A DNA stretch of 64,000 nucleotides from Woeseiaceae bacterium (GTDB taxonomy: Bacteria; Pseudomonadota; Gammaproteobacteria; Steroidobacterales; Woeseiaceae). A program made the position numbers and the translations under genes. The number at the start of each line of letters is the position of its first letter. Positions within the stretch are counted from its first letter, which is position 1. Positions 1-64,000 of this stretch are shown here, piece by piece. A model generated the notes under the pieces. That model had not been told where the DNA came from. It saw only the letters and a list, made by a program, of their open reading frames with translations, and searched no databases. The DNA lies in assembly GCA_965224725.1 (NCBI GenBank), contig CBDCZZ010000001.1, positions 37,613 through 101,612 of the forward strand. The letters run 5' to 3'.

Positions 1-1053
1 GACCATCGGAACGATTTTGGGATTTTGGCCGCTGAAGTTTGCGATGGCGACCGCGCCGACAAGCTCAGCCAGGGGGCGGGTGAAGTTCGGATCCAGCTCG
101 TTGGCTTCTCTAAGCAGGGTTCGATACTCCTCCGTATATGATCCGCCTCGTACGTTCTCCCGAATCTCTACCGCCTCATGGTACTTGCGATACGCGATCA
201 TGTTGGTGGTCGGTATCGTTCGCTCAATCGGCTCGACGAGCGTCAGGTGCAAGGCATCCGCAATTGAGCGCGCGATATCGTCCTGGATGTCGAAGATACT
301 CGTTGCTGTCAGCTCGCGGTCGTAAGTATCCGCCCACAGGTTCTCGTCGGTCTCGGCGTCGATGAGCTGGGCATTGATGCGCATGCGCTCGCCAATGATC
401 TGCACGCCGCCTTCCAGCAACGCGTCCGCGCCCAGTGCCTCGCCAACCTCGCGTAAGTTGCCTTTGAAGCCCCGGTACTCCATGACCGAAGTTCGTGAGA
501 TGACGAGCATCGATGGCAGTTCCGCGAGCTTCGCCAACAGGTCGCCGTGTACGCCAATTGCGAAGAAATTGCTTTCCTCGTTCTCGGTCAGCGCGTCGAA
601 CGGCAAGACGGCGATCACCGGATTTTCCTTGCGCCGAGATGCTTCGGCACGACCTTCCTCGCGCGCGGCTTCGGCGATTGCCTGTTCACGTTCGAGGTCG
701 CGTTCAGGGTCGAGTACAAACTTGTCGAGGGCAAAGTAGCCGACGGCGAGTGCGAGCGAGACAATGATGATGCGATCGAGACGTCGTGTGCTGGCGGCGA
801 CCGAATCCGACGTTCGATCGACATCCGCGTCACGCAGCAGGCCGTCGGGCGTCAATTCGAATACCCACGCAATAATCACCGCAGGGATGAAGCCGATGGC
901 CAGCACGATAACGATGATGCGAATCGCACCGTCGCTCAGGCCGAAAACCGGGAACAGCGTCTCGACGACCTGGATCAGCAGCCAGCTGACAGCGACGTAT
1001 GCCGCGGCGACACGGAGTACGTTTCTGCGTTTTAGCTCAGCGAATAGCGACAT
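1..1053 (-). CDS. Membrane-anchored TPR-type sensor protein, N-terminal part (gene runs off the left window edge)
   Basis: Own translation from ATG (complement of 1051-1053): MSLFAELKRRNVLRVAAAYVAVSWLLIQVVETLFPVFG... It stays open to base 1 and is absent from the ORF track because it has no stop in the window. The N-terminal anchor motif is homologous to the 47747-49909 product. The following VIAVLPFD... alpha/beta module is homologous to the 61907-63475 product. Confidence 0.6.
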   Translation of the reverse strand, partial: MSLFAELKRRNVLRVAAAYVAVSWLLIQVVETLFPVFGLSDGAIRIIVIVLAIGFIPAVIIAWVFELTPDGLLRDADVDRTSDSVAASTRRLDRIIIVSLALAVGYFALDKFVLDPERDLEREQAIAEAAREEGRAEASRRKENPVIAVLPFDALTENEESNFFAIGVHGDLLAKLAELPSMLVISRTSVMEYRGFKGNLREVGEALGADALLEGGVQIIGERMRINAQLIDAETDENLWADTYDRELTATSIFDIQDDIARSIADALHLTLVEPIERTIPTTNMIAYRKYHEAVEIRENVRGGSYTEEYRTLLREANELDPNFTRPLAELVGAVAIANFSGQNPKIVPMV

Positions 1054-1067
1054 TGGGTATCAGTGAT

Positions 1068-1805
1068 TCAGAGTACGAACGGGATGAGCCACCAGGTTCT
1101 CTTCTTATACGCAGCCCACTCCGGGTAGCGCGACATGCTGGCTTCTTTCATGAGCATATTAACCGTAAACAGCCCGATCCAGACCCACGCGAGCACCACG
1201 ACCGGGATCCAGTGCCAGACCATCATCGCGAAACTGCCATAAATCATGATCTCGCCGAGATAATTCGGGTGCCGGATGTAGCGGTGCATGCCGTCGGTGA
1301 TCAGGCCGCGCTTCTCACGCAGCGTGAAATATTTTTGCGCGTCGGCCGCGATCATGATGACCGAGCCGACCAGGCACAGCGTGATGCAGATGCCGAACCA
1401 CGCGGCATCCGGTAACGGATAGTTTGGTTCCGAGGTTCCGGAGATCAGCAGCCAGCCGAACACCCAGTACCAGCCCAGCACGGCAAGAAACGCGTTAATG
1501 CCGCTTGCGATCGTGATGCGTGGCTGGAAGTTCTGGTCCGGAAAGGCCACGTCCTTGATGATCCAGACAATCCCGTAGCCGCCGTGCATGGCCGCGTAGA
1601 CCCACGCCGCCATCGACCAGTTGTCGTAGCAGTACATGAGCAGCAGCAGGAAGAAGAAGGTGCCTGCTTTCTGGAAGTTGATGACCCAGGAGAATTTCCA
1701 AGGGCGCGGGCCACCGAGGAAATTGCCAACGAAGTAGTTCGTCGTGCGGCGCATGAACTGTGCCCATGCGGGTGCTTCGTAAGCTGTGCTGGTGGCGTTA
1801 TCCAT
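1068..1805 (-). CDS. Polytopic membrane protein, DUF1295 / isoprenylcysteine carboxyl methyltransferase-like family
   Basis: 245-aa ORF with several hydrophobic helices. The C-terminal motif RYIRHPNYLGEIMIYG is typical of the ICMT/DUF1295/steroid-reductase-like superfamily. Confidence 0.75.
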   Translation of the reverse strand: MDNATSTAYEAPAWAQFMRRTTNYFVGNFLGGPRPWKFSWVINFQKAGTFFFLLLLMYCYDNWSMAAWVYAAMHGGYGIVWIIKDVAFPDQNFQPRITIASGINAFLAVLGWYWVFGWLLISGTSEPNYPLPDAAWFGICITLCLVGSVIMIAADAQKYFTLREKRGLITDGMHRYIRHPNYLGEIMIYGSFAMMVWHWIPVVVLAWVWIGLFTVNMLMKEASMSRYPEWAAYKKRTWWLIPFVL

Positions 1806-1853
1806 AGTCCCCTAGTGTAATCTATTCGGCATCAGAATCAGGGGGTTGTACGG

Positions 1854-2987
1854 ATGCTCGGTCTGGCACTTTCCGGCGGCGGATTTCGCGCGACGTTGTT
1901 TCATCTCGGCTCGTTGCTGCGTATCAACGAGGCGGGGCTGCTTGGCAAGCTCGATGAAATCACCAGCGTGTCGGGCGGGTCGATTATTGCCGGGCATCTT
2001 GGTCTGCGTTGGAGACAGCTGGAGTTCGACGAACACGGCGTCGCAACCAACTTCGACACCGAGGTCACTGTGCCGATTCGGGAGTTTTGCAGTCGCACCA
2101 TCGACGTCGGTGTCATTCTCGGCGGCATCATGAATCCAGTACGGCATCCGAGTCACCTGCTCCGAAGTCGTTACCGCAAACATCTCTATGGTGATGGCAC
2201 ACTGCAGGATCTTCCGGCACCCGGCGAAGGTCCTCGCTTCACAATCTATGCAACCAGTCTGCAGACCGGTGCGAGCGTGCGTTTCACCCGAGAGTTTCTC
2301 GGCGAGTATCACCTTGGCCGAATTCCGAACCCGAACATCCTGATCGCCGCTGCTGTCGCTGCCTCGTCGGCATTCCCGCCGCCGCTCTGTCCGCTGAAGC
2401 TGAAGGTTGACCCGGAAAGCTGGATACCCGATGACATTTCCGACCTGCATGGCGATCCGTACCTGATGCGCACCATGTGGCTTGCCGACGGTGGTGTCTA
2501 CGACAATCTCGGGCTCGAACGACTGGTGAGTGTCTGCGACCGCATACTTGTCAGTGATGCCGGCGCGCCGTTCGCGATAAAGAAAAGACTGCGAGCGGTT
2601 CGTTACAGTCAGATCGCTCGTACACGACGCGCAATCAGCATCATGTCCGAGCAGGTGCGTGCCCGTCGCTCACAACGACTTATTCAGCAGTTCGTCGATG
2701 GTGAAAAATCCGGTGCCTACTGGAGCATTGGCACCTGTATCGAAGCGTATCCGTTACTCGAGCAGGGCCTGACCTGTTCGCTGGTCAATGACAGTGACGA
2801 CACTGCAGAGATTGCCGAGATGCGGACACGACTGAACCGCTTCGCCGATGACGAGCAGCGGCGACTGATCAATTGGGGTTACGCGCTGTCCGACGCAGCA
2901 CTGCGCTCCCGTTTCGACATTAGCATTGCCGAGTCGAATGGATTGCCTTATCCGGGGGAGCGCAGCCTGAGCCGCGACTTCAGCTAG
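1854..2987 (+). CDS. Patatin-like phospholipase
   Basis: Oxyanion motif LSGGGFRA, nucleophile elbow VSGGS (GxSxG) and a downstream DGG catalytic Asp motif (LADGGVYDN). Confidence 0.85.
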   Translation: MLGLALSGGGFRATLFHLGSLLRINEAGLLGKLDEITSVSGGSIIAGHLGLRWRQLEFDEHGVATNFDTEVTVPIREFCSRTIDVGVILGGIMNPVRHPSHLLRSRYRKHLYGDGTLQDLPAPGEGPRFTIYATSLQTGASVRFTREFLGEYHLGRIPNPNILIAAAVAASSAFPPPLCPLKLKVDPESWIPDDISDLHGDPYLMRTMWLADGGVYDNLGLERLVSVCDRILVSDAGAPFAIKKRLRAVRYSQIARTRRAISIMSEQVRARRSQRLIQQFVDGEKSGAYWSIGTCIEAYPLLEQGLTCSLVNDSDDTAEIAEMRTRLNRFADDEQRRLINWGYALSDAALRSRFDISIAESNGLPYPGERSLSRDFS

Positions 2988-3286
2988 TCGACGATGATGC
3001 GGCCGGTGCGTGGAGCAGCCGACGGGTCGTTCTGCACCGTGTAGCTGTAGTCGTAGTTGCCGTTAGCACTTCCGTTGACCGTGTACTGCGACGAGTTTCC
3101 GCCGGCTGCGATCTGGACGGGGCTCGTCGGATCGCCGGAAAACGGGCTCTGGCCACCGGTATTGTCCGGCAAGTTGAGCGTGATCGACTTGTTATTCAAC
3201 GTGTTGTGGAACGTGACTTTATCGCTCGTAGCCACGGTTGTGTCGCCTACGTTGGCGTTACCGAGATTGATCGTAACGTCTGCCAT
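2984..3286 (-). CDS. Small beta-rich hypothetical protein (100 aa), third gene of the TIR/SLOG cluster
   Basis: ORF with an AAGGAG Shine-Dalgarno 6 nt upstream, 41 bp downstream of the TIR gene on the same strand. Ser/Thr/Asn/Gly-rich, no signal peptide, ends GRIIVD (cupredoxin-like strand pattern but no Cu ligands). No family recognised. Confidence 0.55.
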   Translation of the reverse strand: MADVTINLGNANVGDTTVATSDKVTFHNTLNNKSITLNLPDNTGGQSPFSGDPTSPVQIAAGGNSSQYTVNGSANGNYDYSYTVQNDPSAAPRTGRIIVD

Positions 3287-3327
3287 CTTGTTCTCCTTAT
3301 TGGGACGTACAGACCAATTGTAGCAAG

Positions 3328-5037
3328 TCAGGGGGATATAGCCATGCGCGGATCTTCAAGCAGCTCGGCAAGTTCGGCGTTGCGTGCAAGCTGCTGCCGG
3401 GTGAAGCCCGCGTTTAATGCTCGCAGCGCGAGCTCGACGGCCTTGTCTCTGTCGCCGATGACCTCCCAGGTTTCTGCACCGGCGGCAAGTATTTCGCCGG
3501 AGTCCGACGCAAGCGCGAGCGCGGTATCCAGGCGCTGCGATGCCAGTTCGGTTTGCCCCGTCTTCGCGTAGTACAGACCGAGGTCGCTGAATATCCAAGG
3601 GTCGCGAGGATTCTGTTCGCGTGCCGCTTCGGCAATCTCGATCGCACGACCGTATGCCTCGTTGCTTGCTTCCGATTCCGGGTCAGTCAGGCGTAACACC
3701 CAGGCGAGGTTGCCCCAGGCGAGCCAGTCGCTGTCGTCAATGGCGAGTGCTTCACGAAATGCGGCTTCAGCATCGTCATAACGCTCGCCGCGCGAATACG
3801 CCGTGCCGAGATTCGACCAGGCCATGTAGGTCGGCTCAATTTCGAGTGCACGTTGATACATCGCGATCGACTCGGGTATCTGGTTTAACTCGGTAAGCAC
3901 CGATCCCAGGTTGACCAGTGTCGGGTAATGATCCGGTGCGAGTCGCAGCGCCGCCTGCCAAAGCTGTGCTGCTTCGCGGAGCCGGCTCTGGTTGTAAAGG
4001 AAGTTGGCATACGAACTCGCCACCCCGATATGCTCCGGATCGAGCGCGACGGCCTTTTTGTAGTAGGTCTCTGCTTCTTCCGGTCTACCGCGCCTGGTAA
4101 GCATGTTGGCCATTGTCTGGTTCGCCACGGCGTCGTTGGCGTCAATCTGCAGCGCACGCTCTACGGCTGCGAACGCGAGATCGTTGTTGCCAAGCCGTGC
4201 ATGCACCGATGCGAGCGCGACATGAACCGGGGCGAGGCTATCGTCGAGCCTTGCGGCTTCTTCGGCATACGTTTTTGCCTCGTTCAGCAGTTGCTCATCG
4301 CCGGTCAGTGCGTACTGGACTCGCAAGCTGTCGGCGAGCCGCGCGTACGCAAGCGCAAACTCACGATCTGCTTCGGCTGCGCTGCGGAACAGCTCGATTG
4401 ATTGCTCAAGATTGTCGCCCTTGTCCCAGCGTTCGAAAAGATCGAGTCCCTCGAGGTAATAATCGAATGCACTCGGTTCGCCACTGACTTCAGTCGACGT
4501 CGGGCCGCTTTGCGACCACATCCAGGCTATTCCGGCAACGACCAGTAAACCGACTGCAGTCATCATGCTGGCCGATCTCTTGCGGTTGCGCCGCGAAAAG
4601 CCTGCCATCGCCGAGCGGCCTCGCAGCGCGTCGATGAGTCGCTCCGAATATCGAGCATCCGACTGCCTGAAGATCGCCTGCACCCGATTCAGCGCAAGCT
4701 CGAGTTCTCCGGGCATTTTCGCGTCTTCGAGATACACGGGGACGATGTCAATATCGTGATCCAGGGCAAATCCGACTTCACGAACACAATGTGCTGATTC
4801 GAGCGATGCATTGGATACGAAGAACAGGAGTTTTGATGCGCCCTTGATTGCATCCGCAATTTCGCCGCGCCAGGACTTGCCGGCGCCGATGCCTTCGTCG
4901 TACCAGAGATTCAGATCTGCCGCGTGGAGCGCAGCCATGTCTTCGTAGACAGTTGGCGCATCCCTGTGCGCATAGCAAACGAAGACGTACGAGTCGTCAC
5001 CCGTGTAGGCCGGAAACGGTTTTTCCAGTTCACTCAT
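3328..5037 (-). CDS. TIR domain - single TM - TPR repeat protein
   Basis: N-terminal TIR_2-type pattern: FVCYAHRD..LWYDEGIGAGKSWRGEI..LLFFVSNASLESAHCVREVGFA, with the conserved Glu. One hydrophobic helix (MMTAVGLLVVAGIAWMW), then about 380 aa of TPR-like repeats. The start overlaps the stop of the upstream gene (ATGA). Confidence 0.85.
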   Translation of the reverse strand: MSELEKPFPAYTGDDSYVFVCYAHRDAPTVYEDMAALHAADLNLWYDEGIGAGKSWRGEIADAIKGASKLLFFVSNASLESAHCVREVGFALDHDIDIVPVYLEDAKMPGELELALNRVQAIFRQSDARYSERLIDALRGRSAMAGFSRRNRKRSASMMTAVGLLVVAGIAWMWSQSGPTSTEVSGEPSAFDYYLEGLDLFERWDKGDNLEQSIELFRSAAEADREFALAYARLADSLRVQYALTGDEQLLNEAKTYAEEAARLDDSLAPVHVALASVHARLGNNDLAFAAVERALQIDANDAVANQTMANMLTRRGRPEEAETYYKKAVALDPEHIGVASSYANFLYNQSRLREAAQLWQAALRLAPDHYPTLVNLGSVLTELNQIPESIAMYQRALEIEPTYMAWSNLGTAYSRGERYDDAEAAFREALAIDDSDWLAWGNLAWVLRLTDPESEASNEAYGRAIEIAEAAREQNPRDPWIFSDLGLYYAKTGQTELASQRLDTALALASDSGEILAAGAETWEVIGDRDKAVELALRALNAGFTRQQLARNAELAELLEDPRMAISP

Positions 5038-6782
5038 CCGCTGCCCATGCGCCAGATTTCAGTCTGATCAAGCGATCGCTCACGATGCATCATAATCCAC
5101 TGCGCGTGCTCGTCCAGCGCCGACCGCCCAAGCACCGTCAGTATCTGGCGTCGTTGCTTGTCGGTCCTGGCAGCGTCAAGTCGTTTGCGCGCGTTAGCAA
5201 AGATACGCAGCATGAATTCGTACTGCTTGATCAGCTCGCTTTCGGCTATTGCGTGTGCGTAACCGTGCCTGACAGCGAACAGCAGCAGTGTCAGGCCCAT
5301 CAGGGCGAGCATTGGTGGCAGCCATTCGGACGGCAGGCGCGAGCCGCCGACCAAAAGAACGATTACAGTAGCCGCGCTCGCAAACAGGCTTACCCGCCCC
5401 AGCGTCTCGGTAATGCGCTGGCGACGTGTGCGTTCACGTACCTTCTGCGCGTAATAACCGAGCTGTCCCGAGTGCGCGGAACCGACCCACTCATTAATAG
5501 AGACCTGAAGTCCGGCAGGGTCTTCCTGCGGCATCGCGTCAGTCACTGTCCCCGAGACGCGCATCGTGTTACGGATCCAGCCGACCTCGGGGTCCTGCAA
5601 TTGCAGGAAGTTGTCGTGCGAGAAGTTCTCGAGATCGTCGGGCGAGACCCCCGCGAGCGCCCAGTAGAACTGCACACGCAGGCCTTCGGCGAGCGTGCGG
5701 TAATCAAGATACTTGCGAAACCAGCCACGTCGAACCGCAAGATTCTGCAGCACCGCGGCGGCAGCAAAACACGCAAGGAACAGGTACAGCAGCGGTTGCT
5801 CGGTGGACAGGTCTGAGTAAAGAATAAAGAGTGCGCCCATGACGAACGCGAACGTATGTGTCGTCCGTAATGTTCGCAGGCTTTTCTTCTGGTAGTGAAT
5901 CGCGAGAAAGTCGGCGCAGCGAAACGAGGCGTCGATGTGTGCGAGACCGTTGATGGCTGTCGGTTCGACGGCTTCGGTTACCAGCGACGGTGACGCATTC
6001 CCGATGTCTTCCCGGAAGCGCTGCGAATCATGACTGAACTCGTTGGCGCGCTTTAATACCTGGTGATGCGAGTCAGGCAGGTCCCTGGTTCGAGGTTGGT
6101 CAGCATCCTTGGTAAACCAGCACCACTCGAGTGGCTCCAGCCCGGCAAGCGGCGCGCCATCTTCGCGGTCGCGCGAGCATACGATGTGGCAGACCAGGTC
6201 GCTTTCGTCGTCGATCAGCATCTGCTGGCTGACGCCCGACTTCCCGGCGTACCCCGGCATGATGTCGTCGTGGTGAAAGTTGACGACCTGGCTGGTGCCG
6301 CCAAGATGGTCCGACTCCTTGCCGTCCCATACCGCGAGCAGCACGTGGCAGTGCGAGGCGAGAAAGATGCCGAGGTGTGCGTAATGCTGCTCCACCGGGG
6401 CGTCATCCGGGAGACCTGAAAGGACGATCACCTCGCTGGCGGCGGAGTACAGTCTGTCGAACCGGTCTGTCGCTTCCTGGTTTTCAAATTCGCCGAGATA
6501 CTCGCTGATCGGCAATGGCAGCGGAACGATCAGCGGCAACTGCATCTCGAGCGCAACTTCGGCGACGAGCTGGTCGGCGCCCTCGGCGAGCGGCGACATG
6601 ACGGTCAGTTCAAGCGCCGGGTAGGCGGTCCGCAGAAACTCGAGTCTCTCGCGCACCAGGTCGCGTATTCCATCGATCTCTGACGCAAGCAGATCGCGAT
6701 GACCTGTCACCGCAACGACAAGTGGTTGTCGGTGCGGTGCAGCATCGTTGCTGTCGACGGACTGGTCTTCGCTCTGGCTCAA
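5034..6782 (-). CDS. SLOG-like Rossmannoid domain fused to two tandem 2-TM SLATT/DUF4231-like modules
   Basis: N-terminal pattern VAVTGHRDL / SPLAEGADQLVAEVAL / LIVPLP / LLAVWDGK..GGTSQVV resembles the YpsA/LOG/DprA (SLOG) superfamily. There are then two units of [..YQKK.. TM TM ..RKYLDYRTLAEGLRVQFYW] and [..YYAQKVRER.. TM TM ..ESELIKQYEFMLRIF]. TTG start assumed. The CDS itself is solid; the domain calls are by eye. Confidence 0.7.
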   Translation of the reverse strand: MSQSEDQSVDSNDAAPHRQPLVVAVTGHRDLLASEIDGIRDLVRERLEFLRTAYPALELTVMSPLAEGADQLVAEVALEMQLPLIVPLPLPISEYLGEFENQEATDRFDRLYSAASEVIVLSGLPDDAPVEQHYAHLGIFLASHCHVLLAVWDGKESDHLGGTSQVVNFHHDDIMPGYAGKSGVSQQMLIDDESDLVCHIVCSRDREDGAPLAGLEPLEWCWFTKDADQPRTRDLPDSHHQVLKRANEFSHDSQRFREDIGNASPSLVTEAVEPTAINGLAHIDASFRCADFLAIHYQKKSLRTLRTTHTFAFVMGALFILYSDLSTEQPLLYLFLACFAAAAVLQNLAVRRGWFRKYLDYRTLAEGLRVQFYWALAGVSPDDLENFSHDNFLQLQDPEVGWIRNTMRVSGTVTDAMPQEDPAGLQVSINEWVGSAHSGQLGYYAQKVRERTRRQRITETLGRVSLFASAATVIVLLVGGSRLPSEWLPPMLALMGLTLLLFAVRHGYAHAIAESELIKQYEFMLRIFANARKRLDAARTDKQRRQILTVLGRSALDEHAQWIMMHRERSLDQTEIWRMGSG

Positions 6783-6823
6783 CGCACATTCTTCTTCTGT
6801 GAGCGTGTTGAGCTAGGGTATTC

Positions 6824-7732
6824 CTAAACATCGACGGAATCCAACAGCGGCCGGATGCGGAAAGACCCTCTTCCAAGTACGAACGCGTTTCCTGCGAGAA
6901 CCAGTGCAAAGCCAATGAGCGTGGTGGCGTCCAGCTCGAGTCCCTCGAATGTCGCCGAAAGTGCAATAGCAACGACCGGGAACATGACCATGGCATAACC
7001 GGCTTTGTGGGCACCGATTCGGCCCAGCAGGGTGAGGTATGCACCGAACGCAACAATGGAGCCGAAGATCGACAGGTAAAACAGCGACGTTACGTATCCA
7101 GTGCTCCAGTCGAACGTAAACGCCTGGCCACTCGCAAGCGCGTATCCGCCGGTCAGCAGGGCGCCGTAAAACATTCCCCAGGCATTCGATTGCAGGACCG
7201 GTAAGCCTTCCTTCTGCGCGGACTGCGAAACCATGTTGCCGAATGAAGCACACAGCGCTCCCAGGACGGCGAGCGAAGAACCGAGAAAGGTTGCATCGTT
7301 GAACGTAAAGTCACCGATCTGCGGCGCGAACAGCACTGCGATGCCGGCGATACCTGCGATGGCACCGACAAGTACGCGTGGGCTGATGCTAGTGCCAAAT
7401 AGTACGCGTGCCAGAATGATGTTCATCCACAGCATCGTCGAGAACGCAATGGCACTGAGCGCGGACACGATATAGATCTGCGCTTTGTAGGTCAGTATGT
7501 AGTTGATGCCGAACAGCAGTGCACCGAGAAGCACGAAGTAGACATGCTGGCGGAGTCCAAATCGGAGCGGCATGCGCCTGAGCGCACACCAGGCAAACAG
7601 CACAGCCGCCGCGATCACATAGCGATAAACAACTGAGACCTCGGGTGCGACGACACCGAGCTGAAACTCGATCGCAAACCACGTCGAGCCCCAGATCAGC
7701 ACCGTCAGTGAGTACAGGGACAGATTGTTCAT
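6824..7732 (-). CDS. DMT (EamA-type) family transporter
   Basis: 302 aa with about 10 TM helices. It has the typical EamA duplication pattern (WGSTWFAI..., FGSIVAFGAYLTLL). Confidence 0.9.
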   Translation of the reverse strand: MNNLSLYSLTVLIWGSTWFAIEFQLGVVAPEVSVVYRYVIAAAVLFAWCALRRMPLRFGLRQHVYFVLLGALLFGINYILTYKAQIYIVSALSAIAFSTMLWMNIILARVLFGTSISPRVLVGAIAGIAGIAVLFAPQIGDFTFNDATFLGSSLAVLGALCASFGNMVSQSAQKEGLPVLQSNAWGMFYGALLTGGYALASGQAFTFDWSTGYVTSLFYLSIFGSIVAFGAYLTLLGRIGAHKAGYAMVMFPVVAIALSATFEGLELDATTLIGFALVLAGNAFVLGRGSFRIRPLLDSVDV

Positions 7733-7890
7733 TTGCAGTACGTCCGGCAGTCGAGCTCGTCCACGGTGTTTTCGAGAATGCGGCGACTCAGGTTGCGGTA
7801 CTTCCGCACACGTGTGGTCGGTGTGAACAGCAGCCCCGCAAGCACACGCCAGCGCGATTCGTGCTGTGGCAAACGGGTTGTGGTGTGCAT
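7729..7890 (-). CDS. Small hypothetical protein (53 aa) translationally coupled to the DMT transporter
   Basis: Own translation: MHTTTRLPQHESRWRVLAGLLFTPTTRVRKYRNLSRRILENTVDELDCRTYCK. AAGGAG SD 6 nt upstream. Its TGA overlaps the ATG of the DMT gene (ATGA). It falls below the length cut-off of the ORF track. Confidence 0.4.
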   Translation of the reverse strand: MHTTTRLPQHESRWRVLAGLLFTPTTRVRKYRNLSRRILENTVDELDCRTYCK

Positions 7891-7983
7891 CGTCATCTCC
7901 TTGCTGGTTTGAGCGTGGAGTTGACTCTACGCAAAATCTGCTGATATAACAGATACACTTTTTGACAAATAAGACCTGTACAG

Positions 7984-9453
7984 ATGTCGAATGTCGATAA
8001 ATCCTGCGATACCTTTCTGTATCGTCAGGTGATTGATTTAATTAGAGAAAACATTGATTCCGGCACACTTCGTCCGGGCGATCGGCTGCCTTCGTTACGC
8101 AAGATGAGCCAGACCGCGGGTGTCAGTATCCCGACAGTTCGGCAGGCTTACGTAGAGCTCGAAAGCCAGAGACGGGTCGAGGCCAGGCCGAAATCCGGCT
8201 ACTACGTGCGGCATCGCCGGGCCCACGACATCGTGTTGCCAGGGCGCACCACGACCGGCACGCCGGGTGAGCTCGAAGTGCGGCCGCTGATGGAGCGTGT
8301 CTACGATGGCATCAACCGTCCGGAGCTCGTGCCACTCGGCATCGCGAACCCGACGATGGCCAAACCGGCGGCGAAAACGCTGCACCGCACGATGAAGCGC
8401 GTAATGGCGCGCGCTGAAGAACGCAGCCTGGGTTACGCAGTCACGACCGGCGAGCCGACACTGCGACGCCAGATTGCCTATCACTACCTGGATACGCTCG
8501 GCGTAAAAGTTCAGCCGGACGAAATCTGCATCACCAACGGTGGTCAGGAAGCGTTACTGCTGGCGCTGCGGGCAGTCGCCAAACCGGGCGATGTTATTGC
8601 AGTCGAAACGCCGACCTACCATGGCATGCTTGAGTTGATTGACTCACTCGGGATGCTCGCGATCGAAGTCGAGACGTGCCCGGAGGAGGGTGTAGTTGTA
8701 CGCGACCTCGAACGCATCATTGCGGAGCATCCGGTTAAGGCCTGCATATTCTCGACGACACTCAATAATCCTCTTGGCGTCACGATGCCACTACGGGATC
8801 GTCGTCGGCTTGCCGCGCTGCTCGAAGAGCATGACATTGCGCTGGTCGAGGACGACGTCTACGGAGATCTCCGTTTCGACGGCGAGCGGCCGATGCCCGT
8901 CGCATTCCTGAACGACAATATTCGTGTTCTTACTTGTGGGTCATTCTCGAAGACTGCTGCTCCCGGTTACCGCATAGGGTGGATCTATACACGCGACCAT
9001 ATCGACGACGTTCGTCATCTGAAGCGTTCATTCTCATGTGCGTCCGGTTTGTTGCCGCAGCTTACGCTGGCCGAATTCATGGCCTCGGGTGATTACGCTC
9101 GCCACCTCACCGCACTTCGCAGCGTGCTGCAGTACAACGCGGAACGTATGGCTGCTGTCATCGAGGAAGCGTTCCCGGCAGACACGCGCACATCACGTCC
9201 GGTCGGCGGTTCGGTCATGTGGCTCGAGCTGTCCAAAGACGTGAATTCGGAACAGCTGATGGATGAAGCAATTGAAGCCGGCATCAGCATTGCACCCGGA
9301 GATATCTTCTCTCCGTGCGGTTGCTACACAAATTTTATCCGACTGAGTTTCGGGCACCCATGGTGCGAAGAAACCGAAGAGGCGATTCGGTGGCTCGGGC
9401 AGCGCGTTGGCGGTAACCAATCGTCGTCCAATCCTGCTATCGTGACGCACTGA
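7984..9453 (+). CDS. MocR/PdxR-type regulator (GntR HTH fused to a fold-type I aminotransferase-like domain)
   Basis: N-terminal GntR wHTH (LYRQVIDLIRENIDSGTLRPGDRLPSLRKMSQTAGVSIPTVRQAY) plus a long aminotransferase class I/II-like domain (SFSKT lysine motif). Divergent from the DMT gene. Confidence 0.9.
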   Translation: MSNVDKSCDTFLYRQVIDLIRENIDSGTLRPGDRLPSLRKMSQTAGVSIPTVRQAYVELESQRRVEARPKSGYYVRHRRAHDIVLPGRTTTGTPGELEVRPLMERVYDGINRPELVPLGIANPTMAKPAAKTLHRTMKRVMARAEERSLGYAVTTGEPTLRRQIAYHYLDTLGVKVQPDEICITNGGQEALLLALRAVAKPGDVIAVETPTYHGMLELIDSLGMLAIEVETCPEEGVVVRDLERIIAEHPVKACIFSTTLNNPLGVTMPLRDRRRLAALLEEHDIALVEDDVYGDLRFDGERPMPVAFLNDNIRVLTCGSFSKTAAPGYRIGWIYTRDHIDDVRHLKRSFSCASGLLPQLTLAEFMASGDYARHLTALRSVLQYNAERMAAVIEEAFPADTRTSRPVGGSVMWLELSKDVNSEQLMDEAIEAGISIAPGDIFSPCGCYTNFIRLSFGHPWCEETEEAIRWLGQRVGGNQSSSNPAIVTH

Positions 9454-9473
9454 AATCTCAGGGGGTTATAAAA

Positions 9474-10583
9474 ATGAAAACAACTCGACGTACATTCATT
9501 CAGTCTGCAACCGCACTGGGTGTGGCGGCGGCATTGCCCGGCTGCATGTCAGCCGATGAACCCGCGGCGGAAGGCAGCTCCAGCGCTCTCGATATTCTTG
9601 TGCTTGGTGGCACCGGCTTTATCGGCCCGCACGAGATCAACTTCGCGAAATCCCGCGGCCACAAGATCACGATGTTTAATCGCGGCAAGACAGCCCCCGA
9701 TATGTTCCCGGATGTTGAGAACCTGATCGGCGATCGCAACGGTCAGCTCGACTCTCTCAAGGGTCGCGACTGGGACGTCGTTATCGATAACTCGGGCTTT
9801 TTCCCGAAGCATGCGCAGATGTCAGCCGAACTTCTGAACGGTCACGTCGGCAAGTACATGTTCGTGTCCAGCATTTCGGCCTACGGCGAAACGCTGGAAG
9901 TCGGGCAGGACGAGTTCGAAGCGCCTATCGCACAGATGCCGGGACCGATTGACGAGTCCGAGCACATCTATGGACCGACTTACGGTCCGCGCAAAGCACT
10001 CTGTGAGCAGGAAGTCGAAAAAGTATTCGGTGACGATGCGATCATTATTCGTCCCGGAATCATTACGGGCATCGGCGACCCAACCGAGCGTCTGCGTCAC
10101 TGGCTGCGACGCATGGTTGCCGGCAACGAGATTCTTGTGCCGGGGCAGGAAGATCTGCCGGTGCAGTACATCGACGCGCAAGACATGTGCCAGTGGATGG
10201 TGCGCATGCTTGAAGAAGGTAACGGCACTGGTCCCTACAACGCGGTAGGTGCGAAAGACCCGTACATTGCGCGCCCGTTCCTTGAAGGCCTGCGCGACTC
10301 CCTGAATTCCACCTCGCAGCTGACCTGGGTCGACTGGGAGTGGATTCGCGAGCAGACAGAGGAAAACCTGAGATACGGACCCTGGTACGGTGAGGGCCCG
10401 ATCCCGTTCATGCAGGTCAACAATGATCGCGCGATGGCAAGCGGGCTTACCTTCCGACCAATAGCGGATACCGCAAAGGACATGGTTGCGCATCTCGTTG
10501 ACTTCGAAGGCCCGTGGCGTGGCGGCCTCGATCCGGAAACCGAGGCGGAATACCTCGCGAAGTGGCACGCCGAGCAGGAATGA
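9474..10583 (+). CDS. NAD-dependent epimerase/dehydratase (SDR) family protein with Tat signal and lipobox
   Basis: TRRTFIQSATALGVAAALPGC twin-arginine signal followed by LVLGGTGFIGPH Rossmann motif. Confidence 0.85.
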   Translation: MKTTRRTFIQSATALGVAAALPGCMSADEPAAEGSSSALDILVLGGTGFIGPHEINFAKSRGHKITMFNRGKTAPDMFPDVENLIGDRNGQLDSLKGRDWDVVIDNSGFFPKHAQMSAELLNGHVGKYMFVSSISAYGETLEVGQDEFEAPIAQMPGPIDESEHIYGPTYGPRKALCEQEVEKVFGDDAIIIRPGIITGIGDPTERLRHWLRRMVAGNEILVPGQEDLPVQYIDAQDMCQWMVRMLEEGNGTGPYNAVGAKDPYIARPFLEGLRDSLNSTSQLTWVDWEWIREQTEENLRYGPWYGEGPIPFMQVNNDRAMASGLTFRPIADTAKDMVAHLVDFEGPWRGGLDPETEAEYLAKWHAEQE

Positions 10584-11722
10584 CGAACTACCGGGAGCAA
10601 TTCGATCTCCCGAGGGACGTCTGTTACCTGAATGCGTCTTACATGGGGCCTCAACCACGCGTTGTGGTTGAGGCCGCGACCGCGGGCGTCCTGCGGCGTT
10701 CGCAACCCTGGAAAATCATTCCGATCGACTTCTTTACGGACGTCGAGGCGCTGCGCACGCTGTACGCAGCGCAGGTCGGCTGTGCGGCTGACAACATCGC
10801 TATTGTTCCTTCGGCGGGTTACGGCATTGCGTGTGCGACGGCAAATATTCCGCTACAGAGCGGTGACGTCGTGCTCGCAATGCATGAACAGTTTCCGTCG
10901 AACTACTATTCCTGGCAGCGCACTGCACTCGCCAGCGGTGCCGAATTTCATGTAGTCGAAAAGACCGACGGTGAGTCGTGGGCCGACGCGTACTTCGCAG
11001 CGATAGAGCGACTTGGCAAGAAGATAAGGGTCGCGACGCTTGAAGGGCATCATTGGGCATCCGCCGAAACCATTGATCTCGAGCGAATCATTCCTGCGCT
11101 TCGCGATGTCGGTGCGAGGGTGGTTCTCGACCTGACGCAGACTGTCGGCGCGATGCCCGTGGATATCAAGGTGCTGGCGCCGGACTTCATGGTGACGTCC
11201 GGCTACAAGTGGCAATTCTGTCCCTACGGCATTGCGTTCATGTACGTCGACGATGCGTATTTCGATGGTGTGCCGATCGAGGAAGCGTGGATGGCGCGCG
11301 AAGGTGCCGAGGATTTTTCGCGACTTGCCGAGTTCACGGACAATTACCAGTCAGGCGCACGTCGTTACGACGTTAGTGAAAAGTCGAGCTTCTCCAATGT
11401 TGCCGGTGCCAAAGCTGCGCTGCAGCAGCTGGCGGACTGGAACATTGAGAATATCTCGGCGACGCTCGGCGAGACCAATGAGCGAATCGCCACGATTCTA
11501 CAGGGCCACGGATTCGAAGTGGCGGATCCAACGACTCGCGCTCCGCATTTCCAGGGAGCACGTGTGCCGGACACGGATCCCCGCAAGCTCGCGGCCACGC
11601 TAATCGAGAACAACGTCTTCGCCAGCGTGCGGGGCGACTTCCTGCGCGTTGCGCCACACCTGTATACGGATGAGCAGGACCTGGCGCGACTCGATGAGGT
11701 TATCGGAAAGGCTCTGAATTGA
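10580..11722 (+). CDS. Aminotransferase class V family (cysteine desulfurase/kynureninase-like)
   Basis: Start chosen at the ATG that overlaps the upstream stop (ATGA), giving MTNYREQFDLPRDVCYLNASYMGP. SGYKW lysine motif typical of class V PLP enzymes. Confidence 0.85.
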   Translation: MTNYREQFDLPRDVCYLNASYMGPQPRVVVEAATAGVLRRSQPWKIIPIDFFTDVEALRTLYAAQVGCAADNIAIVPSAGYGIACATANIPLQSGDVVLAMHEQFPSNYYSWQRTALASGAEFHVVEKTDGESWADAYFAAIERLGKKIRVATLEGHHWASAETIDLERIIPALRDVGARVVLDLTQTVGAMPVDIKVLAPDFMVTSGYKWQFCPYGIAFMYVDDAYFDGVPIEEAWMAREGAEDFSRLAEFTDNYQSGARRYDVSEKSSFSNVAGAKAALQQLADWNIENISATLGETNERIATILQGHGFEVADPTTRAPHFQGARVPDTDPRKLAATLIENNVFASVRGDFLRVAPHLYTDEQDLARLDEVIGKALN

Positions 11723-13755
11723 AACGACTGGCATTACTCTGCAGCGTGTTGCTGCTGATTTCGTGTTCGACCAAAGACGGCTACGACATCTCCGAGGTAT
11801 GGATCGAAATGCCCGACGGCGTACGTCTCGCTGCGGACATATACCGTGCATACGATGCAGACGCGGATGAGCGGCAACCGGTACTGCTCGTATATCTGCC
11901 GTATCGGAAGGACGAGGCGCGCGGCGGTGGTTACCGTCTGTACTCATACTTTCTTGATCGCGGCTACACGGTTGCCCGCGTCGATATCCGCGGCACGGGT
12001 CGTAGCGAAGGCCGCACGATTCCCTACGAGTATTCCGATATCGAGCACGACGATGGCGAAGTAGTCATCGACTGGCTGTCGAAGCAGGAATGGTCGAACG
12101 GCAATGTCGGCATGTTCGGCATCTCCTGGGGTGGCTTCAATTCCATCCAGATGGCTATGCGTAATCCGCCTGCGTTGAAGGCCTACATTGCACTCATGGC
12201 AACCGAGGATCTATACCAGGAAGACGTGCATTACATGGACGGCATCATGCACACCGATTCCTGGATGATGAGCCATGACCTTTACAACGCGATGCCGGGC
12301 GCACCCGATTTCAAACTGGGCGATGACTGGATCGAAAACCGTTTCAGCGTCGAGCCAAGCGTGTATGCCTACATGCGCGAGCAACGCGACGGTCCGTTTT
12401 GGGATCGCGCATCGGCAAAGGGCCGCTACGACAAGATAAAAGTACCCGGCTACCACATCGGCGGCTGGTATGACGGTTATCGCAACAGCGTGACACGCAT
12501 GCTGGAGCATTCTGTTGTGCCAACCAAGGCGATGATCGGCCCGTGGGACCACGCATATCCGCACGCGGCCTGGCCCGAGCCTTCGATCGAGTGGCGCGTC
12601 GAGGCTGTGCGCTGGTTCGATCACTGGCTGAAAGGCGAGGACACCGGAATTCTCGAGGAACCGGATTTCGCGGTGTATGTGCGCGACTACTACGCGCCGG
12701 ACCCGATGATTGCCGAAGTGCCCGGTCGCTGGCGCTGGGAAGACGGTTGGCCCATCGAGCGGACGGACTGGCAGGACTGGCACCTGCAGGCGGACCATCG
12801 ATTGGGATCCGACCCCGGTGACAGCGCTTCTCATGAATTGGAGTACAAACCGTCAATCGGCCTTGAAGGCGGCGGCCCAACAATGTGGTGGGGTAGTGTG
12901 ACGCCCGACCAGCAGCCGATGGATGATCACAGTCTCGTCTATGACAGCGAACCGCTGGAGGAATCGCTCGAGATTCTCGGGCATCCGCTTGCGAAGCTGA
13001 TGGTTTCAGCGAGTGCGCCGCGCGCGAACTGGGTTGTGCGGATTTCCGATGTGGCCCCGGACGGCCAGGTCACGCAGGTTGCGGGCGCCGGGTTTAATGG
13101 TACTCACCGTAACTCGGCACGCGAGCCCGAAGATATTGTGCCGGGCGAAGAATTTCCGCTCGAGGTCGAACTGCATCTGACTTCGTGGGTGTTTCCCAAG
13201 GGGCACAGGATTCGCGTTGCGGTGAGCAACAGCCAGTGGCCGATGTTCTGGCCCAGTGCGATGCCGTTTACGTCGACCCTCGGAGCCGGCGTTTCAAAGG
13301 TCTCGCTACCGGTCATTCCGCCCGGCGAAGAAACCGCACCGGTTTTCGAACTGCCAGAACCTGCCACGGCGCGGCTCGAGTCGTACAAGACGATCGAGAG
13401 CGGCAACATAAGCGGCTACGCGGCGCTCAACGAGGTACAGACCGATCCCGAAACCGGCGAGACCTTCGGTTTCGCCAGAAACCACGGCGCGACCCGGTAT
13501 CCGTGGGGAATCGAGCGATTCGAAGAGGAGCTCGAGCACCGTACGTCTGATTCGAACCCTGCGGAAACCTCAGTGGTCGGGCGCTACAAGCTCGTGCAGG
13601 AACTGAAGGATCGAACGCTGGAGTTTGAACAAACCGTCGACTTCCGCAGCGACGAAGATAACTTCTACCTGACGTTCCATCGCTGGGTGAATGTTGATGG
13701 CGAGCTGTTCGCCGAAAAGACCTGGGAAGAAACGATTCCCCGCGATTTCCAATAG
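11719..13755 (+). CDS. CocE/NonD family hydrolase (S15 X-Pro dipeptidyl-peptidase-like), lipoprotein
   Basis: Lipobox LLISCS, DIRGTGRSEG and GISWGG nucleophile motifs. The TTG start overlaps the upstream stop. Confidence 0.85.
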   Translation: MKRLALLCSVLLLISCSTKDGYDISEVWIEMPDGVRLAADIYRAYDADADERQPVLLVYLPYRKDEARGGGYRLYSYFLDRGYTVARVDIRGTGRSEGRTIPYEYSDIEHDDGEVVIDWLSKQEWSNGNVGMFGISWGGFNSIQMAMRNPPALKAYIALMATEDLYQEDVHYMDGIMHTDSWMMSHDLYNAMPGAPDFKLGDDWIENRFSVEPSVYAYMREQRDGPFWDRASAKGRYDKIKVPGYHIGGWYDGYRNSVTRMLEHSVVPTKAMIGPWDHAYPHAAWPEPSIEWRVEAVRWFDHWLKGEDTGILEEPDFAVYVRDYYAPDPMIAEVPGRWRWEDGWPIERTDWQDWHLQADHRLGSDPGDSASHELEYKPSIGLEGGGPTMWWGSVTPDQQPMDDHSLVYDSEPLEESLEILGHPLAKLMVSASAPRANWVVRISDVAPDGQVTQVAGAGFNGTHRNSAREPEDIVPGEEFPLEVELHLTSWVFPKGHRIRVAVSNSQWPMFWPSAMPFTSTLGAGVSKVSLPVIPPGEETAPVFELPEPATARLESYKTIESGNISGYAALNEVQTDPETGETFGFARNHGATRYPWGIERFEEELEHRTSDSNPAETSVVGRYKLVQELKDRTLEFEQTVDFRSDEDNFYLTFHRWVNVDGELFAEKTWEETIPRDFQ

Positions 13756-13757
13756 CG

Positions 13758-14474
13758 CTACTTGCGCCGCAAACCCTGCAGCGCCGCATCAACAAGGTCG
13801 AGCGGCACGCTGCGACGTATCTTTCGGATCAGTCTCTTGCGAATGCGTCGCTTGGAGTCTTTGTGCGCGCGCGGGTCCAGTGCCCTGAATTGCTCGATTC
13901 GCTCGTGTGCACGTGCGACAAGTTCCGAGTCGTCAACGAGTTCGTCGAAGAACCCCGCATCTTTTGCTGAATCAACATCGAATGCCTCGGCGAGTACCAC
14001 TGCGCGTTGGTATGCGGCCGGCCTCAGGCGGTGCTCTAACATCGCGGCTGCTACACGTGGCATCAACATGCCGATTGCTACTTCATTCGCGGAGATCTTG
14101 TATTCGCCGCGCGTGCCGATGACGTAGTCGGCCGACAGCATCAGGAACACGCCCATCGCGAATGAATGACCGTTGCATGCGACCACGACAGGGTTCGGGT
14201 ATGCGAGCACGCGGGCGGTAAGCGAGTAGCCGAGTCGCAGCATCCGGATTGCGTTCATGCCGCCGCGCTTCATGACCTTGAGATCGAAGCCGGCCGAGAA
14301 CACGTCCTCGCGCCCGGTGATAATCATGCTCGCGTCGTCCGCTTCAGCTTTGTCCAGTGCCGTGTAGATGCCGAGCAACACCTCGGGCGACAGAGCATTG
14401 CGTTTGCCGTCGTCGATACGGACGGTGGCTACGCCTTCGTGAAGTTTGTAAGTGACAGAGTCGCTCGTCATCAT
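13758..14474 (-). CDS. Crotonase / enoyl-CoA hydratase superfamily protein
   Basis: VATVRIDDGKRNALS ... ITGREDVFSAGFDLK ... typical crotonase oxyanion-hole motifs. Confidence 0.85.
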   Translation of the reverse strand: MMTSDSVTYKLHEGVATVRIDDGKRNALSPEVLLGIYTALDKAEADDASMIITGREDVFSAGFDLKVMKRGGMNAIRMLRLGYSLTARVLAYPNPVVVACNGHSFAMGVFLMLSADYVIGTRGEYKISANEVAIGMLMPRVAAAMLEHRLRPAAYQRAVVLAEAFDVDSAKDAGFFDELVDDSELVARAHERIEQFRALDPRAHKDSKRRIRKRLIRKIRRSVPLDLVDAALQGLRRK

Positions 14475-14524
14475 CCCGAGTCTACGCTATTGTGATCGCG
14501 GTTCGATATTCCGGGAATAAGTCG

Positions 14525-16003
14525 ATGCGTTGTCTGCTTGCAGCCCTTTGCCTGTTGTTCTCTGTTCCATTGCAGGCGCAGACGATCTCCGAGTGGATAC
14601 AACGCGAGTGTCCGGATTGCACGGCACGCATGCAGGAGCAGACCGGCAGCTACATCCTCGAAAAAGGCGAAGAAGCGTTGCTTGGCCGAGCCTGGCTGAC
14701 GCAGCACGCGACCGAATCGATCGATGTGCAGTACTTCATCTGGAGCACCGACAATATCGGCATTCTCGCTGGTGAAGGTTTGCTGCGGGCCGCGGAGCGT
14801 GGTGTCCAGATTCGTGTGCTCGTGGACGACTTCATGATCGACGCCGAGGATCGCACGATGCTGTTGTTGTCGGCGCACCCCAATGTGCAGATTCGTGTCT
14901 ATAACCCGAATTTAACGGTTGGCGTAAGCACCTGGGAGAAGGTCAAGAACCTGTTCGGCGACTTCCGCGCCATCAACCAGCGCATGCACGACAAGACCGC
15001 GATCTTCGACAATGTTGCGGGCATCACGGGCGGCCGCAACATGGCCGACGAATACTTCGACTTCGATCACGAATACAACTTTCGAGATCGCGACATTCTG
15101 CTGGTCGGATCGGCAGTTAACGACATGACCGAGAACTTCGAGGAGTTCTGGACCAGAGAGTACTCCGTACCGGTCGAGTACCTGCTCGAAGAAGAGCTCA
15201 TGAAAATCTCGCAGGCCGATATCGATGAGCGAGCAACCGAGTTACATGCGTACGCCGCAGACCCGCGCAACTTCGCGAAGTCGGTTCGCCAGGCAATCGA
15301 GTCGATGAGCGATCAGGTTGGCACACTGTTCGAGCACATGATCTGGGACGAGGTCACGTTCATTAGTGACGTTCCCGGCAAGAATGCGGGAGACGCTGGT
15401 CTTGGCGGTGGTGGTGAGTCGACTCGCAAGCTAATCGCGGCATTGGCAAGAGCGAAGAAGTCTGTACTGGTCCAGTCGCCGTATCTTGTCATGCCGGAAG
15501 GCGGCATGGACCTGTTCCGAGTGCTTGTTAACAGCGGTGTGCGCGTTCGTATCTCCACGAACTCGATGGCATCGACTGACAACATCCAGGCGTTCAGTGG
15601 CTACTCGAGTCAACGCGAAGACCTGCTCGCGACCGGCGTCGAGCTCTACGAATACAAACCGTATCCCGCGATTCGCGAGGAGCTGGTCGAGCGTTATCCG
15701 AGTATCGCGGAGAACAACCCGATCTTTGCACTGCATGCCAAGAGCCTCGTTATCGACGACCGCATCATCTACATCGGTACGTTCAACCTCGATCCGCGCT
15801 CGGCAAACCTGAATACCGAAGTCGGTGTTCTGATCGAGAACGAAGAGCTGGCGCGACAACTGACCGAAAGCATCGAGCGCGACATAGCCCCCGAAAACAG
15901 CTGGCGAACAACCGAGGACTACAACCCGGATGAAGAAGTCGGTCGCATGAAGCGCGCACGGGTGTGGTTTAACAAGTTGTTGCCGATCGAGCCGGTTCTC
16001 TAG
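14525..16003 (+). CDS. Phospholipase D family protein (two HKD motifs), secreted
   Basis: Signal peptide MRCLLAALCLLFSVPLQAQ. HKD motifs RMHDKTAIFD and LHAKSLVIDD. Start moved to ATG 14525. Confidence 0.85.
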   Translation: MRCLLAALCLLFSVPLQAQTISEWIQRECPDCTARMQEQTGSYILEKGEEALLGRAWLTQHATESIDVQYFIWSTDNIGILAGEGLLRAAERGVQIRVLVDDFMIDAEDRTMLLLSAHPNVQIRVYNPNLTVGVSTWEKVKNLFGDFRAINQRMHDKTAIFDNVAGITGGRNMADEYFDFDHEYNFRDRDILLVGSAVNDMTENFEEFWTREYSVPVEYLLEEELMKISQADIDERATELHAYAADPRNFAKSVRQAIESMSDQVGTLFEHMIWDEVTFISDVPGKNAGDAGLGGGGESTRKLIAALARAKKSVLVQSPYLVMPEGGMDLFRVLVNSGVRVRISTNSMASTDNIQAFSGYSSQREDLLATGVELYEYKPYPAIREELVERYPSIAENNPIFALHAKSLVIDDRIIYIGTFNLDPRSANLNTEVGVLIENEELARQLTESIERDIAPENSWRTTEDYNPDEEVGRMKRARVWFNKLLPIEPVL

Positions 16004-16048
16004 CCAATTCTCCTGCAATTTTCCCAAGCAATAACAACCAGTTATGTG

Positions 16049-16073
16049 TATAATACTGTACATTAAAACAGTG
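16049..16073 (+). promoter_or_regulatory. Candidate -10 (TATAAT) overlapped by a LexA/SOS box, TACTGTACATTAAAACAGTG
   Basis: TATAAT at 16049-16054. CTG-N10-CAG dyad with TA-rich centre at 16054-16073, 20 bp upstream of the DUF222-HNH start. Matches the gammaproteobacterial SOS-box consensus TACTG(TA)5CAGTA. Confidence 0.6.
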
Positions 16074-16093
16074 TATATGAGAGGGGAAAAATC

Positions 16094-17338
16094 ATGTCAT
16101 CAGGAGACGATCTCGGCTCGGAAATCACCGAGCTGTGCGCCTACATTTCAGTAGCCACCTACCAGCTGCTCTGCAAGATTCGCGAGTTTGATACTGGGCG
16201 CTACTGGGAAGCGCAGGGCTTTCGTTCGTGTGCCCACTGGATGAATTTTCATTGCGGTTTGGGGATGAATTCTGCGAGGGAGCGATTGCGAGTCGCGTAC
16301 GCGTTGGCGACATTGCCGAAGATCAGCGAGAAGTTTTCGAAAGGGCAACTTAGTTATTCGATCGTGCGGGCCATGACCCGGGTAGCCGATGCCGACAACG
16401 AAGAGTTTCTGGTGATGGTTGCTGAGCATGGAACAGCGAATCACATGGAGCGCCTGGTGCGCCAGTATCGTCGAGCCTGCAAACTACAGAATGAAGACTT
16501 CGCCTACGAGCAGTATCAAACAAGAGAAATGAGCTACCACTACGATGATGATGGCTCCGTGGTCATGAAGGTGAAGATGCCGGCCGAGCGGGGCGAGCTG
16601 GTGATCAAGGCGCTTGAGAAGATGATGGACGAGGACCTTCAGGAAGAGGCCGAGGTCGTCGAAGGCGAGGAAAAGCTGACGGCGAAAACACGTCGCGCTG
16701 ACGCGCTGTTGCATATCGCCGAGGATTACCTGAACGGTGGCGACTCGTCAGCCAGCACAGCGGATCGCTACCAGGTGGTGATCCACAAAACGGAGCACTC
16801 ACAGGAAGTTCAGCATGGCCCACACGTTTCAGCGGAAACGTGCCGCAGAATGTCCTGCGACTGTTCGAAGGTGGAAGTCACGGAAGACGAACACGGTAAA
16901 CCATTAAGTATCGGCAGGAAGTCACGAACCATCCCGCCTGCTATCAAACGCGCACTGGTTGTCCGCGATGGCGGTTGTCGCTTCCCGGGCTGCACCAACT
17001 GTCGTTATGTCGTTGGCCACCACATCCAACACTGGTCGAAAGACGGGGAGACGAGCTTGGATAACCTCGTGCTGCTGTGCGACTTCCACCATCACCTGGT
17101 TCACGAGGGTGGTTTCGATTGCAGGAAGTCCGACGATGGCGAAATTTACTTCGTCGACAAGCGAGATGAGCCGTTGGATGAAAGCTCTAACCCACGACCG
17201 ATCTCAATCGAGAACTCGCTGGCCTGGATGCGCGGCCGATATTCGAAGTTCGACGTTTCAGCGGAAACGTCGGTCAGTGGTTGGAAAGCTGGAGAGAGAA
17301 TGGATACTGCCTATGCGGTTTCGCTGATGTTCAACTGA
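16094..17338 (+). CDS. DUF222 + HNH endonuclease (REP13E12-like family)
   Basis: N-terminal DUF222-like helical region. C-terminal HNH motif CRFPGCTNCRYVVGHHIQHWSKDGETSLDNLVLLCDFHHHLVHEGG. Confidence 0.85.
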   Translation: MSSGDDLGSEITELCAYISVATYQLLCKIREFDTGRYWEAQGFRSCAHWMNFHCGLGMNSARERLRVAYALATLPKISEKFSKGQLSYSIVRAMTRVADADNEEFLVMVAEHGTANHMERLVRQYRRACKLQNEDFAYEQYQTREMSYHYDDDGSVVMKVKMPAERGELVIKALEKMMDEDLQEEAEVVEGEEKLTAKTRRADALLHIAEDYLNGGDSSASTADRYQVVIHKTEHSQEVQHGPHVSAETCRRMSCDCSKVEVTEDEHGKPLSIGRKSRTIPPAIKRALVVRDGGCRFPGCTNCRYVVGHHIQHWSKDGETSLDNLVLLCDFHHHLVHEGGFDCRKSDDGEIYFVDKRDEPLDESSNPRPISIENSLAWMRGRYSKFDVSAETSVSGWKAGERMDTAYAVSLMFN

Positions 17339-17431
17339 CGAACGTCAGCTTTTTCCTAAACAGGTCGTTCGAAGCGGTTTATGACGTTGAGTGCGACGGA
17401 CGGCGTTCGGCCAGAAGCAACCGCACAGATA

Positions 17432-17959
17432 TCAATCTGACACCGTCAAATTCTCGTGAAATTCGAGCAACCACTGATCATTTGGCACCAGATCGGAACG
17501 TGTCAGTTCAGCGTCAATCGCTGCAACAAACTCGGGGATATAAGAATAATCTGCTCGAACAGCATTCCAATACTTTTGTCCGGTTGCGGTACCGAAAACA
17601 TAGGTTGCTTGCAGCTTAATATCTTCCCAATCTGCTCGTGTGGTCGCACCGTCCGTATAGCGAAAATACTGAGTCTGAATGAGGTCGAGTCGGTGGTTAA
17701 AGTAAGCAGACACTCCCCAAGCATCCGCGAGCGTTAGCTCTTCCGGATTGAATAAGGCTTTTACGTACAGGTCTCTTAGTTCGGGACTGGTTGCAGTAAG
17801 TAATTGCCGCTCCCCAGCCGCCGCCGCAGCGTTGTCCATTACCTGAATGCGCAGTGCCGTTGTATTCCCTCTTATCTCAATGGCCAGAGCAACAAGGCCT
17901 ACGAGGATTGCAACATTTCCGGCAAGGGTTAGCCAAGCATTGATTCGCTCCAGTTTCAT
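17432..17959 (-). CDS. Hypothetical membrane-anchored protein
   Basis: Start set at MKLERINAWLTLAGNVAILVGLVALAIE (GGAG SD upstream). One TM helix. AT-richer local context. No family recognised. Confidence 0.5.
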   Translation of the reverse strand: MKLERINAWLTLAGNVAILVGLVALAIEIRGNTTALRIQVMDNAAAAAGERQLLTATSPELRDLYVKALFNPEELTLADAWGVSAYFNHRLDLIQTQYFRYTDGATTRADWEDIKLQATYVFGTATGQKYWNAVRADYSYIPEFVAAIDAELTRSDLVPNDQWLLEFHENLTVSD

Positions 17960-18167
17960 GATTTTCTCCACGACAATAGATCGAACAATCGGAGCATAGC
18001 ACTGCAAAAAGACAGCCAATCTTAATCTGCTGCTTCGGGTCAAAGAACGACAGTTTACAACAGTTCGATTGGCCGGCAGCTAACCAGGTTATTCCGGTCG
18101 GTTAGATGCGTTTCCGCGGAAACATGTGTCGCGACCGACCGCTGTTGCTAATTCCGGCCGTCCAAAA

Positions 18168-19271
18168 CTATAAATGCTCAGCGACCGGAGCACCGAGCGC
18201 ATCGAAGTTCGGTTCGATGCCGAGCCCGGGCTTGTCGTCAGCAACCATGTTGCCGTTGTCACGTTTTGGCGCGCCAGTCGCGTTTTGCACCGTCACGTAA
18301 CTGTTGAAGTCAGTCGCCGAGAATCTCAATGGCTCAGGCGTTGAGTGTGCGAGGTGTGCGATCGCTGCTGTGATGATGTCGCCGCCCCAGCTGTCCTCGA
18401 TCGTCATTGGGGTGTTCAGCGAAACGCACACGTCGCGGATCAGGCGCGCTTTGGAAAGGCCGCCGACTTTCGAGATTTTCAGATTGATGGCATCCATCGC
18501 ACCATCGTGGTGACCTCGTAACAGCGCGTCGAGGTCCGTGATGTTCTCGTCGAGAATGAACGGCAGTCGCGTATTGCGACGCACCTGCAGACAATGCTCG
18601 TAGGTTTTGCAGGGCTGCTCAATGTAAATATCGCAATCGGCAACGGCGTTCGCAACGCGGATCGCGTCGTCGACACGCCAGCCTGTGTTCGCATCCGCAA
18701 CGAGCACTTCGCCATCGGAAAGGATCTCTGCGACCGCATGAATCCGCGCGATGTCGTCTTTCGGATCACCGCCGACCTTGAGCTGAAACTTGGTGTACCC
18801 GTCGGCCCGATGCCCGGCAACGTTCTCGGCCATCTCTTCAACGGGCCGTTGGCTGATCGCGCGGTACAGTGCGACGCTGTCGCCGAATTTACCACCCATC
18901 AGGTCGCACACTGGTTTGCCGGTGACTTTGCCAAGCAGGTCCCAGCAGGCCATGTCGATCGCCGACTTGACGTACGGGTGACCGAGCAATGCCGAATCCA
19001 TCAGTCGGTTCAGCGGACCAAGTGCAGTCGGATTCTCCCCGAGCAGGTGGGGTGCAAGTTCCGCGATGCCAGTTCGTGCACCGGGCCCGTACGCCGGCAG
19101 GTAGAAAGGGCCCAGCGGGCAGACTTCGCCGTAACCGTGCAGCCCATCGTTGGTAATGACCTCGACAACCGTGCTGTCGAACACTTCGACGTACTTGCCT
19201 CCCGACCACGAATAACGCCCTTCGACCAGTGGCAGGTCGACCTGGTAAACGCGGATGGCGGCAATTTTCAT
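18168..19271 (-). CDS. Enolase superfamily, mandelate racemase / muconate lactonizing enzyme family
   Basis: 367 aa with typical MR/MLE layout ([14 protein letters not shown]..., KLKVGG, metal ligand region DANTGW..IEQPC..DE). Confidence 0.85.
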
Positions 19272-19275
19272 TGGC

Positions 19276-21495
19276 TTATTCCTGCAAGGTCAGTACACGC
19301 AGATTCGGGTCGGCCTGGATCTCTTCTTCGGTAAACGGAAAGTCGATCCACTCGCCGCGCGAATAAAGTTCCGTCTGGTCACTGTAGTGCGGCGACTCAG
19401 GCTCCGGCGACTGCGAGTAGGTCAGCAGTCCGCGTGCATCAAGGTTGCCGTCTTCGTCCCAGCCGATGACCTGGATGTAACTGTTGCCATGGTGGATCGG
19501 CGTGTAACCCTTCTCTTCAGTGAACCCCGTGACGATGTAGCTGAATACGCCGTGGCGCCCGACAGCTCCGGGGATGCCGATACGCTCACCATTACGTTCG
19601 GCGAACTGCACGTCGCCCCAACGGGCATCGAGTGCGAGCCCGGCGTCGGTGAGTTTCTTCTGCGCCGTGGCAAGCGCTGCGCGCAGTGCGCTGCGAACCT
19701 CATCGTTGTCGAGCGCCAGCCCATTCGGCGTATTGACCGCGTCATCCGCATCGAAGTCGACGGTATGCAGGTTTGGAATACGGCGTGCCCGCTCCCAGAA
19801 TTCGGTCCAGATATGTGTGCCACGGCTGTCGGTATTTGCTGTCTTGTCCCAGTTTGCCAGAACGTCGCAGCTCGCCTTGATGTCATCGCCACCGTCAACG
19901 CAGATGGTCAGTACCTCGTCGAGGAATAACTCGCCGCTGAAATGCCGATGGCTGAAGAGCATGTCCTGCACGTTCTCGGAGGAGAGCTTTCCGCCGGAAC
20001 CGAGAATCTCATCGACAAACGTCAGGCCCGCACGAGTACGCAGACTGCGTGCCGTGCGTTCGGTGCCGATCACAGGTGAGTAGCCCTCAAGCGGCCGGTC
20101 CGGGTTCGACAACCAGTAGCTGTCGTTCGAGTTGGTGAAGTACTCGGTCGAAGTTGCACGCGGCATATCATCGGCCGGCATGTTGCCGGGCACAGTGCTG
20201 CGTTCATCCAGCTTCCATTCGCAGTCGGGGTCTGATCCCTTGAGTACGATGAGGTAGGACGGCAGGTTTTCGATCGCCTGCTGGCAGCGGCCGAGCATCT
20301 CTGCATCGACGTTTGGCGTTGAAGAGATGTCTGCGTAGAAGGCATTGCCGTCGCGGTCGGCGGCTATCGTGTTAACGAAGAAAACGCCCTGCTGGCTGAT
20401 GGCCGCTTCGATGTCGGCTACCGATTCTGCTCCCTGCATGGCGGCGTAGGTTGCGAGAGCCATGTCATTGTCCGCAAGTGCGTCGCGAACTGCATACGCC
20501 CGCTCATTCGTCCATGGCAGCACTGCGGACGTTGCCAATGGGCCGTGATGAGACATGTATATCGTGTGATCGCCGGAGCCTGGAACGTTGACCGTCTTGG
20601 CTTCAATGTCGCGAAATTCATCGCCGTATCGATACTGCATCGGATTATCAGGGTTCAGCTCGAGCTCATGCACCGTGAAGCGCAATGCAGTGGAAACGGT
20701 GTGAGTCCACGCTATGTCCTTGTTGAAACCAATCGCGATGAAGTGGCCGGCGAGCAGGCGCGCACCCATGACGTCGAGGACGCCGGGGATCGTCGTGTGG
20801 ATAACATGGAAGCGAGCCGGTCCGTGCCAGGGGTAGTGCGGGTTGCCGAGCAACAAGCCGCGACCGGTTTCGGTCACGCTGCTGCCCGCGCTGATTGCGT
20901 TGCTGCCGAGGCCGGGCAGTGGGTCCACATCTAGCGTGACAGTTGCTACCGGCTCGCCCGGAGGTGCCGCAGCGCGGATTGCGTCCGTGAAGTTGCCAAG
21001 GCCGTAGCGCACGCCGAATGCAATGAACATTCTCTCGACGTCTGTCGCTTCGATCGGTCGTACCCACGGCTCATCGTTACAGGATGCGGGCAGCTTGCCG
21101 GCGTGATCGCGGAGGTAACGGTTGTAGCCCGCGGCGAAGCCCTCGCCGTATTCGACCATCTGCGGTGGCATCTTGGCTCGAATTCGGGTGAGCCGCTCTT
21201 CGGTGACAACGCTGCGGTAGAAGATATCGCTCGTGATGTTTTCTTCCGTTGCACCTGCGTCGGCCGAGAGCGTTCCCATCGCTGTAGCAAGCTCCCTGGC
21301 GAAAACGCAAATGCCGTCAGTCGATGCGGCGTACGCGAAGCCATAGCCTAGGCTGCCGAAATCTTCTGCAAGGACATGTGGAATGCCGTAGCTGGTCCAG
21401 CGAATGTCGACCGAGTACTTGTGTTCGGGAGCCGGCTTTGAACAGGCAACGAGAAGACTTGCAGCGACAATCGACGCAAAGATGCGAACGGACAT
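19276..21495 (-). CDS. Penicillin acylase / N-acyl-homoserine-lactone acylase family (Ntn hydrolase S45), lipoprotein
   Basis: Lipobox LLVACS. Autoprocessing site [10 protein letters not shown] followed by GNPHYPW. The size fits PvdQ/QuiP-type acylases. Confidence 0.85.
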
Positions 21496-21561
21496 GGCTT
21501 ACCTCGAGTTCAGACCGGGAGCGCCAAGTCTACACTCCAAGACTTGGTCTAATCGAGGCGA

Positions 21562-22398
21562 TTACTGTCGTGCCTCCCAGGCATCGCTGTAGCGACGTAT
21601 GCGCCAGGTACTGAGCTTATCGCCGTTTGAGAACTCGTCGCGACGGGACGTGACCTCCAGCATGGCTTGCCCGATCGACTGCGCGCGTACCGCTGCTCCA
21701 ACCGGGGAGAAGAAACCATACAGCATCTCCTGGCCGAGATGAGATTCCTCGTCGGTCGGGCCGATGTAGTCCGGCCGGTATGCGATGACCTCGAGATTCG
21801 TTCCCTCGGCCAGGCCAAACAGCTTGTTCTCGGCTTCGACCTTCACACGCGCCCACATGGCACTCGAGTCTTCCGATATGTCGCTCGAGCTGACGTAGTG
21901 AAACGCGATTTCGGGGCGACGTGCGATGCGAAGCCATTGCTCTACGAATTGCATCGGAAAATCGATGTGGATAAGCCGGTAATCATCCTCCTCCATACCG
22001 ACAGAGCTGATGCCAATAGCCCAGTAAACGGCGTCGACATTCGAGAGTCGATCGATGATTTTCGAGTAGTCGAGATAGTCCATGTGCTCAGTCACGACGA
22101 GCTTGCCGGTCTTCAGTCCGTCTTCCATGCGCGGGGTAATACGCCGCGTGATGATATGAATCGTTTCAACAGACGGGTCGGACATGGCTGCCTTGAGAAT
22201 GCCATCGCCCGCGGTGCCACTTGCGCCGAATATAGCAATGGTCGGAGTCATTGCTCTCACTCCGTCGTACTCGGGTGCGGTGTTGTCAAAGGTTGCTACG
22301 CGAATCGCGATGACAACGTAGAAGACGAAAAACAGCACGACAGGCGTCAGGAGGATGGTTCTTAAGCGCGGCATCTTCATGGGGCCGCATGTTAGCAT
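21562..22398 (-). CDS. NAD(P)H-binding (NmrA/SDR-like) protein with N-terminal TM helix
   Basis: IAIFGASGTAGDGILKAA Rossmann motif after a hydrophobic N-terminus. The exact start is uncertain (ATG at 22398, 22380 or 22374). Confidence 0.7.
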   Translation of the reverse strand: MLTCGPMKMPRLRTILLTPVVLFFVFYVVIAIRVATFDNTAPEYDGVRAMTPTIAIFGASGTAGDGILKAAMSDPSVETIHIITRRITPRMEDGLKTGKLVVTEHMDYLDYSKIIDRLSNVDAVYWAIGISSVGMEEDDYRLIHIDFPMQFVEQWLRIARRPEIAFHYVSSSDISEDSSAMWARVKVEAENKLFGLAEGTNLEVIAYRPDYIGPTDEESHLGQEMLYGFFSPVGAAVRAQSIGQAMLEVTSRRDEFSNGDKLSTWRIRRYSDAWEARQ

Positions 22399-22405
22399 CG
22401 CTCAC

Positions 22406-22810
22406 GTGAGCAAGCCGCCCGATCAAACCATCGCAGAGAGAATTCGCCACGCGCGTGAGCAGGCACAGATGCCGCCCGCGGAGCTGCGACAGATTCTCAG
22501 ACAGGACTACGGGATCGATTTGTCGAAGACTGGTCTGCACCGTCTTGAGAATGTCGATTCCAAGAATCCCAACCTGAAACTCATCCAGGCGATCGCAAAG
22601 ATCACGCGCGTTTCGCCGAGCTGGATCCTGTTTGGAGAAGGTACGTCATTGCCTGGCGATGAGGTAGGAAGCGCCATTCGTTCGCGCGTTATCGATACGA
22701 TCGAACTGATGATCGGCGCTCTCGACATGTCGTCGAGGCAGGAGTCGACGATCAACAATTGGCTCAAGAGTGTTCGCGAAAATCCACCGAAAAAAATACG
22801 CAAACCCTGA
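22406..22810 (+). CDS. XRE-family helix-turn-helix transcriptional regulator
   Basis: IAERIRHAREQAQMPPAELRQIL...LKLIQAIAKITRVSPSWILFGEG is a classic HTH_3 pattern. GTG start at 22406 is a guess (the ORF is open from 22355). Confidence 0.7.
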   Translation: MSKPPDQTIAERIRHAREQAQMPPAELRQILRQDYGIDLSKTGLHRLENVDSKNPNLKLIQAIAKITRVSPSWILFGEGTSLPGDEVGSAIRSRVIDTIELMIGALDMSSRQESTINNWLKSVRENPPKKIRKP

Positions 22811-22814
22811 TTAT

Positions 22815-22835
22815 GTGAACGTCGTTCACTTTTTC
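22815..22835 (+). terminator. Hairpin GTGAACGTCGTTCAC + T5, likely terminator of the XRE gene (could double as an operator)
   Basis: Perfect 7+1+7 palindrome directly after the stop codon, followed by TTTTT. Confidence 0.4.
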
Positions 22836-22858
22836 GGAACCAATGTTCATCTTAAGTG

Positions 22859-22886
22859 TTGACATGCTTCCTGACGTGCGTATACT
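22859..22886 (+). promoter_or_regulatory. Near-consensus sigma70 promoter (TTGACA - 16 nt - TATACT)
   Basis: TTGACA at 22859-22864 and TATACT at 22881-22886. Confidence 0.5.
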
Positions 22887-22892
22887 CCCGCG

Positions 22893-23139
22893 CACTATGA
22901 AAACTTCCATCAAACAACTTGGCTGGTTATTCGCCGCGCGGTATTGCGCAGACGGCGATGCGCGCCTGTGCGTCCGAGATACGCATATGGGCTCAAGCCT
23001 TATTGATGCGATTCCCACAAATAGCGGGGAACCGATGACGTAGCTTTCCAAGAATGGTTCCTGGAAGGCTCGAACAGATACCTTCCGGGAAAGCTCCAAG
23101 GAGAAACCCCGGCTGGTTTAAACCAACCGGGGTTTTTTT
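22893..23139 (+). ncRNA. Orphan transcription unit of about 245 nt (candidate sRNA or near-leaderless 47-aa peptide)
   Basis: Bounded by the promoter above and a strong intrinsic terminator. The only ORF (ATG 22898, stop 23043, MKTSIKQLGWLFAARYC...) has no SD. Confidence 0.35.
23105..23139 (+). terminator. Rho-independent terminator
   Basis: CCCCGGCTGGTT...AACCAACCGGGG stem (about 10 bp, one mismatch) followed by T7. Confidence 0.75.
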
Positions 23140-23159
23140 ATGCCCCGCGTTAGCTCTTT

Positions 23160-23182
23160 AACAATGCGGATTGTGTAGACGT
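23160..23182. repeat. Left copy of a perfect 23-bp inverted repeat, AACAATGCGGATTGTGTAGACGT
   Basis: The exact reverse complement occurs at 26375-26397. The element contains an internal dyad, ACAAT-GCGG-ATTGT. Confidence 0.9.
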
Positions 23183-24156
23183 TGGGGCAGAGTCTTTCAG
23201 GGGAAAGTCTGCGGCTTCCAGACATGGCTGTGCGCGTTCGCGCCTGCCCCCAACGTAGTAAGAATTCTGGTCTACCGGTTTCGGCCGGGGTCCTTAATAG
23301 CGGCCTGGCGCTGCTAACCGTCGGTAACGGCGGGAAAGGGGCACTACCCATGGTGTCTCGCCGGTGTAATGCCGGTCCGACCAGGCAAGTTCGGCCTCCA
23401 ATGTCCTCGGCTGCGGCCGGGGATAGCGGTAGAGCGATGCGCGGAAGTAGCGAGCCTATGTACCTTCGGGAATACAGGTTCGTGAAAGAACACGTGGTGG
23501 TGCAACCCGCGATACCAACTTCGTGAATCGTGAGAGGTAACGAATAGTGCAGGCAAGTACGAGCTTTGCAAGCGAGTGCGCCTGTGCAGATTTTTGGGGT
23601 TCCGGCGTGCAGCCAGCGTCCTGAAAGTCGGTCAAGTAACCGGCAGGTGAACGACATTCGGCGTGTTGTATTTCGTGGCCCAAAAGGCGACGAAGCGACT
23701 GAGACACGCACGTCGAAATGGGCATTTGTGTTTTTAGCTCAGCATGGCAGAGCAATCGATCGTTAGTCGATGGGTCGCCGGTTCAAATCCGGCATCACAC
23801 ACCGAAACGTAAACGCAAAGACGTGTCTCGGTACAGCCTGAAAATGGCTTAAAGCCGAAGCCTTTTGGCAATTCGGCAGATGAGAGGGCCGCAAGCCCGC
23901 TCATCTTCGGCAACAAGCCGCACGGTTGGGGAGCACCCATTTGGAGCCCGCAAAGCTCACGGTAAGCGCGTTGCTGAATACGGCTGTACGACGAGTGATT
24001 CGCCACACTCCAAAAAAGGCAGTCATGAGCATCTACTGTCGTGCCGGCTTCGGCCGGGCGGCAGTGGACAAGGACGCAACGGCGCCCGGCAGGGCGGTCC
24101 GGTACTCGTACAAAAGGATGCTCGTAAAGCGCTTAGTCTCAGCGCTTTTTTCTTTT
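23183..24156 (+). ncRNA. Candidate large structured RNA (ORF-free, about 0.97 kb) with an embedded tRNA-like domain
   Basis: No credible CDS. Hand-checked helices: 23179-23190 with 23244-23256 (12 bp, 1 bulge); 23698-23708 with 23822-23832 (11 bp, enclosing the tRNA-like element); hairpin 23878-23906; UUCG-capped CCGGC/GCCGG hairpin 24044-24057; terminator-like hairpin plus U-run 24127-24156. Boundaries are approximate. Confidence 0.45.
23728..23801 (+). tRNA. tRNA-like element, anticodon GUU (Asn) by position; degenerate acceptor stem and C33
   Basis: Hand fold: GTGTTTT/TA/GCTC-AGCATGGCA-GAGC/A/ATCGA-TCGTTAG-TCGAT/GGGTC/GCCGG-TTCAAAT-CCGGC/ATCACAC/A. Only 5 of 7 acceptor pairs. C instead of U at position 33. 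No encoded CCA. Confidence 0.5.
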
Positions 24157-24160
24157 CAAT

Positions 24161-24236
24161 GTCGAGCTTAGCTTAATGGTAAAGCCCCTGGTTGTGAGCC
24201 AGGCAGATACCGGTTCGAGTCCGGTCGTTCGACCCA
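24161..24236 (+). tRNA. tRNA-His (GUG) with G-1:C73 and encoded CCA
   Basis: Hand fold: G(-1) TCGAGCT/TA/GCTT-AATGGTA-AAGC/C/CCTGG-TTGTGAG-CCAGG/CAGAT/ACCGG-TTCGAGT-CCGGT/CGTTCGA/C/CCA. The extra 5' G opposite C73 is the His identity hallmark. Confidence 0.85.
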
Positions 24237-24328
24237 CATACCTTAGGCCCGTGTTCGGGCGCGGCGACCAGACCGCAATTCAATGCTGGGAGGCGAAAGC
24301 CCGGGGAGCATCATGCTCTCCGAATTCT

Positions 24329-24404
24329 ACGGCCGTAGCTCAGTGGACAGAGCGTGACTGTGCGAAGGTCAAAGTCGGAGGTTCGAGTCCTCCCGGCCGT
24401 ACCA
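24329..24404 (+). tRNA. tRNA-Arg, anticodon GCG, encoded CCA
   Basis: Hand fold: ACGGCCG/TA/GCTC-AGTGGACA-GAGC/G/TGACT-GTGCGAA-GGTCA/AAGTC/GGAGG-TTCGAGT-CCTCC/CGGCCGT/A/CCA. Perfect 7-bp acceptor stem. G at position 32 and a GCG anticodon are unusual for bacteria. Confidence 0.75.
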
Positions 24405-24411
24405 ATCTTCT

Positions 24412-24485
24412 TCGGTGCTCGTCCAAGGGCAAGACGCGAGACTTTGAATCTCGAAATCGTGGTTCGAGTCCACGGCGCCGATCCA
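24412..24485 (+). tRNA. tRNA-Gln (UUG), encoded CCA
   Basis: Hand fold: TCGGTGC/TC/GTCC..AGAC/G/CGAGA-CTTTGAA-TCTCG/AAAT/CGTGG-TTCGAGT-CCACG/GCGCCGA/T/CCA. U1-A72 and UC at positions 8-9, as in E. coli tRNA-Gln. Only 7 nt after the Arg gene. Confidence 0.8.
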
Positions 24486-24491
24486 TACAAA

Positions 24492-24570
24492 GGCCGTCTG
24501 AAGGGAATCTGGCATACCTACCTGTCTCAGAAACAGGTGCTTCCCGGTTCGACCCCGGGGGCGGCTACCA
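24492..24570 (+). tRNA. tRNA-like gene, anticodon CAG (Leu) but with a short 5-nt variable loop
   Basis: Hand fold: GGCCGTC/TG/..GGAATCTGGCATA../CCTGT-CTCAGAA-ACAGG/TGCTT/CCCGG-TTCGACC-CCGGG/GGCGGCT/A/CCA. Leu-like D-loop and A73. It lacks the class II long variable arm and the D-stem is irregular. Confidence 0.55.
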
Positions 24571-24711
24571 GTTTTGACATCGCGACTGTCATACCGAGGT
24601 TTATCGTATCGGAAAGACTTTGCGGTTCGGGTTCTCTGAATTCCCGTCCGGCACGCCGAAGCTAACCATTGTAACGCGTGTACCAAGTGCTCCGAATGAT
24701 GCACCGCCACC

Positions 24712-24784
24712 TGAAAATTAGCTCAGTGGGTAGAGCATACGAAATGTACTCGTAAAGTCGCTGGTTCGACTCCAGCATTTTCAA
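24712..24784 (+). tRNA. tRNA-like gene, anticodon UGU (Thr) by position, A33, no encoded CCA
   Basis: Hand fold: TGAAAAT/TA/GCTC-AGTGGGTA-GAGC/A/TACGA-AATGTAC-TCGTA/AAGTC/GCTGG-TTCGACT-CCAGC/ATTTTCA/A. All stems are perfect, but the loop AAUGUAC lacks the near-universal U33. Confidence 0.55.
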
Positions 24785-25151
24785 CTGGCCTCAGAAGCCA
24801 CTCAGGAAAAGGCCCATGGCCTGCGGTTCGACTCCGCTCCTGGCAGGGATACTGCCTCAAACCGCAGCCACCTCCAGCGAAAGTTTGCCTGAGACATCCC
24901 CGTCGAAGGTGAACGAGTAGCAGCAACCCGGTTGCCGGTCGACGAGTTGCTCGTCGTGTCCGAATCTCAATCCAGTTTCATTCCGAGCATTTGCGATTCG
25001 TCGCATTCGCTCCGACTGATACCGCATCGACATTCCGGCAGGTCGGACACCGTCTTCCCGCTCCCCGGTTGTGGAGGTGCGCTGCACCAAACTTTTTCCC
25101 GCGTTGCATCTGCGGCGTTTTTTTCTCACCGCGAACTAAAAGGAGGTGATC

Positions 25152-26300
25152 ATGTTCTACATGAAGGCAATTGTGCGTAAGCACGAACGTGCACTCCTGT
25201 TCCGTGACGGTGACTTCGTCAAGTTCATCGAGCCTGGCGTACACCGTTTCGCAACGTTGCTGCACAAGGTAGCGCTGGTCCGTTTCGATATCACGGATCT
25301 CGCGTTCACTCACCCGCTGGAGGACTTTCTCATTGAGAAGTACCCGGAGGACGTGAAGGGTTACTTCGATATCGTCGAAACCGGTACGGATGAGGTTGCC
25401 GTGGTTTACCACGATGACCACATCACGGCCGTGATGGCGCCGACCGAGCGCAAGCTGTTCACCAAGGGTGTCTACGACATCCGCGTTGAACGCTTCGAAG
25501 TCGTCGATAACCTCGACGTCGACAAGCGTCTCGCCAAGCGCCTGGCAACGGTCGCCGATGCACAGGTCAAGGCAATTGCCGCGAAGCTGGTATTCGCAAC
25601 CACGGTACCGGAGGGCCACACGGGTCTCCTGTACGTGGATGGTGAGCTCAAGCGTTCGCTGAACGCCGGCTACCACGCGTTTCTGGCGGTAGACCGTGAC
25701 ATCGACGTTGCCAAATACGACACCCGCGTACAGACGCTCGAGGTATCGGGTCAGGAAATCCTCACCAAGGACAAGGTTGCAGTTCGCATTAACCTGACCG
25801 CGACCTACGAGCTGACTGACGTCGAGAAGGCTGTCCGCGCTGCGCGTGATCCGCTCGATCACCTGTACAAGGAAGTGCAGTTTGCGCTGCGTGGTGCCGT
25901 TGGTACCCGCACTCTCGATGCGCTGCTGGAAGACAAGACGGTTATCGACACGTCGGTAGCTGATCACCTGACGGCACACTTCGAGACGATCGGTATCACG
26001 ATCAAGTCGGTTGGTGTTAAGGACATCATCCTGCCTGGCGATATGAAGGACCTGCTGGGCAAGGTGGTTGAGGCCGAAAAGGCGGCCCAGGCCAACGTCA
26101 TTCGTCGTCGCGAAGAGACCAACGCAACGCGTTCGCTGCTCAACACCGCAAAGGTGATGGAGACGAACTCGGTCGCGCTGCGTCTCAAGGAACTCGAGAC
26201 GCTCGAAAAGATCACCGAGAAGATCGGCAACATTTCGGTCTACGGTGGTCTCGAGTCGGTCCTGACCGATCTCGTTCACCTGAACAAGGGTGAACGTTAA
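25152..26300 (+). CDS. SPFH/band-7 (slipin-like) domain protein without TM helix
   Basis: Strong SD (AAAGGAGGTGATC-ATG). Central SPFH pattern (EVSGQEILTKDKVAVRINLTATYELTD...LRGAVGTRTLDALLEDK) and a coiled-coil C-terminus (VVEAEKAAQANVIRRREE). Confidence 0.85.
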   Translation: MFYMKAIVRKHERALLFRDGDFVKFIEPGVHRFATLLHKVALVRFDITDLAFTHPLEDFLIEKYPEDVKGYFDIVETGTDEVAVVYHDDHITAVMAPTERKLFTKGVYDIRVERFEVVDNLDVDKRLAKRLATVADAQVKAIAAKLVFATTVPEGHTGLLYVDGELKRSLNAGYHAFLAVDRDIDVAKYDTRVQTLEVSGQEILTKDKVAVRINLTATYELTDVEKAVRAARDPLDHLYKEVQFALRGAVGTRTLDALLEDKTVIDTSVADHLTAHFETIGITIKSVGVKDIILPGDMKDLLGKVVEAEKAAQANVIRRREETNATRSLLNTAKVMETNSVALRLKELETLEKITEKIGNISVYGGLESVLTDLVHLNKGER

Positions 26301-26302
26301 GT

Positions 26303-26360
26303 GTAGGAGCGGCTTCAGCCGCGATGCATTTCGCAACTGAAGTTGCTCCTACATCTTTTT
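26303..26360 (+). terminator. Long REP-like hairpin (about 19 bp) + T-run, terminator of the SPFH gene
   Basis: GTAGGAGCGGCTTCAGCCGC...GCAACTGAAGTTGCTCCTAC pairs 26303-26323 with 26332-26352, followed by ATCTTTTT. Confidence 0.7.
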
Positions 26361-26374
26361 CGTCCCTAAGGGAG

Positions 26375-26397
26375 ACGTCTACACAATCCGCATTGTT
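26375..26397. repeat. Right copy (reverse complement) of the 23-bp inverted repeat
   Basis: ACGTCTACACAATCCGCATTGTT is the exact reverse complement of 23160-23182. It lies 15 nt upstream of the HNH start codon. Confidence 0.9.
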
Positions 26398-26412
26398 TCG
26401 GGAGTGGGAACA

Positions 26413-26988
26413 ATGATTGAGAGAATTTTGAAACTGGATATTGGTGGACGCCCGATCGCGTGGATTACCCGCGAGGAGGGCGCCCTGATGTACTGCCGTG
26501 ACCAGGTTGCCTGGGAGGCCGGCATGGAGCACATCGTGCTGCGTGGTGGTATCTCGCGCGTGACCGGCGGTCGCTCGGTGCTCTTCGTATCGACGATCGT
26601 TGCGGCAAACGATGTACACCGCGGGCTGGACCTGCTGAATGACGTGCCGGCGCTGACCAACAGACGCCTGTTCCGTCGCGACAACCACATGTGCCTGTAC
26701 TGCGGCGACTACCTGTACGACTGCGAGCTGACTCGCGACCACGTCGTTCCGGTATCGCGCGGCGGCCCGGACACCTGGGAAAACGTCGTGACCGCATGCC
26801 GAATCTGCAACCACCGCAAGGCAGATCGCCTGCTCGACGAATGCGGCATGAAGCTCTTGGCTGTGCCTTACGTGCCTAACCGCGCGGAGGGCCTGATCCT
26901 CGAGAACCGCCACATCCTGGGAGACCAGATGGAGTTCCTGAGGGGACACGCGAAGCAACGCAGCGATTTGCTGTACACCTATAAGTAA
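26413..26988 (+). CDS. HNH endonuclease with an uncharacterised N-terminal domain
   Basis: CLYCGDYLYDCELTRDHVVPVSRGGPDTWENVVTACRICNHRK is a canonical HNH/zinc motif. Start placed at ATG 26413. Confidence 0.8.
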   Translation: MIERILKLDIGGRPIAWITREEGALMYCRDQVAWEAGMEHIVLRGGISRVTGGRSVLFVSTIVAANDVHRGLDLLNDVPALTNRRLFRRDNHMCLYCGDYLYDCELTRDHVVPVSRGGPDTWENVVTACRICNHRKADRLLDECGMKLLAVPYVPNRAEGLILENRHILGDQMEFLRGHAKQRSDLLYTYK

Positions 26989-27002
26989 AGGAGGATGAAA
27001 CG

Positions 27003-28412
27003 ATGGCGTTTCTCCATGAAGTAGAAAAAGTGTCGGACGCACACTACGTGCTGCCCAGGATCGGTGACATGCGCACCGAGGTGCACGCGTACCTGTCGGA
27101 TACGCTGTTCGCCCAGACGGACGAAGCACTCTGGCGCCAGGCTGCGCAGGCGGCCGCGTACCCGGGTGTTATCGGTCTGTACCTGATGCCGGACACCCAC
27201 CTGGGTTATGGCATTCCGGTTGGCGGCGTTGTCGTCACCGAGGATGTCATCATCCAGGCCGGTTCGGGCTACGACATCTCGTGTGGTGTCGTGTACCTGA
27301 AGGTGCCTGACCTGACGGCGGCTGACGTCGCCGACTGGGACAAGCGTCGTGCGTGGATCAATGACGTCGAGCAGCGTATTGCTACCGGCGTTGGTTCGCA
27401 TCGCCCGAAGCATATGCCGCGCCTGAACGAGTCGAAGATCGAAGACATCTTTCACTACGGTGCCAAGGCCATCGGCGTTCACGCCGATGTCTGCGAGCGT
27501 CAGTACATTGATGTCGACGAGCAGGTACTCGATTCGGAGCGAATCAAGCGTGCGCGCGACAAGGCGTGCCCGCAGATCGGTTCGGTTGGCGGCGGTAACC
27601 ACTTTGTCGAGATGCAGGTCGACAAGCATGACGGCTCGGTGTGGGTAATGATTCACTGCGGCTCGCGCGGCTACGGCTGGCAGACCGCGAACCACTACTT
27701 CTACGCCGGCGCCGAGCTGCGCGGACTCGCGAAAAACCGTCGCGAGGACTCGTGGCTGCGTGTCGACGAGCCACTCGGCAAGGAGTACTGGGCGCACCAC
27801 AACTCGGCAGCAAACTACGCGGTCGCAAACCGCCACATCATTGTGCGCGGTGTGCAGACGGCGCTTCAGAATGTCTACAACGCATCGGCTGACGTCTTCT
27901 TCGAGATCTCGCACAACCTGGTGCAGGAAGAGACGCTCGTGCTGCCGGACGGTACGACCAAGAAGGGCTTTGTTCACCGCAAGGGGGCGACGCGTGCGTT
28001 CCCGGCGGGACACCCCGACCTGGTTGGTACCAAGTGGGAGAAGACCGGTCATCCGTGCCTGGTTCCGGGCTCGATGCTGGATGGTGCTGCCATCCTGTAT
28101 CCGCTCAAGGGAGCCTTCGACACGGGTTGCTCGGTCAACCATGGCTCGGGCCGCGTGATGGCGCGCGGCAAGGCGAAGCGTGAGCTCGCCGAGATGCACG
28201 ACGACATCGATAACGAAATGCGCTACATCAAGCGCACGCTCGGCGGCGTCGAAATTCAGGGCATCGTCGGCAACACGCGTCGCACGCCGCTCGACGAGTG
28301 CGGTCATGTGTACAAGGATCTCGATGAGGTCCTGCGCGTACTGGAGACGGAAGGTATCGCCCGCGTGGCAAACCGACTGTACCCGGTCGCAAACATCAAG
28401 GGCGCCGATTAG
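27003..28412 (+). CDS. rtcB: RNA 3'-phosphate/2',3'-cyclic phosphate - 5'-OH ligase RtcB
   Basis: AGGAGG SD. RtcB signature motifs: GYGIPVGGV, SVGGGNHFVEMQ, IHCGSRGYGWQ, ISHNLV, HRKGATRA, VPGSM, SVNHGSGRVM. Confidence 0.92.
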   Translation: MAFLHEVEKVSDAHYVLPRIGDMRTEVHAYLSDTLFAQTDEALWRQAAQAAAYPGVIGLYLMPDTHLGYGIPVGGVVVTEDVIIQAGSGYDISCGVVYLKVPDLTAADVADWDKRRAWINDVEQRIATGVGSHRPKHMPRLNESKIEDIFHYGAKAIGVHADVCERQYIDVDEQVLDSERIKRARDKACPQIGSVGGGNHFVEMQVDKHDGSVWVMIHCGSRGYGWQTANHYFYAGAELRGLAKNRREDSWLRVDEPLGKEYWAHHNSAANYAVANRHIIVRGVQTALQNVYNASADVFFEISHNLVQEETLVLPDGTTKKGFVHRKGATRAFPAGHPDLVGTKWEKTGHPCLVPGSMLDGAAILYPLKGAFDTGCSVNHGSGRVMARGKAKRELAEMHDDIDNEMRYIKRTLGGVEIQGIVGNTRRTPLDECGHVYKDLDEVLRVLETEGIARVANRLYPVANIKGAD

Positions 28413-28421
28413 GCGCCCTTG
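28397..28421. terminator. Perfect 10-bp GC-rich hairpin (CAAGGGCGCC/GGCGCCCTTG) between convergent genes
   Basis: The stem spans the rtcB stop codon and is followed by a T-rich tract. The convergent gene ends at 28439. Confidence 0.6.
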
Positions 28422-28438
28422 TCTTATCTGTCATCTAT

Positions 28439-29050
28439 TCAGGAAAGCAGCAAGCGGTCCAGTTTCGGCAACCGCGTCTGCCACTCTCGACAACTCCGCG
28501 AAGTCTGGTCACCGAGTATCACTGAAGCTCGAATCGAGCGACTTAGCGCATTTGCATGTAGACGCTGGTAGTAGGGCATCTTCCGCACATAGAACGGCAG
28601 GATTTCTTCGAGCGTCATGTCCGTATCGAGTGTCTCCGCGAACGCATCGTAAAAACGTGCCAGTGCGTCGGTCACCTGGTTTTCGTCGCCAAGATTCTCG
28701 GAGGGCTCGATTGTCCACGTCATGTCGCGTTGCAGCATGCAGGTGCCGGCAAATGCTGTGCGCCGGGCATCCGACCATTCTTCGGGAGCAATCAGACTGA
28801 GTGACCATTGCTCGTCAAACCAGTACAGGTAGTTGGCAACGCCAATCGATGGTTTGTACTTGAAGTGTGCCGACAGGATTAACATCGAAGTGAAAAACTC
28901 GGCCAGCACCTGGTGTCCGGTTTTCGCGGAAACGCCACGTGGCTCGGTGCGATACCAGTCGAGCATGAAGCCGTTCGCACCCTTGCCATCGAGATTGACA
29001 GGCTTGGTCTCTGCGATATCGCTCGATTTGTGGCGTTTCAGGTTTACCAT
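28439..29050 (-). CDS. Hypothetical protein (possibly DUF2452-like; uncertain recollection)
   Basis: Long ORF with genome-typical codon usage. Start uncertain (ATG at 29050, 29062 or 29128). The upstream options overlap the CPXCG gene. Confidence 0.5.
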   Translation of the reverse strand: MVNLKRHKSSDIAETKPVNLDGKGANGFMLDWYRTEPRGVSAKTGHQVLAEFFTSMLILSAHFKYKPSIGVANYLYWFDEQWSLSLIAPEEWSDARRTAFAGTCMLQRDMTWTIEPSENLGDENQVTDALARFYDAFAETLDTDMTLEEILPFYVRKMPYYQRLHANALSRSIRASVILGDQTSRSCREWQTRLPKLDRLLLS

Positions 29051-29056
29051 AGGGCG

Positions 29057-29248
29057 ATGCATGCACTCAGCGAAGAACCGGTCGGCTGCCCGTTTTGCGG
29101 GGAGCGCATCACGATTGTCGTCGATCACTCGCTCGGCGACCAGCAGTATGTCGAAGACTGCGAAGTGTGTTGTCGGCCCGTCGTATTCGCGATAAACATC
29201 GATGAGAGTGACAGCGTCTCGGTTGTCGCAAGATACGAGGGAGATTGA
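29057..29248 (+). CDS. CPXCG-motif cysteine-rich small protein (zinc-ribbon-like)
   Basis: MHALSEEPVGCPFCGERITIVVD...YVEDCEVCCRPVVF: two Cys pairs (CPFCG / CEVCC), the typical CPXCG family layout. Confidence 0.7.
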   Translation: MHALSEEPVGCPFCGERITIVVDHSLGDQQYVEDCEVCCRPVVFAINIDESDSVSVVARYEGD

Positions 29249-29262
29249 GCAACTCAGGTGAT

Positions 29263-29312
29263 TTAATTATGTATCTATATTGACACATATGGAAATATAG
29301 ATACATAATTAA
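29263..29312. promoter_or_regulatory. Perfect 19-bp inverted repeat (12-nt spacer) in an AT-rich promoter region, likely AbiE operator
   Basis: TTAATTATGTATCTATATT (29263-29281) and its reverse complement (29294-29312), 4 bp upstream of the AbiEii start. Confidence 0.7.
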
Positions 29313-29316
29313 TCCT

Positions 29317-30090
29317 ATGTATACGGATATCCAGTTGCGCGAGATCTTTCACTTCTGCTTCCTGAACAGGTTGCTGAAGACGACTGATATTGAGCTATTC
29401 GTACTCAAGGGTGGCGTCAACCTTCGCTTCTTCTTCCAGAGCCCGCGTTACTCCGAGGACATGGATCTCGATGTTCTTGGCGGCAGTGTCGCAACGCTCA
29501 AAAAGAACGGCTACAAAATACTCAACGACGCGTCCTTCCAGCGCAGCCTCAAGGTCTTCGATATCGACTCGGTCGAAATCAACGATCCACACAAGGCCAA
29601 ACACACCAAAACGACACAGCGCTTTCGCTGTTCCCTGGTCCGTTCGTCCGGGCAGCAATTGCCAACCAAGGTCGAATTCTCACGTCGTGCCGACGAGGTT
29701 CGAGAGCTGACGATTACCGAGCAAGTAGACCCCGGTATCGCGCTCCCTTATCGAAAGCTGGCGTACCCTTGCCGGCATTACAACGGAACCGCGGCCGTTG
29801 CTCAGAAGATTGAGGCGCTGGCCGGCCGCAGCGTGGCGCAGGCGCGCGACGTATTTGATTTGGGCATTCTGCAGGCGGGTGGCCACCTCGCGTCGGCTGC
29901 AGATCAGGACAACTTCCAGGATCTGCCCTTTGCCGCCGCAATCGATGCTCTACTGTCCCTGCACTGGGAAGATTATGAAGGCCAGGTGCTCGAATATCTC
30001 GCGCCAGAGATCCTTGGAGAATTCGGGAGTCGGGACGCTTGGGTAAATCTGCAGAACGAGATCTACGAAGTACTGCTGGCTCATGCTTGA
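29317..30090 (+). CDS. Nucleotidyltransferase AbiEii/AbiGii-family toxin (DUF1814)
   Basis: FVLKGGVNLRFFFQSPRYSEDMDLDV matches the LKGGTAL..SPRFSEDLDF signature of the family. Confidence 0.85.
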   Translation: MYTDIQLREIFHFCFLNRLLKTTDIELFVLKGGVNLRFFFQSPRYSEDMDLDVLGGSVATLKKNGYKILNDASFQRSLKVFDIDSVEINDPHKAKHTKTTQRFRCSLVRSSGQQLPTKVEFSRRADEVRELTITEQVDPGIALPYRKLAYPCRHYNGTAAVAQKIEALAGRSVAQARDVFDLGILQAGGHLASAADQDNFQDLPFAAAIDALLSLHWEDYEGQVLEYLAPEILGEFGSRDAWVNLQNEIYEVLLAHA

Positions 30091-30700
30091 TTTGCTGCAG
30101 AAACCGGACTTTGTCGTATTCACGACTCGCGATGCCGCTGTTGCCGACGGCGTATCAGTTTCAGCTGCATCGAGAAGACTGACGCGAATTGCCGAAGGTG
30201 GGGCGATCAAACGAGTTACCAAGGGCGTTTGGGCAAATACACAGCACCCACACTTTCATCCCCTGTCCTGCGTACCATACTTGCTGGGGAAAGAGCAGGG
30301 ATACGTATCATTCCTCTCTGCATTGCACCTGCATGCAGCGTTGTCGCAGATTCCTGCCGTTATGATGGTCGCCACAACTGGTCATGGCCGAAAGCTCGAT
30401 TCTCCAGTTGGCAGGTTTGAGTTTTTCCGGGTCAAGCCGGAACTTATGCGTGATGGCGTTGCGTGGTCAGATACCCGGCAGCCATACCTGATGGCGACTC
30501 CGGAAAAAGCCTTGTTGGACGTCTTGTACCTTTCGACAAGAAAAAAGCGTCGCTTCTCTCGATTACCGGAGCTCATCTTGAGCGATAGCGGATTTCGGGT
30601 AACGGAGTTCAGGCGCCTGCTTAAGTCCTTGCCATACTCCAAGCGGGTACGTTCAGCGATCAATTCCAGGTGGGAAGGCCTGGCGCCGCAGATTAGCTGA
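30083..30700 (+). CDS. AbiEi-like antitoxin / wHTH regulator
   Basis: N-terminal wHTH pattern FTTRDAAVADGVSVSAASRRLTRIAEGGAIKRVTKGVWAN. Overlaps the upstream toxin gene by 8 nt. Confidence 0.7.
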   Translation: MLDLLQKPDFVVFTTRDAAVADGVSVSAASRRLTRIAEGGAIKRVTKGVWANTQHPHFHPLSCVPYLLGKEQGYVSFLSALHLHAALSQIPAVMMVATTGHGRKLDSPVGRFEFFRVKPELMRDGVAWSDTRQPYLMATPEKALLDVLYLSTRKKRRFSRLPELILSDSGFRVTEFRRLLKSLPYSKRVRSAINSRWEGLAPQIS

Positions 30701-30711
30701 CGCAGGACAAC

Positions 30712-30743
30712 AAAAAAAAGGCCGCCGGTTTGCACCGGCGGCC
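30712..30743 (-). terminator. Rho-independent terminator (serves the minus-strand DUF4382 gene; also sits at the end of the AbiE operon)
   Basis: GGCCGCCGGT-TTGC-ACCGGCGGCC 10-bp stem preceded by A8 on the plus strand (T8 after the stem on the minus strand). Confidence 0.75.
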
Positions 30744-30769
30744 CAAAACGGTTCACTGACTAAATGAGC

Positions 30770-31708
30770 TTATTCGGCAGGTGCCTCGAAGCTTACGTCT
30801 GTCGTCTCATTCGCGACGATGTTCGCCGGCAAACCGTCCTCCGGTTCGAACGTCGTGCCGTCGCAGGTGAATGCGGCTTCGTAATCACCCGGAAGTACGA
30901 AACCGATCTCGTAGCTCCATGTCGTCGTTCCGTCCATGTTGTCGGTCGGGTTGACCATGGCGGTTGCGACCGGATCGTTCGGGTCGGCTACTTCGGCGTC
31001 GTCGATTTCGTTCGGCGTAACGCCATCGTCATACAGGTATACCGACGGCTCGCAGGCTTCAGCTGTCGCGAGTTCCGGTGCGACCGTTCCGACCAGAGTG
31101 CCAACTTCGGTATTGTCCACGAGGCGGATTACCGGGCGCAGAACTACGTCAGGGTCCAGGCCCGGAGGCTGGGTGATGGAGCGGCCCAGGTCGAACTCTG
31201 CGGTCAGGTCTGAAAAGCCGTTAACAGGAATCGTGATGCCGCCGACGAGCTTCAGGCCGGTCTCGGCGCTGCTCGGCACGTACAGGTTATATACACTGCC
31301 ATCTTCCATGACGATATATGAGCCTTCACCATCACAGACGTCGTCGTTGCCGGTATCGCCGGCGCCGCCGTTGCTACCCAGATTGGCGTCGACGCCAAGG
31401 CGAAGCCACTGGTAGTCGCCGGCCGGAATTTCGTAATTGAGCAGGATCGGCGCCGCGTTAGCACCCTGTACCGAGAGAAGGTCAACTTTCTCCGGCGGAT
31501 CCAGGGTAATGACTTCCCGATTGCCGCCGCCCTGCAGTTCGACTTCGTCGAACGTTACGCAGACCTTGCGAGCATTGTGGATCGGGCCGTCACTGATGCC
31601 GAGTGACAGGTAACCCGTTGTAGCGTCTTCGCCGCCAGAGCCGCCGCAGGCAGCCAGAACGGCCGCCGTGGCCAGGGTCAGTGCGGATCGCGTTATAGAT
31701 TTGTGCAT
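30770..31708 (-). CDS. DUF4382-like lipoprotein
   Basis: Lipobox LAACGG. Pattern YLSLGISDGPI...KVCVTFDEVEL...NLYVPSSAETGLKL is typical of DUF4382. Confidence 0.75.
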   Translation of the reverse strand: MHKSITRSALTLATAAVLAACGGSGGEDATTGYLSLGISDGPIHNARKVCVTFDEVELQGGGNREVITLDPPEKVDLLSVQGANAAPILLNYEIPAGDYQWLRLGVDANLGSNGGAGDTGNDDVCDGEGSYIVMEDGSVYNLYVPSSAETGLKLVGGITIPVNGFSDLTAEFDLGRSITQPPGLDPDVVLRPVIRLVDNTEVGTLVGTVAPELATAEACEPSVYLYDDGVTPNEIDDAEVADPNDPVATAMVNPTDNMDGTTTWSYEIGFVLPGDYEAAFTCDGTTFEPEDGLPANIVANETTDVSFEAPAE

Positions 31709-31878
31709 TGTGCAATTCCTGAGGTTGAAAGTTAGGTCTATAACGGTCCAAACGACGAGATTCCCGAAACGGTTGCAAATTTCTTACATAACGGTGCCAT
31801 CTCTTTTTGTGGCCCGTTATGTTAAATAGTTGCAACCAAATTGACGCCCCCGGCGTTTACCTCACAGACGACATCGAT

Positions 31879-32454
31879 ATGACGCACAACTCGCAGAAAA
31901 AACGGTTTGAAGCGCTGTTGCAGCCGCATTTCGATGCACTGTACGCCGCGGCCCGCCGCATGACACTGGTGCCAGGCGACGCCGAGGACCTGGTGCAGGA
32001 GGTTTGCATCAAGGCGTATACGAGAATGGAAGAGTTTGAATCAATCGATTACCAAAGGGCATGGTTGCTGAGAGTCATGTACAACAAGTTCATAGACATG
32101 AAGCGAGCGGACAGTCGCTCACCGGTTGGACTCGCGGACACAGGCGCGGATTCGGTTGAGCCCGGCGACGATATGGAATCGAGTTGGCTGCCGGATAACG
32201 AAGTCGACCGTGAAATTCGCATCGTGCGAATCTTGTCGGCGATGCGCCGCCTGGACCGGGAACAAGCCGCACTTATTGCGTTGCGCGACATTGAAGGTCT
32301 GACGGTTACGGAGCTCGAAGAGCTGACCGGAATGCCGTCAGGCACGATCAAGGCGAAGCTGCATCGAGGACGCGCACGACTTGGCCGGCTCTTATCGAAT
32401 AGCGAATGGTTCAGGCCCGAGCTGAAGGCTGTAGGTGGTAGTAATGAACTGTAA
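31879..32454 (+). CDS. ECF-type RNA polymerase sigma factor
   Basis: Region 2 (DAEDLVQEVCIKAY..YQRAWLLRVMYNKFIDMKR) and region 4 (ALRDIEGLTVTELEELTGMPSGTIKAKLHRGR). Confidence 0.85.
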   Translation: MTHNSQKKRFEALLQPHFDALYAAARRMTLVPGDAEDLVQEVCIKAYTRMEEFESIDYQRAWLLRVMYNKFIDMKRADSRSPVGLADTGADSVEPGDDMESSWLPDNEVDREIRIVRILSAMRRLDREQAALIALRDIEGLTVTELEELTGMPSGTIKAKLHRGRARLGRLLSNSEWFRPELKAVGGSNEL

Positions 32455-33061
32455 TGACGTACGTGACCTGATCCGTCAGGTTGCCGCCGAGGAATTACCC
32501 TCGGATCAGCGGCACCTTGCCATGGATCACATTGAGAATTGTGCCGATTGTCGGGCAGCGTTACGCGGGGCAGAAGCATTGTTCGAACTACGCCAGCGAG
32601 AAGTCCCCGAACCGCAGCCGGCGTTGTTTGACGAGATCGTGGACAAGGTAGTCGAGGCTCCACAGTCGAACACGCGGTTCTGGCAAGGCGCCGGTTTCGG
32701 TGCAATTGCAGCGTCAATTCTGACCATCGCATTGTTCTTCGGGTTTGATGGCCCGGAGCCGCGTGACCCGGGTGTCGAATTCGCGGTGTCTGTCGATGAG
32801 CCGAGGCTGATGAGCCTGGCATTTGAAACAGATCGCGACCTGGACGGCGCAACGATCAGTATCGATCTGAGCGGATCCGTCGAAATAGACGGCTATGCAG
32901 GTCGGCGCCACATTGAATGGCTTGAAGATCTTGATGCTGGAGTGAATCGACTGAGTCTTCCAGTGATCGCCAACGGAATCGGCGGTGGCCAGATGGTGGT
33001 TCGCTTGCGGCACCCGGAAAGCAACCAGGAATTTGTAATCAGTATGCCGGTCGACTCGTGA
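32444..33061 (+). CDS. Anti-sigma factor (zf-HC2 type) with one TM helix
   Basis: MNCNDVRDLI...HLAMDHIENCADCRAAL (H-x3-C-x2-C). The start overlaps the end of the sigma gene by 11 nt. Confidence 0.75.
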   Translation: MNCNDVRDLIRQVAAEELPSDQRHLAMDHIENCADCRAALRGAEALFELRQREVPEPQPALFDEIVDKVVEAPQSNTRFWQGAGFGAIAASILTIALFFGFDGPEPRDPGVEFAVSVDEPRLMSLAFETDRDLDGATISIDLSGSVEIDGYAGRRHIEWLEDLDAGVNRLSLPVIANGIGGGQMVVRLRHPESNQEFVISMPVDS

Positions 33062-33088
33062 CCGGAAACTTGTAAGAGAGGAAGGAAA

Positions 33089-33469
33089 ATGAAGAAGGAA
33101 CTACTTTTGGTCGCGGCGCTGGCACTGTCAGCCAATTCGGCCTGGGCGCAGGACGACAACACGGACGAATCCGATGCAACGATCAGGCTGATGGGTCAGG
33201 CTGAGGCGGAGCTTCCCGAGGCCGTAACCAAGGAAATCACGTTGCCAGAGTCTCTGGCCGAGGATTCCGCAGCGATCGAGAATGCCGCTGAAGGTCTGAG
33301 TACGGCTAACGAGAATCGTGCTCGCCGTGAAGAGGGACTGTCCCGGGCGGACGAGGCTCGCGAGCGCGGTGCCGAGATGGCGGACGAAGCGCAACAGAAC
33401 CGAGAGACACGCGGTCGCTCGGACGAGCGTCCCGAGCCGCCGGAAGTTCCTACGCCTCCGGGACCCTAA
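33089..33469 (+). CDS. Secreted acidic low-complexity protein (126 aa)
   Basis: Sec signal MKKELLLVAALALSANSAWAQ. The mature part is rich in E/A/R/D and ends in a Pro-rich tail. Confidence 0.6.
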   Translation: MKKELLLVAALALSANSAWAQDDNTDESDATIRLMGQAEAELPEAVTKEITLPESLAEDSAAIENAAEGLSTANENRARREEGLSRADEARERGAEMADEAQQNRETRGRSDERPEPPEVPTPPGP

Positions 33470-33574
33470 GTTATACTGCACGGGGCCTGAATTGACTCGG
33501 GCCCGGATGCCCGTCGCGCTACAGCGCGACGGGCATTTCGTCTTGTTACAGGCACAATCTTCGAAGGGCAGACA

Positions 33575-34831
33575 TTGAATATACGCACGACTCTATGGGC
33601 GATCGTTCTGGGGCTAAGCTCCATGGTTTCCCAGGCCGCCGGCGCCGACTCCTGGGCCGACGGAACCGAAGCGTTCGAACGCAACGACTATAAATCCGCA
33701 CTCACACATTTTATTGCGGCACGGGACCAGGGCATGACTGGCCCGGCTGTGCATTACAACATCGCTGTGGCCCAGTACCAGCTTGGGCGCTATCGCGATT
33801 CCATCAATACATTTCAACTCATAAGTAACCGCTATCCGAAAATGCGCGGGCTGGCTGAGTACAATCTCGGGCTTGCCGAGCGTCGCCTGGGCAACAGTTC
33901 GACGGCTATCCGTCACTTCATCGCCGCGTATCGGAACAGTAGAGATAATGAAAAGATCCGGATCCTGGCTTCCCACCAGGTACGCGAGCTCGAACCGGAG
34001 ATGCGCACGGCATCAAGCTGGAGCGGCGCTTTCGGTATTGCGGCCGGATTCGACGACAACGTCACCTTGCGGGACACGTCAACTTTGTCATCAGGTGTGA
34101 CGACAGAAACGCCGACCGCCGAACTGTTTGCATCGATCAAGGGGCCCTATAGCGGGCGTAACGGGATCCGGTTCGAAGGCGACCTCTACCTGATCAAGAA
34201 TCTCGATGTTTCCGACTTTGATCAGACGGAAGTGGCCGCCGGGCTCTTTTACGACTGGCGGGGTGGAGACTGGCGAATACAGGCAGGTATCCATGGTGGA
34301 GCCGGTACCCTGGGCGGCGACGCATTTGATCAGAAGGCGGGTGCGAATCTACGTGCCACGCGTTATCTGAATGATATCTCCTCGATCACGTTCCAGTACT
34401 ACTATGACGACATACGTGCGGAAGACGATCTGTATGTCGGGATCGAGGGCACCCGACAACAGTTTCAGGCTCGCTATCAGTGGTATCCGGACGATGAGAA
34501 GCGACTTATCGTTAGGGTGCGGCATGATTACAATGATCGTCTGGACCCGAGCACGTCGCCGGTTCGAACCGGAATCTCGGCGGACTATCGGTATCAACCT
34601 GTAGTCGGCTGGGGGTTCGAAGTAGGTGCCGCTTTTCGGACCAGCCGCTATGACGGCGCGCTGTTGAGTCGCACTGAAGATCGCGCTCGAGTCCGCGCCG
34701 GCATAACCCGGTCATTACCGGGTAACTGGCGACTTCTGCTGGATTACAGGTTCACCAATAATCAGTCTTCTGACCCGGTCTTCGAATACGACAGAAGCGT
34801 CGCCGCATTAACACTGATGCGGTTCTTCTGA
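33575..34831 (+). CDS. Outer-membrane protein: N-terminal TPR domain + C-terminal beta-barrel (Slam/DUF560-like architecture)
   Basis: Signal peptide and TPR-like helices (YKSALTHFIAA...YNIAVAQYQLGRYRDS). Alternating beta-strand pattern through the C-terminal 250 aa, with a terminal ...LTLMRFF. Confidence 0.65.
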   Translation: MNIRTTLWAIVLGLSSMVSQAAGADSWADGTEAFERNDYKSALTHFIAARDQGMTGPAVHYNIAVAQYQLGRYRDSINTFQLISNRYPKMRGLAEYNLGLAERRLGNSSTAIRHFIAAYRNSRDNEKIRILASHQVRELEPEMRTASSWSGAFGIAAGFDDNVTLRDTSTLSSGVTTETPTAELFASIKGPYSGRNGIRFEGDLYLIKNLDVSDFDQTEVAAGLFYDWRGGDWRIQAGIHGGAGTLGGDAFDQKAGANLRATRYLNDISSITFQYYYDDIRAEDDLYVGIEGTRQQFQARYQWYPDDEKRLIVRVRHDYNDRLDPSTSPVRTGISADYRYQPVVGWGFEVGAAFRTSRYDGALLSRTEDRARVRAGITRSLPGNWRLLLDYRFTNNQSSDPVFEYDRSVAALTLMRFF

Positions 34832-34871
34832 TGTAGAGTCGGGGTAGTTCCGCAGCGAAGAGATTCACCCG

Positions 34872-36338
34872 ATGTCGAAACAATCGACACGCCATTCGGC
34901 GCTCGATATGTCGGCCGACGAGTTTCGTGCCCTCGGGCACGAGCTTGTCGAGCACATTGCAGCTTTCTATGAGTCGCTTGGGGAGCGACCCGTAACACGG
35001 GCATCGAGCCCGCAGGAATTGCGAGCGGCTCTCGGTGACGACGGGCTTCCCGAAGATGGAATGGATGCGTCGAAGCTGCTGGCGGAAATCACGCCGCTGT
35101 TGTTCGAGCACTCATTGCACAACAGTCATCCAAGATTCATGGGGTATATCACCTCGTCGTCATCGCCGCTCGGCGTGCTCGCGGACATGCTTGCGAGCTC
35201 TGTGAATGCCAACATTGCCAAGTGGGACATCTCACCGCTAGCCAGCGAAATCGAAACCCAGGTGGTGCAGTGGGTAGCAGACTTTATTGGCTACGACCAT
35301 AAGGCGAGCGGGCTCATGGTCAGCGGCGGCAACATGGCGAATTTCGTCGGGTTTGTCGCAGCACGTAAAAAGATCGTGCCGTGGGATATCCGCAAGGAAG
35401 GCAACTATGCCGACGACCGCAGGCTTACGGCTTACGTGTCGACGGAGACGCATACCTGGGTGCAGAAGGCCGCCGACGTCTGCGGCATGGGTGCCGACGG
35501 TATTCGCTGGATCGAGACAGACGACGATGGGCGCATGCGGGTCGATGCGTTGCGGGAACAGGTCGCGAGCGACCGGGCAGATGGGTGTTTTCCTTTTCTT
35601 GTTGTTGGAACCGGTGGCAGCGTCAGCTTTGGCATCGTCGATCCGATTCGTGAACTTTCGAGCATTTGCGAAGAGGAAGGTCTCTGGCTGCACGTCGATG
35701 GGGCGTATGGAGCGCCTGCTACCTGCCTTGCGGATGCGCCCGATGATCTGCACGCACTGTCGCTGGCCGACTCGGTCGCAATTGATCCCCACAAGTGGCT
35801 GTACTGCCCGATCGAAGTTGCCTGTGTCCTGACGAAGCACAAAAACGCACTGGTCGATGCCTTCAGTTTCAACCCTTCCTACTACCAGGTCGAATCCGGT
35901 GATTCGGGCATCAATTACTATGAGCTCGGGATGCAGAACACGCGTGGTTTCCGCGCGCTCAAAGTATGGCTGCAACTCAAGGCAATCGGTCGTGCAGCTT
36001 ATCGCGAATCCATTGGCGACGATGTTCGTCTCGCGCAGCGTCTCTATGCGCTCGTGGATTCATACGACGAGTTTGAGGCGAACTCGAACAACCTGAGCAT
36101 AACGACGTTTCGGTATGTGCCGGCGGGGAAAGAAAATGACGACGAGTACCTCAACGACCTGAACCGGGAAATACTTGGCGAGATCCTTGCCGAGGGTCGC
36201 TTCTTTATTACGAATGCCATTCTTGATGGCAGGTACTACCTGCGTGCATGTGTCGTGAACTTTCGTACGTCGGAGAAGGACGTCGATGCCCTTCCCGAGG
36301 CGGTTGCTGCTGTCGGTCGCCGTCTTGCATCCAAATAG
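34872..36338 (+). CDS. PLP-dependent group II amino-acid decarboxylase
   Basis: HPRFMGYITSSSSPLGVLADML and the lysine motif DPHKWLYCP. Confidence 0.88.
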   Translation: MSKQSTRHSALDMSADEFRALGHELVEHIAAFYESLGERPVTRASSPQELRAALGDDGLPEDGMDASKLLAEITPLLFEHSLHNSHPRFMGYITSSSSPLGVLADMLASSVNANIAKWDISPLASEIETQVVQWVADFIGYDHKASGLMVSGGNMANFVGFVAARKKIVPWDIRKEGNYADDRRLTAYVSTETHTWVQKAADVCGMGADGIRWIETDDDGRMRVDALREQVASDRADGCFPFLVVGTGGSVSFGIVDPIRELSSICEEEGLWLHVDGAYGAPATCLADAPDDLHALSLADSVAIDPHKWLYCPIEVACVLTKHKNALVDAFSFNPSYYQVESGDSGINYYELGMQNTRGFRALKVWLQLKAIGRAAYRESIGDDVRLAQRLYALVDSYDEFEANSNNLSITTFRYVPAGKENDDEYLNDLNREILGEILAEGRFFITNAILDGRYYLRACVVNFRTSEKDVDALPEAVAAVGRRLASK

Positions 36339-36362
36339 GCTCCACCACGCATCTGCGTTGGT

Positions 36363-37127
36363 ATGAATGAGGCACTCAGACTTGCGCTCATAGCGAGCGC
36401 CGTGGCGATCGGCATTACGTCGGTCATGGACGCGACCGGTTACACGATGTTCAGCGCCCTGGCTCTGATACCGATTACTGGTCTGTTCTGGTTCCTGCAG
36501 AAGAATTCCCGTGCCGAGGTAGGCCTGACCTGGGGCACTGGCCAAGGCTACGCTTTCGCCATCTTGTATCCGGTGCTCGCCATCGGTCTCATTGCGGGCA
36601 TTGCATTTGTGACCGGCGCGATCGATACGAGCGAAGCCGAGTGGGACAAGGCACTCATCAACATCGCTGCCAGCACAGCGATAGGCCCTTTGATGGTCAT
36701 GCTTACGGAGGAGGGGTTTTTCCGCGGCTGGCTGTGGGCGTCGTTCAAACGTGGCGGGCTAAGTGATACGAAGGTCCTGATCTGGACGACAGTTATCTTC
36801 GTAGTGTGGCACTGGTCCGCGATCTTCCTCGACACTGGTTTTGATCTGCCGTTGGCTGAGATCCCGATTTACGCCGTAAACGCAACGTTGCTGGGAATGA
36901 ACTGGGGGTTGCTCCGTCAGCTGACAGGGTCAGTCGTCGTCGCCAGTGTGTGCCATGCAATCTGGAACGGGCTCGCATACACGCTATTCGGTTTCGGCGA
37001 GAAGGTCGGCGAGCTCGGCGTTCAGGCGACGCATTTCTTCGGGCCGGAGGTGGGCCTGCTCGGCTTCGTAGTGAATGTCGCCGCGTTCGCCGTGTTGCTG
37101 GTGTGGAGACGCAAGCTGCGGACTTGA
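36363..37127 (+). CDS. CPBP (CAAX) family intramembrane glutamic protease
   Basis: EEGFFRGWL motif 1 plus FVVWH and HAIWN motifs in a polytopic membrane protein. Confidence 0.8.
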   Translation: MNEALRLALIASAVAIGITSVMDATGYTMFSALALIPITGLFWFLQKNSRAEVGLTWGTGQGYAFAILYPVLAIGLIAGIAFVTGAIDTSEAEWDKALINIAASTAIGPLMVMLTEEGFFRGWLWASFKRGGLSDTKVLIWTTVIFVVWHWSAIFLDTGFDLPLAEIPIYAVNATLLGMNWGLLRQLTGSVVVASVCHAIWNGLAYTLFGFGEKVGELGVQATHFFGPEVGLLGFVVNVAAFAVLLVWRRKLRT

Positions 37128-37199
37128 CCAAAGTTTGCAGCACCCGCCGGTGCTTGCGATCATGTCGGGATAACAAGCTTCGCCTTAAGGAGCGAATCC

Positions 37200-39233
37200 A
37201 TGTCCCGACTTTCCTACCTGTTGTTGTTCCTCGCCGCATCCGCGTTCGCAGATCACAATGATCACATCCTCAAGAACCTCGATGTTTTTGAACTCGAACG
37301 CGCTACCGATCCACAGATTTCACCTGATGGTGAACGCGTAGCCTACGAACGGCGAGCATTCGACATCATGACAGACCGCGCTGTATCCAGTATCTGGGTG
37401 GTTGATGCGGACAGTCGCAATCATCGGCCGCTGCTTTCGGACGGTGGTTCGTTCAGCAGCCCACGCTGGTCGCCAAATGGCGATCGGCTTGCTTACGTAA
37501 CAAATGTTGATGGTCGTGGTCCGCAGATCCACGTTCGTTGGATGGATACGGGCCAAACGGCCGTTTTGACGAATATCCGCACGAGTCCCGGGTCGCTGTC
37601 CTGGTCTCCCGACGGCAACTGGCTTGCGTTCTCAATGTTCGTACCAGAGACGTCAAAGCCTCTTGTGGCACCGCCTCCGGCCCCGAAGGGCGCAGATTGG
37701 GCGCCCGGCGCCTGGGTTGTCGAGTCGATGCCATACCGGGCTGACGGACAGGGCTACCTGCCGGCCGGTTACCAGCACATATTTGTGCTATCGACCGAGG
37801 GAGGCACGCCGCGGCAGCTGACGAGCGGTGACTACCATCACGGTGGTTCGATTGCGTGGACGTCCGATGGGTCGAGCATCATTTTCGGCGCGAATCGGCA
37901 GGAGGATTTCGCGCACGACCCGGTTGAGTCAGAAATCTGGGTCGTGTCCGTTGCCGATGGCGAAATGACCAAGCTCACCGACAGAAACGGCCCGGATTTC
38001 GCGCCGGCCGTTTCGCCTGATGGCAAGTCAGTCGCTTATCTGGGTTTCGACGACAAGATGATGGGCTACGAAAATAACGCGGCCTACGTTCTCGATCTTG
38101 CCTCCGGTGAGTCACGCAAGATCAGCGGTGATTTCGACCGCAGTATTTCGAGCATCCAGTGGGCCGGAAATTCGCGCTCGTTTTACATCCAGTACGATGA
38201 TCATGGAAAAACGCACATCGCGTCGATGAACATGAACGGCAATATCGGTTCGATTGCCGACGACGTCGGCGGTGTTGTCATGGGTCGACCTTACACAAGC
38301 GGCGCATTCTCGACAGCCGACAACGGCGCGTTCGCCTATACAGCCGGGCGTGCTACTCGACCCTCTGATGTCGGCGTCGGACGTGGCAACCGGGCTACGC
38401 GTCGAATTACCGATCTAAACTCAGATGCGTTAGGCCACAAGTACGTGTCTGCCATCGAAGAGATAAACTGGCGCTCATCGGTCGGTGATCTCGATATCCA
38501 GGGCTGGCTGGCATTCCCGCCCGATTTCGATCCCGAGAAGAAGTACCCGCTTATCCTCGAGATTCACGGTGGGCCACGTGCGGCCTACGGTCCGCAATTT
38601 TCGCCTGAAATCCAGTTGTTTGCGGCAGCCGGTTACGTCGTGCTGTACGCCAACCCGCGCGGCTCGACCAGCTACGGCTACGATTTTGTTAACGAGATTC
38701 ACCACAACTACCCGAGCCAGGACTACGACGACCTGATGTCGGGTGTCGACGCTGTCATTGACCGCGGTTACATCGATGAAGACCAGCTGTTCGTCACGGG
38801 TGGGTCCGGTGGTGGCGTTCTGACGGCATGGATCGTCGGCAAGACAGACCGCTTCGCAGCCGCTGTCGTAGCCAAACCCGTTATCAACTGGATCAGTCAC
38901 ACGTTAACGGCCGATGGTACGCATGTCTGGACGCGCTACTGGTTCAAGAACAAGCCGTGGGAAGACTTCGAGACTTACTGGTCGCAGTCGCCGTTATCGC
39001 TGGTCGGCAATGTTACGACACCGACCGCACTGTTAACGGGCGAGGCGGATTACCGTACACCGATGGCGGAATCAGAGCAGTACTACCAGGCGCTGATGCT
39101 GCGCAAGGTGCCGACTGCGCTCGTTCGTATTCCCGAAGCGTCGCACGGCATCGTTGGCAGACCGTCACACCTTATGGCCAAGGTCGACAACATCCTCGCC
39201 TGGTTTGAGCGCTACCGAAGCAATGGTGACTGA
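37200..39233 (+). CDS. S9 family serine peptidase with N-terminal beta-propeller
   Basis: PD40/TolB-like repeats (SPDGERVAY, SPNGDRLAY, SPDGNWLAF, SPDGKSVAY). Catalytic region VTGGSGGGVL and C-terminal His region. Confidence 0.88.
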   Translation: MSRLSYLLLFLAASAFADHNDHILKNLDVFELERATDPQISPDGERVAYERRAFDIMTDRAVSSIWVVDADSRNHRPLLSDGGSFSSPRWSPNGDRLAYVTNVDGRGPQIHVRWMDTGQTAVLTNIRTSPGSLSWSPDGNWLAFSMFVPETSKPLVAPPPAPKGADWAPGAWVVESMPYRADGQGYLPAGYQHIFVLSTEGGTPRQLTSGDYHHGGSIAWTSDGSSIIFGANRQEDFAHDPVESEIWVVSVADGEMTKLTDRNGPDFAPAVSPDGKSVAYLGFDDKMMGYENNAAYVLDLASGESRKISGDFDRSISSIQWAGNSRSFYIQYDDHGKTHIASMNMNGNIGSIADDVGGVVMGRPYTSGAFSTADNGAFAYTAGRATRPSDVGVGRGNRATRRITDLNSDALGHKYVSAIEEINWRSSVGDLDIQGWLAFPPDFDPEKKYPLILEIHGGPRAAYGPQFSPEIQLFAAAGYVVLYANPRGSTSYGYDFVNEIHHNYPSQDYDDLMSGVDAVIDRGYIDEDQLFVTGGSGGGVLTAWIVGKTDRFAAAVVAKPVINWISHTLTADGTHVWTRYWFKNKPWEDFETYWSQSPLSLVGNVTTPTALLTGEADYRTPMAESEQYYQALMLRKVPTALVRIPEASHGIVGRPSHLMAKVDNILAWFERYRSNGD

Positions 39234-40208
39234 TTGACGAGTATCCCGTACCTGTTGAATCCGTTCTGGCTGCCTATTGGTAGCCGTGAACTTGAGCAAC
39301 CCGTTGCCAACGTACAGCGCCGTGTGCCGCTCGACTTTACAGATCCGCGCGACAACCTGTACGCGTTCGGCAAACTCTGGGCCACTTATGATGATGTGCC
39401 CGCGTACTCGGCATTTCATGGGCTGATGTTTGCAGCGATTGGCGACAAGCGCCTCGAGCCGCTGTTCGGCTACACAGGCGTCGGCAACTTCCAGGCGAAG
39501 GTGCTCGACAACGGCAACGTTCGCTTACGCGGCAAGGAGACCGGCTACTTCTTCGACCCGGCGAGCGGCGACATTCTCGAAACCTGGAAGAACCCGTGGA
39601 CGGGCGAAACCGTCGAAGTTTTCAACTTCCTCAATGAAAGAATTCGCGGCGAGCTTACGCCAGAAATGCCGCGCTTCGATTTCGGTGACAAGGATGACGC
39701 GCCCACACTTATGAACGACGGTACTGCGATTATTCGCGAGGACGGTTCGGTGCCATTCATTCTGCCGTGGCAGCGATACGGCAATCGCATGTCGCTCTCC
39801 TGGGATTACACGCATCGCTATCGCAACCCGGTCACGCCGGAGAAATGGCCGAAGGCGTCGACGGGCGAGTTCATCAACCCTTCCGAACATTTCACGTTTG
39901 GCTGTTCACTCGAGGAGCTGGAGGATCGCAGCAATCCAAGCGCCACGTTCGACAGCGGCTTCTCACGCCTGTCGCCATTCTGGCCGTGGATGCGAATGGG
40001 GCAGAGTGGCGTCGACGGCCTGTTGTTTGGCCGCATGCACTCGCACAAGAGCAACAGTGGATTTGATGACGTGCCGCCAAAGGTATTGGCATACACGGAG
40101 AAGCACTACCCCGAATACCTCGAGCCATGCACCGACTGGGATGATGGTTTCCCGATTGGGACCTGGGAAGCCTACGCCCGGGCGGTGCCGCCCGAAGTAG
40201 ACGAATAG
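39234..40208 (+). CDS. DUF1838-like protein
   Basis: Long ORF immediately after the peptidase gene (TTG start). FGYTGVGNFQAKVLDNGNVRLRGKETGYFFDP fits my recollection of DUF1838. Confidence 0.6.
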   Translation: MTSIPYLLNPFWLPIGSRELEQPVANVQRRVPLDFTDPRDNLYAFGKLWATYDDVPAYSAFHGLMFAAIGDKRLEPLFGYTGVGNFQAKVLDNGNVRLRGKETGYFFDPASGDILETWKNPWTGETVEVFNFLNERIRGELTPEMPRFDFGDKDDAPTLMNDGTAIIREDGSVPFILPWQRYGNRMSLSWDYTHRYRNPVTPEKWPKASTGEFINPSEHFTFGCSLEELEDRSNPSATFDSGFSRLSPFWPWMRMGQSGVDGLLFGRMHSHKSNSGFDDVPPKVLAYTEKHYPEYLEPCTDWDDGFPIGTWEAYARAVPPEVDE

Positions 40209-40211
40209 CTT

Positions 40212-40961
40212 CTAGAGCATCGTCGCTCTCTCAATGGCCTGCGTCATTTCTTCGCCGTAGACGTCCACGACTTTATGGCGGTCCGGGTCGTTATCGATGA
40301 TCAAGCGGGCGATTTTTATTCGGCGATCAAGTCGCGCATTCGCCGTGGCTTCGTCAAGTCGCTCTGCCGACTTCCAGATCGCGAGCCAGGCATCGACATA
40401 ATTGAGCGCCCAGTCCTGCATCTCGCCGACACTTTCCGCTGAGACACTTTTCGCCATGAGAAAATACGGCGAGCAGAGTGCGCGCATATGCGGAAGCCGC
40501 GATGCTTCAATGTGTATGTGCTTGTGTTTTTTCGCACGGTTGTACGTGTCATCGAGTACCGCGTAACGATGCTGAATGAGCGAGTAATTGTCGATCACGT
40601 CCTCATCGGGGTACAGGTCCATCGAGGCCTGGCTACCACGTGTTGAAATCATGCCTTCGAAATTAAAACGGGGGATCAGGTAGTTATGATCCGGGATTGC
40701 GTGAATGTTGAAGTAGCGCATCCCCGGCAGGATGTCGATCGACAGCGATGCCAGCCTGTCCATGTGGGGGGCCGTCCAGGTCTTGACGTATCCCGTGCTT
40801 TCGCCTTTGAGGTTCTTCAGGTCGTGCAAGTCCGCAAACCGGTCAATGGGCTCGGCGTTGAGGGCGGACACAAGTTTATCCTCGACCGGTTGGCCGTAGC
40901 TTGCCAGGTCGTCGCTGAGTTTTCCGAACACGAGTCGGCCCAACAGTTGCTTCATGACCAT
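40212..40961 (-). CDS. Ferredoxin-dependent bilin reductase (FDBR, PcyA/PebA) family-like protein
   Basis: Motif-level match recalled from PcyA/PebA. The core HMDRLASLSIDILPGMRYFNIHAIPDHNYLIPRFNFEGMIS..ASMDLYP resembles F(R/K)[30 protein letters not shown]..ADLSP. The C-terminal NDPDRHKVVDVYGEEM resembles NDKTRRVLEKAFGEAW. Confidence 0.6.
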   Translation of the reverse strand: MVMKQLLGRLVFGKLSDDLASYGQPVEDKLVSALNAEPIDRFADLHDLKNLKGESTGYVKTWTAPHMDRLASLSIDILPGMRYFNIHAIPDHNYLIPRFNFEGMISTRGSQASMDLYPDEDVIDNYSLIQHRYAVLDDTYNRAKKHKHIHIEASRLPHMRALCSPYFLMAKSVSAESVGEMQDWALNYVDAWLAIWKSAERLDEATANARLDRRIKIARLIIDNDPDRHKVVDVYGEEMTQAIERATML

Positions 40962-41019
40962 CGTTCTATTCCATTAATCTGTTAGTGCGTTGCTTGCGAT
41001 ATCTTACGGGCCTTGTAAG

Positions 41020-41039
41020 ATGTGACTAGATAGTCACAT
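41020..41039. promoter_or_regulatory. Perfect palindrome ATGTGACTA-GA-TAGTCACAT in the divergent intergenic region (candidate operator)
   Basis: 9-bp arms with a 2-nt spacer. A second dyad, ATCTTAC-N7-GTAAGAT, lies at 41001-41021. A TetR gene is 0.7 kb away. Confidence 0.5.
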
Positions 41040-41041
41040 AC

Positions 41042-41725
41042 GTGCAATATCAAATGCAAGATCGTTCAACGGCACAGGACAACAAGCTCAGGCACCTGCT
41101 GGTTCTGGGAGGTGCGGGCCGTTGTGGGCAGTCCGTTCTCAAGCAGGCGTTGCAGCACGGTTATCGCGTCACAGCTCTCTTGAGGGATCCGGCCAAACTC
41201 GATGACCTGCAGCACGATAACCTCACCATAGACGAGGGTGATGCAGCCGACGAGGACAGCATCACACGATGTCTGCAGTACGGAGTCGACGCCGTGGTTT
41301 CGACGCTCGGGACCTACATACGTAACGACGCTACACCAATGACCGATATCACGAGGACGCTGATTGCAGTCATGCAGTCACAAGCCGTATCGCGCATCGT
41401 GCTGATGTCGTCGATGGGCGTCGGCGATTCGAAACGCTGGGGCGGCCTGACTGAGCAGTTCGTCATTCGCTTCGTACTTCGCCACGTGCTGGCCGACAAG
41501 ACGTCGCAGGAGCAGTTGCTGCGCCAAAGTGACCTCGATTGGACCATCCTGAGGCCGCCACGAATTCTCGAATCCCTGGAGCACTCGGACTATTCGCGTT
41601 GGCAGTCGGAGCTCGTTGGTTTCAAGCCGAGATGGAAGATCTCCCGGGCGGATGCTGCAAAAGAAATGCTGGGCCTGCTTGAGGATCCATCAACGATCGG
41701 ACAGACCTGGCATATCTCTTATTAG
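41042..41725 (+). CDS. NAD(P)H-binding protein of the flavin reductase / biliverdin-IX-beta reductase (BLVRB)-like SDR family
   Basis: LLVLGGAGRCGQSVLKQALQHGYRVTALLRDPAKL...GDAADEDSI...GVDAVVSTLGT parallels the BLVRB layout. The start may be ATG 41054. Confidence 0.7.
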   Translation: MQYQMQDRSTAQDNKLRHLLVLGGAGRCGQSVLKQALQHGYRVTALLRDPAKLDDLQHDNLTIDEGDAADEDSITRCLQYGVDAVVSTLGTYIRNDATPMTDITRTLIAVMQSQAVSRIVLMSSMGVGDSKRWGGLTEQFVIRFVLRHVLADKTSQEQLLRQSDLDWTILRPPRILESLEHSDYSRWQSELVGFKPRWKISRADAAKEMLGLLEDPSTIGQTWHISY

Positions 41726-41733
41726 TTACGCCA

Positions 41734-42372
41734 TCAATTCGCAGTGAACAGGAATCGATCGACGAGGGTATCGATCAGAGCGTCGATGCGATCCCAGCTA
41801 CTCTCCTCGCGCAGGTCCATGCCGAAACAGTCAGGGCTGGTTACGGCGCGCATACACAGGTAATTGAACAGGCAGTAGAACACGAGGCTCAGATCGACCA
41901 GGTCGCCTCGTTGTTCGTCGTCGACATCCGCCAGAATCTGCGCGAGCTCGCGACCGATCTTGTCCGACGTACGCTCCAGCACTGCGGTAACGGCGGTCGG
42001 GTTCATTAGCTCGCTCGCCATGATGCGCATGATGACCGGGCGCTCACGCAATGCGCGCACATAGTTGCGCTGGATCGTCTTGATCTTTTCGGGATAGTCG
42101 AGTGCGTTGAATGCCGCTTCGTTGCCGCCAAGCAGTTCATTGGCCGTCGGCCAGTTGGCGCCGCGTTCCAGCCACGCCGATACCAGGCCAGGCAGCCCGT
42201 CGAAATACCGGTAGAGAAGCTGTTTGCCGACGCCGGCCTCTTCGACAACGCTGTTTACGCCAATCCCGTCAGGGCCCCTGGCAAGGAGCAGCCGTTCGCA
42301 GGCATCAAGCAACAACCGCTCGGTTGCCTGCCGGTCTCTCTCGCGGGGCTTCCTGGGTGCGTTGGAACTCAC
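41734..42372 (-). CDS. TetR/AcrR family transcriptional regulator
   Basis: N-terminal HTH: ATERLLLDACERLLLARGPDGIGVNSVVEEAGVGKQLLYRYF. Confidence 0.85.
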   Translation of the reverse strand: MSSNAPRKPRERDRQATERLLLDACERLLLARGPDGIGVNSVVEEAGVGKQLLYRYFDGLPGLVSAWLERGANWPTANELLGGNEAAFNALDYPEKIKTIQRNYVRALRERPVIMRIMASELMNPTAVTAVLERTSDKIGRELAQILADVDDEQRGDLVDLSLVFYCLFNYLCMRAVTSPDCFGMDLREESSWDRIDALIDTLVDRFLFTAN

Positions 42373-42414
42373 GGCGAGAAGAATAGCACGCCGATCACTG
42401 AACCAAAGTCGGCG

Positions 42415-42846
42415 TCAGGAAACGATCTCTACGAGTTCGATATCGAAGTTCAGCGTCTGGCCGGCGAGCGGGTGGTTGGCGTCGACGGTAACTGCTTCGT
42501 CCGCGACCTCGGTGATTACGAGGTTCAGCGGGTAGCCGTCTTCGCTCTGCGCCTGAAGTTGCATGCCTACTTCAGGCTCGATCTCGCCCGGCAGTCGATC
42601 GCGTGGCACCTGGTGGACAAGCTGGTCACTACGTTCGCCGTATGCATTTTCGGGCTCGATAGACACCGAAACATTTTCGCCAACTGCCAATCCGTCGACC
42701 GCCGAATCGAATCCCGGAATCACCTGGCCGCTACCAAGCTCGAACTCGAGCGGATCGCGTCCCTCGGAACTGTCGAACTGGCTGCCGTCCTCAAGTGTGC
42801 CGGTGTAATGAATACGTACTTTGTCGCCGGATTTGGCTGTGGTCAT
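42415..42846 (-). CDS. FKBP-type peptidyl-prolyl cis-trans isomerase (SlyD/SlpA-like, with IF insert)
   Basis: KVRIHYTGTLEDGSQFDSS...FELGSGQVIPGFDSAV...NHPLAGQTLNFDIELVEI. Confidence 0.88.
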   Translation of the reverse strand: MTTAKSGDKVRIHYTGTLEDGSQFDSSEGRDPLEFELGSGQVIPGFDSAVDGLAVGENVSVSIEPENAYGERSDQLVHQVPRDRLPGEIEPEVGMQLQAQSEDGYPLNLVITEVADEAVTVDANHPLAGQTLNFDIELVEIVS

Positions 42847-43000
42847 GATTTACTCCCTGAGCGGACGCGCACCTTAACAGAAAATTCGTTTCGACCTGAC
42901 ATAATTACCGCCGTTTTGGTCCGGCTTCGGCATATACTGGCGGAAGCAGAAAAAAACATAAGCACCACCCGATAAGCACAATAATTCCGAGAGGGTAGGC

Positions 43001-46000
43001 ATGACTGCAAGAGCGATATGGATCGTCGTAAGCGTCGTCGCGTGGATGACGACTTTTGACTTGCACGCCGAAAGCGTTGTTGAGCAAAACTCCAACGTCA
43101 TTGGACGGACAATTCCTGGCTTCTACCGTGGCATTCCAGCCATGCAGGATAATGAGGGCAGCTGCGCGATTAACCCGATTCTGCCGCGCAACATCGTTTG
43201 CGCATGGAACGCGAGCGGCGGTTCTGATGACCTGATCGGCGATACCTGGCTGCGATTCTCAGAATCGCTCGACGGCGGCCGCACCTTTTTCAATCGTTAC
43301 CTGAACGGCAGCAACCTGGATCCGGCGACGAGTGTCGGACAGCAGTTCGGTGCCGATCCGGTCATGATGTGCTGGCCGGGCGGTTGCGGCACGGTGATGC
43401 TGGCGAGTACACGTGCCGAACAAGGCGGTACAGGCGGCGGCATCTACATTCAGTGGATGGCCGATCTGAATACCGAGTCCGGATTCCGCAAAGCACTCAA
43501 GGTCAACCTCGACCAGGTTTATAACTCTACGGGGAGCCACTTCGCCGACAAGCCGCACGCCGTCTACATGCTCGACGAAGAAAACCCGGGGACAGTGACC
43601 GTATCTTTCGATGTCGATATGCCGGATGGCTCGGTGCAGAACTTCACGCGCGAATGGCCGAAAGCCCGCATCCTGATCGTATTCGCGCTATTTAATTCGA
43701 GTAAGAACGACATCGAGATCCTGTCGATGTTCACCGACGACTACGGCGGCAGCTGGAGCAATCCGAAGCAGGTAGCAGTGACCTCGGGTCGTGATCAGGG
43801 TGTGAGCGTCGCCGCGATCGGCGACACCGTGTTTTACGGCTTCCGCCGATTTGCGAACAAGGGTGATACCGACGACATCATGGGTGTCGTGTCGCCGGAC
43901 GGCGGCGTCAAGATGGGCAAACCATTCGTTGTCGCCGAAGACGTCTGTGTCTACGATGCGCCGACGCTGCCGGCTACCGAGAACAGCCTGCTGGCCTCGG
44001 CGCGTTCCAATGATTTCCCCTGGGTCAGTCAGGATGGCTCCAGATTTGTCATGGTGTACTCCGAGCGCAGGAAGAGTTCCGATGGCGGCTGCCTGTCGAT
44101 ACCGACCGAGCCTTCCGACTCGCGTATTGTTGCAACCGTCGGTTCCCCCAATGGCAGGAACTGGAGCGCGCCGGTTGAAGTCGACCCGAATCTCGCACAC
44201 GGCTTCCAGTTCATGCCCGTCATCGACTGTTCGCTAGGCCTCTGCCAGATCGCATGGTGGGATTCACGCCGCGACAGCGCCCGCACTCGCAGCTATCTCG
44301 AAGCGCAGGGCAACGCCGCATCCGACGCTGCGCTGGCCTATTTCGAAAGCGTACCGTTCCTGGCCGACTTCCACTTCCCGTTCGGGATAGAGCCGACACC
44401 AAATCTTGGCTACCAGTTCAAACGCACGGCCGATATGTGGACGCGAAAGATTCGTCTGACGAACGGTGGATTCGAGGTTGTTGGCGATTCAACCCGGGCC
44501 TCGCGTTATCGCCGCGGCCTGTATCCCGACGGGCAGGGTGGCGTCCAGCTAGTGGAGCGGGAATTCAACCCGTTCAACGTCAAGGCTTACAAAACCAACT
44601 CTGTCCCGTTCATGAGCGACTACAGCAGTATGTCGTCTGTGAAGCATCGCTACGTGTTCGATCCGGAGAACCCTGGACAAGCGCCGTTCTGGGAAAGCAA
44701 TGCCGGGCCGAACCCGCTGGATCCGGGCGAGCTGCCGCTGTTCTGGCTGGCGTGGACGGACTCACGCAACATGCGGGGGCAGATCTACACCTACGCAATA
44801 AACGGTCGACCGCCGTACGCACGGACACCTGAACCCGGAATGATGGTCGATGCGAGTGGCAACGACCGGGAAGGTCGTGATGATGCGCGCCTGGCCGAGT
44901 CTGTCGAAGACTTTAACCCGGCAGCAGGATTCTGTGCGCCGGTCGCGAATCCGCCTGGTGCGGGCCAGATCTTTTTCGCGCTGCAAAATCGAATCAAGGA
45001 TTCGGATATTTATGGCGCGATGATCGAGAATCAGATTACCGCGCGCGCGATGAATCCGACCAAGACGCTTGGCCTTATCCAGCGCACCTACGTAGCAGTC
45101 GTCGAGAATGAAAGTGATAACGGCAAGGTGTTCCGGCTGGATATCGCGAATCAGCCAGTAGGTTTCGACGACAGCCCGAAAACGGCACGCGCGTCATGGA
45201 AGCAGCTGCCGTTTGATCCGGCCGACCCGGATTTCCAGACGGTGCCGCCGGAGGAAACCACGTTTGAAGCCGTCGGTCCTCGCTCAAGTGCATCGATCGC
45301 GCTGTTCCTCGTGTCCGACGACTCGGTGAACCCGGTGACGATAGAAGTCTACGATGTTACCGGCGACCTGGAGGGGCCGGGTGTGCTCGTGAACTCAATT
45401 ACCGTAAACGGTGCGATTGAGGCCGGTCCGTTGCTTAATGCCGACGGCACGCCGAATACCTTCGAGATTCACAACCCGTTCGTATACTCGCCTGATTACG
45501 ACAATCCGGATCATTACAACCCGGGGCATTACACGTTCGACCAGGCCAACCCGGACCAGTTTAATCCGGACCAGTACAACCCGGATCAGTTTAATCCTGA
45601 TCTCTTTAACCCGGACTTGTTCAATCCCGATCAGTTCAACCCCGATCAGTTCAACCCGGACCAGTTCAATCCGGATCAATACAACCCCGATCAGTTTAAT
45701 CCGGACCAGTTCAATCCCGATCTGTTTAACCCGGATCAATTCAATCCGGATCAGTTCAACCCGGACCAGTTCAATCCTGACCAGTTCAACGTGGTGTTGT
45801 CTGACTCGGATGACCTGCATAACCCGGAGATTCCTGATCCGGACCTGACCAATGTAGTTCGTGATCCTGGCGGTCTCGTTTCTAAGGTCGACGTTAATTT
45901 CGGCCTGCAGAACATCGGCAACACACTGACGCCATACACGGTCGACTTCGCGTTGTCAGATCCAGAGGTCCTGGAGCTTATCCAGAGCGGCGCAATAGCG

Positions 46001-47743
46001 GTGCAGCTGATCGCGTGGCAAAACAAGCAGATCGATGACGTGCAGTATTGCGCGCCACGCATCGTCACCGAGAACCGTGTGATCTCGGCCGAAAATAATT
46101 TCGACCTGACCGAGCTGACAGTACCGAATATCCTCGATAACCGTGCTGGTGCTCTGACGTACTTTGTTGCCCCGGGCGATATCCTGCAGAACACGATTCG
46201 GTTCATAGGACCGATCGACCTGATCCGCTTCGTCGAAGGAAGGCTGCGCAACGACATCATCTCTTACGTCTTTACCGCGATGACCGCAAACACAGGCGAA
46301 ATTGAACTGATGGATGAGCGCGAGCAGATCATCAACGACCGCATTCCGGCCGCATTCAATTTCGTGACAGGAGACTCGCGTACGCTCGAGGCCAATATGC
46401 CGGGCGGCGCGCTGTTACCTGAGAATTTCGTGACCGCCGTGAAGAACGGTGAGGCTGTTCCTGTCAGCTGCTCGCCGGCACTCGGTTCGACCATTCCGCT
46501 CGATATCCTGAACTCGAATGCTCCAACAGCGCTCAGTTGTTCGGCGACGACGGGTAATGGAGTGACGTCTACTATCGACTTGTCGATCAGCGTTGTCGAT
46601 ACCGAGGCACCCGTCATTTTCCCAGGCAGCGTGCCTGCAGACATTACGGTTGAGGCCGAGTCGCCGGATGGCACCGTAGTGACTTTCGACTTGCCAACGG
46701 CGGATGACGTGTTCGGCGTGGACCAGGATCCGGTGGTGGCCTGTACGCCCGCATCAGGATCCCTGTTCGGTTTCATGTCGCCAGGGCCGACGACGACAGC
46801 CGTGAATTGCACTGCAACCGACGCAAGCGGCAATGAGTCTGACCCCGAGTCGTTTGCGGTAACGGTGGAGGACAACTTGCCGCCAGTCTTCGAAGACGAC
46901 ATTCCGTTTGATCCGCCAGCGCCGCCGCCACCTTACGAGCTTGAAGCTGACGAAAGCACCTTCTTCCTGACCTGGGGCCCGTTCGGTGTCAGTGACGCCG
47001 ACTCAGCGCCCGATGTGCAGTGTTCGCCCGGCACGCGCGATTCAAGCGTGCAGCCGCCGATGTACAAGTTCTTCCACAACTTCCCGCCGGGCCAGACGAC
47101 AGTTACGTGTACCGCGACCGACGACAACGGTTTGATCGCGACGATCTCGTTCCAGGTGAATGTCTTCGACGTAACACCGCCCGTAATTACTCTGATCGGC
47201 GACGAGACGATTACCGTCGCGATGGGTTCCGGCCCGTACACGGACCCGGGTGCTACCGCGATCGACAACAACGATCCGGATGTGCCGGTCGATATTGATA
47301 TCGATTCAAGCGAGGTGGATACGACGCAGGACGGCACCTATACCGTGACTGTCACGGCAACCGATCCGAGTGGCAACACGAGCACCGCAACGCGTACCGT
47401 CATTGTCGAGTTCCGCTACGGCGGGCTTGGCATTATCGCCAACAAGCTCAACGTCAAGATGGGCAGCTCCAACCAGCTTGCATGGGCATGGACCGACATG
47501 GACGGCAACCCGGTCGATACGTCCGCCGACACTCAGTTCCTGCGTATAGAGAACTGTGCGACAGGCGCTCTGATCATCAATCCGGCGGGCGACCCGGGTG
47601 CCAGCGGTTTCCGCTTCAAGGTCGATAACTGGTGGAACTTCAACTGGGATTCGATGGCGCCGACGGGCGAGAGCTACTGTGCCTACGTGGTCAATGGCCG
47701 CACCGGTCAGGAGTTGAGTTCGCCGCCGATCAGGGTGCGTTAA
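43001..47743 (+). CDS. Giant secreted/surface protein: BNR (Asp-box) propeller-like N-terminus, NPDQF repeat linker, HYR-like and Ig-like (DUF5011-like) C-terminal modules
   Basis: Signal peptide. Asp-box motifs SLDGGRTF and DDYGGSW. 16 pentapeptide repeats. DTEAPVIFPG...VNCTATDASGNES (HYR-like) and DVTPPVITLIGDETITV...TVTATDPSGNTSTATRTVIV (Ig-like). Confidence 0.85.
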   Translation: MTARAIWIVVSVVAWMTTFDLHAESVVEQNSNVIGRTIPGFYRGIPAMQDNEGSCAINPILPRNIVCAWNASGGSDDLIGDTWLRFSESLDGGRTFFNRYLNGSNLDPATSVGQQFGADPVMMCWPGGCGTVMLASTRAEQGGTGGGIYIQWMADLNTESGFRKALKVNLDQVYNSTGSHFADKPHAVYMLDEENPGTVTVSFDVDMPDGSVQNFTREWPKARILIVFALFNSSKNDIEILSMFTDDYGGSWSNPKQVAVTSGRDQGVSVAAIGDTVFYGFRRFANKGDTDDIMGVVSPDGGVKMGKPFVVAEDVCVYDAPTLPATENSLLASARSNDFPWVSQDGSRFVMVYSERRKSSDGGCLSIPTEPSDSRIVATVGSPNGRNWSAPVEVDPNLAHGFQFMPVIDCSLGLCQIAWWDSRRDSARTRSYLEAQGNAASDAALAYFESVPFLADFHFPFGIEPTPNLGYQFKRTADMWTRKIRLTNGGFEVVGDSTRASRYRRGLYPDGQGGVQLVEREFNPFNVKAYKTNSVPFMSDYSSMSSVKHRYVFDPENPGQAPFWESNAGPNPLDPGELPLFWLAWTDSRNMRGQIYTYAINGRPPYARTPEPGMMVDASGNDREGRDDARLAESVEDFNPAAGFCAPVANPPGAGQIFFALQNRIKDSDIYGAMIENQITARAMNPTKTLGLIQRTYVAVVENESDNGKVFRLDIANQPVGFDDSPKTARASWKQLPFDPADPDFQTVPPEETTFEAVGPRSSASIALFLVSDDSVNPVTIEVYDVTGDLEGPGVLVNSITVNGAIEAGPLLNADGTPNTFEIHNPFVYSPDYDNPDHYNPGHYTFDQANPDQFNPDQYNPDQFNPDLFNPDLFNPDQFNPDQFNPDQFNPDQYNPDQFNPDQFNPDLFNPDQFNPDQFNPDQFNPDQFNVVLSDSDDLHNPEIPDPDLTNVVRDPGGLVSKVDVNFGLQNIGNTLTPYTVDFALSDPEVLELIQSGAIAVQLIAWQNKQIDDVQYCAPRIVTENRVISAENNFDLTELTVPNILDNRAGALTYFVAPGDILQNTIRFIGPIDLIRFVEGRLRNDIISYVFTAMTANTGEIELMDEREQIINDRIPAAFNFVTGDSRTLEANMPGGALLPENFVTAVKNGEAVPVSCSPALGSTIPLDILNSNAPTALSCSATTGNGVTSTIDLSISVVDTEAPVIFPGSVPADITVEAESPDGTVVTFDLPTADDVFGVDQDPVVACTPASGSLFGFMSPGPTTTAVNCTATDASGNESDPESFAVTVEDNLPPVFEDDIPFDPPAPPPPYELEADESTFFLTWGPFGVSDADSAPDVQCSPGTRDSSVQPPMYKFFHNFPPGQTTVTCTATDDNGLIATISFQVNVFDVTPPVITLIGDETITVAMGSGPYTDPGATAIDNNDPDVPVDIDIDSSEVDTTQDGTYTVTVTATDPSGNTSTATRTVIVEFRYGGLGIIANKLNVKMGSSNQLAWAWTDMDGNPVDTSADTQFLRIENCATGALIINPAGDPGASGFRFKVDNWWNFNWDSMAPTGESYCAYVVNGRTGQELSSPPIRVR
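45503..45787 (+). repeat. 15-bp in-frame tandem repeat encoding NPD[QL][FY] x16 (plus 2 degenerate units upstream)
   Basis: 16 contiguous units from 45548 to 45787. Codons vary synonymously (aac/aat, ccg/ccc/cct, gac/gat, cag/caa, ttc/ttt) while the peptide is conserved. Confidence 0.9.
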
Positions 47744-47746
47744 CCG

Positions 47747-49909
47747 CTACTGCAGGCGTCGCCTTGCATCCTCTGCCAGCACGTCGCCATCCGGGCGGCG
47801 TGCTGCAAACTCGGTGTAGTTCTTTTTCGCATCTTCGTTCATGCCGAGTTCCTGCTGTGCTCGCCCGAGCCAGTAAGGCAGGGTCGCCATGTAACGGTAG
47901 GTCGGCAGGTCGTCGAGGAATACAGCGCTGGCCTCACCGCGACGTTCGTAACAGGCCGTGAACTCATCCAGTGCCTCGGCGCTGTACCCGGCTTCCATGT
48001 ATGCGATGCCGCGGTAGAAACGCAGCAGCCAGAGATCGGCAAGTTCGATGCCGGCCGAAATTGATTCGACGGCCGTAATCGAATCCTGCGCGGCGAGCGC
48101 AAGCAGTCCCTCGATCAACGCCGCGTAGGCGCGATTCTGCGGCTGCAACTGCTGCTTGAGTTTGTCGGCGATGACCTGCGCCGAGTCGCGCTCGCCGATG
48201 GTCAGGTAGATAAGGGCCGCAGGAACTTCTCGCGAGAGTCCGCCCGAAATCCCGAGCGTGTCGACGAGCGCGCTCGAGATGTCCGCGTTCTCGTCGTTCT
48301 CGAGCAGCATCGATTCGACCAGGCCGATATGCATGGTCGCGAGATAGTACTGGCTGCCGGCCGCTTCCGCCGACGTAACGCCAGTCTTGAACACGTTTTT
48401 CGAGCCCGCGTAATCGCCGGCATAGATTGCGGCATCGGCAAGACCCAGCAACGCTGTCATCTCGCCACGCGCACCGGCCGGCTTCATGGCTTCATACGCT
48501 GCACGTGCCGCTTCAATATCACCATCCGAGAGTGCCTTGACGGCAACCGGCAGCCACGCCTTGAAGTAGGTCGGGTCGAGTTCGCGCACTTTCTCTGCTT
48601 CGGCGACCGCGGTCTCGAAGTCTGTCGCATACATGGCATACAGCGCATAATTGGAGCGGCCCATGACGCTGCTCGGGTAGATGTCGAGCAGCACCGCACC
48701 CTGGCGCAGCGCACTCTTGAAATCGAGGGTGTAGAAATACTGCACGGCCAGACCGTTGTGCGCCGTGTCATCCGCCGGGTACTTCTGCACGAGTTCCTCG
48801 TAGGTCTCGATAGCCTTCTCGAAGTTGCGCGTGACGATCGAATAGTAGAGCCCCAGTGTGCGCAGGCGTTCGCGCTCGGTCATTGAGCCGAGATTCTCGA
48901 GCGCTTTTTTCCAGTGTGCGTCGGCCTGCTCGGTGCGGCCCAGAGCGTTCGCACTCAGGGCAAGGCCGGACCAGGCGCGCCCGAAGTCAGGGTCGTGCTC
49001 GAGCGCCTGCTCGTAATGCCGCATTGCCTCATCGTACTTGCCGTTGTACTGCAGCGACTGTGCCCTGGCATACGCCTGTGCGGCCTCGAGATTTTTCGCG
49101 GTGAACGTCTCCGAGGTAACGAGTTTCTCGCGATCGAGATCTTCGCCACCAAGCTCTTCACGAAGATCGCCGGACAATGTGCCGACGGCGGTCAGTACGT
49201 CCTGCTTGTTGTCTGCGTCGACCTCTACGCTGGTAAATACTTCGCCACCTTTCGGGTCGATCGCACGCACGAACAACGTGTATTCTCCGTCGTCTTCTAC
49301 GATTGAGCCTGCCATGACGAGCTTGATGCCTTCACGCACGGCGATAAGGCGTGCGGTTTCTTCACTAAGTGAATCGCTGCTTTCATCCAGCGTAGCTGCC
49401 AGTCGCTTCGCAGAGTCGCGTCGATACCCTGCAATGTAGGGCGCACTTTCAATACCGATCTGTAACGCCTGTTCGAGCGTACCGTCGAACAGTGCATCAC
49501 CGGTCTGGTTGTCGAAGTCCGCAATGAGGATGGAGATTGGTGAAATCGTTGTCGGGTCGACCTCGACGTCGTCCTGCACGTTCATGTACACGGAGAAGAT
49601 CAGTGCGACCGTCAGCAGGCCGATGACGATGAAGTCCATCTTTCGGCCACCAAACGGGATGACCGTGGTATCCGTCGGGTCGCCCTGGACCTCGATGCCT
49701 TCGTCGGTGATGTCGTAAACCCAGGCAAGGACGATCGTGACAGGCAGGCCGACGATGGCGGCGATTATGAGTGCACGCAGGACCCATTCGGGCGCTTCAA
49801 AGGCGGGGAGCAGGACGCTCGCACCCTCAATCAGGATCCACGAAATGCCGACGTACAGACCTGCTGTACGGAACACCTCGCGTCTTCGTAATTCCCTGAT
49901 GAGCTTCAT
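47747..49909 (-). CDS. Membrane-anchored TPR sensor protein (paralog of the gene at 1-1053)
   Basis: MKLIRELRRREVFRTAGLYVGISWILIE...LAWVYDITDEG anchor, then an alpha/beta module and many TPRs. Start moved to ATG 49909. Confidence 0.8.
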   Translation of the reverse strand: MKLIRELRRREVFRTAGLYVGISWILIEGASVLLPAFEAPEWVLRALIIAAIVGLPVTIVLAWVYDITDEGIEVQGDPTDTTVIPFGGRKMDFIVIGLLTVALIFSVYMNVQDDVEVDPTTISPISILIADFDNQTGDALFDGTLEQALQIGIESAPYIAGYRRDSAKRLAATLDESSDSLSEETARLIAVREGIKLVMAGSIVEDDGEYTLFVRAIDPKGGEVFTSVEVDADNKQDVLTAVGTLSGDLREELGGEDLDREKLVTSETFTAKNLEAAQAYARAQSLQYNGKYDEAMRHYEQALEHDPDFGRAWSGLALSANALGRTEQADAHWKKALENLGSMTERERLRTLGLYYSIVTRNFEKAIETYEELVQKYPADDTAHNGLAVQYFYTLDFKSALRQGAVLLDIYPSSVMGRSNYALYAMYATDFETAVAEAEKVRELDPTYFKAWLPVAVKALSDGDIEAARAAYEAMKPAGARGEMTALLGLADAAIYAGDYAGSKNVFKTGVTSAEAAGSQYYLATMHIGLVESMLLENDENADISSALVDTLGISGGLSREVPAALIYLTIGERDSAQVIADKLKQQLQPQNRAYAALIEGLLALAAQDSITAVESISAGIELADLWLLRFYRGIAYMEAGYSAEALDEFTACYERRGEASAVFLDDLPTYRYMATLPYWLGRAQQELGMNEDAKKNYTEFAARRPDGDVLAEDARRRLQ

Positions 49910-49978
49910 GGCGTTCGAACGCACCTCGTGCAAATGAACGACTTGCAGGCTGGCGAGTTTAGCACGCCAAACAAGGAC

Positions 49979-51169
49979 TTATGATGACATTTCGCGCGTG
50001 CGGCGGGACCAGTTCACTTCATTTCCGGGCGCCGGACGGAACGGAATGTTCTGGGTAAGAATCAGCGAACACAGCGCGAACCCGGTGCCGACAAGGAATA
50101 CTGCGGAGTGCGAGACGACCCAGACGAGTCCTAGTGCGGCAGGTACGACAATCGCGGCGATATGGTTGATCGTAAATGTCACGCCGGCGCTGCTCGCTAT
50201 GTCCTCGGGATCCGCGATCTTCTGGAAGTAGGTGTTCATGGCGATCGCCAGGGCGAAGAACATGTGGTCGATGACATACAGCGCGGCGGCGACATACGCG
50301 TTGCTTACAAATGCGTATGCCGTGAACACGATGACGAGACCGACATACTCAATCGTGAGTGCGCGACGTTCGCCGATGCGCCCAATCAGTTGGCCGATAC
50401 GTTCGGCGAACAACCAGTTAAACGCGTAGTTGATCAGGAACAGCATCGTCACCTGTGCGGCCGAGTAGCCGAATTTCTCGACCATCAGGAAGCCGGCAAA
50501 CACCATAAAGATCTGCCGGCGTGCGCCCGAAAAGAACTGCAGCGCGTAGTAGAGCCAGTAGCGCCTGCGAAGAATGATGCCGCGTGTCTGTTCGTGCTCG
50601 GCTTCAAAGTGCGGGAATCCAAGCCACATGAATACCGCGAGGACACAGCAAATGCCTCCCGCGAGCAGGAACAGCCAGACGTAGTCGAGTTCGAAGACCT
50701 GCAACAGCACCCACAGCACCGCATACGCCGTGAGCGACGTGATTGCGCCAACGGATATCAGTTTGCCGAGACGCTGTGGCGCGACACTCTGGTCGTACCA
50801 TTGCAGGGCCAGCGACTGTTTGACGACTTCGAAGTAGTGAAAGCCGATCGACATCAGTACCGTGGTCAGGTACAGGCCGAGCGCGTACGGAAAGAAACCG
50901 GTCAGGGCGACACCGATGCCCAGCAGCGCAAGTGCGACCACGGCAAACGTCTGTTCCCTGAGGACCAGCAGTACAAACACAGTAGTGAAGGCGAGGAAGC
51001 CGGGAACCTCGCGCAGGCTCTGCAGGATGCCGATCTCGACACCGGTGAAGTTAGCGCGCTCGACAACAAAATTATTCAGCAGCGCGGTCCAGACATGGAA
51101 CGCGATGGGCATCGCGACCGACATCAGGATGAGTAGCGTGTGTCTGCGTTGCCACGGGCGATTCGTCAT
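49979..51169 (-). CDS. MFS-type transporter
   Basis: 396 aa with about 12 hydrophobic helices. Confidence 0.8.
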   Translation of the reverse strand: MTNRPWQRRHTLLILMSVAMPIAFHVWTALLNNFVVERANFTGVEIGILQSLREVPGFLAFTTVFVLLVLREQTFAVVALALLGIGVALTGFFPYALGLYLTTVLMSIGFHYFEVVKQSLALQWYDQSVAPQRLGKLISVGAITSLTAYAVLWVLLQVFELDYVWLFLLAGGICCVLAVFMWLGFPHFEAEHEQTRGIILRRRYWLYYALQFFSGARRQIFMVFAGFLMVEKFGYSAAQVTMLFLINYAFNWLFAERIGQLIGRIGERRALTIEYVGLVIVFTAYAFVSNAYVAAALYVIDHMFFALAIAMNTYFQKIADPEDIASSAGVTFTINHIAAIVVPAALGLVWVVSHSAVFLVGTGFALCSLILTQNIPFRPAPGNEVNWSRRTREMSS

Positions 51170-51186
51170 CGGCGCAGCTTAAAGCA

Positions 51187-53253
51187 TTACCTCGAAGTGC
51201 GCAGCTCAATAAAATACTCGCGCGCCCGACCAGGCAGGTAGCGATAGTCGCCGTTCGCGAAAACGGCACGATCAGCGAAGCGTCGATCGAACACATTGCC
51301 GACACGAAAAGCGATTTCGAACTTCGGATGGCGGCGAAAAATGGCCCTGAAATTCGCGATCGCATGGCCGTCGTACCGAAACCTGTTCTCCGGGTCCAGG
51401 TAGTAGCTGCCAACAAATTGCCACTGTAGTCCCAGTGTCAGCAATTTCGATGCCTCAAGGTTCGCTCCCAAACTGCCGAGCCACCGTGGCGCAGTTGCTA
51501 TGTCGTTTCCGGATACGATTAGCTGGCTGCCAGATGTGGAGTCGAAGTCGTAGGTATGCTGCGCGTAGCTCGCGTTCACATCAATCTGCAGGTTCGCGAG
51601 TGCAAGGAACGATAGATCCATCTCGATTCCGGAATGCCTGCTACGTGCGCCGCTCACATTGAAGCCGTCGGAGTCGCGGAATGTGCCATTTCGCTTCCGC
51701 ATCGCGAAGATCGCAATGTCGGCGTTCCAGCTTTCCGAATTGTTGCGATAACCGAATTCGGCGCTGTCGCCGGTCTCTGGTTTGAGGTCGGCGAGATCTT
51801 GTCCATTCTGCAGACGATAAAGTTCGAGGGACTGGGGGATCCTGGAACCGCGGGCCAGGGTGGCATAGACGCTGGCATTGTCGCGAAGTCGCCAGACAGC
51901 CGAGAAGTTGGGGACCAGCGTCGTGTAATGATTGCTGCGGCTGGCTGGTCGTGTGTAAAGACAACCGCCGAAGTCGCACGGCGAACCATCGTCGCGGGTA
52001 TTTCCCGTGAGCATCCTGTTGCGGTAGTTATGGTGTGCGTATTCGGCGCGAACACCGGCATGTAGAGAAACAGCATCGCCAACTTCGAAGCTGCCCTGCA
52101 AGAACAGTGCAGCACTGCTGCTTTGTACTGCGTAATCGTAGTGAGCGCCGACGGGTCGAATGGCTACCTGCCGAGGACGTCCTGTTGCAGCTTGTTCCTG
52201 TACCTGGTTCAGGAACGCGTCGCTCCATTCGAGATCGAGGCCCGTCGCGAGCAGCGAACCGCGACTGGAAAATGTCAGCGTGGCAAGTACACCGGCGCTG
52301 GTCTGGCCGTTTCTTTCAACAGGCTGCCCGGGAATAGAGTGGTGCGTGAACGTCATTCGCGATCGCCGAAGAAAGGGGCGTACATCAAACTCGGCTTCTT
52401 TCCAGGTGCCGGTCCAGCGGCCTGTTATGCGAGTGGCGTCCGCGTGCCGGAAGGCTCCCGGAGTTGGATTGCTGCGGCTGAGTGAACGATCCTTGTAGGC
52501 GTCCAGACCGCCAATGAATCCTGCGCTTTCCTGACGCAATGATGTTGTCGTGATTGTAAACCGGAATTCCCCGTCTTCGGTTTTCCAGCGGCGGCCGGCG
52601 TGAAGCTTGGCCTGTTCATACCCGGACATTTCCCGGTGGCCCCCGTCCCTGCCAAGGGTGGCACCCGCCAACCAGTCAGCATCCTCAAACGGAAGGCTTG
52701 CCCGCAGCCTGACGAAATTGCCGGAGCCGATTTCGATTCCCGCCGCCCCGATGTTGTCTCCGGGAACCGGCATTACGACGTTAACTATCCCGTGCAGTGC
52801 ATTGGAGCCGTGAAACGCTGTTGCCGGTCCGCGAACGACTTCGATGGAGCGCGCCTGTTCGGCATGTAGTTCGATGAGCTGATTGATATTGCAGAAACTT
52901 GCAGGACGCGTCGGGACGCCGTCTTCCAGAATCAGGAATCCGCCGCATGCGCCGCCGCCACCCAGAACTGGCGAGCGAATGGCGGCCTGGTGATCCTGCC
53001 CGCTGCCGCGCACTATCCAGATGCCGGGAACCTGGTGCAGCAGCTCTCCTATATGCCTGTGCTGCATCGACATAATGCTTTCCGTACCCAGTACGGCAAT
53101 ATTCCCGGGGTGCACGAGTTTCTGTTGCGGGCGTCGTTCACTTGTGACGACGAGTTCCTCAAGTTCTTCGCTGGCCGCGGTTGTCGGACACAGAGAGATC
53201 ATCAACAAGCTGCTGACGGTCCACAACAGATGCGGGTACGGGCGGCGCTGCAA
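51187..53253 (-). CDS. TonB-dependent outer-membrane receptor
   Basis: Start set at TTG 53253, giving the signal peptide (M)QRRPYPHLLWTVSSLLMISLCPTTAA. TonB-box/plug EELVVTSER...IEVVRGPATAFHGSNALHGIVNVV, then a long beta-barrel. Confidence 0.85.
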   Translation of the reverse strand: MQRRPYPHLLWTVSSLLMISLCPTTAASEELEELVVTSERRPQQKLVHPGNIAVLGTESIMSMQHRHIGELLHQVPGIWIVRGSGQDHQAAIRSPVLGGGGACGGFLILEDGVPTRPASFCNINQLIELHAEQARSIEVVRGPATAFHGSNALHGIVNVVMPVPGDNIGAAGIEIGSGNFVRLRASLPFEDADWLAGATLGRDGGHREMSGYEQAKLHAGRRWKTEDGEFRFTITTTSLRQESAGFIGGLDAYKDRSLSRSNPTPGAFRHADATRITGRWTGTWKEAEFDVRPFLRRSRMTFTHHSIPGQPVERNGQTSAGVLATLTFSSRGSLLATGLDLEWSDAFLNQVQEQAATGRPRQVAIRPVGAHYDYAVQSSSAALFLQGSFEVGDAVSLHAGVRAEYAHHNYRNRMLTGNTRDDGSPCDFGGCLYTRPASRSNHYTTLVPNFSAVWRLRDNASVYATLARGSRIPQSLELYRLQNGQDLADLKPETGDSAEFGYRNNSESWNADIAIFAMRKRNGTFRDSDGFNVSGARSRHSGIEMDLSFLALANLQIDVNASYAQHTYDFDSTSGSQLIVSGNDIATAPRWLGSLGANLEASKLLTLGLQWQFVGSYYLDPENRFRYDGHAIANFRAIFRRHPKFEIAFRVGNVFDRRFADRAVFANGDYRYLPGRAREYFIELRTSR

Positions 53254-53342
53254 TTCCAAATCCTGACCTTTTGCTACATTTTTAGGATTACAATAGCAGG
53301 CGGGACAAAGAATGCCCGGTTCTTGCAAATGGGGGGTCAATA

Positions 53343-56207
53343 ATGAAGACCGGTAAGAACGCGAATAAAACAAGTGGTGTGCGGCGTCGTGACTTCCTGA
53401 AGCTCGGTGCCGCGAGCGTCGGCGTTGCGATGTCGGCATGCTCCACGAAAGCGGGCAGGGTCGATCCGCCGGCGCCTGCGCGGCCAGCGGAACCGGATAT
53501 TCAGGATCCCCCAGACGTGGGCGACCTGCTCGATCCGATTCTGGAACAGGCGGAGAGCTGGCAGGAACCCTGGCTGTGGCGACCGGAACGCTGGTCCGAA
53601 GCACCGCTCGACCTGAACGTCGTCAGAACCCAGAATCCGGGGCTTGCGCCATCGCCCGGTAACGTTACGCCGAGCCTTTTCAGCTTTAACGGGCAGACAC
53701 CGGGTCCGACCATACGTGTCAAAAACGATGGCGAGCTGCGCGTGCGGGTCAGAAACACGCTCGGCCTGAACGAGCGGAAAACACCCTACGGACCGTATCC
53801 TGATCCTGTCGATATAACGCCCGATTTGCGCAAGTTGGCGTGCAATCTTGCCGCGGTTCAACTTGAGAATCCGGATATTCCAGACGACTGTAACGCGGCC
53901 ATCGTTGAAGATCAGTTTCAACAGGTTTCGAAGCCGACGACGCGTTCGGGCTGGAAGCTGAACCAGCATCTGAACGGTGGGCACTGCGCACATACGACAA
54001 ACCTGCACACCCACGGGTTGCACGTATTCCCGCAAACTAACCCGGACGGGACTTACTCCGACGATGTGCACCTCAGGGTTATTCCACAGGCTGACTGGGA
54101 AATGCGACTGGCTTCTTCTGAGGAGTCGCTGAAGAAGCTGCGGCATCACGAACATGTCGGGCAGCTCGAGTACAAGTTTCAGCTGGCGTTCGAGCGAGAT
54201 GGCGAGACCATGCCGCATCCGCCGGGGACGCACTGGTATCACCCGCATGCGCATGGTTCGACGCATGACCAGGTTTCGAGCGGTATGGCGGGCTACCTGA
54301 TCGTGGAGGGCGATGTCGACGCGGCCATCAATCTCGCGATGACAGGTGAAGAGTGGCCGGATCCCGAGGTGCGAGCTGGCGCCTATGATTATCGTGAGCG
54401 ACTGATATTCATGCAGCGGGTGGAGGTGACGACGAGTGATCTCGATGCCGGATCGAAGCAACGTTCACTGAAAAATCCGCCCGTAACAGCTATCAACGGG
54501 ATTCCTCAGGCAGGTATGTTCCGGATGCGTCCTGGAGCCGTGGAGCGCTGGCGCGTCCTGAACGGCAGCGTTGACGGTGCCGGAACGATCCGTTTCATGG
54601 TGCTCGACGGGCAGTTTGTACAACGGGGCGAACGGGTGTGGCGAGTCGTCGCCGAAGGCGAGGGCGAACAACGGGTGCGCAAGCTTGAGGCTGTCTCGGA
54701 ACAGGACATCGAGGATGCAAAGCTCGATCTGCAGCAGCTGTCGTTCGACGGCATTACGCTGGTGGCGGAGATCGATGGCAAAGCCGTGCACCGGATCAAG
54801 GACCTGTCCCAGCAGAACGCGGGTACTCAAAATCCGTTCGCCAGCGACTCGGTCGGCGGAGAAGGGTTCTACGCGTCGAGGCTCAGGGCGTTCGAGTCGG
54901 TCTACAAGGATGGAGACAGCCTGCGGCACGCGTATGTGCGACCTAATGAGGTGTACATGACGAATGCGAATCGCACAGACCTGTTGTTTCGTGCGCCGTT
55001 GGATGCATCCGGTCGAGTCTTCACGTTGCTGGTCAAAGAAGCGCATCTGCAGACTGACAATCATCAACGTTTCCTCCAGAGGAGAACAAAGAATCCGCAG
55101 AGCGGCACGCGACGACGTGTTGTAGACAACACGATCGTGGGCTACATCCACGTGACTGGCGACGCGGTGGAGGGGGGTGAATTCGACATTCAGTCTTTGA
55201 ACGAGATATTGCCGCCAGTGCCGCCATTACTGCAGCCGATTTTGAGCGATGAACTAAGCGTGCCGATCGATGAGGCCGCAGAAACCGGGGTGCCGGCGGG
55301 TAGCAAGCGTTGTCGTACCATCAGTTACACAGGGCTCGGTGCAGCCGATTTTCCGCTGGTCATCGTGCCCGACGGTTATGCCGCAGCTCACCCCGATCTC
55401 GAGAACCGAACGTGGGCAAATTACGACGGAGTTAAGGTTTTGCTGCCCCCCAATACTCAAACCATGGGAATCAATACTGAGTTCGACTTGGCAGTGAACC
55501 CCGAGCCGATGCCGCCCCGAAAGTTTGCGCCAGATGACGAATATGGTACGCGGGTCGTTGTGAATACGGCTGAGGAGTGGGTGCTGTACAACACGTCGCA
55601 GATGTTGTGGAGCCAGACTGATCTCGAGCGTTTCCCGCAACCCGGATCGTGGGACGGCAATCATTACATCAGTTATCCAGTGTCACGGGCCGAAGGGCAG
55701 CGCAGATTTAGCGAGGATCCCGCGTTCATGATTTCGTCCAAAGGCAACGATCACCCGTTTCACATTCACATCAACCCAATGTGGGTGCTGCGCATCGATG
55801 TACCGGACGAGAATGGCGAGTTGCACAATGTACTGCCCGAGCCGATGTGGATGGATACGGTAAATATCCCCAGAGCTGGCGGCAGAGTGGTATTTCGCAC
55901 CCGGTTCGACGACTTCACGGGCTCATGGGTGAATCACTGCCACGTCCTGAATCACGAAGACAACGGCATGATGCAGCAGGTTCGTTGTTTCGCCGACGCG
56001 TCGGAAGCGAACTATCGAGTTCGTGACGTTGTGGCGGAGCACGCCATGAGCGGCGCCGAAGTCGACGCGATCTATCCGAAGCCATCAGCCGACCTCATGT
56101 ACCGGCAAAACCTGACCTATGTTGAGCCGAATGAGCTCGGCGCTCATGAGTTTCCGGGCTTCGAAATCGAAACGCCCGAGTTGCAGGAACAGGCCCGCGA
56201 CGACTAG
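53343..56207 (+). CDS. Large multicopper oxidase with Tat signal / lipobox
   Basis: RRRDFLKLGAASVGVAMSAC. Copper motifs HTTNLHTHGLHV, HWYHPHAHG, HPFHIHINP and HCHVLNHEDNGMM. Confidence 0.85.
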   Translation: MKTGKNANKTSGVRRRDFLKLGAASVGVAMSACSTKAGRVDPPAPARPAEPDIQDPPDVGDLLDPILEQAESWQEPWLWRPERWSEAPLDLNVVRTQNPGLAPSPGNVTPSLFSFNGQTPGPTIRVKNDGELRVRVRNTLGLNERKTPYGPYPDPVDITPDLRKLACNLAAVQLENPDIPDDCNAAIVEDQFQQVSKPTTRSGWKLNQHLNGGHCAHTTNLHTHGLHVFPQTNPDGTYSDDVHLRVIPQADWEMRLASSEESLKKLRHHEHVGQLEYKFQLAFERDGETMPHPPGTHWYHPHAHGSTHDQVSSGMAGYLIVEGDVDAAINLAMTGEEWPDPEVRAGAYDYRERLIFMQRVEVTTSDLDAGSKQRSLKNPPVTAINGIPQAGMFRMRPGAVERWRVLNGSVDGAGTIRFMVLDGQFVQRGERVWRVVAEGEGEQRVRKLEAVSEQDIEDAKLDLQQLSFDGITLVAEIDGKAVHRIKDLSQQNAGTQNPFASDSVGGEGFYASRLRAFESVYKDGDSLRHAYVRPNEVYMTNANRTDLLFRAPLDASGRVFTLLVKEAHLQTDNHQRFLQRRTKNPQSGTRRRVVDNTIVGYIHVTGDAVEGGEFDIQSLNEILPPVPPLLQPILSDELSVPIDEAAETGVPAGSKRCRTISYTGLGAADFPLVIVPDGYAAAHPDLENRTWANYDGVKVLLPPNTQTMGINTEFDLAVNPEPMPPRKFAPDDEYGTRVVVNTAEEWVLYNTSQMLWSQTDLERFPQPGSWDGNHYISYPVSRAEGQRRFSEDPAFMISSKGNDHPFHIHINPMWVLRIDVPDENGELHNVLPEPMWMDTVNIPRAGGRVVFRTRFDDFTGSWVNHCHVLNHEDNGMMQQVRCFADASEANYRVRDVVAEHAMSGAEVDAIYPKPSADLMYRQNLTYVEPNELGAHEFPGFEIETPELQEQARDD

Positions 56208-56252
56208 CGGCGTCTTTCCTCCATTTTCCCAACCTGTCAGATAATTGAAAAT

Positions 56253-58409
56253 CTAAGGGTCAAGGTGCTCTACGAAATATCGCTTTACGGCGTTCCGTGC
56301 GTAGCGGGCTGCTTCACCCTCTATGAAGTGCGTCTGACCGGGGAGTAGCACAAGGTCATGTCGTTTGCCCGCTTCGATCAATGCATCCACCATCTGTAAC
56401 GTGTGTGATACAGGTACGACCGGATCATCGGTGCCGTGCATCAGCATCAACCGACCCCGGAGGGACGAAGCCAGGGCTAATAATTCGGGCTCATACGCCG
56501 AAGGATTGTCCTCCGGTAAGCCCAGTCGGGGTTCCGGGCCGTTGGCTCTCAGATTGCGAAGGTCGACTCCGGGGGCAATGGCGACCCCAACATGGTATGT
56601 CTCGGGTGCTTTCAACAAAGCTGCCAGTGTCTGTCCTCCGCCTGCAGAGATGCCGAACACTCCGACTCGGCCCAGGTCCACGAAAGGCCGGTCCGTTGCC
56701 AGTTGCTGAAGGGCCGAAACATGATCCGGAATGGGGTCGAATTGCCCGCCATAAACAACATCGACAAATGCTTTGCCACGTTCGGCAGTGCCCCGTCCAT
56801 CAACTACCCAAACAACGAAACCCAATTGCGCAAGGGCGAGCGGATCGACGCGGTCCAGAGGAAACGCATTTCGCGCGTCGCCGGATCCCGTACCAGGAAA
56901 AGTACGGTTCACAACAGTTGTGTAGCTGCCGTCGTATATGTACTCGATCACGGGGTAGCGGCGCGCAGGGTCGAAGTTGAAGGGCTTGTACAGGACTCCG
57001 TGCAGTTGAGTTTTGCCGTCCACGGACGTCACGACCACTTCTTCCGGCGGGACCCAACCGATCTTCTCCAGTTTTTCGATGTTCGCTGTGGACAATATGT
57101 CGACGAGTTGGCCATCCGAACGTCGAAGTTCGGTTGCGTGCGGGCGGTCGACCGATGAATGTGTGTCAACAAAGTACTCAAGTGACGGGGCCATGCTGAT
57201 ACGGTGAATGCCATTGGCTTCGGTCAGTTGTTCGTAATTGTCGCCGTCGATTCCCACGCGTGCCAGATGCAGATCGTACGGCCTTGCCTGGTCAGTGTGA
57301 CCCGTGAAGTAAATCCACTCGCGCTCCTCGTCTACGGCGATAATTTCATGCACCGGGAAGGCATCCTGGGTGAGCTGCCGCAGGAGAACGCCGTCCCGGT
57401 TGTATAAGTAGATATGACGCCAGCCAGATCGATCCGAGGTCCAAAGAAAGTGCGCGCCGTCCCGAAGCGGGGTGAATTGAGGCGGGGAGGACCATAACGG
57501 ATCATGGAATGTATCGCGTTCCTCCGAAATCAGGAGTCTCGCTTCGCCTGTTCTGGCATTGGCAGCAAGTAGTCTGAGCCTCTTCTGCAAGCGATCCATG
57601 GAGATATAAAAGAACTCCGAACCATCCCGACGCCAGTCCAGCGCCAGGATGTGGCCTTCGGGGTCGCGGTCGTCATCAACTCGGATTTGCTGCCGGTCGT
57701 CTACATCTATGAGATAAATCCATCGGCGCGCGAGTGGGTCGCCCGGCTTCGCGAATGCGATGCTTTCTACTTTCGCTTCTCCATCTTTGTAGGACACGAA
57801 CGACTTTGTGGGAACCATGCGTTCATCCACTTTTCTCAGCGCAATCATTGATCCGTCGGGGGACCACCAGGCCCATGGTCGGCCGTAGTTTCCATCCCAT
57901 TCGAAGGCTTCGCCCCAGTAATATCCATCGACGCCGTCATTCGTGAGTCGCCGCAACTCTTCTGAACCGGTCCGGCGTAACCAAAGATCATTTTCAGAAC
58001 GGTGCAGGAACCACTGCTCGTTGGGTGAGAGCGTTTCGAGCAATGGGAAGCCCCATACGTCGCGTCCGACCTCACGTGGCTTATCGGCATCTTGCGTTGG
58101 CGTTACGGTTTTGACGGACGAAGCAGGGACGGGTTTTCTGGATTGTGACTGCGGATCGTACTCCCAGGTTATTGGGCCACTTTCTCCTGCTTCCGTGAAC
58201 CGGAAGCGACTGCCGTCGGCCAGCCACTCAGGCTCAACGATTCCACCAGTGACAAGATCCGAAATTTCCAGGTAGCGGTTGTATACGGTCTCATGGCGAT
58301 CGTCATCGGCCTCGGAGGGCTCGGCGGAAACGAATGTCAGGCCGACAATTATGCCAACTGAAATTCCGAGTGATATGTGGCGGGATACAGAGACAGCTGT
58401 GCGATACAT
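56253..58409 (-). CDS. S9B (DPP IV-like) serine peptidase
   Basis: N-terminal propeller region and catalytic VFGISAGGGQT (GxSxGG), with C-terminal Asp/His region (MHGTDDPVV...GQTHFI). Confidence 0.85.
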   Translation of the reverse strand: MYRTAVSVSRHISLGISVGIIVGLTFVSAEPSEADDDRHETVYNRYLEISDLVTGGIVEPEWLADGSRFRFTEAGESGPITWEYDPQSQSRKPVPASSVKTVTPTQDADKPREVGRDVWGFPLLETLSPNEQWFLHRSENDLWLRRTGSEELRRLTNDGVDGYYWGEAFEWDGNYGRPWAWWSPDGSMIALRKVDERMVPTKSFVSYKDGEAKVESIAFAKPGDPLARRWIYLIDVDDRQQIRVDDDRDPEGHILALDWRRDGSEFFYISMDRLQKRLRLLAANARTGEARLLISEERDTFHDPLWSSPPQFTPLRDGAHFLWTSDRSGWRHIYLYNRDGVLLRQLTQDAFPVHEIIAVDEEREWIYFTGHTDQARPYDLHLARVGIDGDNYEQLTEANGIHRISMAPSLEYFVDTHSSVDRPHATELRRSDGQLVDILSTANIEKLEKIGWVPPEEVVVTSVDGKTQLHGVLYKPFNFDPARRYPVIEYIYDGSYTTVVNRTFPGTGSGDARNAFPLDRVDPLALAQLGFVVWVVDGRGTAERGKAFVDVVYGGQFDPIPDHVSALQQLATDRPFVDLGRVGVFGISAGGGQTLAALLKAPETYHVGVAIAPGVDLRNLRANGPEPRLGLPEDNPSAYEPELLALASSLRGRLMLMHGTDDPVVPVSHTLQMVDALIEAGKRHDLVLLPGQTHFIEGEAARYARNAVKRYFVEHLDP

Positions 58410-58467
58410 ATGATCTTCTCATTCACCTTGTCGCCCGAACTTTAGTATAGACGTCTCGCGAGCAACC

Positions 58468-59472
58468 TTACTTGCAGCGACTGTCCAGTTCGTCAGCGAT
58501 ATCGGTGACCGACTGCAGCTCTCGGAATACGTCCGACAGGTAGCTGATCATGCTGTCGGCACCCTTCGGTGTAACCTCGGGAATGCTGCGGATCACATCA
58601 TAGATTTCTTCGCGCCCATCGCGGAGCGAGACCAGCGCTTCCTCCAGAGTTTCCCGCGGTACACAGTAGCCAACGTACTTTCGCCGCAACGGGTTTCGGC
58701 CGCGTCGAAATTTTTTCTGTCTCGCATAAGCAGGTTTTACGAGTCCGGTGAGATCGAAGTCGTACGGGATGGCGTACAGGAGGTCATCTTTCTGGAGCAG
58801 GTTGATATTGTGACAACAGTCTGCTTCGTCATACGGCGCCATCAACGACCAGTCGGAGTTGCCGATCAGGTACTGGTAAACCGCAATCAGTGCCGTATGC
58901 GCATGGGTTACCTCGGGACGTGACACGTGCGGGACTTTAGCGACCTGGCTGTTTGTGCGCGCAGCCAACTCGTCGACGGATTCGATGAAAAACGCGAACT
59001 GTTCACGCGCCGATACGGCCAGGCGATTATCGGTGTCGTGGTATTTGATTCGGACCAGCCGCGCGCGATAGCTGATAGGTGTTAATGTATTGAGGATCTG
59101 GTACGCGGCAAATTCTTCCAGCAGGCTTTCTTTCGAACTCGGCTTGTTCATGCAATGTGTGACAAGTTTGAGCCTTCCCTGTTTCTCGAACGGCGTACCT
59201 GTCGTGTCATCGACGAATGATATTCGCAGAGGCGGGAACTGGCAGAACTCGACGCGGCTCTTGCCGCGAATACGGACCTCGACGGCGACTTCTTCGTCAC
59301 CGAAGCGCAGAAGCATCGGCAGCGCTTCCCGATCCCTTACATCGCGAATTACTGAGCTGATTGGTCCATGCAGTTCGAGCTCGATCATGTCTGAGCTGTC
59401 GAACAGCTGTGCCTCGGCGGTGCTGCCTAGAAGAAACAATCCGATGCCGGCGATTAGTACCCTTAAGCACAT
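58468..59472 (-). CDS. Secreted hypothetical protein (weak CotH-like kinase resemblance)
   Basis: Start set at MCLRVLIAGIGLFLLGSTAEAQ. Motifs GNSDWS..HNINLL..YAIPYDFDL loosely recall CotH. The long upstream ORF extension is Arg/Ser-rich and implausible. Confidence 0.55.
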   Translation of the reverse strand: MCLRVLIAGIGLFLLGSTAEAQLFDSSDMIELELHGPISSVIRDVRDREALPMLLRFGDEEVAVEVRIRGKSRVEFCQFPPLRISFVDDTTGTPFEKQGRLKLVTHCMNKPSSKESLLEEFAAYQILNTLTPISYRARLVRIKYHDTDNRLAVSAREQFAFFIESVDELAARTNSQVAKVPHVSRPEVTHAHTALIAVYQYLIGNSDWSLMAPYDEADCCHNINLLQKDDLLYAIPYDFDLTGLVKPAYARQKKFRRGRNPLRRKYVGYCVPRETLEEALVSLRDGREEIYDVIRSIPEVTPKGADSMISYLSDVFRELQSVTDIADELDSRCK

Positions 59473-59558
59473 GCCACCTATTGTACGCCTCCGGATCCGT
59501 CGTAAGACAGCCCGGACTACCGCTGAATCAGTCGGCCAATAGTGTAAGTTTGGTGTTG

Positions 59559-60383
59559 ATGATGAAAGTGCTGCTTCTTTTGCTTTTTGGCGTGATGCCC
59601 GAAACGCCGCCGCTCGATGCCACCGGGCACGATAACCAGATGGGGCTGACTTTTTCGCCCGACGGTCGAACCGCCTACTGGACTGCCTGGAACGGCAAGT
59701 GGGGGAGCAAGGGTGGTAGCCCGCAGACGATCTACGTGTCGTACCTGGCCGAGGCCGGATGGAGCGCTCCTGCAATTGCACCGTTTTCGGGTAAGAACAA
59801 TGACGGCGATCCATTTGTGTCGCCGGACGGGCGTTGGGTCTACTTCGTGTCGGATCGTTCCGGGAATGACGATATCTGGCGCTTCGATCTGCAACGGGAA
59901 GTAGTTGAGCATCTGAGCATCAGTTCGAGTGCCACAGAATATTCACCAGTTGTTGTCGACTCAGGCGCGCTTTACTTTGCCTCGGCGCGGGACGGCGGCG
60001 CAGGTCGCGGCGATATCTACCGGGCCGCCGCGGAGGGGGATGCTTTCGCGCCTCCGGAACTTGTCGGGCAAGGCGTTAACTCGGAAACGGGCGAGTGGAA
60101 TGTCTGGGTGTCACGGGATGAGAGTGTGATGATCTTCGAAGCGTCGTCCCGGCCGACCAATATCTCTGTTCCAGGCGATCTGTACTGCAGTCGTCACGAG
60201 CACGGCGACTGGTCGGAAGCAGTGCCCATTGAAACGCTGAACTCGGCAGACAGTGACCTGATGCTGCGAGTCCATCCGGACGGGACGATTTACTACACGA
60301 TTGCACCGATTGGCGGCCATGCGAAAATTGAAGAGATCGACCGGGGCGCGTTGGCGGGCTGCAAGTCCCGGGAATTTGACTAA
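59559..60383 (+). CDS. TolB-like (PD40 repeat) beta-propeller protein, secreted
   Basis: MMKVLLLLLFGV signal. Repeats FSPDGRTAYW, VSPDGRWVYFVSDR and similar. Confidence 0.7.
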   Translation: MMKVLLLLLFGVMPETPPLDATGHDNQMGLTFSPDGRTAYWTAWNGKWGSKGGSPQTIYVSYLAEAGWSAPAIAPFSGKNNDGDPFVSPDGRWVYFVSDRSGNDDIWRFDLQREVVEHLSISSSATEYSPVVVDSGALYFASARDGGAGRGDIYRAAAEGDAFAPPELVGQGVNSETGEWNVWVSRDESVMIFEASSRPTNISVPGDLYCSRHEHGDWSEAVPIETLNSADSDLMLRVHPDGTIYYTIAPIGGHAKIEEIDRGALAGCKSREFD

Positions 60384-60431
60384 GCTTGTAGGCGTTGAGC
60401 TGCAGTAATCGCAGCGTAGCGGAGACGAACC

Positions 60432-61910
60432 ATGTTACGACGTACCTTCTGCCAATCGGCGCTGGCAGGCGCCGCCTATGTTGTCATTCCGGCCTGCGGT
60501 CGAGGTGGCTCCAATGTTGCTGGCTCGGTCGGGACCCGAATTCCTGCGGTCTCCGTGGATGGGGCCGAACTGTCGCTGGAGACGTCCGCTATTACCGAGT
60601 TTGCGGCCGAGCTCGACGGCCAACTGTTTCTGGAGAGTGACGAAGGCTACGACGCGGCAAGGCTGGTCTGGAATGGCATGTTCCAGGACAAACAGCCGGC
60701 CCTGGTCGCGCAGTGTGCGTCGACCGATGACGTTCGAATGGCTGTGCTGTTCGCTCGTGAGAGCAACTTGCTGGTTTCCGTGAAGTGCGGTGGACACAGT
60801 TTTCCCGGCAAGTGCACCAGTGACGGCGGGCTCATGATCGATTTATCACCCATGCACACGGTTGATGTCGATGCTGACGCGATGACCGCGCGTGCGGATG
60901 GTGGTTCCTTGCTGGGACACCTCGACGACGCGGCTTCAGCGTACAACCTGCTCACAACGACCGGTATCGTTTCACACACTGGCGTCGGCGGATTCACCCT
61001 GGGCGGAGGTCTGGGGCGCACGGACCGAAAGATGGGCCTGGCGATCGATAATCTTCTGGAAGCGACCGTCGTGACCGCGGCAGGCGACATCGTTCGCACC
61101 AGCGACACGGAGAATCCCGAGCTGCTGTGGGGACTGCGTGGAGGCGGTGGCAATTTCGGCATTGCGACCGAAATGGTCTATCGCCTGCACCCGTTTAATC
61201 CGACGGTGTACGGTGGCGACTTGTATTTTGACCTGACTCGTGAATTCTACGAGTTCTTCGCAGAGTTCGACCAGACGCTGGCGGATGAAGCGAACGTTGA
61301 ACCGCTCCTGGCCGCAGGGCCTGACGACAAGCCGGAAATTCACCTGGAGGTTGTCTGGTGCGGCGATCACGCAGCAGGCGAAGCGGCTCTGGCAGGATTA
61401 TTTTCGGCGCCGGGATTCAAGCGCGGCGAGCTGGCGCCATTCCCGTACCGCCATATTCAGACGCGTCTCGACGGTGATCTGGGGCATGGGCTGCGAGCCT
61501 ATTTGAAGTCCTGTTTCATTAGCGAGTTTACTCCGGCGATCATCGACATCCTGGTCGACTTCGGTAACAGGAGCGGGCCGCTCGGCTACTTCTTCCAGCA
61601 TATGGGCGGCGCGAATGCGCGAGTAGCGCCCGATACCACCGCCTACGCGAATCGCAGGGTCGCGCATAATATCGGTATGATTTACGCCGGCATGGATCCG
61701 GCCCAGGATGAAGCAGGCATTGCCGCCGTCCGTGAGATGTATGCAGAACTGGAACCGCACTCTGCGGGCTTTTATACAAACCTGCACGACGACACGGAGC
61801 AAAAGACCTGGGGTAATTATGGCGCCAACTATCCGCGTCTGCAGAAGCTGAAAAGCAAGTACGACCCGGACAACTTCTTCAGGTTGAACGCGAATATTCA
61901 ACCGGGCTAG
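60432..61910 (+). CDS. FAD-linked oxidase (FAD_binding_4 + BBE-like C-terminus), Tat signal
   Basis: MLRRTFCQSALAGAA... signal, GGGHSF, GGGLG and WGLRGGGGNFG motifs. C-terminal YDPDNFFRLNANI (BBE domain). Confidence 0.85.
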   Translation: MLRRTFCQSALAGAAYVVIPACGRGGSNVAGSVGTRIPAVSVDGAELSLETSAITEFAAELDGQLFLESDEGYDAARLVWNGMFQDKQPALVAQCASTDDVRMAVLFARESNLLVSVKCGGHSFPGKCTSDGGLMIDLSPMHTVDVDADAMTARADGGSLLGHLDDAASAYNLLTTTGIVSHTGVGGFTLGGGLGRTDRKMGLAIDNLLEATVVTAAGDIVRTSDTENPELLWGLRGGGGNFGIATEMVYRLHPFNPTVYGGDLYFDLTREFYEFFAEFDQTLADEANVEPLLAAGPDDKPEIHLEVVWCGDHAAGEAALAGLFSAPGFKRGELAPFPYRHIQTRLDGDLGHGLRAYLKSCFISEFTPAIIDILVDFGNRSGPLGYFFQHMGGANARVAPDTTAYANRRVAHNIGMIYAGMDPAQDEAGIAAVREMYAELEPHSAGFYTNLHDDTEQKTWGNYGANYPRLQKLKSKYDPDNFFRLNANIQPG

Positions 61911-63475
61911 GAAGTATCGAGCTGCCAACCGGCTTTGCGCAGACCCTCGACAAAGTAGTCCGTATGTTCCTGTAGCAGGAACGGGTAGGTGCGCTCAATG
62001 TAGGCATCGGAAAAGCTCGGCTGCATGCGAAGCAGCTCATTCAGTGCTTCGCCGGCTCCAGTATCGCCACGGTGGCCGAGTGCTGAGACCAATCTCTGTC
62101 GTGCCCTTACATCGGCCGGATTCGAACGCACTGCTTTGCGTGCGTAATCGACCGCAGCATCTGTATCTCCAGTCAGCAGATTGCTCAGCGCCAGATCCGC
62201 AAGCAGCAGATAGGTGCGCTCGTGTCGCGGATTCAGCCTTAACGTCATTTTCAGGTGTTCCTTCGCGGTTTCAGGCTCACCGGAAAAGCTGAGTATGCAA
62301 CCCAGGAACTGGTGCGCCGTTGCGGCGCTTGGATTCAGCGACACCGCGGTCCGGGCCGACTCCTTGGCGCGTATGCTGTCACGATGCGCGAGCAAGGTCG
62401 CCAGTCCATAGAGCGCATGTGCAAGCCAGTCGCGGCCGTCAATTTCAATTGCCTTCTCAGCAACCCACAGGTAGTGATTTCCTGCGGCCTCAGGGTCTTC
62501 GACCCAGTCGTGCAGGATCTCGGTGAAAAGCAGCAGCGATAGTAGCGAGTATGCATAGCTCGAAGTCGGGTCCAACTCGATGCTCTGCTCGAGCAGCGCT
62601 TTTGCCTCGAGCACACTGTCCTGATTACCCGACTGCATTAACGCCTGTGCTCGAATCGCTTTTTCCCACGCGTCGAGGTTTTCCGGAGGCCTCCGCACAA
62701 CTCGTTGTTGCTCCGCCCGGGCGATCTCCGGTTCTACGGCGGTAACGATTCTCCCCGCGATCTCATCCTGAAGCGCAAAGACGTCGTCAAGGTTGCCGTC
62801 GAAGTTGTCTGACCAGAGATTAAGCGACGTCGTTGCATCCGTGAGCCGTGCTGTAATTCGAACCCGGTTTCCGGATCGACGTACGCTGCCTTCAACGATA
62901 TAGCGGGCGCCGAGTTCCCTGCCAACTGCCGCGGCATCGAGTGCACTGCCGCGAAACTGAAAAGATGATTGTCTCGATATGACGGGGAACCAGCGCCAGG
63001 ACGACAGCGACGTAATAATGTCATCGGTAATGCCGTCGGCAAAATACACCTGGTCCGGATCGGTGCTCAGGTTCTCGAATGGCAAAACCGCGATCGAAGC
63101 ACGGCTCAGGTCTTCTGCCGTGTTCAGGGTCTTGCCTGGTCCGGCATCCGTTGTCGTAACCTCGGCAATGAAGTGGTAACCGTTGCGTTGCACTGTGCGG
63201 ATGATGTGTGGATTTTTCGGATCATCTCCGACCGCCTTACGCAGCTTCATCACGCAACGGGTAATAGCCGTTTCGCTAACCACTGTCTGCCATACATTAT
63301 CAATCAGTTCGTCCTTGGTGACGACACGGTCGCGGTGCTTCAGCAGGTAGGAAAGAACATCGTAGCAGCGCGGTTCGAGTGTCGAAGGTGTACCGTCGCG
63401 CGAAAATTCGCGTCGCTTCAGATCGAGCGAACAGTCCGCGAACTTGTAGGTGACCGAATCCATAGAGCTACGCAT
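61907..63475 (-). CDS. CadC/ToxR-like winged-helix (OmpR/PhoB-type) DNA-binding domain fused to alpha/beta module + TPR
   Basis: YKFADCSLDLKRREFSRDGTPSTLEPRCYDVLSYLLKHRDRVVTKDELIDNVW (trans_reg_C), then SIAVLPFENLS... and TPRs. The start is either 63475 or 63463. Confidence 0.8.
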   Translation of the reverse strand: MRSSMDSVTYKFADCSLDLKRREFSRDGTPSTLEPRCYDVLSYLLKHRDRVVTKDELIDNVWQTVVSETAITRCVMKLRKAVGDDPKNPHIIRTVQRNGYHFIAEVTTTDAGPGKTLNTAEDLSRASIAVLPFENLSTDPDQVYFADGITDDIITSLSSWRWFPVISRQSSFQFRGSALDAAAVGRELGARYIVEGSVRRSGNRVRITARLTDATTSLNLWSDNFDGNLDDVFALQDEIAGRIVTAVEPEIARAEQQRVVRRPPENLDAWEKAIRAQALMQSGNQDSVLEAKALLEQSIELDPTSSYAYSLLSLLLFTEILHDWVEDPEAAGNHYLWVAEKAIEIDGRDWLAHALYGLATLLAHRDSIRAKESARTAVSLNPSAATAHQFLGCILSFSGEPETAKEHLKMTLRLNPRHERTYLLLADLALSNLLTGDTDAAVDYARKAVRSNPADVRARQRLVSALGHRGDTGAGEALNELLRMQPSFSDAYIERTYPFLLQEHTDYFVEGLRKAGWQLDTS

Positions 63476-64000
63476 CGCCAACCGGCTCGAAGTTGGGGCT
63501 ATCGGTTGTAAACGAACTGATGCCGAGCCAGCGATTGATTGAGCGCTCATAAACGGGAGCGGCCTGTACCAGCAGCCGCTTCTCTGAAATGGCGGCGCCA
63601 ACCTCGAGCTCGCCGTACCAGATGCGTGTCATCGCATCGAGAGTAGACGTGATGACAACGTCGATATCGAAGCCGAGGTCGGTATCGCAAACCTGTACTT
63701 TGCCATCGCGCACGTGCATGTATCGCGTCGGGGACTCTTCAACATCGCGCAGGTTGACCTGTATCGACGTGTTGCCCGCCGGCAGTTCGTCAACGTTGAT
63801 ACCACCTGCAAAGTCGCGCATCAGTCCGGATGCCGTGTTTTGCTTTTCAGTTAAGCCTTCGTTAGCGAAACGCATACCCCATTTGCCCATCTCTGTGAGA
63901 ACGGGTGCTAGTGCCTTGCCGGCCGGCGTCAGGAAATATTCATAGCGGTTGGCCTTCTCACCACACTTGCGAATGACGAGCCCTTCTTCTTCCAGCATTC
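63468..64000 (-). CDS. HxlR-type wHTH regulator with C-terminal SCP2-like domain (5' end beyond the window)
   Basis: LEEEGLVIRKCGEKANRYEYFLTPAGKALAPVLTEMGKWG is the HxlR wing/recognition region. The N-terminal HTH must lie outside the window. Confidence 0.65.
   Translation of the reverse strand, partial: MLEEEGLVIRKCGEKANRYEYFLTPAGKALAPVLTEMGKWGMRFANEGLTEKQNTASGLMRDFAGGINVDELPAGNTSIQVNLRDVEESPTRYMHVRDGKVQVCDTDLGFDIDVVITSTLDAMTRIWYGELEVGAAISEKRLLVQAAPVYERSINRWLGISSFTTDSPNFEPVGDA

Follow-up and report, generated by a model that had tools for sequence, protein, structure and literature searches.

We analysed a 64,000-nucleotide stretch of DNA from a Woeseiaceae bacterium (the window), in which three co-directional open reading frames, here called A, B and C, had been predicted to form a signalling module. 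All three were present with the lengths given in the original prediction, and lie on the minus strand, which had not been stated there (Table 1). The stop codon of A and the start codon of B share an ATGA (context cggATGAgtg), and the stop codon of B is followed by a 41-nt spacer and then by C, with AAGGAG seven nucleotides upstream of its ATG. The motifs cited in the original prediction (VAVTGHRDL, SPLAEGADQLVAEVAL, LIVPLP, LLAVWDGK..GGT, YQKK, YLDYRTLAEGLRVQFYW and CVREVGFA) were all found in the translations. Gene A begins with TTG. In the database, A (P0001, 558 aa) begins at a GTG located 24 codons further in; this start was disfavoured, as it would remove the conserved first beta-strand, and the TTG start was therefore preferred.

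Table 1. Features of the A-B-C locus, with positions in the window.
Feature	Position	Strand	Basis
Gene A, SLOG + 4-TM (two SLATT-type modules) membrane protein	5034..6782	-	582 aa; ORF, AlphaFold model
SLOG-superfamily Rossmannoid domain of A, residues 20-223, predicted cytoplasmic nucleotide-signal sensor	6114..6725	-	Foldseek, Pfam, invariant residues
First SLATT-type 2-TM module of A, residues 280-377 (TM1 311-325, TM2 331-350)	5652..5945	-	Pfam SLATT_3 and DUF4231, model
Second SLATT-type 2-TM module of A, residues 439-570 (TM3 464-480, TM4 491-504)	5073..5468	-	Pfam SLATT_1
Gene B, TIR-TM-TPR single-pass membrane protein	3328..5037	-	569 aa; ORF, Pfam
TIR domain of B, residues 18-124, predicted cytoplasmic	4666..4986	-	Pfam TIR_2, 2.1e-17
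Glu87 of B, catalytic position	codon 4777-4779	-	invariance, PDB profile alignment
Single TM helix of B, residues 158-174	4516..4566	-	Kyte-Doolittle scan, sequence
TPR array of B, residues about 200-535, predicted periplasmic	3433..4440	-	Pfam, NCBIfam
Gene C, beta-rich protein without signal peptide	2984..3286	-	100 aa; ORF, RBS

Protein A belongs to a large family (2970 word-indexed matches; 1935 clusters at 50% identity, E<=1e-30) and is kept at 50-73% identity across many species of Woeseiaceae, Steroidobacteraceae and Rhodanobacteraceae. The AlphaFold model of A (pLDDT 88.4, pTM 0.89, with pLDDT >90 over residues 20-170) showed a Rossmannoid three-layer arrangement, with conserved Gly-rich or polar loops following strand 1 and a further, GGxGT-like loop, as is characteristic of the SLOG fold. 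A Foldseek search of this domain against the PDB returned YpsA first (2nx2; E = 1.4e-4, TMt 0.67), followed by ShosA, DprA, the LOG-like protein TM1055 and the Moco carrier protein, and TRPM4 and TRPM2 were also among the fold matches. ThsA-SLOG (7uxs) appeared at rank 36 of the PDB search, with an E-value of 0.24. Among viral structures, the top matches were DprA-like and YspA/cpYpsA SLOG proteins, with E-values down to 3.8e-6. The Pfam model YAcAr matched 18 of 77 members of the A family at E<=0.01 (best 3e-6), and its cut-off of 28.2 bits was reached neither by the window protein (12.9 bits, E = 0.099) nor by the best family member (27.4 bits). Residues H28, R29, G68, A69, D70, W152, D153, G154, G161 and G162 are invariant in the family, and the motifs GHRD, EGAD and GGT vary little or not at all. 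As modelled, the N-terminus of A is a SLOG fold of the YpsA/DprA/YspA type rather than of the ThsA-SLOG type. The SLOG assignment made earlier is thereby borne out at the level of the fold, in the model and in the family scans, with YpsA, DprA and YspA nearer to it than ThsA-SLOG. Since its resemblance to YpsA and DprA is stronger than that to the SLOG domain of ThsA, which binds cADPR, the fold does not fix ligand specificity.

C-terminal to the SLOG domain are four TM helices, arranged as two hairpins (residues 311-350 and 464-504). The AlphaFold model, taken together with the TM positions, indicated short outer loops and long flanking helices, and an amphipathic helix, YLDYRTLAEGLRVQFYW, comes after TM2 in the first module. 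Pfam searches of the A family at E<=0.01 detected SLATT_3 in 57 of 77 members (best 2.9e-6), DUF4231 in 39/77 and SLATT_1 in 25/77 (best 9.4e-6), with the SLATT_1 matches falling on the second module (for example, residues 694-817 of 836 in P0065). Precomputed matches to PF18184 or PF18181 were present in a few relatives of A. The window protein itself scored below the curated Pfam cut-offs for SLATT_3 (E = 9e-3; 16.7 bits, cut-off 26.3) and DUF4231 (1.5e-3; 19.4 bits, cut-off 24.7), and below the cut-off of NCBIfam for SLATT_1 (2.4e-5; 24.3 bits, cut-off 41) and SLATT_3 (1.3e-4). No internal repeat was found in A using hhalign. The two tandem SLATT-type modules proposed originally are thus upheld by the family-level scans and the structure model, though they are sub-threshold for the window protein, and the architecture is that expected of SLATT proteins, with 2-TM hairpins and flanking helices fused to a SLOG domain and adjoining a TIR gene. 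Judged by profile matches to their sequences, the two modules are different subtypes.

The description of B as a TIR_2-type protein (Pfam E = 2.1e-17) with a glutamate at the catalytic position, one TM helix and TPRs was confirmed. E87 is invariant across three TIR subfamilies, and in a PDB profile search it aligned with the catalytic Glu of AbTir (..NYELD) and TcpB and with the Glu of 7uxr, with E-values of 1e-13 to 1e-10. When the TIR domain of B was compared with five reference TIRs (10.64898/2025.12.03.692087), the nearest was a Streptomyces TIR paired with a '4TM SLOG' effector; the ThsB models of PADLOC matched B weakly (0.01), and no ThsA model matched A. Among the Pfam matches to the C-terminal region were TPR_2 (1e-28) and TPR_12 (4.6e-28); TPR-S, at 1.7e-5, fell below threshold, and the NCBIfam model TPR_END_plus passed its cut-off. 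The TM helix is preceded on its N-terminal side by RRNRKR and followed by an acidic stretch, and positive charges are seen at the cytoplasmic ends of every TM helix in both A and B. Hydropathy and the positive-inside rule predict a topology in which the TIR domain of B is inside and about 340-380 aa of TPRs are in the periplasm. The B family has at least 547 metagenomic relatives.

C had been described as a protein of no recognisable family. We found that it belongs to an unnamed family whose members come after B-type genes at 36 of some 42 loci. A structure model of C reached a pLDDT of 85.7 in only one of five runs, and its top Foldseek match was amicyanin (TM about 0.6, E = 5e-4). The C-terminal Cys-His-Met ligand loop of the copper cupredoxins is absent from C, and a copper cupredoxin was therefore rejected; the modelled fold is possibly a cupredoxin-like sandwich without copper ligands. 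C probably modulates B.

Linkage of these genes was examined across related loci. The count was restricted to 54 A-family loci flanked on either side by 3.5 kb or more; in 33 of them a TIR ORF was present within 3.5 kb of A, mostly adjacent and on the same strand. Nearly all the A-linked TIR genes that were checked encode TIR-TM-TPR proteins, as does a divergent gene beside a distant relative of A (L169), and four further loci carry in place of the TIR gene a DUF4062-nSTAND1-TM-TPR (STAND NTPase) gene. By sequence, the TIR partners fall into three or more subfamilies, yet the TIR/NTPase-TM-TPR layout does not change. The membrane anchor of the TIR protein, singled out originally as the unusual feature of the locus, recurred in almost every TIR-TPR partner of the A family, as one TM helix after the TIR domain; a membrane-tethered TIR is the rule among these partners and not peculiar to the window locus. 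Two or three TIR-TPR genes accompany a single A at several loci (L057, L071, L075 and L078), which we liken to Thoeris loci with several thsB genes. Partner proteins with signal peptides occur at other loci, and roughly a third of the A genes stand as orphans among housekeeping genes.

The view from B was different. The A-B-C order is repeated in the closest relative (L083), and B, C and A are also found together in L089 and L121, but of the about 40 full-length B loci on which neighbour counts for the B family were based, only 3 have A close by; as a rule no A is present within 5-6 kb. No A was present within 6 kb of B-C in four long contigs examined, and an S8 subtilisin-like peptidase adjoins B-C at 7 loci, more often than A does. 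The constant partner of B is C, not A. The pairing of TIR with SLOG-SLATT proteins put forward in the original prediction is supported from the side of A (33/54 loci, and the trio in L083) and much less from that of B, whose steady neighbour is C. Recurrent gene proximity suggests a functional link between TIR proteins and SLOG-SLATT proteins.

The wider setting was that of housekeeping genes, with transporters, peptidases, GroEL, RNase E, OsmC and TonB flanking the locus in the window and in related contigs. The PADLOC matches among 46 window genes were limited to an AbiE-like pair, 22 kb distant, and a PLD-like gene matching DrmC models, and none was reported near the A-B-C locus. Placement in a defence island, named as a check in the original prediction, was not observed in the window or in related long contigs (5 to 7, a small sample and not a statistical survey). 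In 2.9 million viral contigs, members of the A and B families are almost entirely lacking.

We propose that the locus is a membrane-embedded, Thoeris-like NAD-signalling module with B as receptor, C as its partner and A as SLOG-SLATT effector, a reading to which we would give an even chance. B would be a single-pass receptor with a cytoplasmic TIR domain and periplasm-facing TPRs, C a small cytoplasmic beta-sandwich accompanying B-type receptors, and A an effector with a cytoplasmic, nucleotide-sensing SLOG domain and SLATT hairpins that form or gate a pore. An envelope or periplasmic cue would alter the association of the TPR ectodomains, and the cytoplasmic TIR domains would be gathered and become active. 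The active TIRs may then convert NAD+ to an ADP-ribose-derived messenger that binds the SLOG domain of A, upon which the SLATT helices could open or oligomerise, depolarising the membrane and halting growth. The putative role would be anti-phage or another envelope-stress response.

Counted for this module were the domain identities, the invariant Glu87, the charges around the TM helices, the ATGA overlap of A and B, the recurrence of the trio, the linkage of A to TIR genes, the swapping of partners with a constant layout, the loci with several TIR sensors, the likeness of the TIR of B to the '4TM SLOG' reference TIR and the Thoeris precedents; counted against it were the usual absence of A near B, the orphan A genes, the sub-threshold SLATT scores, the greater likeness of the SLOG domain to YpsA and DprA than to ThsA-SLOG, a topology drawn from hydropathy and charge, the missing defence island, the near-absence from viral contigs and two 'SLOG and 4TM' systems that gave no defence in E. 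coli. The lack of A near most B genes may indicate that B and C are self-contained, with an NADase output of their own (NAD+ depletion) or partners other than A, and that A just happens to adjoin them in this lineage and answers to another input. C trails B in 36 loci, compared with only 3 of about 40 that have A close to B, the four long B-C contigs lack A within 6 kb, the S8 peptidase (7 loci) is a commoner neighbour than A, and many bacterial TIR proteins are NADase effectors, not signal generators (10.64898/2025.12.03.692087). However, the A family is strongly and independently tied to TIR-TM-TPR genes of other subfamilies, 3/40 loci is far more than chance would place a gene with one or two copies so close by, the ATGA overlap joins A and B in an order kept in L083, and orphan A and orphan B-C genes could cooperate in trans. 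We consider a self-contained B-C pair unlikely.

The TIR messenger may also gate the SLOG-SLATT channel for physiological envelope or periplasmic signalling and not for anti-phage abortive infection; examples would be membrane permeability controlled in response to stress, nutrients or competitors. The housekeeping flanks, the lack of PADLOC matches near the locus among the 46 window genes, and the conservation of A in many species of the three families (50-73% identity) are in keeping with such a role, as are a predicted sensor facing the periplasm, where phage proteins are scarce, the signal peptides of partner proteins at other loci, and the physiological function of the eukaryotic TRPM channels, which have a SLOG-like N-domain and of which TRPM4 and TRPM2 were among the fold matches. 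Nevertheless, a patchy and variable gene order, swaps of TIR subfamily, middle genes that vary, TIR sensors in duplicate and paralogous copies within one genome are traits of conflict systems, and all TIR+SLOG or TIR+SLATT operons studied experimentally to date serve in phage defence. We consider a physiological role unlikely. Finally, the SLOG domain of A could itself be an enzyme (a LOG/YpsA-type N-glycosidase or nucleotide processor) that makes or destroys a nucleotide at the membrane, and the TIR protein would then act downstream of it or in parallel. Its nearest folds include LOG-like TM1055, the Moco carrier protein and YpsA, polar, His and Cys residues are invariant across its family (H28, R29, D70, H144, C145, H146, H170, H171, H199 and C202), and some SLOG clades are catalytic (PMC9503650). 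We regard this as very improbable, given that the SLOG-SLATT 2-TM fusion is the architecture for which sensor-to-pore logic was proposed, that SLATT effectors in CBASS and in type VII Thoeris lend support to such a logic, and that ThsA-SLOG is an established sensor.

At the domain level, the elements of a Thoeris-type module were found, namely a TIR with a catalytic-position Glu and, by architecture only, a SLOG sensor with a 4-TM output. The original prediction knew of no characterised system of like composition. This has been overtaken, since type VII Thoeris, in which the TIR protein ThsB acts with the SLATT protein ThsH through a canonical cADPR signal, has been validated as anti-phage, and a 'SLOG and 4TM' or '4TM SLOG' effector type has been predicted (Tables S1 and S2) and trialled in E. 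coli, where two such systems, from Streptomyces and Nitrospira, gave no defence (Yirmiya et al. 2025, bioRxiv 10.64898/2025.12.03.692087). In type VII Thoeris, as at our locus, a TIR gene adjoins a SLATT-type 2-TM protein predicted to breach the membrane on a TIR-made nucleotide. ThsH, however, is annotated as SLATT alone, whereas A adds an N-terminal SLOG domain and two SLATT subtypes; the window TIR has a predicted membrane anchor, predicted periplasmic TPRs and an obligate small partner, C, and the locus is without defence-island context. The 'SLOG and 4TM' configuration shares with the window locus an effector described as SLOG with 4 TM next to a TIR, a likeness at the level of the domain description, but its listed TIR domains are not described as TM-TPR proteins.

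Thoeris types I, III and IX use TIR with SLOG effectors (10.64898/2025.12.03.692087). Type I (ThsB TIR with ThsA SIR2-SLOG; 3'cADPR) resembles the proposed module in its TIR generator, in the SLOG sensor within the effector and in the several TIRs per effector of some loci; unlike type I, the window locus has a predicted membrane pore as output in place of a SIR2 NADase, and a SLOG domain of YpsA/DprA/YspA type. Its domain vocabulary and logic, in which a signal derived from ADPR controls a 2-TM SLATT pore, are those of the SLOG-SLATT fusions and TIR-SLOG-SLATT networks predicted by Burroughs, Aravind and co-workers (summarised in PMC9503650 and PMC7159879). Two further systems are eukaryotic analogues and not relatives. 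Toll-like receptors likewise join an ectodomain rich in repeats to a cytoplasmic TIR through one TM helix, but B has the opposite orientation (its TIR is N-terminal and inside, its TPRs C-terminal and outside), carries TPR and not LRR repeats, and keeps the enzymatic Glu, whereas the TIR domains of Toll-like receptors act as adaptors. TRPM2 is gated by ADP-ribose, and TRPM2-type channels similarly join a SLOG-like cytoplasmic domain to a channel, although their channel domains have 6 TM helices in contrast to the 2-TM SLATT hairpins of A. Overall, the locus looks like a putative envelope-sensing cousin of Thoeris anti-phage signalling.

The genes for protein A (a SLOG domain followed by four transmembrane, TM, helices), protein B (TIR-TM-TPR) and the small beta-rich protein C are arranged head to tail on the minus strand. 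The stop codon of A overlaps the start codon of B (ATGA), and 41 nt separate the stop of B from the start of C, which is preceded by AAGGAG. The three ORFs, their junctions and every motif quoted in the original prediction were present in the window sequence. In the public record of A (P0001, 558 aa), translation begins at a GTG 24 codons into the ORF (window 6711-6782, minus strand), and the conserved first beta-strand, PLVVAVTGHRD, is lost. Of the possible starts, only the TTG at 6782 retains this strand; no clear Shine-Dalgarno sequence was found ahead of it. G+C content was uniform over the region, and a promoter and terminator scan of 1700-8100 gave counts no higher than those in shuffled sequence. 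The patatin-like phospholipase gene that converges on C was considered as a component of the system; it was absent from 164 related loci save for one distant match, and since it is not conserved beside A or B, it probably does not belong to the system.

Positions of genes in the window and in related loci (L numbers) and related A-family proteins (P numbers)
Feature	Position	Strand	Remarks
Gene A	5034-6782	minus	ORF, 582 aa, TTG start
Gene B	3328-5037	minus	ORF, 569 aa
Gene C	2984-3286	minus	ORF, 100 aa
EamA transporter gene	upstream of A	minus	same strand as A
Patatin-like phospholipase gene	1854-2987	plus	converges on C; 4-nt overlap of both stop codons
AbiEii-like gene	29317-30090	plus	
AbiEi-like gene	30083-30700	plus	
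nSTAND1 NTPase-TM-TPR genes	L031:1782-5552, L004:2744-6328, L039:2523-6161, L044:2524-6195		
490-980-aa protein genes	L012:5319-7796, L010:5411-7951, L004:6452-7912, L006:6263-7855, L031:5666-7876		
Small beta-rich middle genes	L056:6795-7184, L057:7608-7979, L062:7106-7507, L066:7518-7895, L067:3094-3612, L081:6606-6998		
S8 peptidase genes near B-C	L089:3118-4344, L121:2031-3281, L084:4606-5862	minus	
Further S8 peptidase genes near B-C	L125, L134, L109, L124		
Double-SLOG A relatives (~840 aa)	L006:7950-10460, L009:7890-10466		P0017, P0019, P0022, P0058, P0065 and others

Pfam placed a TIR_2 domain at residues 18-124 of B (2.1e-17) and a long run of TPR families at residues ~200-535, and the NCBIfam TPR end-of-group model exceeded its cut-off. 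The single hydrophobic helix (residues 158-174) is preceded by RRNRKR and followed by an acidic stretch; the positive-inside rule predicts a cytoplasmic TIR domain and periplasmic TPRs. When B-type TIR domains were aligned with those of two other TIR subfamilies adjoining A homologs, six positions, S81 and E87 among them, were invariant. A profile of this alignment matched enzymatic bacterial TIRs in the PDB (1e-13 to 1e-9), the matches being 7uxr, AbTir, TcpB/BtpA, Cat1 and SARM1. E87 aligned with the catalytic Glu of these proteins, bearing out the conserved glutamate proposed for B, and the TIR domain looks catalytically competent from its sequence.

Assignment of A relied on its family, which is large and well conserved. 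Matches to the window protein alone were all sub-threshold, both in Pfam (DUF4231, 1.5e-3; SLATT_3, 9e-3; YAcAr, 0.099) and in NCBIfam (SLATT_1, 2.4e-5), and none of the PADLOC models matched A. Across its 77 relatives, Pfam detected SLATT_3 in 57, DUF4231 in 39, SLATT_1 in 25 and YAcAr in 18; the SLATT_3 and DUF4231 matches fell on the first 2-TM hairpin and those to SLATT_1 on the second. No internal duplication was found by hhalign between the two 2-TM modules, at low alignment diversity, and the call of two SLATT modules is therefore based on their matching different SLATT families. The tandem SLATT modules originally proposed for A are thus upheld at the level of the family, but not as an internal repeat or in the window protein by itself. 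Both hairpins (residues 311-350 and 464-504) carry basic residues on their cytoplasmic sides, and their outer loops are short, so the entire soluble mass of A is predicted to be cytoplasmic.

An AlphaFold2 model of A built from the 77 relatives was confident (pLDDT 88.4, pTM 0.89), with an alpha/beta domain at residues 20-223 and long helices after it. Foldseek searches of the PDB ranked YpsA first (E 1.4e-4, TM 0.67 on the target), followed by ShosA, several DprA structures, LOG-like TM1055 and Moco carrier protein, and DprA-like and YspA/cpYpsA SLOG proteins came top among viral models. On the basis of this model, we assign the N-terminal domain to the SLOG superfamily, of YpsA/DprA/YspA type. 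The predicted SLOG fold is thereby retained, although ThsA-SLOG, along with TRPM4 and TRPM2, ranked much lower in the PDB list. A set of His and Cys residues in the SLOG core and just beyond it (H144, C145, H146, H170, H171, H199 and C202) is invariant or nearly so in the family, and could form a metal or catalytic site. Of the 1,935 clusters (50% identity) that the family profile matched at E<=1e-30 among 1.84 billion representatives, the best 150 were mainly full length. A size class of ~840 aa carries the SLOG-like domain in tandem duplicate before the four TM helices.

Many relatives of B were found (570-575 aa, 51-66% identity), and the closest (66%), in locus L083, lies in the same A-B-C order as in the window. 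In four long contigs carrying B relatives, no A was present within 6 kb. Each of the four has a 92-101-aa gene beside B, downstream in three, and this gene encodes a C homolog in the three contigs with retrievable DNA. Among 80 metagenomic B loci, jackhmmer searches from C detected a C-family gene directly downstream of B in 36, which is nearly every full-length B locus having downstream sequence, and A was nearby in only three (L083, L089 and L121). B-C is therefore the tight unit, to which A is added in a minority of cases. Conservation of the trio, which the original prediction put forward as a check, holds for the recurrence of the order in L083, but most B loci have C without A, and C, described as belonging to no recognisable family, is the regular companion of B. 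A subtilisin-like S8 peptidase, perhaps an effector in place of A or besides it, adjoins B-C in seven loci. Its gene lies just downstream of A in the same orientation in L089 and L121, forming with A an operon that converges on B-C.

Members of the C family are 76-132 aa long, lack a signal peptide and share a conserved terminal ..R(S/T)G.I.. motif. Cysteines at positions 8 and 48 are found in ten or eleven of 11 relatives (alignment A4); the window protein has lost both, with Leu and Pro at these positions. One of five AlphaFold models of C was confident (pLDDT 85.7; the others, 34-42) and resembled cupredoxins such as amicyanin (TM ~0.6). The copper-ligand loop of cupredoxins is absent from C, and we propose a cupredoxin-like fold tentatively, from this model.

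We also analysed 80 A loci, one per species, mostly from Woeseiaceae, Steroidobacteraceae, Rhodanobacteraceae and Lysobacterales. Dyella halodurans DHOG02 and Rhodanobacter glycinis (L066 and L069) are among the carriers of the system. A phmmer search with the TIR domain of B detected only five TIR neighbours, and a first reading that A is unlinked to TIR was dropped when clustering and Pfam identified another TIR-TM-TPR subfamily adjoining A. In 37 loci, clustering showed a same-strand neighbour of ~730 aa with TIR_2/ThsB_TIR and TPR_10/TPR_12 matches; its gene either precedes A by 0.4-2.5 kb or follows it after 4-31 nt. With a TIR profile, a TIR ORF was found within 3.5 kb of A in 33 of the 54 loci having at least 3.5 kb on both sides. 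Four further loci encode a 1,200-aa nSTAND1 NTPase-TM-TPR protein instead, with a weak N-terminal DUF4062 match. A divergent TIR-TM-TPR gene again accompanies a distant A relative (L169), and the 68% relatives of A (L081 and L082) have the other TIR-TM-TPR subfamily, then a 130-aa protein, then A. In nearly all A partners, a single TM helix links the enzymatic domain to the TPRs, and a membrane-anchored sensor with outward-facing TPRs is therefore the norm of the family rather than the unusual feature it had been taken for. Roughly a third of the A genes are orphans amid housekeeping genes, some genomes have two A loci, and one A is found with two or three TIR-TPR genes in L057, L071, L075 and L078.

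Between the sensor gene and A there is usually a third gene, encoding either a beta-rich protein of 120-190 aa or a protein of 490-980 aa. The larger protein, whose N-terminus resembles a signal peptide, could be a partner of the TPR ectodomain in the periplasm. Its gene immediately precedes A and, in several loci, separates A from the TIR/STAND-TM-TPR gene. Sequence searches of Pfam, NCBIfam and the PDB returned nothing for these secreted middle proteins (clusters c6, c10, c152 and c243). The small beta-rich proteins of Rhodanobacteraceae and Woeseiaceae have a common C-terminal DPxI(K/R/H)N motif, and only that of L067 has a signal peptide. Homology of C to this set was considered but is not supported, as neither hhalign nor an iterated C profile showed significant similarity.

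We infer that the locus encodes a membrane-embedded Thoeris-like module, the likeliest of the readings considered, which we regard as evenly balanced between right and wrong. A periplasmic cue would act on the TPRs of B and activate its cytoplasmic TIR domain, an NAD-derived product of which would be sensed by the SLOG domain of A; the SLATT helices of A would then permeabilise the membrane, and C would modulate B. The analysis establishes the domains, the predicted topology, the conserved catalytic residue and the gene linkage, whereas the biochemical steps and the biological role are proposals. The rarity of A beside B-C leaves room for the view that B-C acts alone and that A is a neighbour answering another input, but the minority of loci in which A accompanies B is far above chance for a gene at one or two copies per genome, and we consider this view unlikely. 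Catalysis by the SLOG domain of A appears highly improbable; comparative-genomic reviews describe the YpsA-like SLOG clade as a sensor of cADPR variants, and SLATT as a predicted pore under the control of ADPR derivatives (PMC9503650; PMC7159879).

The same mechanism could instead serve envelope physiology and not phage defence, which seems improbable to us. The surroundings bear on this point. The original prediction suggested checking for a defence island, and none was seen: PADLOC detected an AbiEii/AbiEi-like pair (29317-30700) and generic PLD matches, and nothing else, among the 46 window genes, and in the related contigs the neighbouring genes are housekeeping ones. The other window genes encode peptidases, aminotransferases, RtcB and similar proteins (Pfam). 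In the AbiE-like pair, the only clear defence-type pair in the window, the toxin-like gene comes first and shares 8 nt with its partner. Relatives of A and B hardly occur in 2.9 million viral contigs, where each family had one marginal match.

Returning to the Thoeris-like module, its interest lies in a receptor layout that spans the membrane and in how large the uncharacterised families are: the SLOG + 4 TM effector family, very large and uncharacterised, has a membrane-tethered TIR with predicted periplasmic TPRs as its standard partner. To our knowledge, characterised bacterial TIR signalling systems all sense infection within the cytoplasm. If the proposed pathway is true, a nucleotide second messenger would pass a cue from outside the cytoplasm on to a membrane pore, adding envelope surveillance to the reach of Thoeris-type logic and providing a prokaryotic counterpart of Toll-like receptor (TLR) architecture and ADPR-gated SLOG channels. 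More broadly, and with considerable doubt, there may be a large class of bacterial transmembrane TIR receptors of TLR-like layout that detect periplasmic or envelope events and signal through an NAD-derived messenger to a SLOG-gated SLATT pore. Candidate cues would be damage to the cell wall, toxins released by competitors, or the machinery by which phages adsorb or eject, and the receptor would be tuned by small cytoplasmic partners such as C, or by secreted partners elsewhere; this would be a Thoeris-type pathway with its trigger outside the cytoplasm. Concrete parts for its study are E87, the SLOG pocket residues H28, R29, D70 and G161-T163, and the B-C pair with its obligate partners.

Among published systems, the locus is a variation on a known theme of TIR to SLOG/SLATT signalling. 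Thoeris types I-XI have been described by Yirmiya et al. (bioRxiv 10.64898/2025.12.03.692087), with SLOG-containing effectors in types I, III and IX and, in type VII, a TIR protein with a SLATT effector and the canonical cADPR signal. The same study predicted a "SLOG and 4TM" effector in Streptomyces and Nitrospira, which did not protect E. coli (Table S2), and lists more "4TM SLOG" cases in Table S1; "4TM SLOG" effectors have the IMG identifiers 2862473379 and 2691454910. On the pathway proposed here, a missing trigger or partner may account for the failure in E. coli. Among five reference TIR domains, a tiny database that allows a relative comparison only, the TIR domain of B was nearest to that of the Streptomyces "4TM SLOG" system. 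The pipeline of Yirmiya et al. demanded enrichment near defence genes (10.64898/2025.12.03.692087), whereas the window locus lacks such enrichment. In the literature outside Burroughs et al. (2015), we came across no account of a TIR-TM-TPR receptor accompanied by a C-type protein. A survey of TIR systems in E. coli noted that some TLR features, such as TM and repeat domains, are seemingly missing from bacterial TIR systems (PMC11350192). In their predicted layout, B-type proteins resemble Toll-like receptors, with repeats outside the membrane joined through a single TM helix to a TIR domain in the cytoplasm.

Follow-up and report, generated by a model that had tools for sequence, protein, structure and literature searches.

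RtcB RNA ligase genes have been described beside a gene for a Band-7 protein and a 'b7a-tRNA', and this combination has been proposed to be an RNA-repair system (Burroughs and Aravind, 2016, as cited in bioRxiv 10.1101/312249). In P. aeruginosa, PaFlo8 is located in the rtc locus (PMC13086221). In Anabaena, translational stress induces a tRNA L-array together with rtcB, HNH genes and a slipin gene, all under control of the repressor TrcR (PMC8421152, PMC10272220); the L-arrays described to date are supernumerary and have moved by horizontal transfer (PMC8421152). In Salmonella, damaged tRNAs elicit a response of the rtcBA operon (PMC7790460). GOLLD RNAs are classically found in phages and prophages, close to tRNA islands (PMC12286853).

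We analyzed a 64,000-nucleotide stretch of a Woeseiaceae bacterium contig (the window) and compared one locus in it with a survey of 83 loci anchored on the SPFH (Band-7) gene; GOLLD RNAs or RtcB genes away from SPFH fall outside the survey's counts. We found that the locus joins two published modules, a tRNA L-array with HNH and the Band-7/tRNA-like/RtcB repair module. The first is most likely a cut-down, horizontally spread tRNA array with four CCA-encoding tRNAs, an array-associated HNH gene and a GOLLD RNA that carries a tRNA-like insert, and the second is most likely an RNA-repair system of Band-7/SPFH protein, tRNA-like RNA and RtcB. From its sequence layout, the region from 22.8 to 28.4 kb is probably one inducible operon of ~5.5 kb in which the two are fused, with GOLLD, the tRNAs, a second large RNA, SPFH, HNH and RtcB apparently on a single stress-controlled transcript. 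A preliminary description of the region had taken this combination to be functionally uncharacterised; it is already known to comparative genomics. The same description mentioned band-7 proteins in RtcB neighbourhoods, an association that is real, and it linked tRNA arrays with the ligase, as the co-regulation in Anabaena bears out. Our literature search turned up neither the link to GOLLD nor the extended RNA or the leader/boxA control described below.

Control region and transcription unit

Directly upstream of the locus is a gene for a 151-aa DicA/XRE-like HTH regulator (22355–22810), the presumed operon repressor. Its HTH assignment is weak (Pfam HTH_3, E=0.004; NCBIfam DicA, E=2.8e-6, under the cut-off), and 22 of the 83 loci have a homologue immediately 5' of the cassette. 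Anabaena TrcR, in contrast, is an unrelated ribbon-helix-helix protein, so the parallel with Anabaena is one of logic and not of homology. Operator-like repeats (GTGAAC-GTC-GTTCAC, GGAAC and GTTCAT; 22815–22853) abut the –35 hexamer of a sigma-70-type promoter, TTGACA-16-TATACT (22859–22886), which departs from the consensus at 1 of 12 positions; nothing else in the 6.3 kb from 22300 to 28600 resembles a promoter. In an alignment of 18 loci (A1), the half-sites GTTC, GAAC and GTnCA and both promoter hexamers are invariant, and a scan allowing two mismatches found no further sites comparable to the repeats in the window.

The preliminary description had seen no credible coding sequence between 22811 and 25151. 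A long gene is indeed absent; however, there is a conserved, leaderless 48-codon leader ORF (MKTSIKQLGW...SGEPMT-stop; 22897–23043), whose invariant ATG lies 11 nt past the –10 hexamer. This frame is open in 18/18 related loci (48–63 codons), its C-terminus is conserved and its indels of 9, 12, 21 and 24 nt are all multiples of three, while one alternative frame hits a stop at once and the other tends to end sooner. A predicted attenuator follows (23044–23140), in which CCTTCC, GGAAGG and CCTTCC can pair alternatively ahead of an intrinsic terminator with a T-run (23102–23140; called at 23113–23140 by the terminator scan); this terminator and the promoter make up the promoter-terminator unit noted earlier. 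Covariation support for the attenuator is slight because its sequence is nearly invariant, and RNAalifold on 14 loci identified no antiterminator competing with the terminator stem. Downstream is an rrn-type boxA, GCTCTTTAACAA (23153–23164), an exact match to the E. coli rrn boxA consensus, which together with a GT-rich boxC-like tract spans 23153–23180. It is the one exact match in the window, where 0.13 would be expected even with one mismatch allowed; it heads the array as one exact copy in 23 loci, and an exact copy is also present on a Methylibium megaplasmid array. A conserved leader stem, GTTGGGGCAG...CTGCCCCCAAC, encloses two hairpins (23181–23254) and is kept between boxA and the first array tRNA in ~20 loci.

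This layout of promoter, operator-like repeats, leader ORF, terminator and boxA points to a single operon that continues through SPFH, HNH and RtcB. All of the parts share the + strand, the SPFH ribosome-binding site lies directly 3' of the structured RNA with no space for a promoter between them, and an intrinsic terminator (28397–28431; a 10-bp stem with 8 GC, then a T-rich tail) closes the operon. The terminator scan also found a terminator-like hairpin just 5' of the SPFH ribosome-binding site (25101–25125), which counts against the single-operon reading; its sequence varies in relatives and it is missing from three loci. In our model, the XRE-like regulator would hold the promoter off and translation of the leader ORF would set terminator read-through, making expression follow the state of the translation apparatus. 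The boxA would load Nus factors, allowing RNA polymerase to cross the 2 kb of hairpin-rich, untranslated RNA ahead of the three protein genes.

GOLLD, array tRNAs and the extended tRNA-like RNA

The hairpin-rich RNA of about 1 kb noted in the preliminary description is real and structured, but it had not been recognized as GOLLD. Its conserved 3' domain (23656–24148), which ends in a terminal hairpin and T-run, aligns to model positions 1–416 of 416 of Rfam RF02032 at 147.0 bits (E=1.7e-40), just under the gathering score of 150, while orthologous copies score 150.7–155.8 bits, above it. The lineage-specific 5' region (23260–23655) matches relatives with nhmmer E-values down to 3e-74, there 3' of tRNA-Ala; of the 120 pairs that RNAalifold predicts for it, 65 show compensatory changes. 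The GOLLD linker contains an inserted tRNA-like module, 'Asn-GTT' (23728–23803, ARAGORN), with two acceptor-stem mismatches, C33 in place of U33 and no CCA; at this position in 15 relatives the anticodon is TCT, CCA, CCT, AGC, TAG, CCG or a 2- or 4-nt form.

ARAGORN finds all six of the tRNA-type elements reported earlier, all on the + strand, and no others in the window; five of the six reach the gathering score of the Rfam tRNA model and the Leu gene is missed. Judged from sequence, four look like decoding tRNAs and the other two are tRNA-like modules with unconstrained anticodons, not the spare tRNAs they had been taken for. The four array tRNAs (24162–24570) are His-GTG (24162–24236, with G–1 and C73 read from the sequence), Arg-GCG (24329–24404), Gln-TTG (24412–24485) and an atypical Leu-CAG without a long variable arm (24492–24570), and all have U33, A37 and an encoded CCA. 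Four tRNAs make a thin 'spare tRNA supply' in this genome.

These features bear on whether the locus is an ordinary housekeeping tRNA operon beside an unrelated SPFH-HNH-RtcB cluster. The four array tRNAs look functional, including the G–1 on His, and the locus is flanked by ordinary chromosomal genes; however, the Leu tRNA is non-canonical, and among close relatives the number of tRNAs at the same position ranges from 1 to 28 whereas the elements other than tRNAs remain aligned. None of five flanking genes of the window that we tested is kept beside the cassette, even in a relative with 87% SPFH identity. Given also the supernumerary, horizontally transferred nature of the L-arrays in the literature (PMC8421152) and the tie between the sixth tRNA-type gene and SPFH, we consider a housekeeping operon highly improbable.

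That sixth gene, 'Thr-TGT' (24712–24785; A33, no CCA), is the band-7-associated tRNA of Burroughs and Aravind (2016). A tRNA-like gene lies 300–700 nt upstream of SPFH in 72/83 loci and carries >30 different 'anticodons'. On its 5' side is a conserved element (24571–24711) with hairpins at 24623–24650 and 24651–24681, kept in 20 loci. On its 3' side is a covarying extension (24786–25085) that contains two hairpins (24786–24800 and 24810–24822), an invariant T-arm-like minihelix (24823–24837) and a ~220-nt rod (24864–25085); the structured leader of the preliminary description, 24786–25151, covaries strongly. When we evaluated a structure spanning 24571–25160 (A2), 93.9% of cells across its 96 pairs were paired as compared to 32–42% with slid partners, and 58 pairs had compensatory changes as compared to 18–28; helices 1–3, which support the 5' element, were 94–100% paired and 0/500 shuffles attained the observed values. 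A covariance model of the composite RNA (R1) scored 79–141 bits in 28 loci outside its training set. The 'Thr-TGT' module belongs to a covarying RNA of ~550 nt.

SPFH, HNH and RtcB and their recurrence

The three protein genes bear out their first assignments. The first encodes a soluble SPFH/stomatin-like protein of 382 aa (25152–26300; Band_7, E=4.7e-31) with no transmembrane segment (no 19-residue hydrophobic window >1.3), whose nearest solved structures are stomatin and HflK; its AF2 model has a pLDDT of 77. The second encodes an HNH endonuclease (26404–26988; HNH_5, E=2.9e-15), with an alternative ATG start possible at 26413. The third encodes a 469-aa RtcB RNA ligase of the archaeal/eukaryal-length type (27003–28412; Pfam RtcB, E=5.3e-88) that matches P. 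horikoshii and human RtcB full-length. By eye, its translation contains the motifs DxxC, GGGNHF, HCGSRG, SHN and NHGSGR, which have catalytic roles.

Among the 83 SPFH loci, we found arrays of at least 5 tRNAs in 39, HNH in 42, RtcB in 35, full GOLLD in 17, the GOLLD 5' region in 28 and boxA in 23. HNH, boxA, GOLLD and the clade of the 469-aa RtcB are enriched in array loci (Fisher p 2e-4 to 1.5e-10), and dozens of gammaproteobacterial genomes, Woeseiaceae-like and others, keep the order of parts. The gene-neighbourhood tabulation proposed earlier thus shows that the SPFH/HNH/RtcB/tRNA linkage is recurrent and not a chance neighbourhood.

The HNH protein had been suggested as a partner of the ligase; instead, it tracks tRNA arrays across phyla, not RtcB. 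HNH is present in 34/39 array loci as compared to 8/44 array-less loci, its domain shares 52% identity with an HNH endonuclease annotated on a Nostoc PCC 7120 plasmid, and tRNA arrays on Methylibium and Mycolicibacterium plasmids contain full-length homologues, with no RtcB or SPFH gene annotated or detected within 12–15 kb. It therefore more likely belongs to the array as its endonuclease than works with RtcB, and is probably a homing nuclease and not a repair factor.

SPFH proteins are found in some defence contexts. The locus could be an anti-phage or toxin-type system in which HNH is the effector, SPFH serves as its scaffold or sensor, the tRNA-like RNAs are baits and RtcB limits self-damage; the HNH domain has weak similarity to PtuB and restriction-type HNH models, neither tRNA-like module has a constrained anticodon loop, and an AbiEii/AbiEi pair is adjacent, downstream of rtcB as first described. 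However, PADLOC models match neither SPFH nor RtcB and their HNH matches cover the HNH domain alone, HNH also follows arrays that have no SPFH or RtcB, the AbiE pair is not a conserved neighbour of the cassette, and in its smallest form the system consists of tRNA-like gene, SPFH and RtcB, with no nuclease. We regard a defence system as distinctly unlikely.

Could the locus be a prophage or mobile-element remnant, its tRNA island, GOLLD and RtcB serving as phage counter-defence against host anticodon nucleases? The usual phage and prophage setting of GOLLD near tRNA islands (PMC12286853), HNH homologues in arrays on conjugative or large plasmids, the unconserved flanks, the adjoining AbiE pair and an IMG/VR contig (L081) with 36 tRNAs, HNH, the tRNA-like gene and the SPFH gene all fit this reading. 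Yet the 20 flanking ORFs scanned include no gene for a phage structural protein, an integrase or a transposase, in keeping with the preliminary description, and the GC content of the locus is like that of its flanks. The SPFH family has 444 matches in bacterial genomes, many on Mb-scale chromosomes, as compared to none in 50,697 phage genome records and three weak matches in IMG/VR, and viral contigs with RtcB homologues did not have arrays, GOLLD or SPFH alongside. This last result also weighs against our main reading, as do the HNH-bearing arrays on actinobacterial plasmids that lack the other parts; the counter-ribotoxin role suggested earlier is a candidate function. The host-type repressor and predicted attenuator would also suit a domesticated stress operon better, and a mobile remnant seems unlikely.

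Taken together, and by analogy with the described systems, these data suggest that the fused operon likely serves to repair RNA and supply tRNAs when translation is stressed. The operon would supply extra tRNAs, RtcB would reseal tRNAs or rRNAs whose cleavage left 2',3'-cyclic-phosphate and 5'-OH ends, and a soluble SPFH oligomer with the tRNA-like RNA may act as scaffold or cofactor. The parts are each of a known kind; their union ties GOLLD RNA to RNA repair.

Layout and control region of the locus

Between 22811 and 25151 we found no long credible gene, in agreement with the preliminary description of this DNA; what has to be amended is that the stretch carries a leader ORF and that its tRNA-type elements fall into two classes. 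Upstream lies the gene that had been taken for an XRE regulator (22355-22810), whose match to XRE/DicA-like HTH proteins is weak. A near-consensus promoter (TTGACA-16-TATACT, 22859-22886) is the sole promoter-like site in 22300-28600, and with an intrinsic-terminator-like hairpin at 23113-23140 it bears out the promoter-terminator unit proposed earlier; other hairpins of this type are found at 24126-24148, 25101-25118 and 28397-28421. Profile matches confirm the downstream order, all on the + strand, of an SPFH/Band_7 protein (25152-26300; Pfam Band_7 E=4.7e-31), an HNH endonuclease (26404-26988) and RtcB (27003-28412), and these three are the only proteins that the operon encodes. A convergent DUF2452 gene follows RtcB, and beyond it is the AbiE toxin-antitoxin pair that had also been recognized. 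The AbiEii toxin gene precedes AbiEi with an 8-nt overlap (29317-30700), which is the reverse of the usual order, and an AbiE pair beside the cassette was seen in no related locus.

RtcB is a full-length relative of the P. horikoshii and human RtcB, belongs to a 90%-identity cluster with 159 metagenomic members and has in its translation the motifs that we take to serve metal binding and guanylylation. The SPFH protein comes from a family of >7,900 homologues annotated as slipin and, as had been noted, has no membrane-spanning hydrophobic segment. Its AF2 model (pLDDT 77) consists of a beta-rich N-terminal part of 146 residues, an SPFH fold and a 65-residue helix; the N-terminal 150 residues modelled alone reach a pLDDT of just 53. 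When we compared the model with known structures in Foldseek, it matched the cage-forming proteins stomatin, HflK/C, erlin and prohibitin, with E<=5e-15 for stomatin and HflK, and chains of the major vault protein (MVP) gave weaker matches with TM-scores of ~0.38. The eukaryotic vault (MVP, vault RNA and the TROVE-domain protein TEP1) resembles the locus in its soluble SPFH-fold protein with beta-rich N-terminal domains and a long C-terminal helix, and here too a structured RNA of small or medium size is encoded beside the SPFH gene; this is an analogy only, and the full-length Foldseek matches behind a vault-like reading of SPFH are weak.

In an alignment of the control region from 18 related loci, the GTTC/GAAC/GTnCA repeats abutting the -35 hexamer, the -35 and -10 hexamers and an ATG 11 nt past the -10 hexamer are all invariant. 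An operator pattern scan of the window, run with a spacing one base too long, was informative for the known site only. The leader ORF (22897-23043 in the window) is open in 18/18 loci at 48-63 codons; it ends in a conserved C-terminus, SGEPMT-stop, and the indels within it measure 9, 12, 21 and 24 nt. Of the other frames over it, one closes at once and the third is usually shorter. The last codons, GGGGAACCGATGACnTAG (23023-23043, columns 262-283 of the alignment), have nearly invariant nucleotides including the wobble positions, which suggests a constraint on the 3' end of the ORF at the level of the RNA or of the nascent peptide. The leader also contains CCTTCC/GGAAGG/CCTTCC with two alternative pairings, followed by the intrinsic terminator, and both ORF and terminator are conserved. 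Folding of the aligned leader loci revealed no structure competing with the terminator stem. Weak Rfam matches to His_leader, PyrR and NsiR1 at 23040-23141 were rejected because they simply reflect the terminator hairpin.

Further 3' of the promoter, the exact 12-mer GCUCUUUAACAA / GCTCTTTAACAA is present at 23153-23164, and we take it to be the rrn boxA bound by NusB/NusE. The window has one copy, where the chance expectation is 0.13 even with one mismatch, and a conserved stem (23181-23254) follows it. Among the 83 SPFH-anchored loci that we surveyed, the exact boxA occurs once at the array head in 23. It also occurs at 7144-7155 in a locus on the Methylibium petroleiphilum PM1 megaplasmid RPME01 (L091), 50 nt 5' of the first gene in an array of 17 tRNAs with a homologous HNH gene; boxA-led tRNA arrays may be general.

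Like an rrn antitermination leader, the region has an exact 12-nt boxA 3' of the promoter of a long untranslated transcript, and like the attenuators of trp, his, erm and cat it has a short ORF directly before an intrinsic terminator. In contrast to these systems, the elements here precede a tRNA array/GOLLD/repair operon, and the ORF is leaderless and without a run of codons for any single amino acid. We propose that an operator would control the promoter, that the leaderless ORF would belong to a leader-peptide attenuator and that boxA would signal antitermination, and that these elements would jointly let RNA polymerase cross 2 kb of untranslated structured RNA. BoxA/antitermination, leader ORF and terminator are absent from the Anabaena L-array paper (PMC8421152).

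tRNA genes, GOLLD and the RNA upstream of SPFH

ARAGORN detected the six tRNA-type genes described earlier, all on the + strand, and none elsewhere in the 64-kb window; 5/6 reach the Rfam gathering score. Judged by residue 33 and the CCA end, four of them look like decoding tRNAs and two do not. The four array tRNAs (His-GTG, Arg-GCG, Gln-TTG and Leu-CAG) all have U33, A37 and an encoded CCA, and tRNA-His has G-1 and C73. The other two are tRNA-like modules: the one embedded in GOLLD has C33 and two mismatches in its acceptor stem, the 'Thr-TGT' module has A33, and neither has CCA. Over all loci, array tRNAs have the CCA end in 511/581 cases and U33 in 532/581. The window tRNA-Leu (24492-24570, 79 nt) is without a long variable arm and misses the Rfam gathering score; it folds with an acceptor stem of 8 bp, a D stem of 3 bp, an anticodon stem of 6 bp and a T stem of 4 bp, and A73 and CCA are present. 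In the arrays of loci L001-L067, tRNA-Leu genes are mostly 77-79 nt long (66/96) with no long variable arm, and these short-armed genes cover all Leu anticodons (CAG, TAG, TAA, CAA and GAG); the long arm is kept in array Ser and Tyr genes. The spacer between tRNA-His and tRNA-Arg (24237-24328) is 92 nt as compared to 6-8 nt between Arg, Gln and Leu.

The hairpin-rich RNA of about 1 kb that had been proposed does exist, and we can now identify it as GOLLD, a family reportedly described by Weinberg in 2009. A permissive Rfam scan of 22700-25250 gave a match to GOLLD (RF02032) at 23656-24145 that covers model positions 1-416/416 with 147.0 bits and E=1.7e-40, and it found no other RNA family besides GOLLD and tRNA. 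The score is 3 bits below the Rfam gathering score of 150; the orthologous copies in three relatives score 155.8 (L048), 154.9 (L016) and 150.7 bits (L056), and nhmmer matches the window copy to them with E=1e-19 to 1e-65. The whole GOLLD is ~890 nt long (23260-24148). Its 5' region (23260-23655, 400 nt) is found in relatives with nhmmer E down to 3e-74, and of the 120 pairs predicted for it, 65 show compensatory changes across 15 loci; this agrees with the account of a variable 5' region in GOLLD (PMC12286853). A tRNA-like module ("tRNA-Asn", 23728-23803) is inserted in the linker, tRNA-His begins 14 nt past the GOLLD 3' hairpin, and the same arrangement of insert and adjoining tRNAs is present in 15 relatives. 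Some loci keep the 5' region with the conserved 3' domain undetected (L001, L004, L011, L018, L021, L025, L028, L032, L034, L036 and L043), and the 5' region may persist or act alone.

With its full-length 3' domain, its variable structured 5' region and its overall length, the window RNA closely resembles published GOLLD (RF02032; PMC6582537, PMC12286853), and it shares with it the position inside a tRNA array, the tRNA-like insert in the linker and the nearby HNH gene; GOLLD in Mycobacterium tRNA arrays, with an internal pseudo-tRNA and a nearby HNH gene, has already been reported (PMC6582537). In contrast to published GOLLD, the RNA here is chromosomal and non-prophage, in marine Gammaproteobacteria, and is apparently co-transcribed with an SPFH/RtcB repair module. 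GOLLD forms a 14-mer cage (PMC12286853). The cage structure was solved in 2025, and a 2026 review still lists the role as unknown, as it has been since 2009, the only idea offered there being 'inhibited storage' for the embedded tRNA. When we searched phage and plasmid records with the window GOLLD by blastn, only tRNA genes were matched, via the embedded module, and a degenerate DNA pattern drawn up for the GOLLD 3' end was discarded because it recovered no known copy.

The second tRNA-like module (24712-24785) is located 367 nt upstream of the SPFH start, and a tRNA-like gene is found 300-700 nt upstream of SPFH in 72/83 loci. According to 10.1101/312249, this 'b7a-tRNA' was linked to Band-7 and RtcB by Burroughs and Aravind (2016). 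The genes carry >30 different 'anticodons', including AAA, AGA, ATA, ATT, TTA and 2-/4-nt forms, and just 8/73 have a CCA end, in contrast to the 511/581 array tRNAs. We found that the module is contained in a larger RNA of ~550 nt (24571-25125), in which a conserved 5' element with a pair of hairpins precedes the cloverleaf, and a hairpin that covaries, an invariant T-arm-like minihelix (GCGGTTCGAnTCCGC) and a rod of ~220 nt follow it. In a 24-locus alignment, 93.9% of cells are paired over its 96 pairs as compared to 32-42% with slid partners, there are 58 compensatory pairs as compared to 18-28 in the slid controls, and 0/500 shuffles attained the observed values. A covariance model of cloverleaf, hairpin and minihelix finds this composite at 79-141 bits in 28 loci outside its training set; adjacent ordinary tRNAs score up to ~78 bits, below which the composite and two tRNAs are inseparable, so that the minimal systems of Arenimonas, Neisseria and Azotimanducaceae are ambiguous. 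The 'b7a-tRNA' is one module only of a much larger covarying RNA.

Most relatives (L002, L004, L016 and others) have an extra ORF of ~45-55 codons between this RNA and SPFH, with a strong ribosome-binding site AAAGGAGGTGATC (columns 740-900 of the alignment upstream of SPFH); the window is without it, and in some public annotations it is joined to SPFH in a single gene (entries of 427-428 aa). In the Anabaena TrcR regulon, alr0739 precedes the slipin gene alr0740 (PMC8421152, PMC10272220), and these two may be the same pair.

Recurrence of the cassette and its genomic setting

To find relatives we searched with the SPFH protein, taking one genome per GTDB species, and analysed the best 80 of 444; three weak IMG/VR SPFH matches were added to give 83 loci. 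The closest SPFH relatives are from Woeseiaceae MAGs, at up to 87% identity. The suspected linkage of SPFH with HNH, RtcB and tRNAs is indeed recurrent: HNH is present in 42/83 loci, at least five tRNAs (an array locus) in 39/83 and an RtcB within 10 kb in 35/83, many loci ending at a contig edge. The GOLLD 5' region is present in 28/83 loci, an XRE-like gene in 22/83 and a complete GOLLD in 17/83. Array loci are enriched for HNH, boxA, GOLLD and the 469-aa RtcB clade, with HNH in 34/39 of these loci as compared to 8/44 others (p=1.5e-10). Across cassette loci RtcB is 86-94% identical, and SPFH (57-87%) and HNH (65-87%) diverge much faster.

The usual order is XRE-like gene, leader, boxA, tRNAs, tRNA-Ala, GOLLD, tRNA-Asp and more tRNAs, continuing with the band-7-associated RNA, the small ORF, SPFH, tRNAs, HNH and RtcB. 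Relatives have 10-28 tRNAs at the homologous position as compared to four array tRNAs in the window, whose cassette is a reduced one without the pre-GOLLD tRNAs and without the small ORF. Minimal loci contain nothing beyond the tRNA-like gene and SPFH, apart from an RtcB of another clade (27-29% identity) in some of them, from which we conclude that the cassette is a fusion of two modules.

Full-length homologues of the HNH protein, at ~40% identity, are found on Methylibium, Polaromonas, Variovorax and Burkholderia megaplasmids. Its HNH domain shares 52% identity with that of an endonuclease annotated as HNH on a plasmid of Nostoc PCC 7120, presumably all8564, and also matches proteins on Mycolicibacterium plasmids. 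On three Methylibium/Mycolicibacterium plasmids the HNH gene is embedded among 17, 27 and 25 tRNAs, with no RtcB or SPFH gene annotated within 12-15 kb of it and no GOLLD detected. Going by these gene neighbourhoods, we assign HNH to the array module, and in at least three phyla this endonuclease is a marker of tRNA arrays. The array HNH has been regarded as a homing endonuclease (PMC8421152).

The cassette is flanked by genes of ordinary chromosomal kinds (penicillin amidase, an enolase-superfamily enzyme, an ECF sigma/anti-sigma pair, peptidases and a decarboxylase), and cassette GC content is unremarkable. The 20 ORFs of 16-39 kb have metabolic, regulatory or toxin-antitoxin functions, with no phage structural or integration genes among them, which upholds the reported absence of integrase and transposase. 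A DUF222 + HNH gene (16094-17338) lies in a patch with a GC content of 0.51-0.54 as compared to ~0.58, and this patch may be a separate mobile remnant. None of five window flanking genes tested was found beside the relatives' cassettes, except one hypothetical gene in L001. The variable tRNA content and the unconserved flanks are consistent with a supernumerary, horizontally acquired array.

No cultured phage genome contains a member of the SPFH family, an RtcB-anchored search of viral contigs found no arrays, GOLLD or SPFH near RtcB homologues, and PADLOC assigned neither SPFH nor RtcB to a defence system. One predicted viral contig of 94 kb (L081, IMGVR_UViG_3300007072_000340; 4887-11077) carries 36 tRNAs, an HNH-domain match and an SPFH homologue (36% identity) with a tRNA-like gene 465 nt upstream of it; GOLLD at gathering score is absent from it.

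Known systems and a possible role

As in the Band-7/b7a-tRNA/RtcB system, a tRNA-like gene, SPFH and RtcB are all found here on one strand. In contrast to that system, the tRNA-like module belongs to a covarying RNA that also has the long rod and a second T-arm-like minihelix, the array HNH, putatively spare tRNAs and GOLLD are inserted in the operon, and control is apparently by an XRE-like protein and a leader peptide rather than by RtcR. We know of no experimental evidence for in vivo RNA repair by members of the Band-7/b7a-tRNA/RtcB system.

L-arrays are horizontally transferred, have a linked HNH and in Anabaena are co-regulated with rtcB under translational stress, where a single repressor governs the tRNA L-array, rtcB, HNH genes and a slipin gene and translation inhibitors induce them together (PMC8421152, PMC10272220). 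The locus resembles the Anabaena trn operon and TrcR regulon in its CCA-encoding, presumably extra tRNAs, its array-tied HNH and the joining of RtcB and slipin in one apparent regulatory unit, and the TrcR sites overlap or adjoin the promoter, as the predicted operator-like repeats do here. In contrast to Anabaena, the parts form one physical locus and not a dispersed regulon, the array has four tRNAs (up to 28 in relatives) and the regulator is of the HTH type, where TrcR is a ribbon-helix-helix protein. Published L-arrays have up to 43 same-strand tRNAs, and the window, with four array tRNAs and two tRNA-like modules, has no such long run; its array is most aptly regarded as a derivative of an L-array that has been reduced.

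The stress-induced rsr-yrlBA-rtcBA operon of Salmonella, which has Ro60/Rsr and Y RNAs bearing a tRNA-like domain, likewise combines RtcB, a putative scaffold protein and a tRNA-mimicking structured RNA (PMC7790460, 10.1101/312249). In contrast to that operon, the locus here has no Ro60/TROVE, RtcA or RtcR and no Rfam match to a Y RNA, SPFH is in Ro60's place and the RNA sequence is unrelated.

From homology and the Anabaena precedent, the best-supported reading is that the locus would be a domesticated, stress-inducible operon supplying extra tRNAs and RNA-end ligation, in which SPFH and its tRNA-like RNA might act as a scaffold or cofactor. Because our survey was anchored on SPFH, the link between GOLLD and repair may be merely a lineage-specific fusion. 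A further-reaching reading, according to which GOLLD would be a working part of an RNA-damage response and not a phage accessory, starts from the premise that GOLLD and the ~550-nt RNA would each display a tRNA-like module whose anticodon loop is free to vary, and that both would be made together with a cage-forming soluble SPFH and RtcB, under a control region that might read the state of translation. The tRNA-like modules would then serve to bait, divert or sense anticodon nucleases, or would be substrates kept in store, and the RNA cage and an SPFH cage would confine damaged RNA for RtcB to reseal. Taken as a whole, baits and cages included, we consider this reading improbable; if it were true, it would give GOLLD its first function.

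A literature search outside Burroughs and Aravind (2016) and Morgado (2020) found no paper naming GOLLD together with RtcB. We found no published description of a locus that physically unites these parts with GOLLD, of the extension of the band-7-associated RNA or of control by a leader and boxA, and the 2016 paper may describe some of this. Taken together, these data place GOLLD within an apparent single operon with RtcB and a Band-7/tRNA-like system in dozens of marine gammaproteobacterial genomes, in chromosomal, non-prophage settings, and the locus offers a concrete setting for asking whether GOLLD takes part in RNA repair or in translational stress. With a leader peptide, a terminator and boxA at their heads, these arrays suggest a way in which long operons without translation could be induced and transcribed to the end.

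Follow-up and report, generated by a model that had tools for sequence, protein, structure and literature searches.

Positions 23265–24150 on the forward strand of the window (the whole 64,000-nucleotide stretch of DNA that was analysed) contain a gene for a full-length RNA of the GOLLD family. The RNA belongs to a divergent, GC-rich proteobacterial branch of the family and lies within an array of genes that are all on the same strand. Taken jointly with the repression, antitermination, processing, cage assembly and stress role proposed below, we put this reading at roughly 85%. The finding is a member of a known RNA family, despite a branch and a genetic setting that were not previously catalogued. 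GOLLD RNAs are among the largest bacterial RNAs, and recent cryo-EM has revealed them as protein-free cages. GOLLD and ROOL RNAs are typically found near tRNA genes, often in prophage-like regions, and GOLLD variants may embed a tRNA. The GOLLD family was reportedly described by Weinberg in 2009.

Identity of the RNA

A preliminary description of this region had proposed a large RNA resembling GOLLD or ROOL, to be checked with cmscan against Rfam and by testing homologs for covariation. The Rfam search decides for GOLLD. Positions 23656–24145 match the GOLLD model RF02032 from end to end (model positions 1–416 of 416; 147 bits; E = 1.5e-40), and GOLLD is the sole significant Rfam match apart from tRNAs. 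ROOL found no support: like tmRNA and OLE, it has no Rfam match at E ≤ 10 within 22700–25000. The gathering score of RF02032 is 150. The window match is 3 bits below this curated cut-off and is hence missed by a default Rfam scan. The proteobacterial branch as a whole scores 134–147 bits (134 bits for the relative L099), and standard Rfam annotation therefore misses it. Canonical viral GOLLDs that we fetched score 245–323 bits against the same model, as compared with 147 for the window RNA.

The complete RNA is 886 nt long, with ~57% G+C and a U-rich tail that reaches ~24156, and 16 other loci conserve it over its full length. It comprises a 5ʹ domain (23265–23655), a hairpin, a linker and a 3ʹ domain. 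Thus, the two-part architecture of more than 800 nt is present, with a covarying 5ʹ domain and a conserved 3ʹ domain on either side of a variable linker. The preliminary description had set the 5ʹ boundary at 23183; the conserved RNA starts ~80 nt further downstream, at ~23265. Single-stranded motifs of the 3ʹ domain are shared with the model consensus (UCUCAG in the last loop, GUGGA.A, a CAAAAG hairpin loop and CGCAAG loops), and they are invariant or nearly so in our alignment of the branch (A4). A pattern made from three 3ʹ-domain motifs gave 20 viral matches, 18 of them true GOLLDs.

Relatives and conserved structure

We collected 16 further full-length relatives, with 55–93% identity, from genomes and metagenomes. 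Long invariant blocks run through the alignment. However, 13 of the 17 aligned sequences were fetched by a pattern containing GCGGCCTGGCGC and CCAGGCAAGT, so the invariance of helix 3 in the 5ʹ domain is partly by construction. In the genome scan, 67 sites matched a general 3ʹ pattern, including one proven close relative, L053. The metagenome pattern AGTGGACAAG...GTCTCAGC had no match because the relatives read CGTGGACACG, and 11 of the 39 matches from a second metagenome scan were rejected as chance matches in coding DNA. Two viral scans with 5ʹ-domain blocks gave nothing, and the one match from a third was rejected as chance. Blastn against phage and plasmid collections returned tRNA-level matches only and no similar phage record. 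The motifs of the branch were not found in the published GOLLD alignment, which spans the Rfam core alone.

Both domains are supported by covariation. Unrelated seed sequences underlie the Rfam structure, which we mapped onto the 17 homologs; it is 88.2% paired in them, and 68 of its 106 pairs are changed on both sides. Slid partners gave 11–24 such pairs, and 0 of 500 shuffles reached 68. For the 5ʹ domain, the RNAalifold structure was predicted on the same alignment that was used for counting pairs; 94.8% of cells are paired and 61/120 pairs are changed on both sides, with 15–23 for slid partners and no shuffle of 500 reaching 61.

The conserved hairpin that opens the Rfam model (23656–23718 in the cmscan alignment; model positions 1–63) lies directly 5ʹ of the linker, and 12 of the 23 pairs in its helices 1 and 2 are changed on both sides. 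The conserved RF02032 core of the 3ʹ domain occupies 23830–24145, as part of the same Rfam match. Several elements of this core had been noticed earlier and are present. A nested hairpin at 23878–23906 corresponds to two Rfam GOLLD helices, and a UUCG-capped hairpin (CCGGC-UUCG-GCCGG; 24044–24057) falls within one of two extra hairpins inserted in 3ʹ-domain loops (24040–24060 and 24079–24104). Helix 12 of the Rfam structure is just 50% paired in this branch. The last GOLLD hairpin (24126–24156), found by a terminator scan, has the loop UAGUCUCAG, which is invariant in alignment A4, and is followed by a U-rich tract; all 3 pairs of the corresponding final Rfam helix (helix 16) are changed on both sides. 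Hairpin and tract together look like a terminator, and the U-run ends 5 nt before tRNA-His at 24162, as originally described.

Similarity to GOLLDs from phages is seen in the 3ʹ domain and at the end of the 5ʹ domain. A profile of the 3ʹ domain also recovers the GOLLDs of three phages, namely Cp1R7A-A1 of Mesorhizobium (E = 4e-16), phiCbK (E = 2e-8) and L02 of Erythrobacter (E = 4e-6). A model of the last 110 nt of the 5ʹ domain (R1) matches directly upstream of the Rfam GOLLD start, and does so within 6 nt of that start in phiCbK, Cp1R7A-A1, vB_EliS-L02 and an IMG/VR GOLLD. Searches with the 5ʹ domain using nhmmer gave marginal matches only, so that a covariance model is required for this domain.

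The linker and its tRNA-shaped insert

The linker is 52–103 nt long among the homologs and is closed by a pseudoknot helix (23701–23708 paired with 23822–23829). This helix is the core of one that had been drawn around a tRNA-like element in the preliminary description; it is 99.3% paired in the 17 homologs, with 6 of 8 pairs changed on both sides. The tRNA shape is likewise there, at 23728–23803, and is recognised by ARAGORN and by the Rfam tRNA model (51.4 bits). It has the anticodon GUU, the C33 reported at the outset, and acceptor mismatches at 5–68 and 6–67 that are kept in relatives with an intact insert. The cloverleaf has D, anticodon and T arms. Among the homologs, the anticodon stem is 98.5% paired and the T stem 100%, both with compensatory changes, and the acceptor stem is 67.5% paired. 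Nine homologs with a readable 7-nt loop carry eight different anticodons; of the rest of the 17 copies, two have 6-nt loops, two are unrecognised and four are truncated. A decoding tRNA would be marked by U33, an acceptor stem of 7 bp and an anticodon that orthologs share, none of which was found here. The initial suggestion of a structural, non-decoding module is in keeping with the hypervariability of the anticodon, the loops of 6 nt and the truncation of some copies.

Could the insert nonetheless be a working tRNA gene? It would here be a tRNA-Asn that is stored in, or released from, GOLLD, with an anticodon that shifts to fill local gaps, and a review has put forward an “inhibited storage” idea of this kind (PMC12990946). 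Recognisable copies keep C32-U33-NNN-A37-A38 and maintain the anticodon and T stems by compensatory changes. Moreover, the embedded anticodon never duplicates another in the same array: the window has an Asn(GUU) insert and lacks the usual upstream tRNA-Asn(GUU), and L137 has an Ile(GAU) insert and lacks the usual tRNA-Ile(GAU). However, this complementarity comes from few complete arrays and is statistically non-significant. The window copy has C33 in place of a near-universal U and mismatches in 2 of 7 acceptor pairs, the Leu(CAG) and Ser(UGA) versions share the same body with a short variable arm, and in several relatives the loop has 6 nt or the arms cannot be recognised, in addition to the four that are truncated. 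We consider a working tRNA unlikely, though some residual decoding role may persist.

The insert could also be a processing site. Cleavage there by RNase P/RNase Z would yield two RNAs, one for the 5ʹ domain and one for the 3ʹ domain, that remain apart or re-associate. The cloverleaf is recognisable, cryo-EM shows the 5ʹ and 3ʹ regions of GOLLD as separate domains (PMC12286853), and 5ʹ-domain-only RNAs, each with its own closing hairpin, lie between tRNAs in nine distinct related loci at which Rfam finds no GOLLD 3ʹ domain. Nonetheless, four relatives without most of the tRNA shape retain both domains, and the pseudoknot, which covaries, spans the linker from one side to the other. The retained acceptor mismatches could blunt processing, and in Mycobacterium no separate product of the embedded pseudo-tRNA was seen (PMC6582537). 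A pair of RNAs is thus decidedly unlikely, and we favour a single RNA with a structural insert.

The operon leader and the cassette

All elements of the array are on the forward strand, in the order repressor, promoter, small ORF and terminator, boxA and hairpin, GOLLD, five tRNAs, SPFH, HNH and RtcB. At its head is a helix-turn-helix repressor-like gene (22355–22810; PHROG transcriptional repressor families) that is 71% identical to its L053 counterpart; other cassettes have a gene of 131–136 aa at the equivalent position. The predicted leader consists of a sigma-70-like promoter (22859–22886; 11 of 12 positions match), a small ORF of 48 codons (22897–23043) accompanied by hairpins, and an intrinsic terminator found by the terminator scan (23108–23141), the stem of which covaries. 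Promoter and terminator are conserved in L053, but the small-ORF peptide is not. The whole arrangement (22859–23141) looks like an attenuator.

Downstream of the terminator and outside GOLLD, a putative boxA of the rRNA-operon type with its spacer, GCTCTTTAACAAT (23153–23165), is invariant in nine cassette leaders. It is identical to the boxA-spacer of E. coli rrn operons, ugcucuuuaacaau (PMC2724277). A branched hairpin conserved in nine loci follows (23179–23256), and is also outside GOLLD. The 12-bp helix reported previously (23179–23190/23244–23256) is present here with one bulged C, but it belongs to the leader and not to the large RNA. The same hairpin occurs in cassettes that have no GOLLD, and relatives have up to three tRNAs between it and GOLLD (three in L053). 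It is evidently a separate operon-leader element. For this locus, we infer a stable transcript, the promoter, the attenuator, boxA function and the processing sites from the sequence.

The five tRNA genes downstream of GOLLD (His, Arg, Gln, Leu and Thr; 24162–24785) were found by ARAGORN, and Rfam confirms four of them. They are followed by genes for an SPFH/Band_7 protein (25146–26300), an HNH endonuclease (26413–26988) and the RNA ligase RtcB (27003–28412), identified by Pfam and PHROG matches. A minus-strand ORF of 452 aa (24978–26336) was rejected as a gene: a protein search found no homologs, and it is a shadow of the forward-strand SPFH ORF, which GC content by codon position (GC3) marks as the real gene. 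The gene order is identical in L088–L100, and the cassette order recurs in at least eight different chromosomal neighbourhoods. In most relatives, GOLLD starts 2 nt after tRNA-Ala and stops 1–3 nt before tRNA-Asp. We scanned 28 distinct ORFs from 7984 to 37127 and found no genes for phage structural proteins, integrase or lysis. The RNA thus lies in a tRNA-array cassette of the chromosome without phage genes nearby, unlike the prophage-like regions in which, according to the preliminary description, such RNAs are often found. The gene content is that of an L-array-type stress cassette, i.e. a tRNA array with a repressor, HNH, RtcB and SPFH/slipin.

It is also conceivable that the window RNA is what remains, in decaying form and without function, of a GOLLD that a phage left stranded in the chromosome. 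The lack of phage genes nearby would agree with this, as would the low Rfam score and an array that is down to five tRNAs, as compared with 16–20 in relatives, with the upstream tRNAs lost. However, 129 of the 226 pairs tested keep pairing by double changes across 17 sequences that are 55–93% identical, a divergence that excludes recent copying of one element as the source of the homologs. The RNA retains long invariant blocks and folds more than expected by chance (z-score of -5.6), and the entire cassette is conserved in many genomes. Decay is therefore very improbable.

Coding potential

GC content by codon position is flat across the region, giving no coding signal, substitutions have no 3-base periodicity, and the lengths of indels are not multiples of three. 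The region had been said to hold only short ORFs. In fact, the longest measure 114–197 aa; none is conserved, and a search for a coding frame shared by the homologs found none, since every window ORF (103–197 aa) is broken in them by stops or frameshifts. Hence, we reject a protein-coding reading. Membership of another class (ROOL, RNase P, tmRNA, OLE or Y RNA), or a protein product, can be dismissed: in its favour are a weak RNaseP-T match (15 bits, E = 2.5, in the Rfam scan of 22700–25000) and the length of the ORFs, against which stand GOLLD as the one significant Rfam family and ORFs that lack a coding signal and are interrupted in homologs.

Proposed function

What might a GOLLD RNA do in such a cassette? 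We propose that the adjacent repressor would keep the array silent, perhaps aided by the leader terminator. On induction, RNA polymerase would become resistant to termination at boxA and could then transcribe all of GOLLD, a structured and untranslated RNA, including the final hairpin that resembles a terminator. The enzymes that process the tRNAs on either side would free GOLLD from the precursor. The freed RNA may self-assemble into a hollow multimer, a cage in which the linker and the tRNA-like insert face inward, by homology with the distant relatives studied by cryo-EM. The most likely role would be to help the cell withstand damage to, or depletion of, its tRNA and the stalling of translation, as caused by toxins, antibiotics or conflict with phages, because the gene set (spare tRNAs, RtcB, HNH and SPFH) matches the translational-stress regulon of Anabaena.

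A more specific version of this proposal is speculative, and we give it a low probability. GOLLD might be an active component of a self-contained cassette that responds to tRNA damage under the control of a repressor, rather than a phage accessory. The cage might present or hide a tRNA bait, with the anticodon loop engaged in an arms race against anticodon nucleases, or it might scaffold or compartmentalise tRNA repair by RtcB. The 5ʹ domain would be an autonomous module that functions, and perhaps forms rings, in the absence of the 3ʹ domain, as suggested by the 5ʹ-domain-only genes in the nine related cassettes. These natural versions could reveal the role of each half of GOLLD.

The setting is new in that one compact cassette of the chromosome combines a repressor, an antitermination signal of the rRNA type, spare tRNAs, SPFH, HNH and RtcB. 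Since poisoning of translation induces this gene set in Anabaena, the conditions under which GOLLD is produced, and its partners, can be framed as a concrete, testable hypothesis. The homologs also provide comparative evidence on the linker tRNA, the shape of which is kept while the anticodon is free to change.

Comparison with known systems

Cryo-EM studies from 2025 found that the env-38 and S. agalactiae GOLLDs form cages of 12–14 copies that enclose the linker, which in some cases contains a tRNA (PMC12286853; PMC12990946). The window RNA resembles canonical GOLLDs in the end-to-end match to the 3ʹ-domain model, the covarying helices, the UCUCAG of the last loop, and a layout of more than 800 nt among tRNA genes in which a variable 5ʹ domain and linker precede a conserved 3ʹ domain. 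It differs from them in its score (147 bits versus 245–323 for viral GOLLDs), its G+C content of ~57% and its two extra 3ʹ-domain hairpins. Canonical GOLLDs are found in phages and prophages, whereas the host here is a proteobacterial chromosome, and a cage is proposed for the window RNA by homology. ROOL is similarly a large, ornate, cage-forming RNA near tRNA islands, but it has a different fold, and the window has no ROOL match in Rfam at E ≤ 10.

GOLLD RNAs have been described in tRNA arrays of Mycobacterium, with an HNH gene and an unexpressed pseudo-tRNA (Behra 2019, PMC6582537); Morgado 2020, as cited in PMC12286853, also concerns the Mycobacterium tRNA-array GOLLD. Like these, the window RNA lies in a tRNA array that a bacterial replicon acquired horizontally, and it has the HNH gene in the array and the pseudo-tRNA in the linker in common with them. 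However, Mycobacterium is from another phylum, its GOLLD has no similarity to the window at the level of nhmmer or blastn outside the core, and the window array adds an adjacent repressor, a boxA leader, SPFH and RtcB. By 3ʹ profile and R1, the nearest relatives are in the phages phiCbK (Caulobacter), Cp1R7A-A1 (Mesorhizobium) and vB_EliS-L02 (Erythrobacter). In phiCbK and Cp1R7A-A1, as in the window, a tRNA is annotated inside GOLLD. Unlike the window RNA, these alphaproteobacterial GOLLDs are phage-borne, and the greater part of the 5ʹ domain cannot be aligned between them and the window.

In Salmonella rsr-yrlBA-rtcBA, a Y RNA with a tRNA-like domain lies beside RtcB. This operon (PMC7790460) is comparable to the window in that a structured non-coding RNA with a tRNA-like module is co-located with RtcB. 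Salmonella Y RNAs differ in that they are ~100 nt long, bind Ro and have no relation to GOLLD in sequence or structure, and the window lacks genes for Ro and RtcA.

TrcR of Anabaena jointly represses a trn array, HNH, rtcB and a slipin gene, all of which respond to inhibitors of translation by induction (PMC8421152; PMC10272220). The partners in common with the window are a tRNA array, HNH, RtcB, slipin/SPFH and a dedicated repressor. The regulatory parallel is one of gene content only because the window repressor is of the helix-turn-helix type and TrcR is a ribbon-helix-helix protein. TrcR is encoded elsewhere and its regulon, for which no GOLLD is reported, is dispersed; in the window, by contrast, all of the partners are brought together in one compact cassette.

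Identity and structure of the RNA

The RNA at 23265-24150 (+), 886 nt, belongs to the known GOLLD family, as a new and divergent member. A preliminary description, made from the sequence alone, had proposed a GOLLD- or ROOL-like RNA and had named an Rfam scan, a homolog search and a covariation test as checks, with a conserved protein-coding frame in homologs as evidence against it. A permissive Rfam scan of 22700-25000 gave one strong match besides tRNAs, to GOLLD (RF02032; 23656-24145 (+), model 1-416 of 416, E 1.5e-40), with a score of 147 bits that is 3 bits lower than the curated gathering cut-off of 150 bits. The default Rfam scan of the window reported tRNAs only and no GOLLD. The GOLLD of L099, one of the genome, metagenome and phage loci compared with the window, scores 134 bits (8268-8714) against the cut-off of 150. 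The whole proteobacterial branch lies below the gathering threshold and is therefore missed in routine annotation. In the permissive scan, ROOL, OLE and tmRNA had no match at E <= 10, and the sole RNase P-type match was negligible (15 bits, E 2.5).

Three 3'-domain motifs common to the window and the Rfam consensus were used as a search pattern. This retrieved 20 viral contigs, 18 of which carry a canonical GOLLD at 245-323 bits, marking the window copy as divergent. In GTDB genomes, the same pattern found a single close relative, the locus L053 in a Pseudomonadota MAG, which can be aligned over window 23265-24150. The contigs that encode homologs of the adjacent HNH protein added two full-length GOLLDs, L095 and L099. 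When two invariant motifs of the 5' domain were used in a second metagenome scan, 39 matches were obtained, comprising 28 family members and 11 chance matches within coding DNA that were discarded. With the full-length relatives thus collected, our alignment holds 17 non-redundant sequences, including the window, that are 55-93% identical.

All helices named in the preliminary description are found in the sequence, and the fold of the 886-nt RNA is better than that of shuffled sequences by 5.6 standard deviations. Since the Rfam structure derives from unrelated seed sequences, covariation in our alignment tests GOLLD membership independently. We projected the Rfam consensus structure, as aligned by cmscan, onto the 17 sequences and added the linker-closing helix 23701-23708/23822-23829. 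In this 3' structure 88.2% of cells are paired and 68 of 106 pairs show both-side changes, as against 11-24 in slid controls; none of 500 shuffles reached this value. For the 5' domain (23265-23655), the RNAalifold structure, predicted and counted on one and the same alignment, has 94.8% of cells paired and both-side changes at 61/120 pairs (slid controls 15-23; 0/500 shuffles), and the invariance of its helix GCCUGG/CCAGGC is partly by construction, as this helix is contained in the retrieval pattern. Compensatory changes occur at 6 of 8 pairs of the linker-closing helix, previously noted as an 11-bp helix, which is 99% paired. Together, the RF02032 match and the covariation on the Rfam structure, well above slid controls as it is in the 5' domain, support the GOLLD-like interpretation.

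The GOLLD region is not coding. The long ORFs that overlap it have flat GC over codon positions, in contrast to the adjacent genes; variable columns of the homolog alignment lack a 3-base periodicity; and stops or frame-shifting indels in homologs break all window ORFs over GOLLD, so that no conserved frame was found.

The 5' domain as a module

The published GOLLD alignment spans the Rfam core only; it includes GC-rich phage examples, four of which we compared. A 3'-domain profile of the branch detects GOLLDs in phages of Mesorhizobium, Caulobacter and Erythrobacter (E 4e-16 to 4e-6). For the final 110 nt of the 5' domain, a covariance model was built from 28 sequences; its sole cross-family matches were phiCbK (E 9e-4), Cp1R7A-A1 (0.003), vB_EliS-L02 (0.03) and an IMG/VR GOLLD (0.08), all on the correct strand and ending <=6 nt from the Rfam GOLLD start. 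These E-values are individually modest, but the agreement in position at all four loci is, in our view, decisive, and shows that the 5' domain, at least at its end, is homologous to its counterpart in other GOLLDs. In Mycobacterium phage PegLeg (L145, 1547-2422) the order is GOLLD, tRNA-Gln and HNH endonuclease gene; only ~260 nt lie between the preceding tRNA and the GOLLD core. This phage GOLLD must thus have a short 5' domain or none.

RNAs with homology to just the 5' domain lie between tRNAs at nine distinct related loci: L091 4712-4920 (= L092, L094), L096 7486-7719, L098 401-632, L100 6433-6745, L107 129-456, L109 1276-1718, L116 3934-4261, L139 1346-1672 and L124 815-1174. Rfam finds no GOLLD 3' domain at E <= 1e-3 in any of them. 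They keep the structure of the 110-nt model; some lack the peripheral hairpins and several have a terminal hairpin of their own. Such RNAs suggest that the GOLLD 5' domain is able to stand alone as a module.

The embedded tRNA shape

ARAGORN calls a tRNA-Asn(GUU) at 23728-23803 (+), inside the variable linker of the RF02032 model. It has C33 and acceptor mismatches at pairs 5-68 and 6-67. Embedded anticodons among the 17 sequences are GUU, CAG, CCU (twice), CUU, CCA, UGA, GAU and AUU; among defective copies, two have 6-nt loops, two are unrecognised by ARAGORN and four are cut to a T arm or D-arm remnant. In copies that have the arms, pairing reaches 98.5% in the anticodon stem (4/5 pairs compensated) and 100% in the T stem, but only 67.5% in the acceptor stem, where both mismatches recur. 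As stems are kept while anticodons vary and copies are lost, the shape is under selection in most members, with the anticodon unfixed and the element dispensable. The embedded anticodon never repeats another in its own array, and Asn GUU in the window and Ile GAU in L137 each represent a tRNA usual in these arrays but absent there. This is a hint that the embedded tRNA complements the array, based on few complete arrays and not significant.

Boundaries, leader and cassette

In most relatives, GOLLD begins 2 nt past tRNA-Ala(UGC), as in L053, and ends 1-3 nt ahead of tRNA-Asp(GUC). Its ends are probably set by tRNA-processing enzymes. In the window the upstream tRNAs have been lost, so a leader element directly precedes GOLLD; the 5' boundary first drawn at 23183 took in part of this leader and has been moved. 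The leader comprises an intrinsic terminator (23108-23141) whose stem covaries, GCTCTTTAACAAT (23153-23165), which equals the E. coli rrn boxA plus spacer (PMC2724277), and a branched hairpin (23179-23256). GCTCTTTAACAAT is invariant in the window and in the leaders of L053, L088, L091, L095-L097, L099 and L100. Nine cassettes have the leader, two of them without any GOLLD; hence, it is part of the operon and not of GOLLD. A boxA heading the tRNA/GOLLD array would imply Nus-factor antitermination of the tRNA operon. Upstream of the leader terminator lie a near-consensus promoter (22859-22886), a 48-codon ORF (promoter and start context are kept in L053, the peptide is not) and, between ORF and terminator, nested hairpins (23044-23100). 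With its terminator just before boxA, 22859-23141 looks like an attenuator-like leader. Weak His-leader and PyrR-like Rfam matches also fall here.

The cassette lies on a single strand, in the order HTH repressor-like gene (22355-22810 (+)), leader, GOLLD, five tRNAs, SPFH/Band_7 (25146-26300 (+)), HNH (26413-26988 (+)) and RtcB (27003-28412 (+)). ARAGORN finds six (+) tRNA genes in the window; the next after the embedded tRNA-Asn is tRNA-His, from 24162. A 79-nt tRNA-Leu(CAG) at 24492-24570 is called by ARAGORN and not by the Rfam tRNA model in default or permissive scans; several "Leu" tRNAs in these arrays are merely 76-79 nt. A 452-aa ORF at 24978-26336 (-) was rejected as a gene: it lacks homologs and is the shadow of the (+) SPFH gene. 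Such a shadow is a pitfall when genes in this GC-rich DNA are called by ORF length.

At least eight other chromosomal neighbourhoods in Pseudomonadota MAGs have the cassette genes in the same order, and their arrays reach ~20 tRNAs. SPFH/Band_7, HNH and RtcB follow the array in most cassettes of L088-L100, sometimes with a 308-aa function-unassigned protein, and one HNH relative is annotated Woeseiaceae. GOLLD had been described as often lying in prophage-like regions; around this cassette the scanned genes include no phage genes, and those flanking it are ordinary metabolic genes. Just downstream, at 29317-30700, an AbiEii toxin-like gene is found next to a weak AbiEi-like one, and upstream there is a DUF222-HNH gene (16094-17338); these suggest a variable, island-like region.

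Comparison with known systems

Our comparisons establish to which family the window GOLLD belongs, how it is built, that it is conserved and that it lies in an operon-like arrangement. What might such an operon do? We propose that the cassette is repressed and then induced, and that boxA would allow read-through of the untranslated, structured GOLLD and its terminator-like last hairpin. tRNA processing would free GOLLD from the precursor, and the RNA may then self-assemble into a cage that encloses the tRNA-like insert, in a role tied to tRNA damage or translational stress. GOLLD cages are 12- to 14-mers with the linker inside (PMC12286853, PMC12990946). The tRNA array is an already known type of GOLLD setting: in Mycobacterium, GOLLD is part of tRNA arrays that also contain HNH and a pseudo-tRNA that is not expressed (PMC6582537). 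To our knowledge, the surrounding cassette of repressor, boxA, SPFH, HNH and RtcB is undescribed so far for GOLLD. The same partners, SPFH/Band_7, HNH and RtcB beside a tRNA array, make up the TrcR regulon of Anabaena, where TrcR represses a long tRNA array together with HNH, rtcB and a slipin gene, and translation inhibitors induce them (PMC8421152, PMC10272220).
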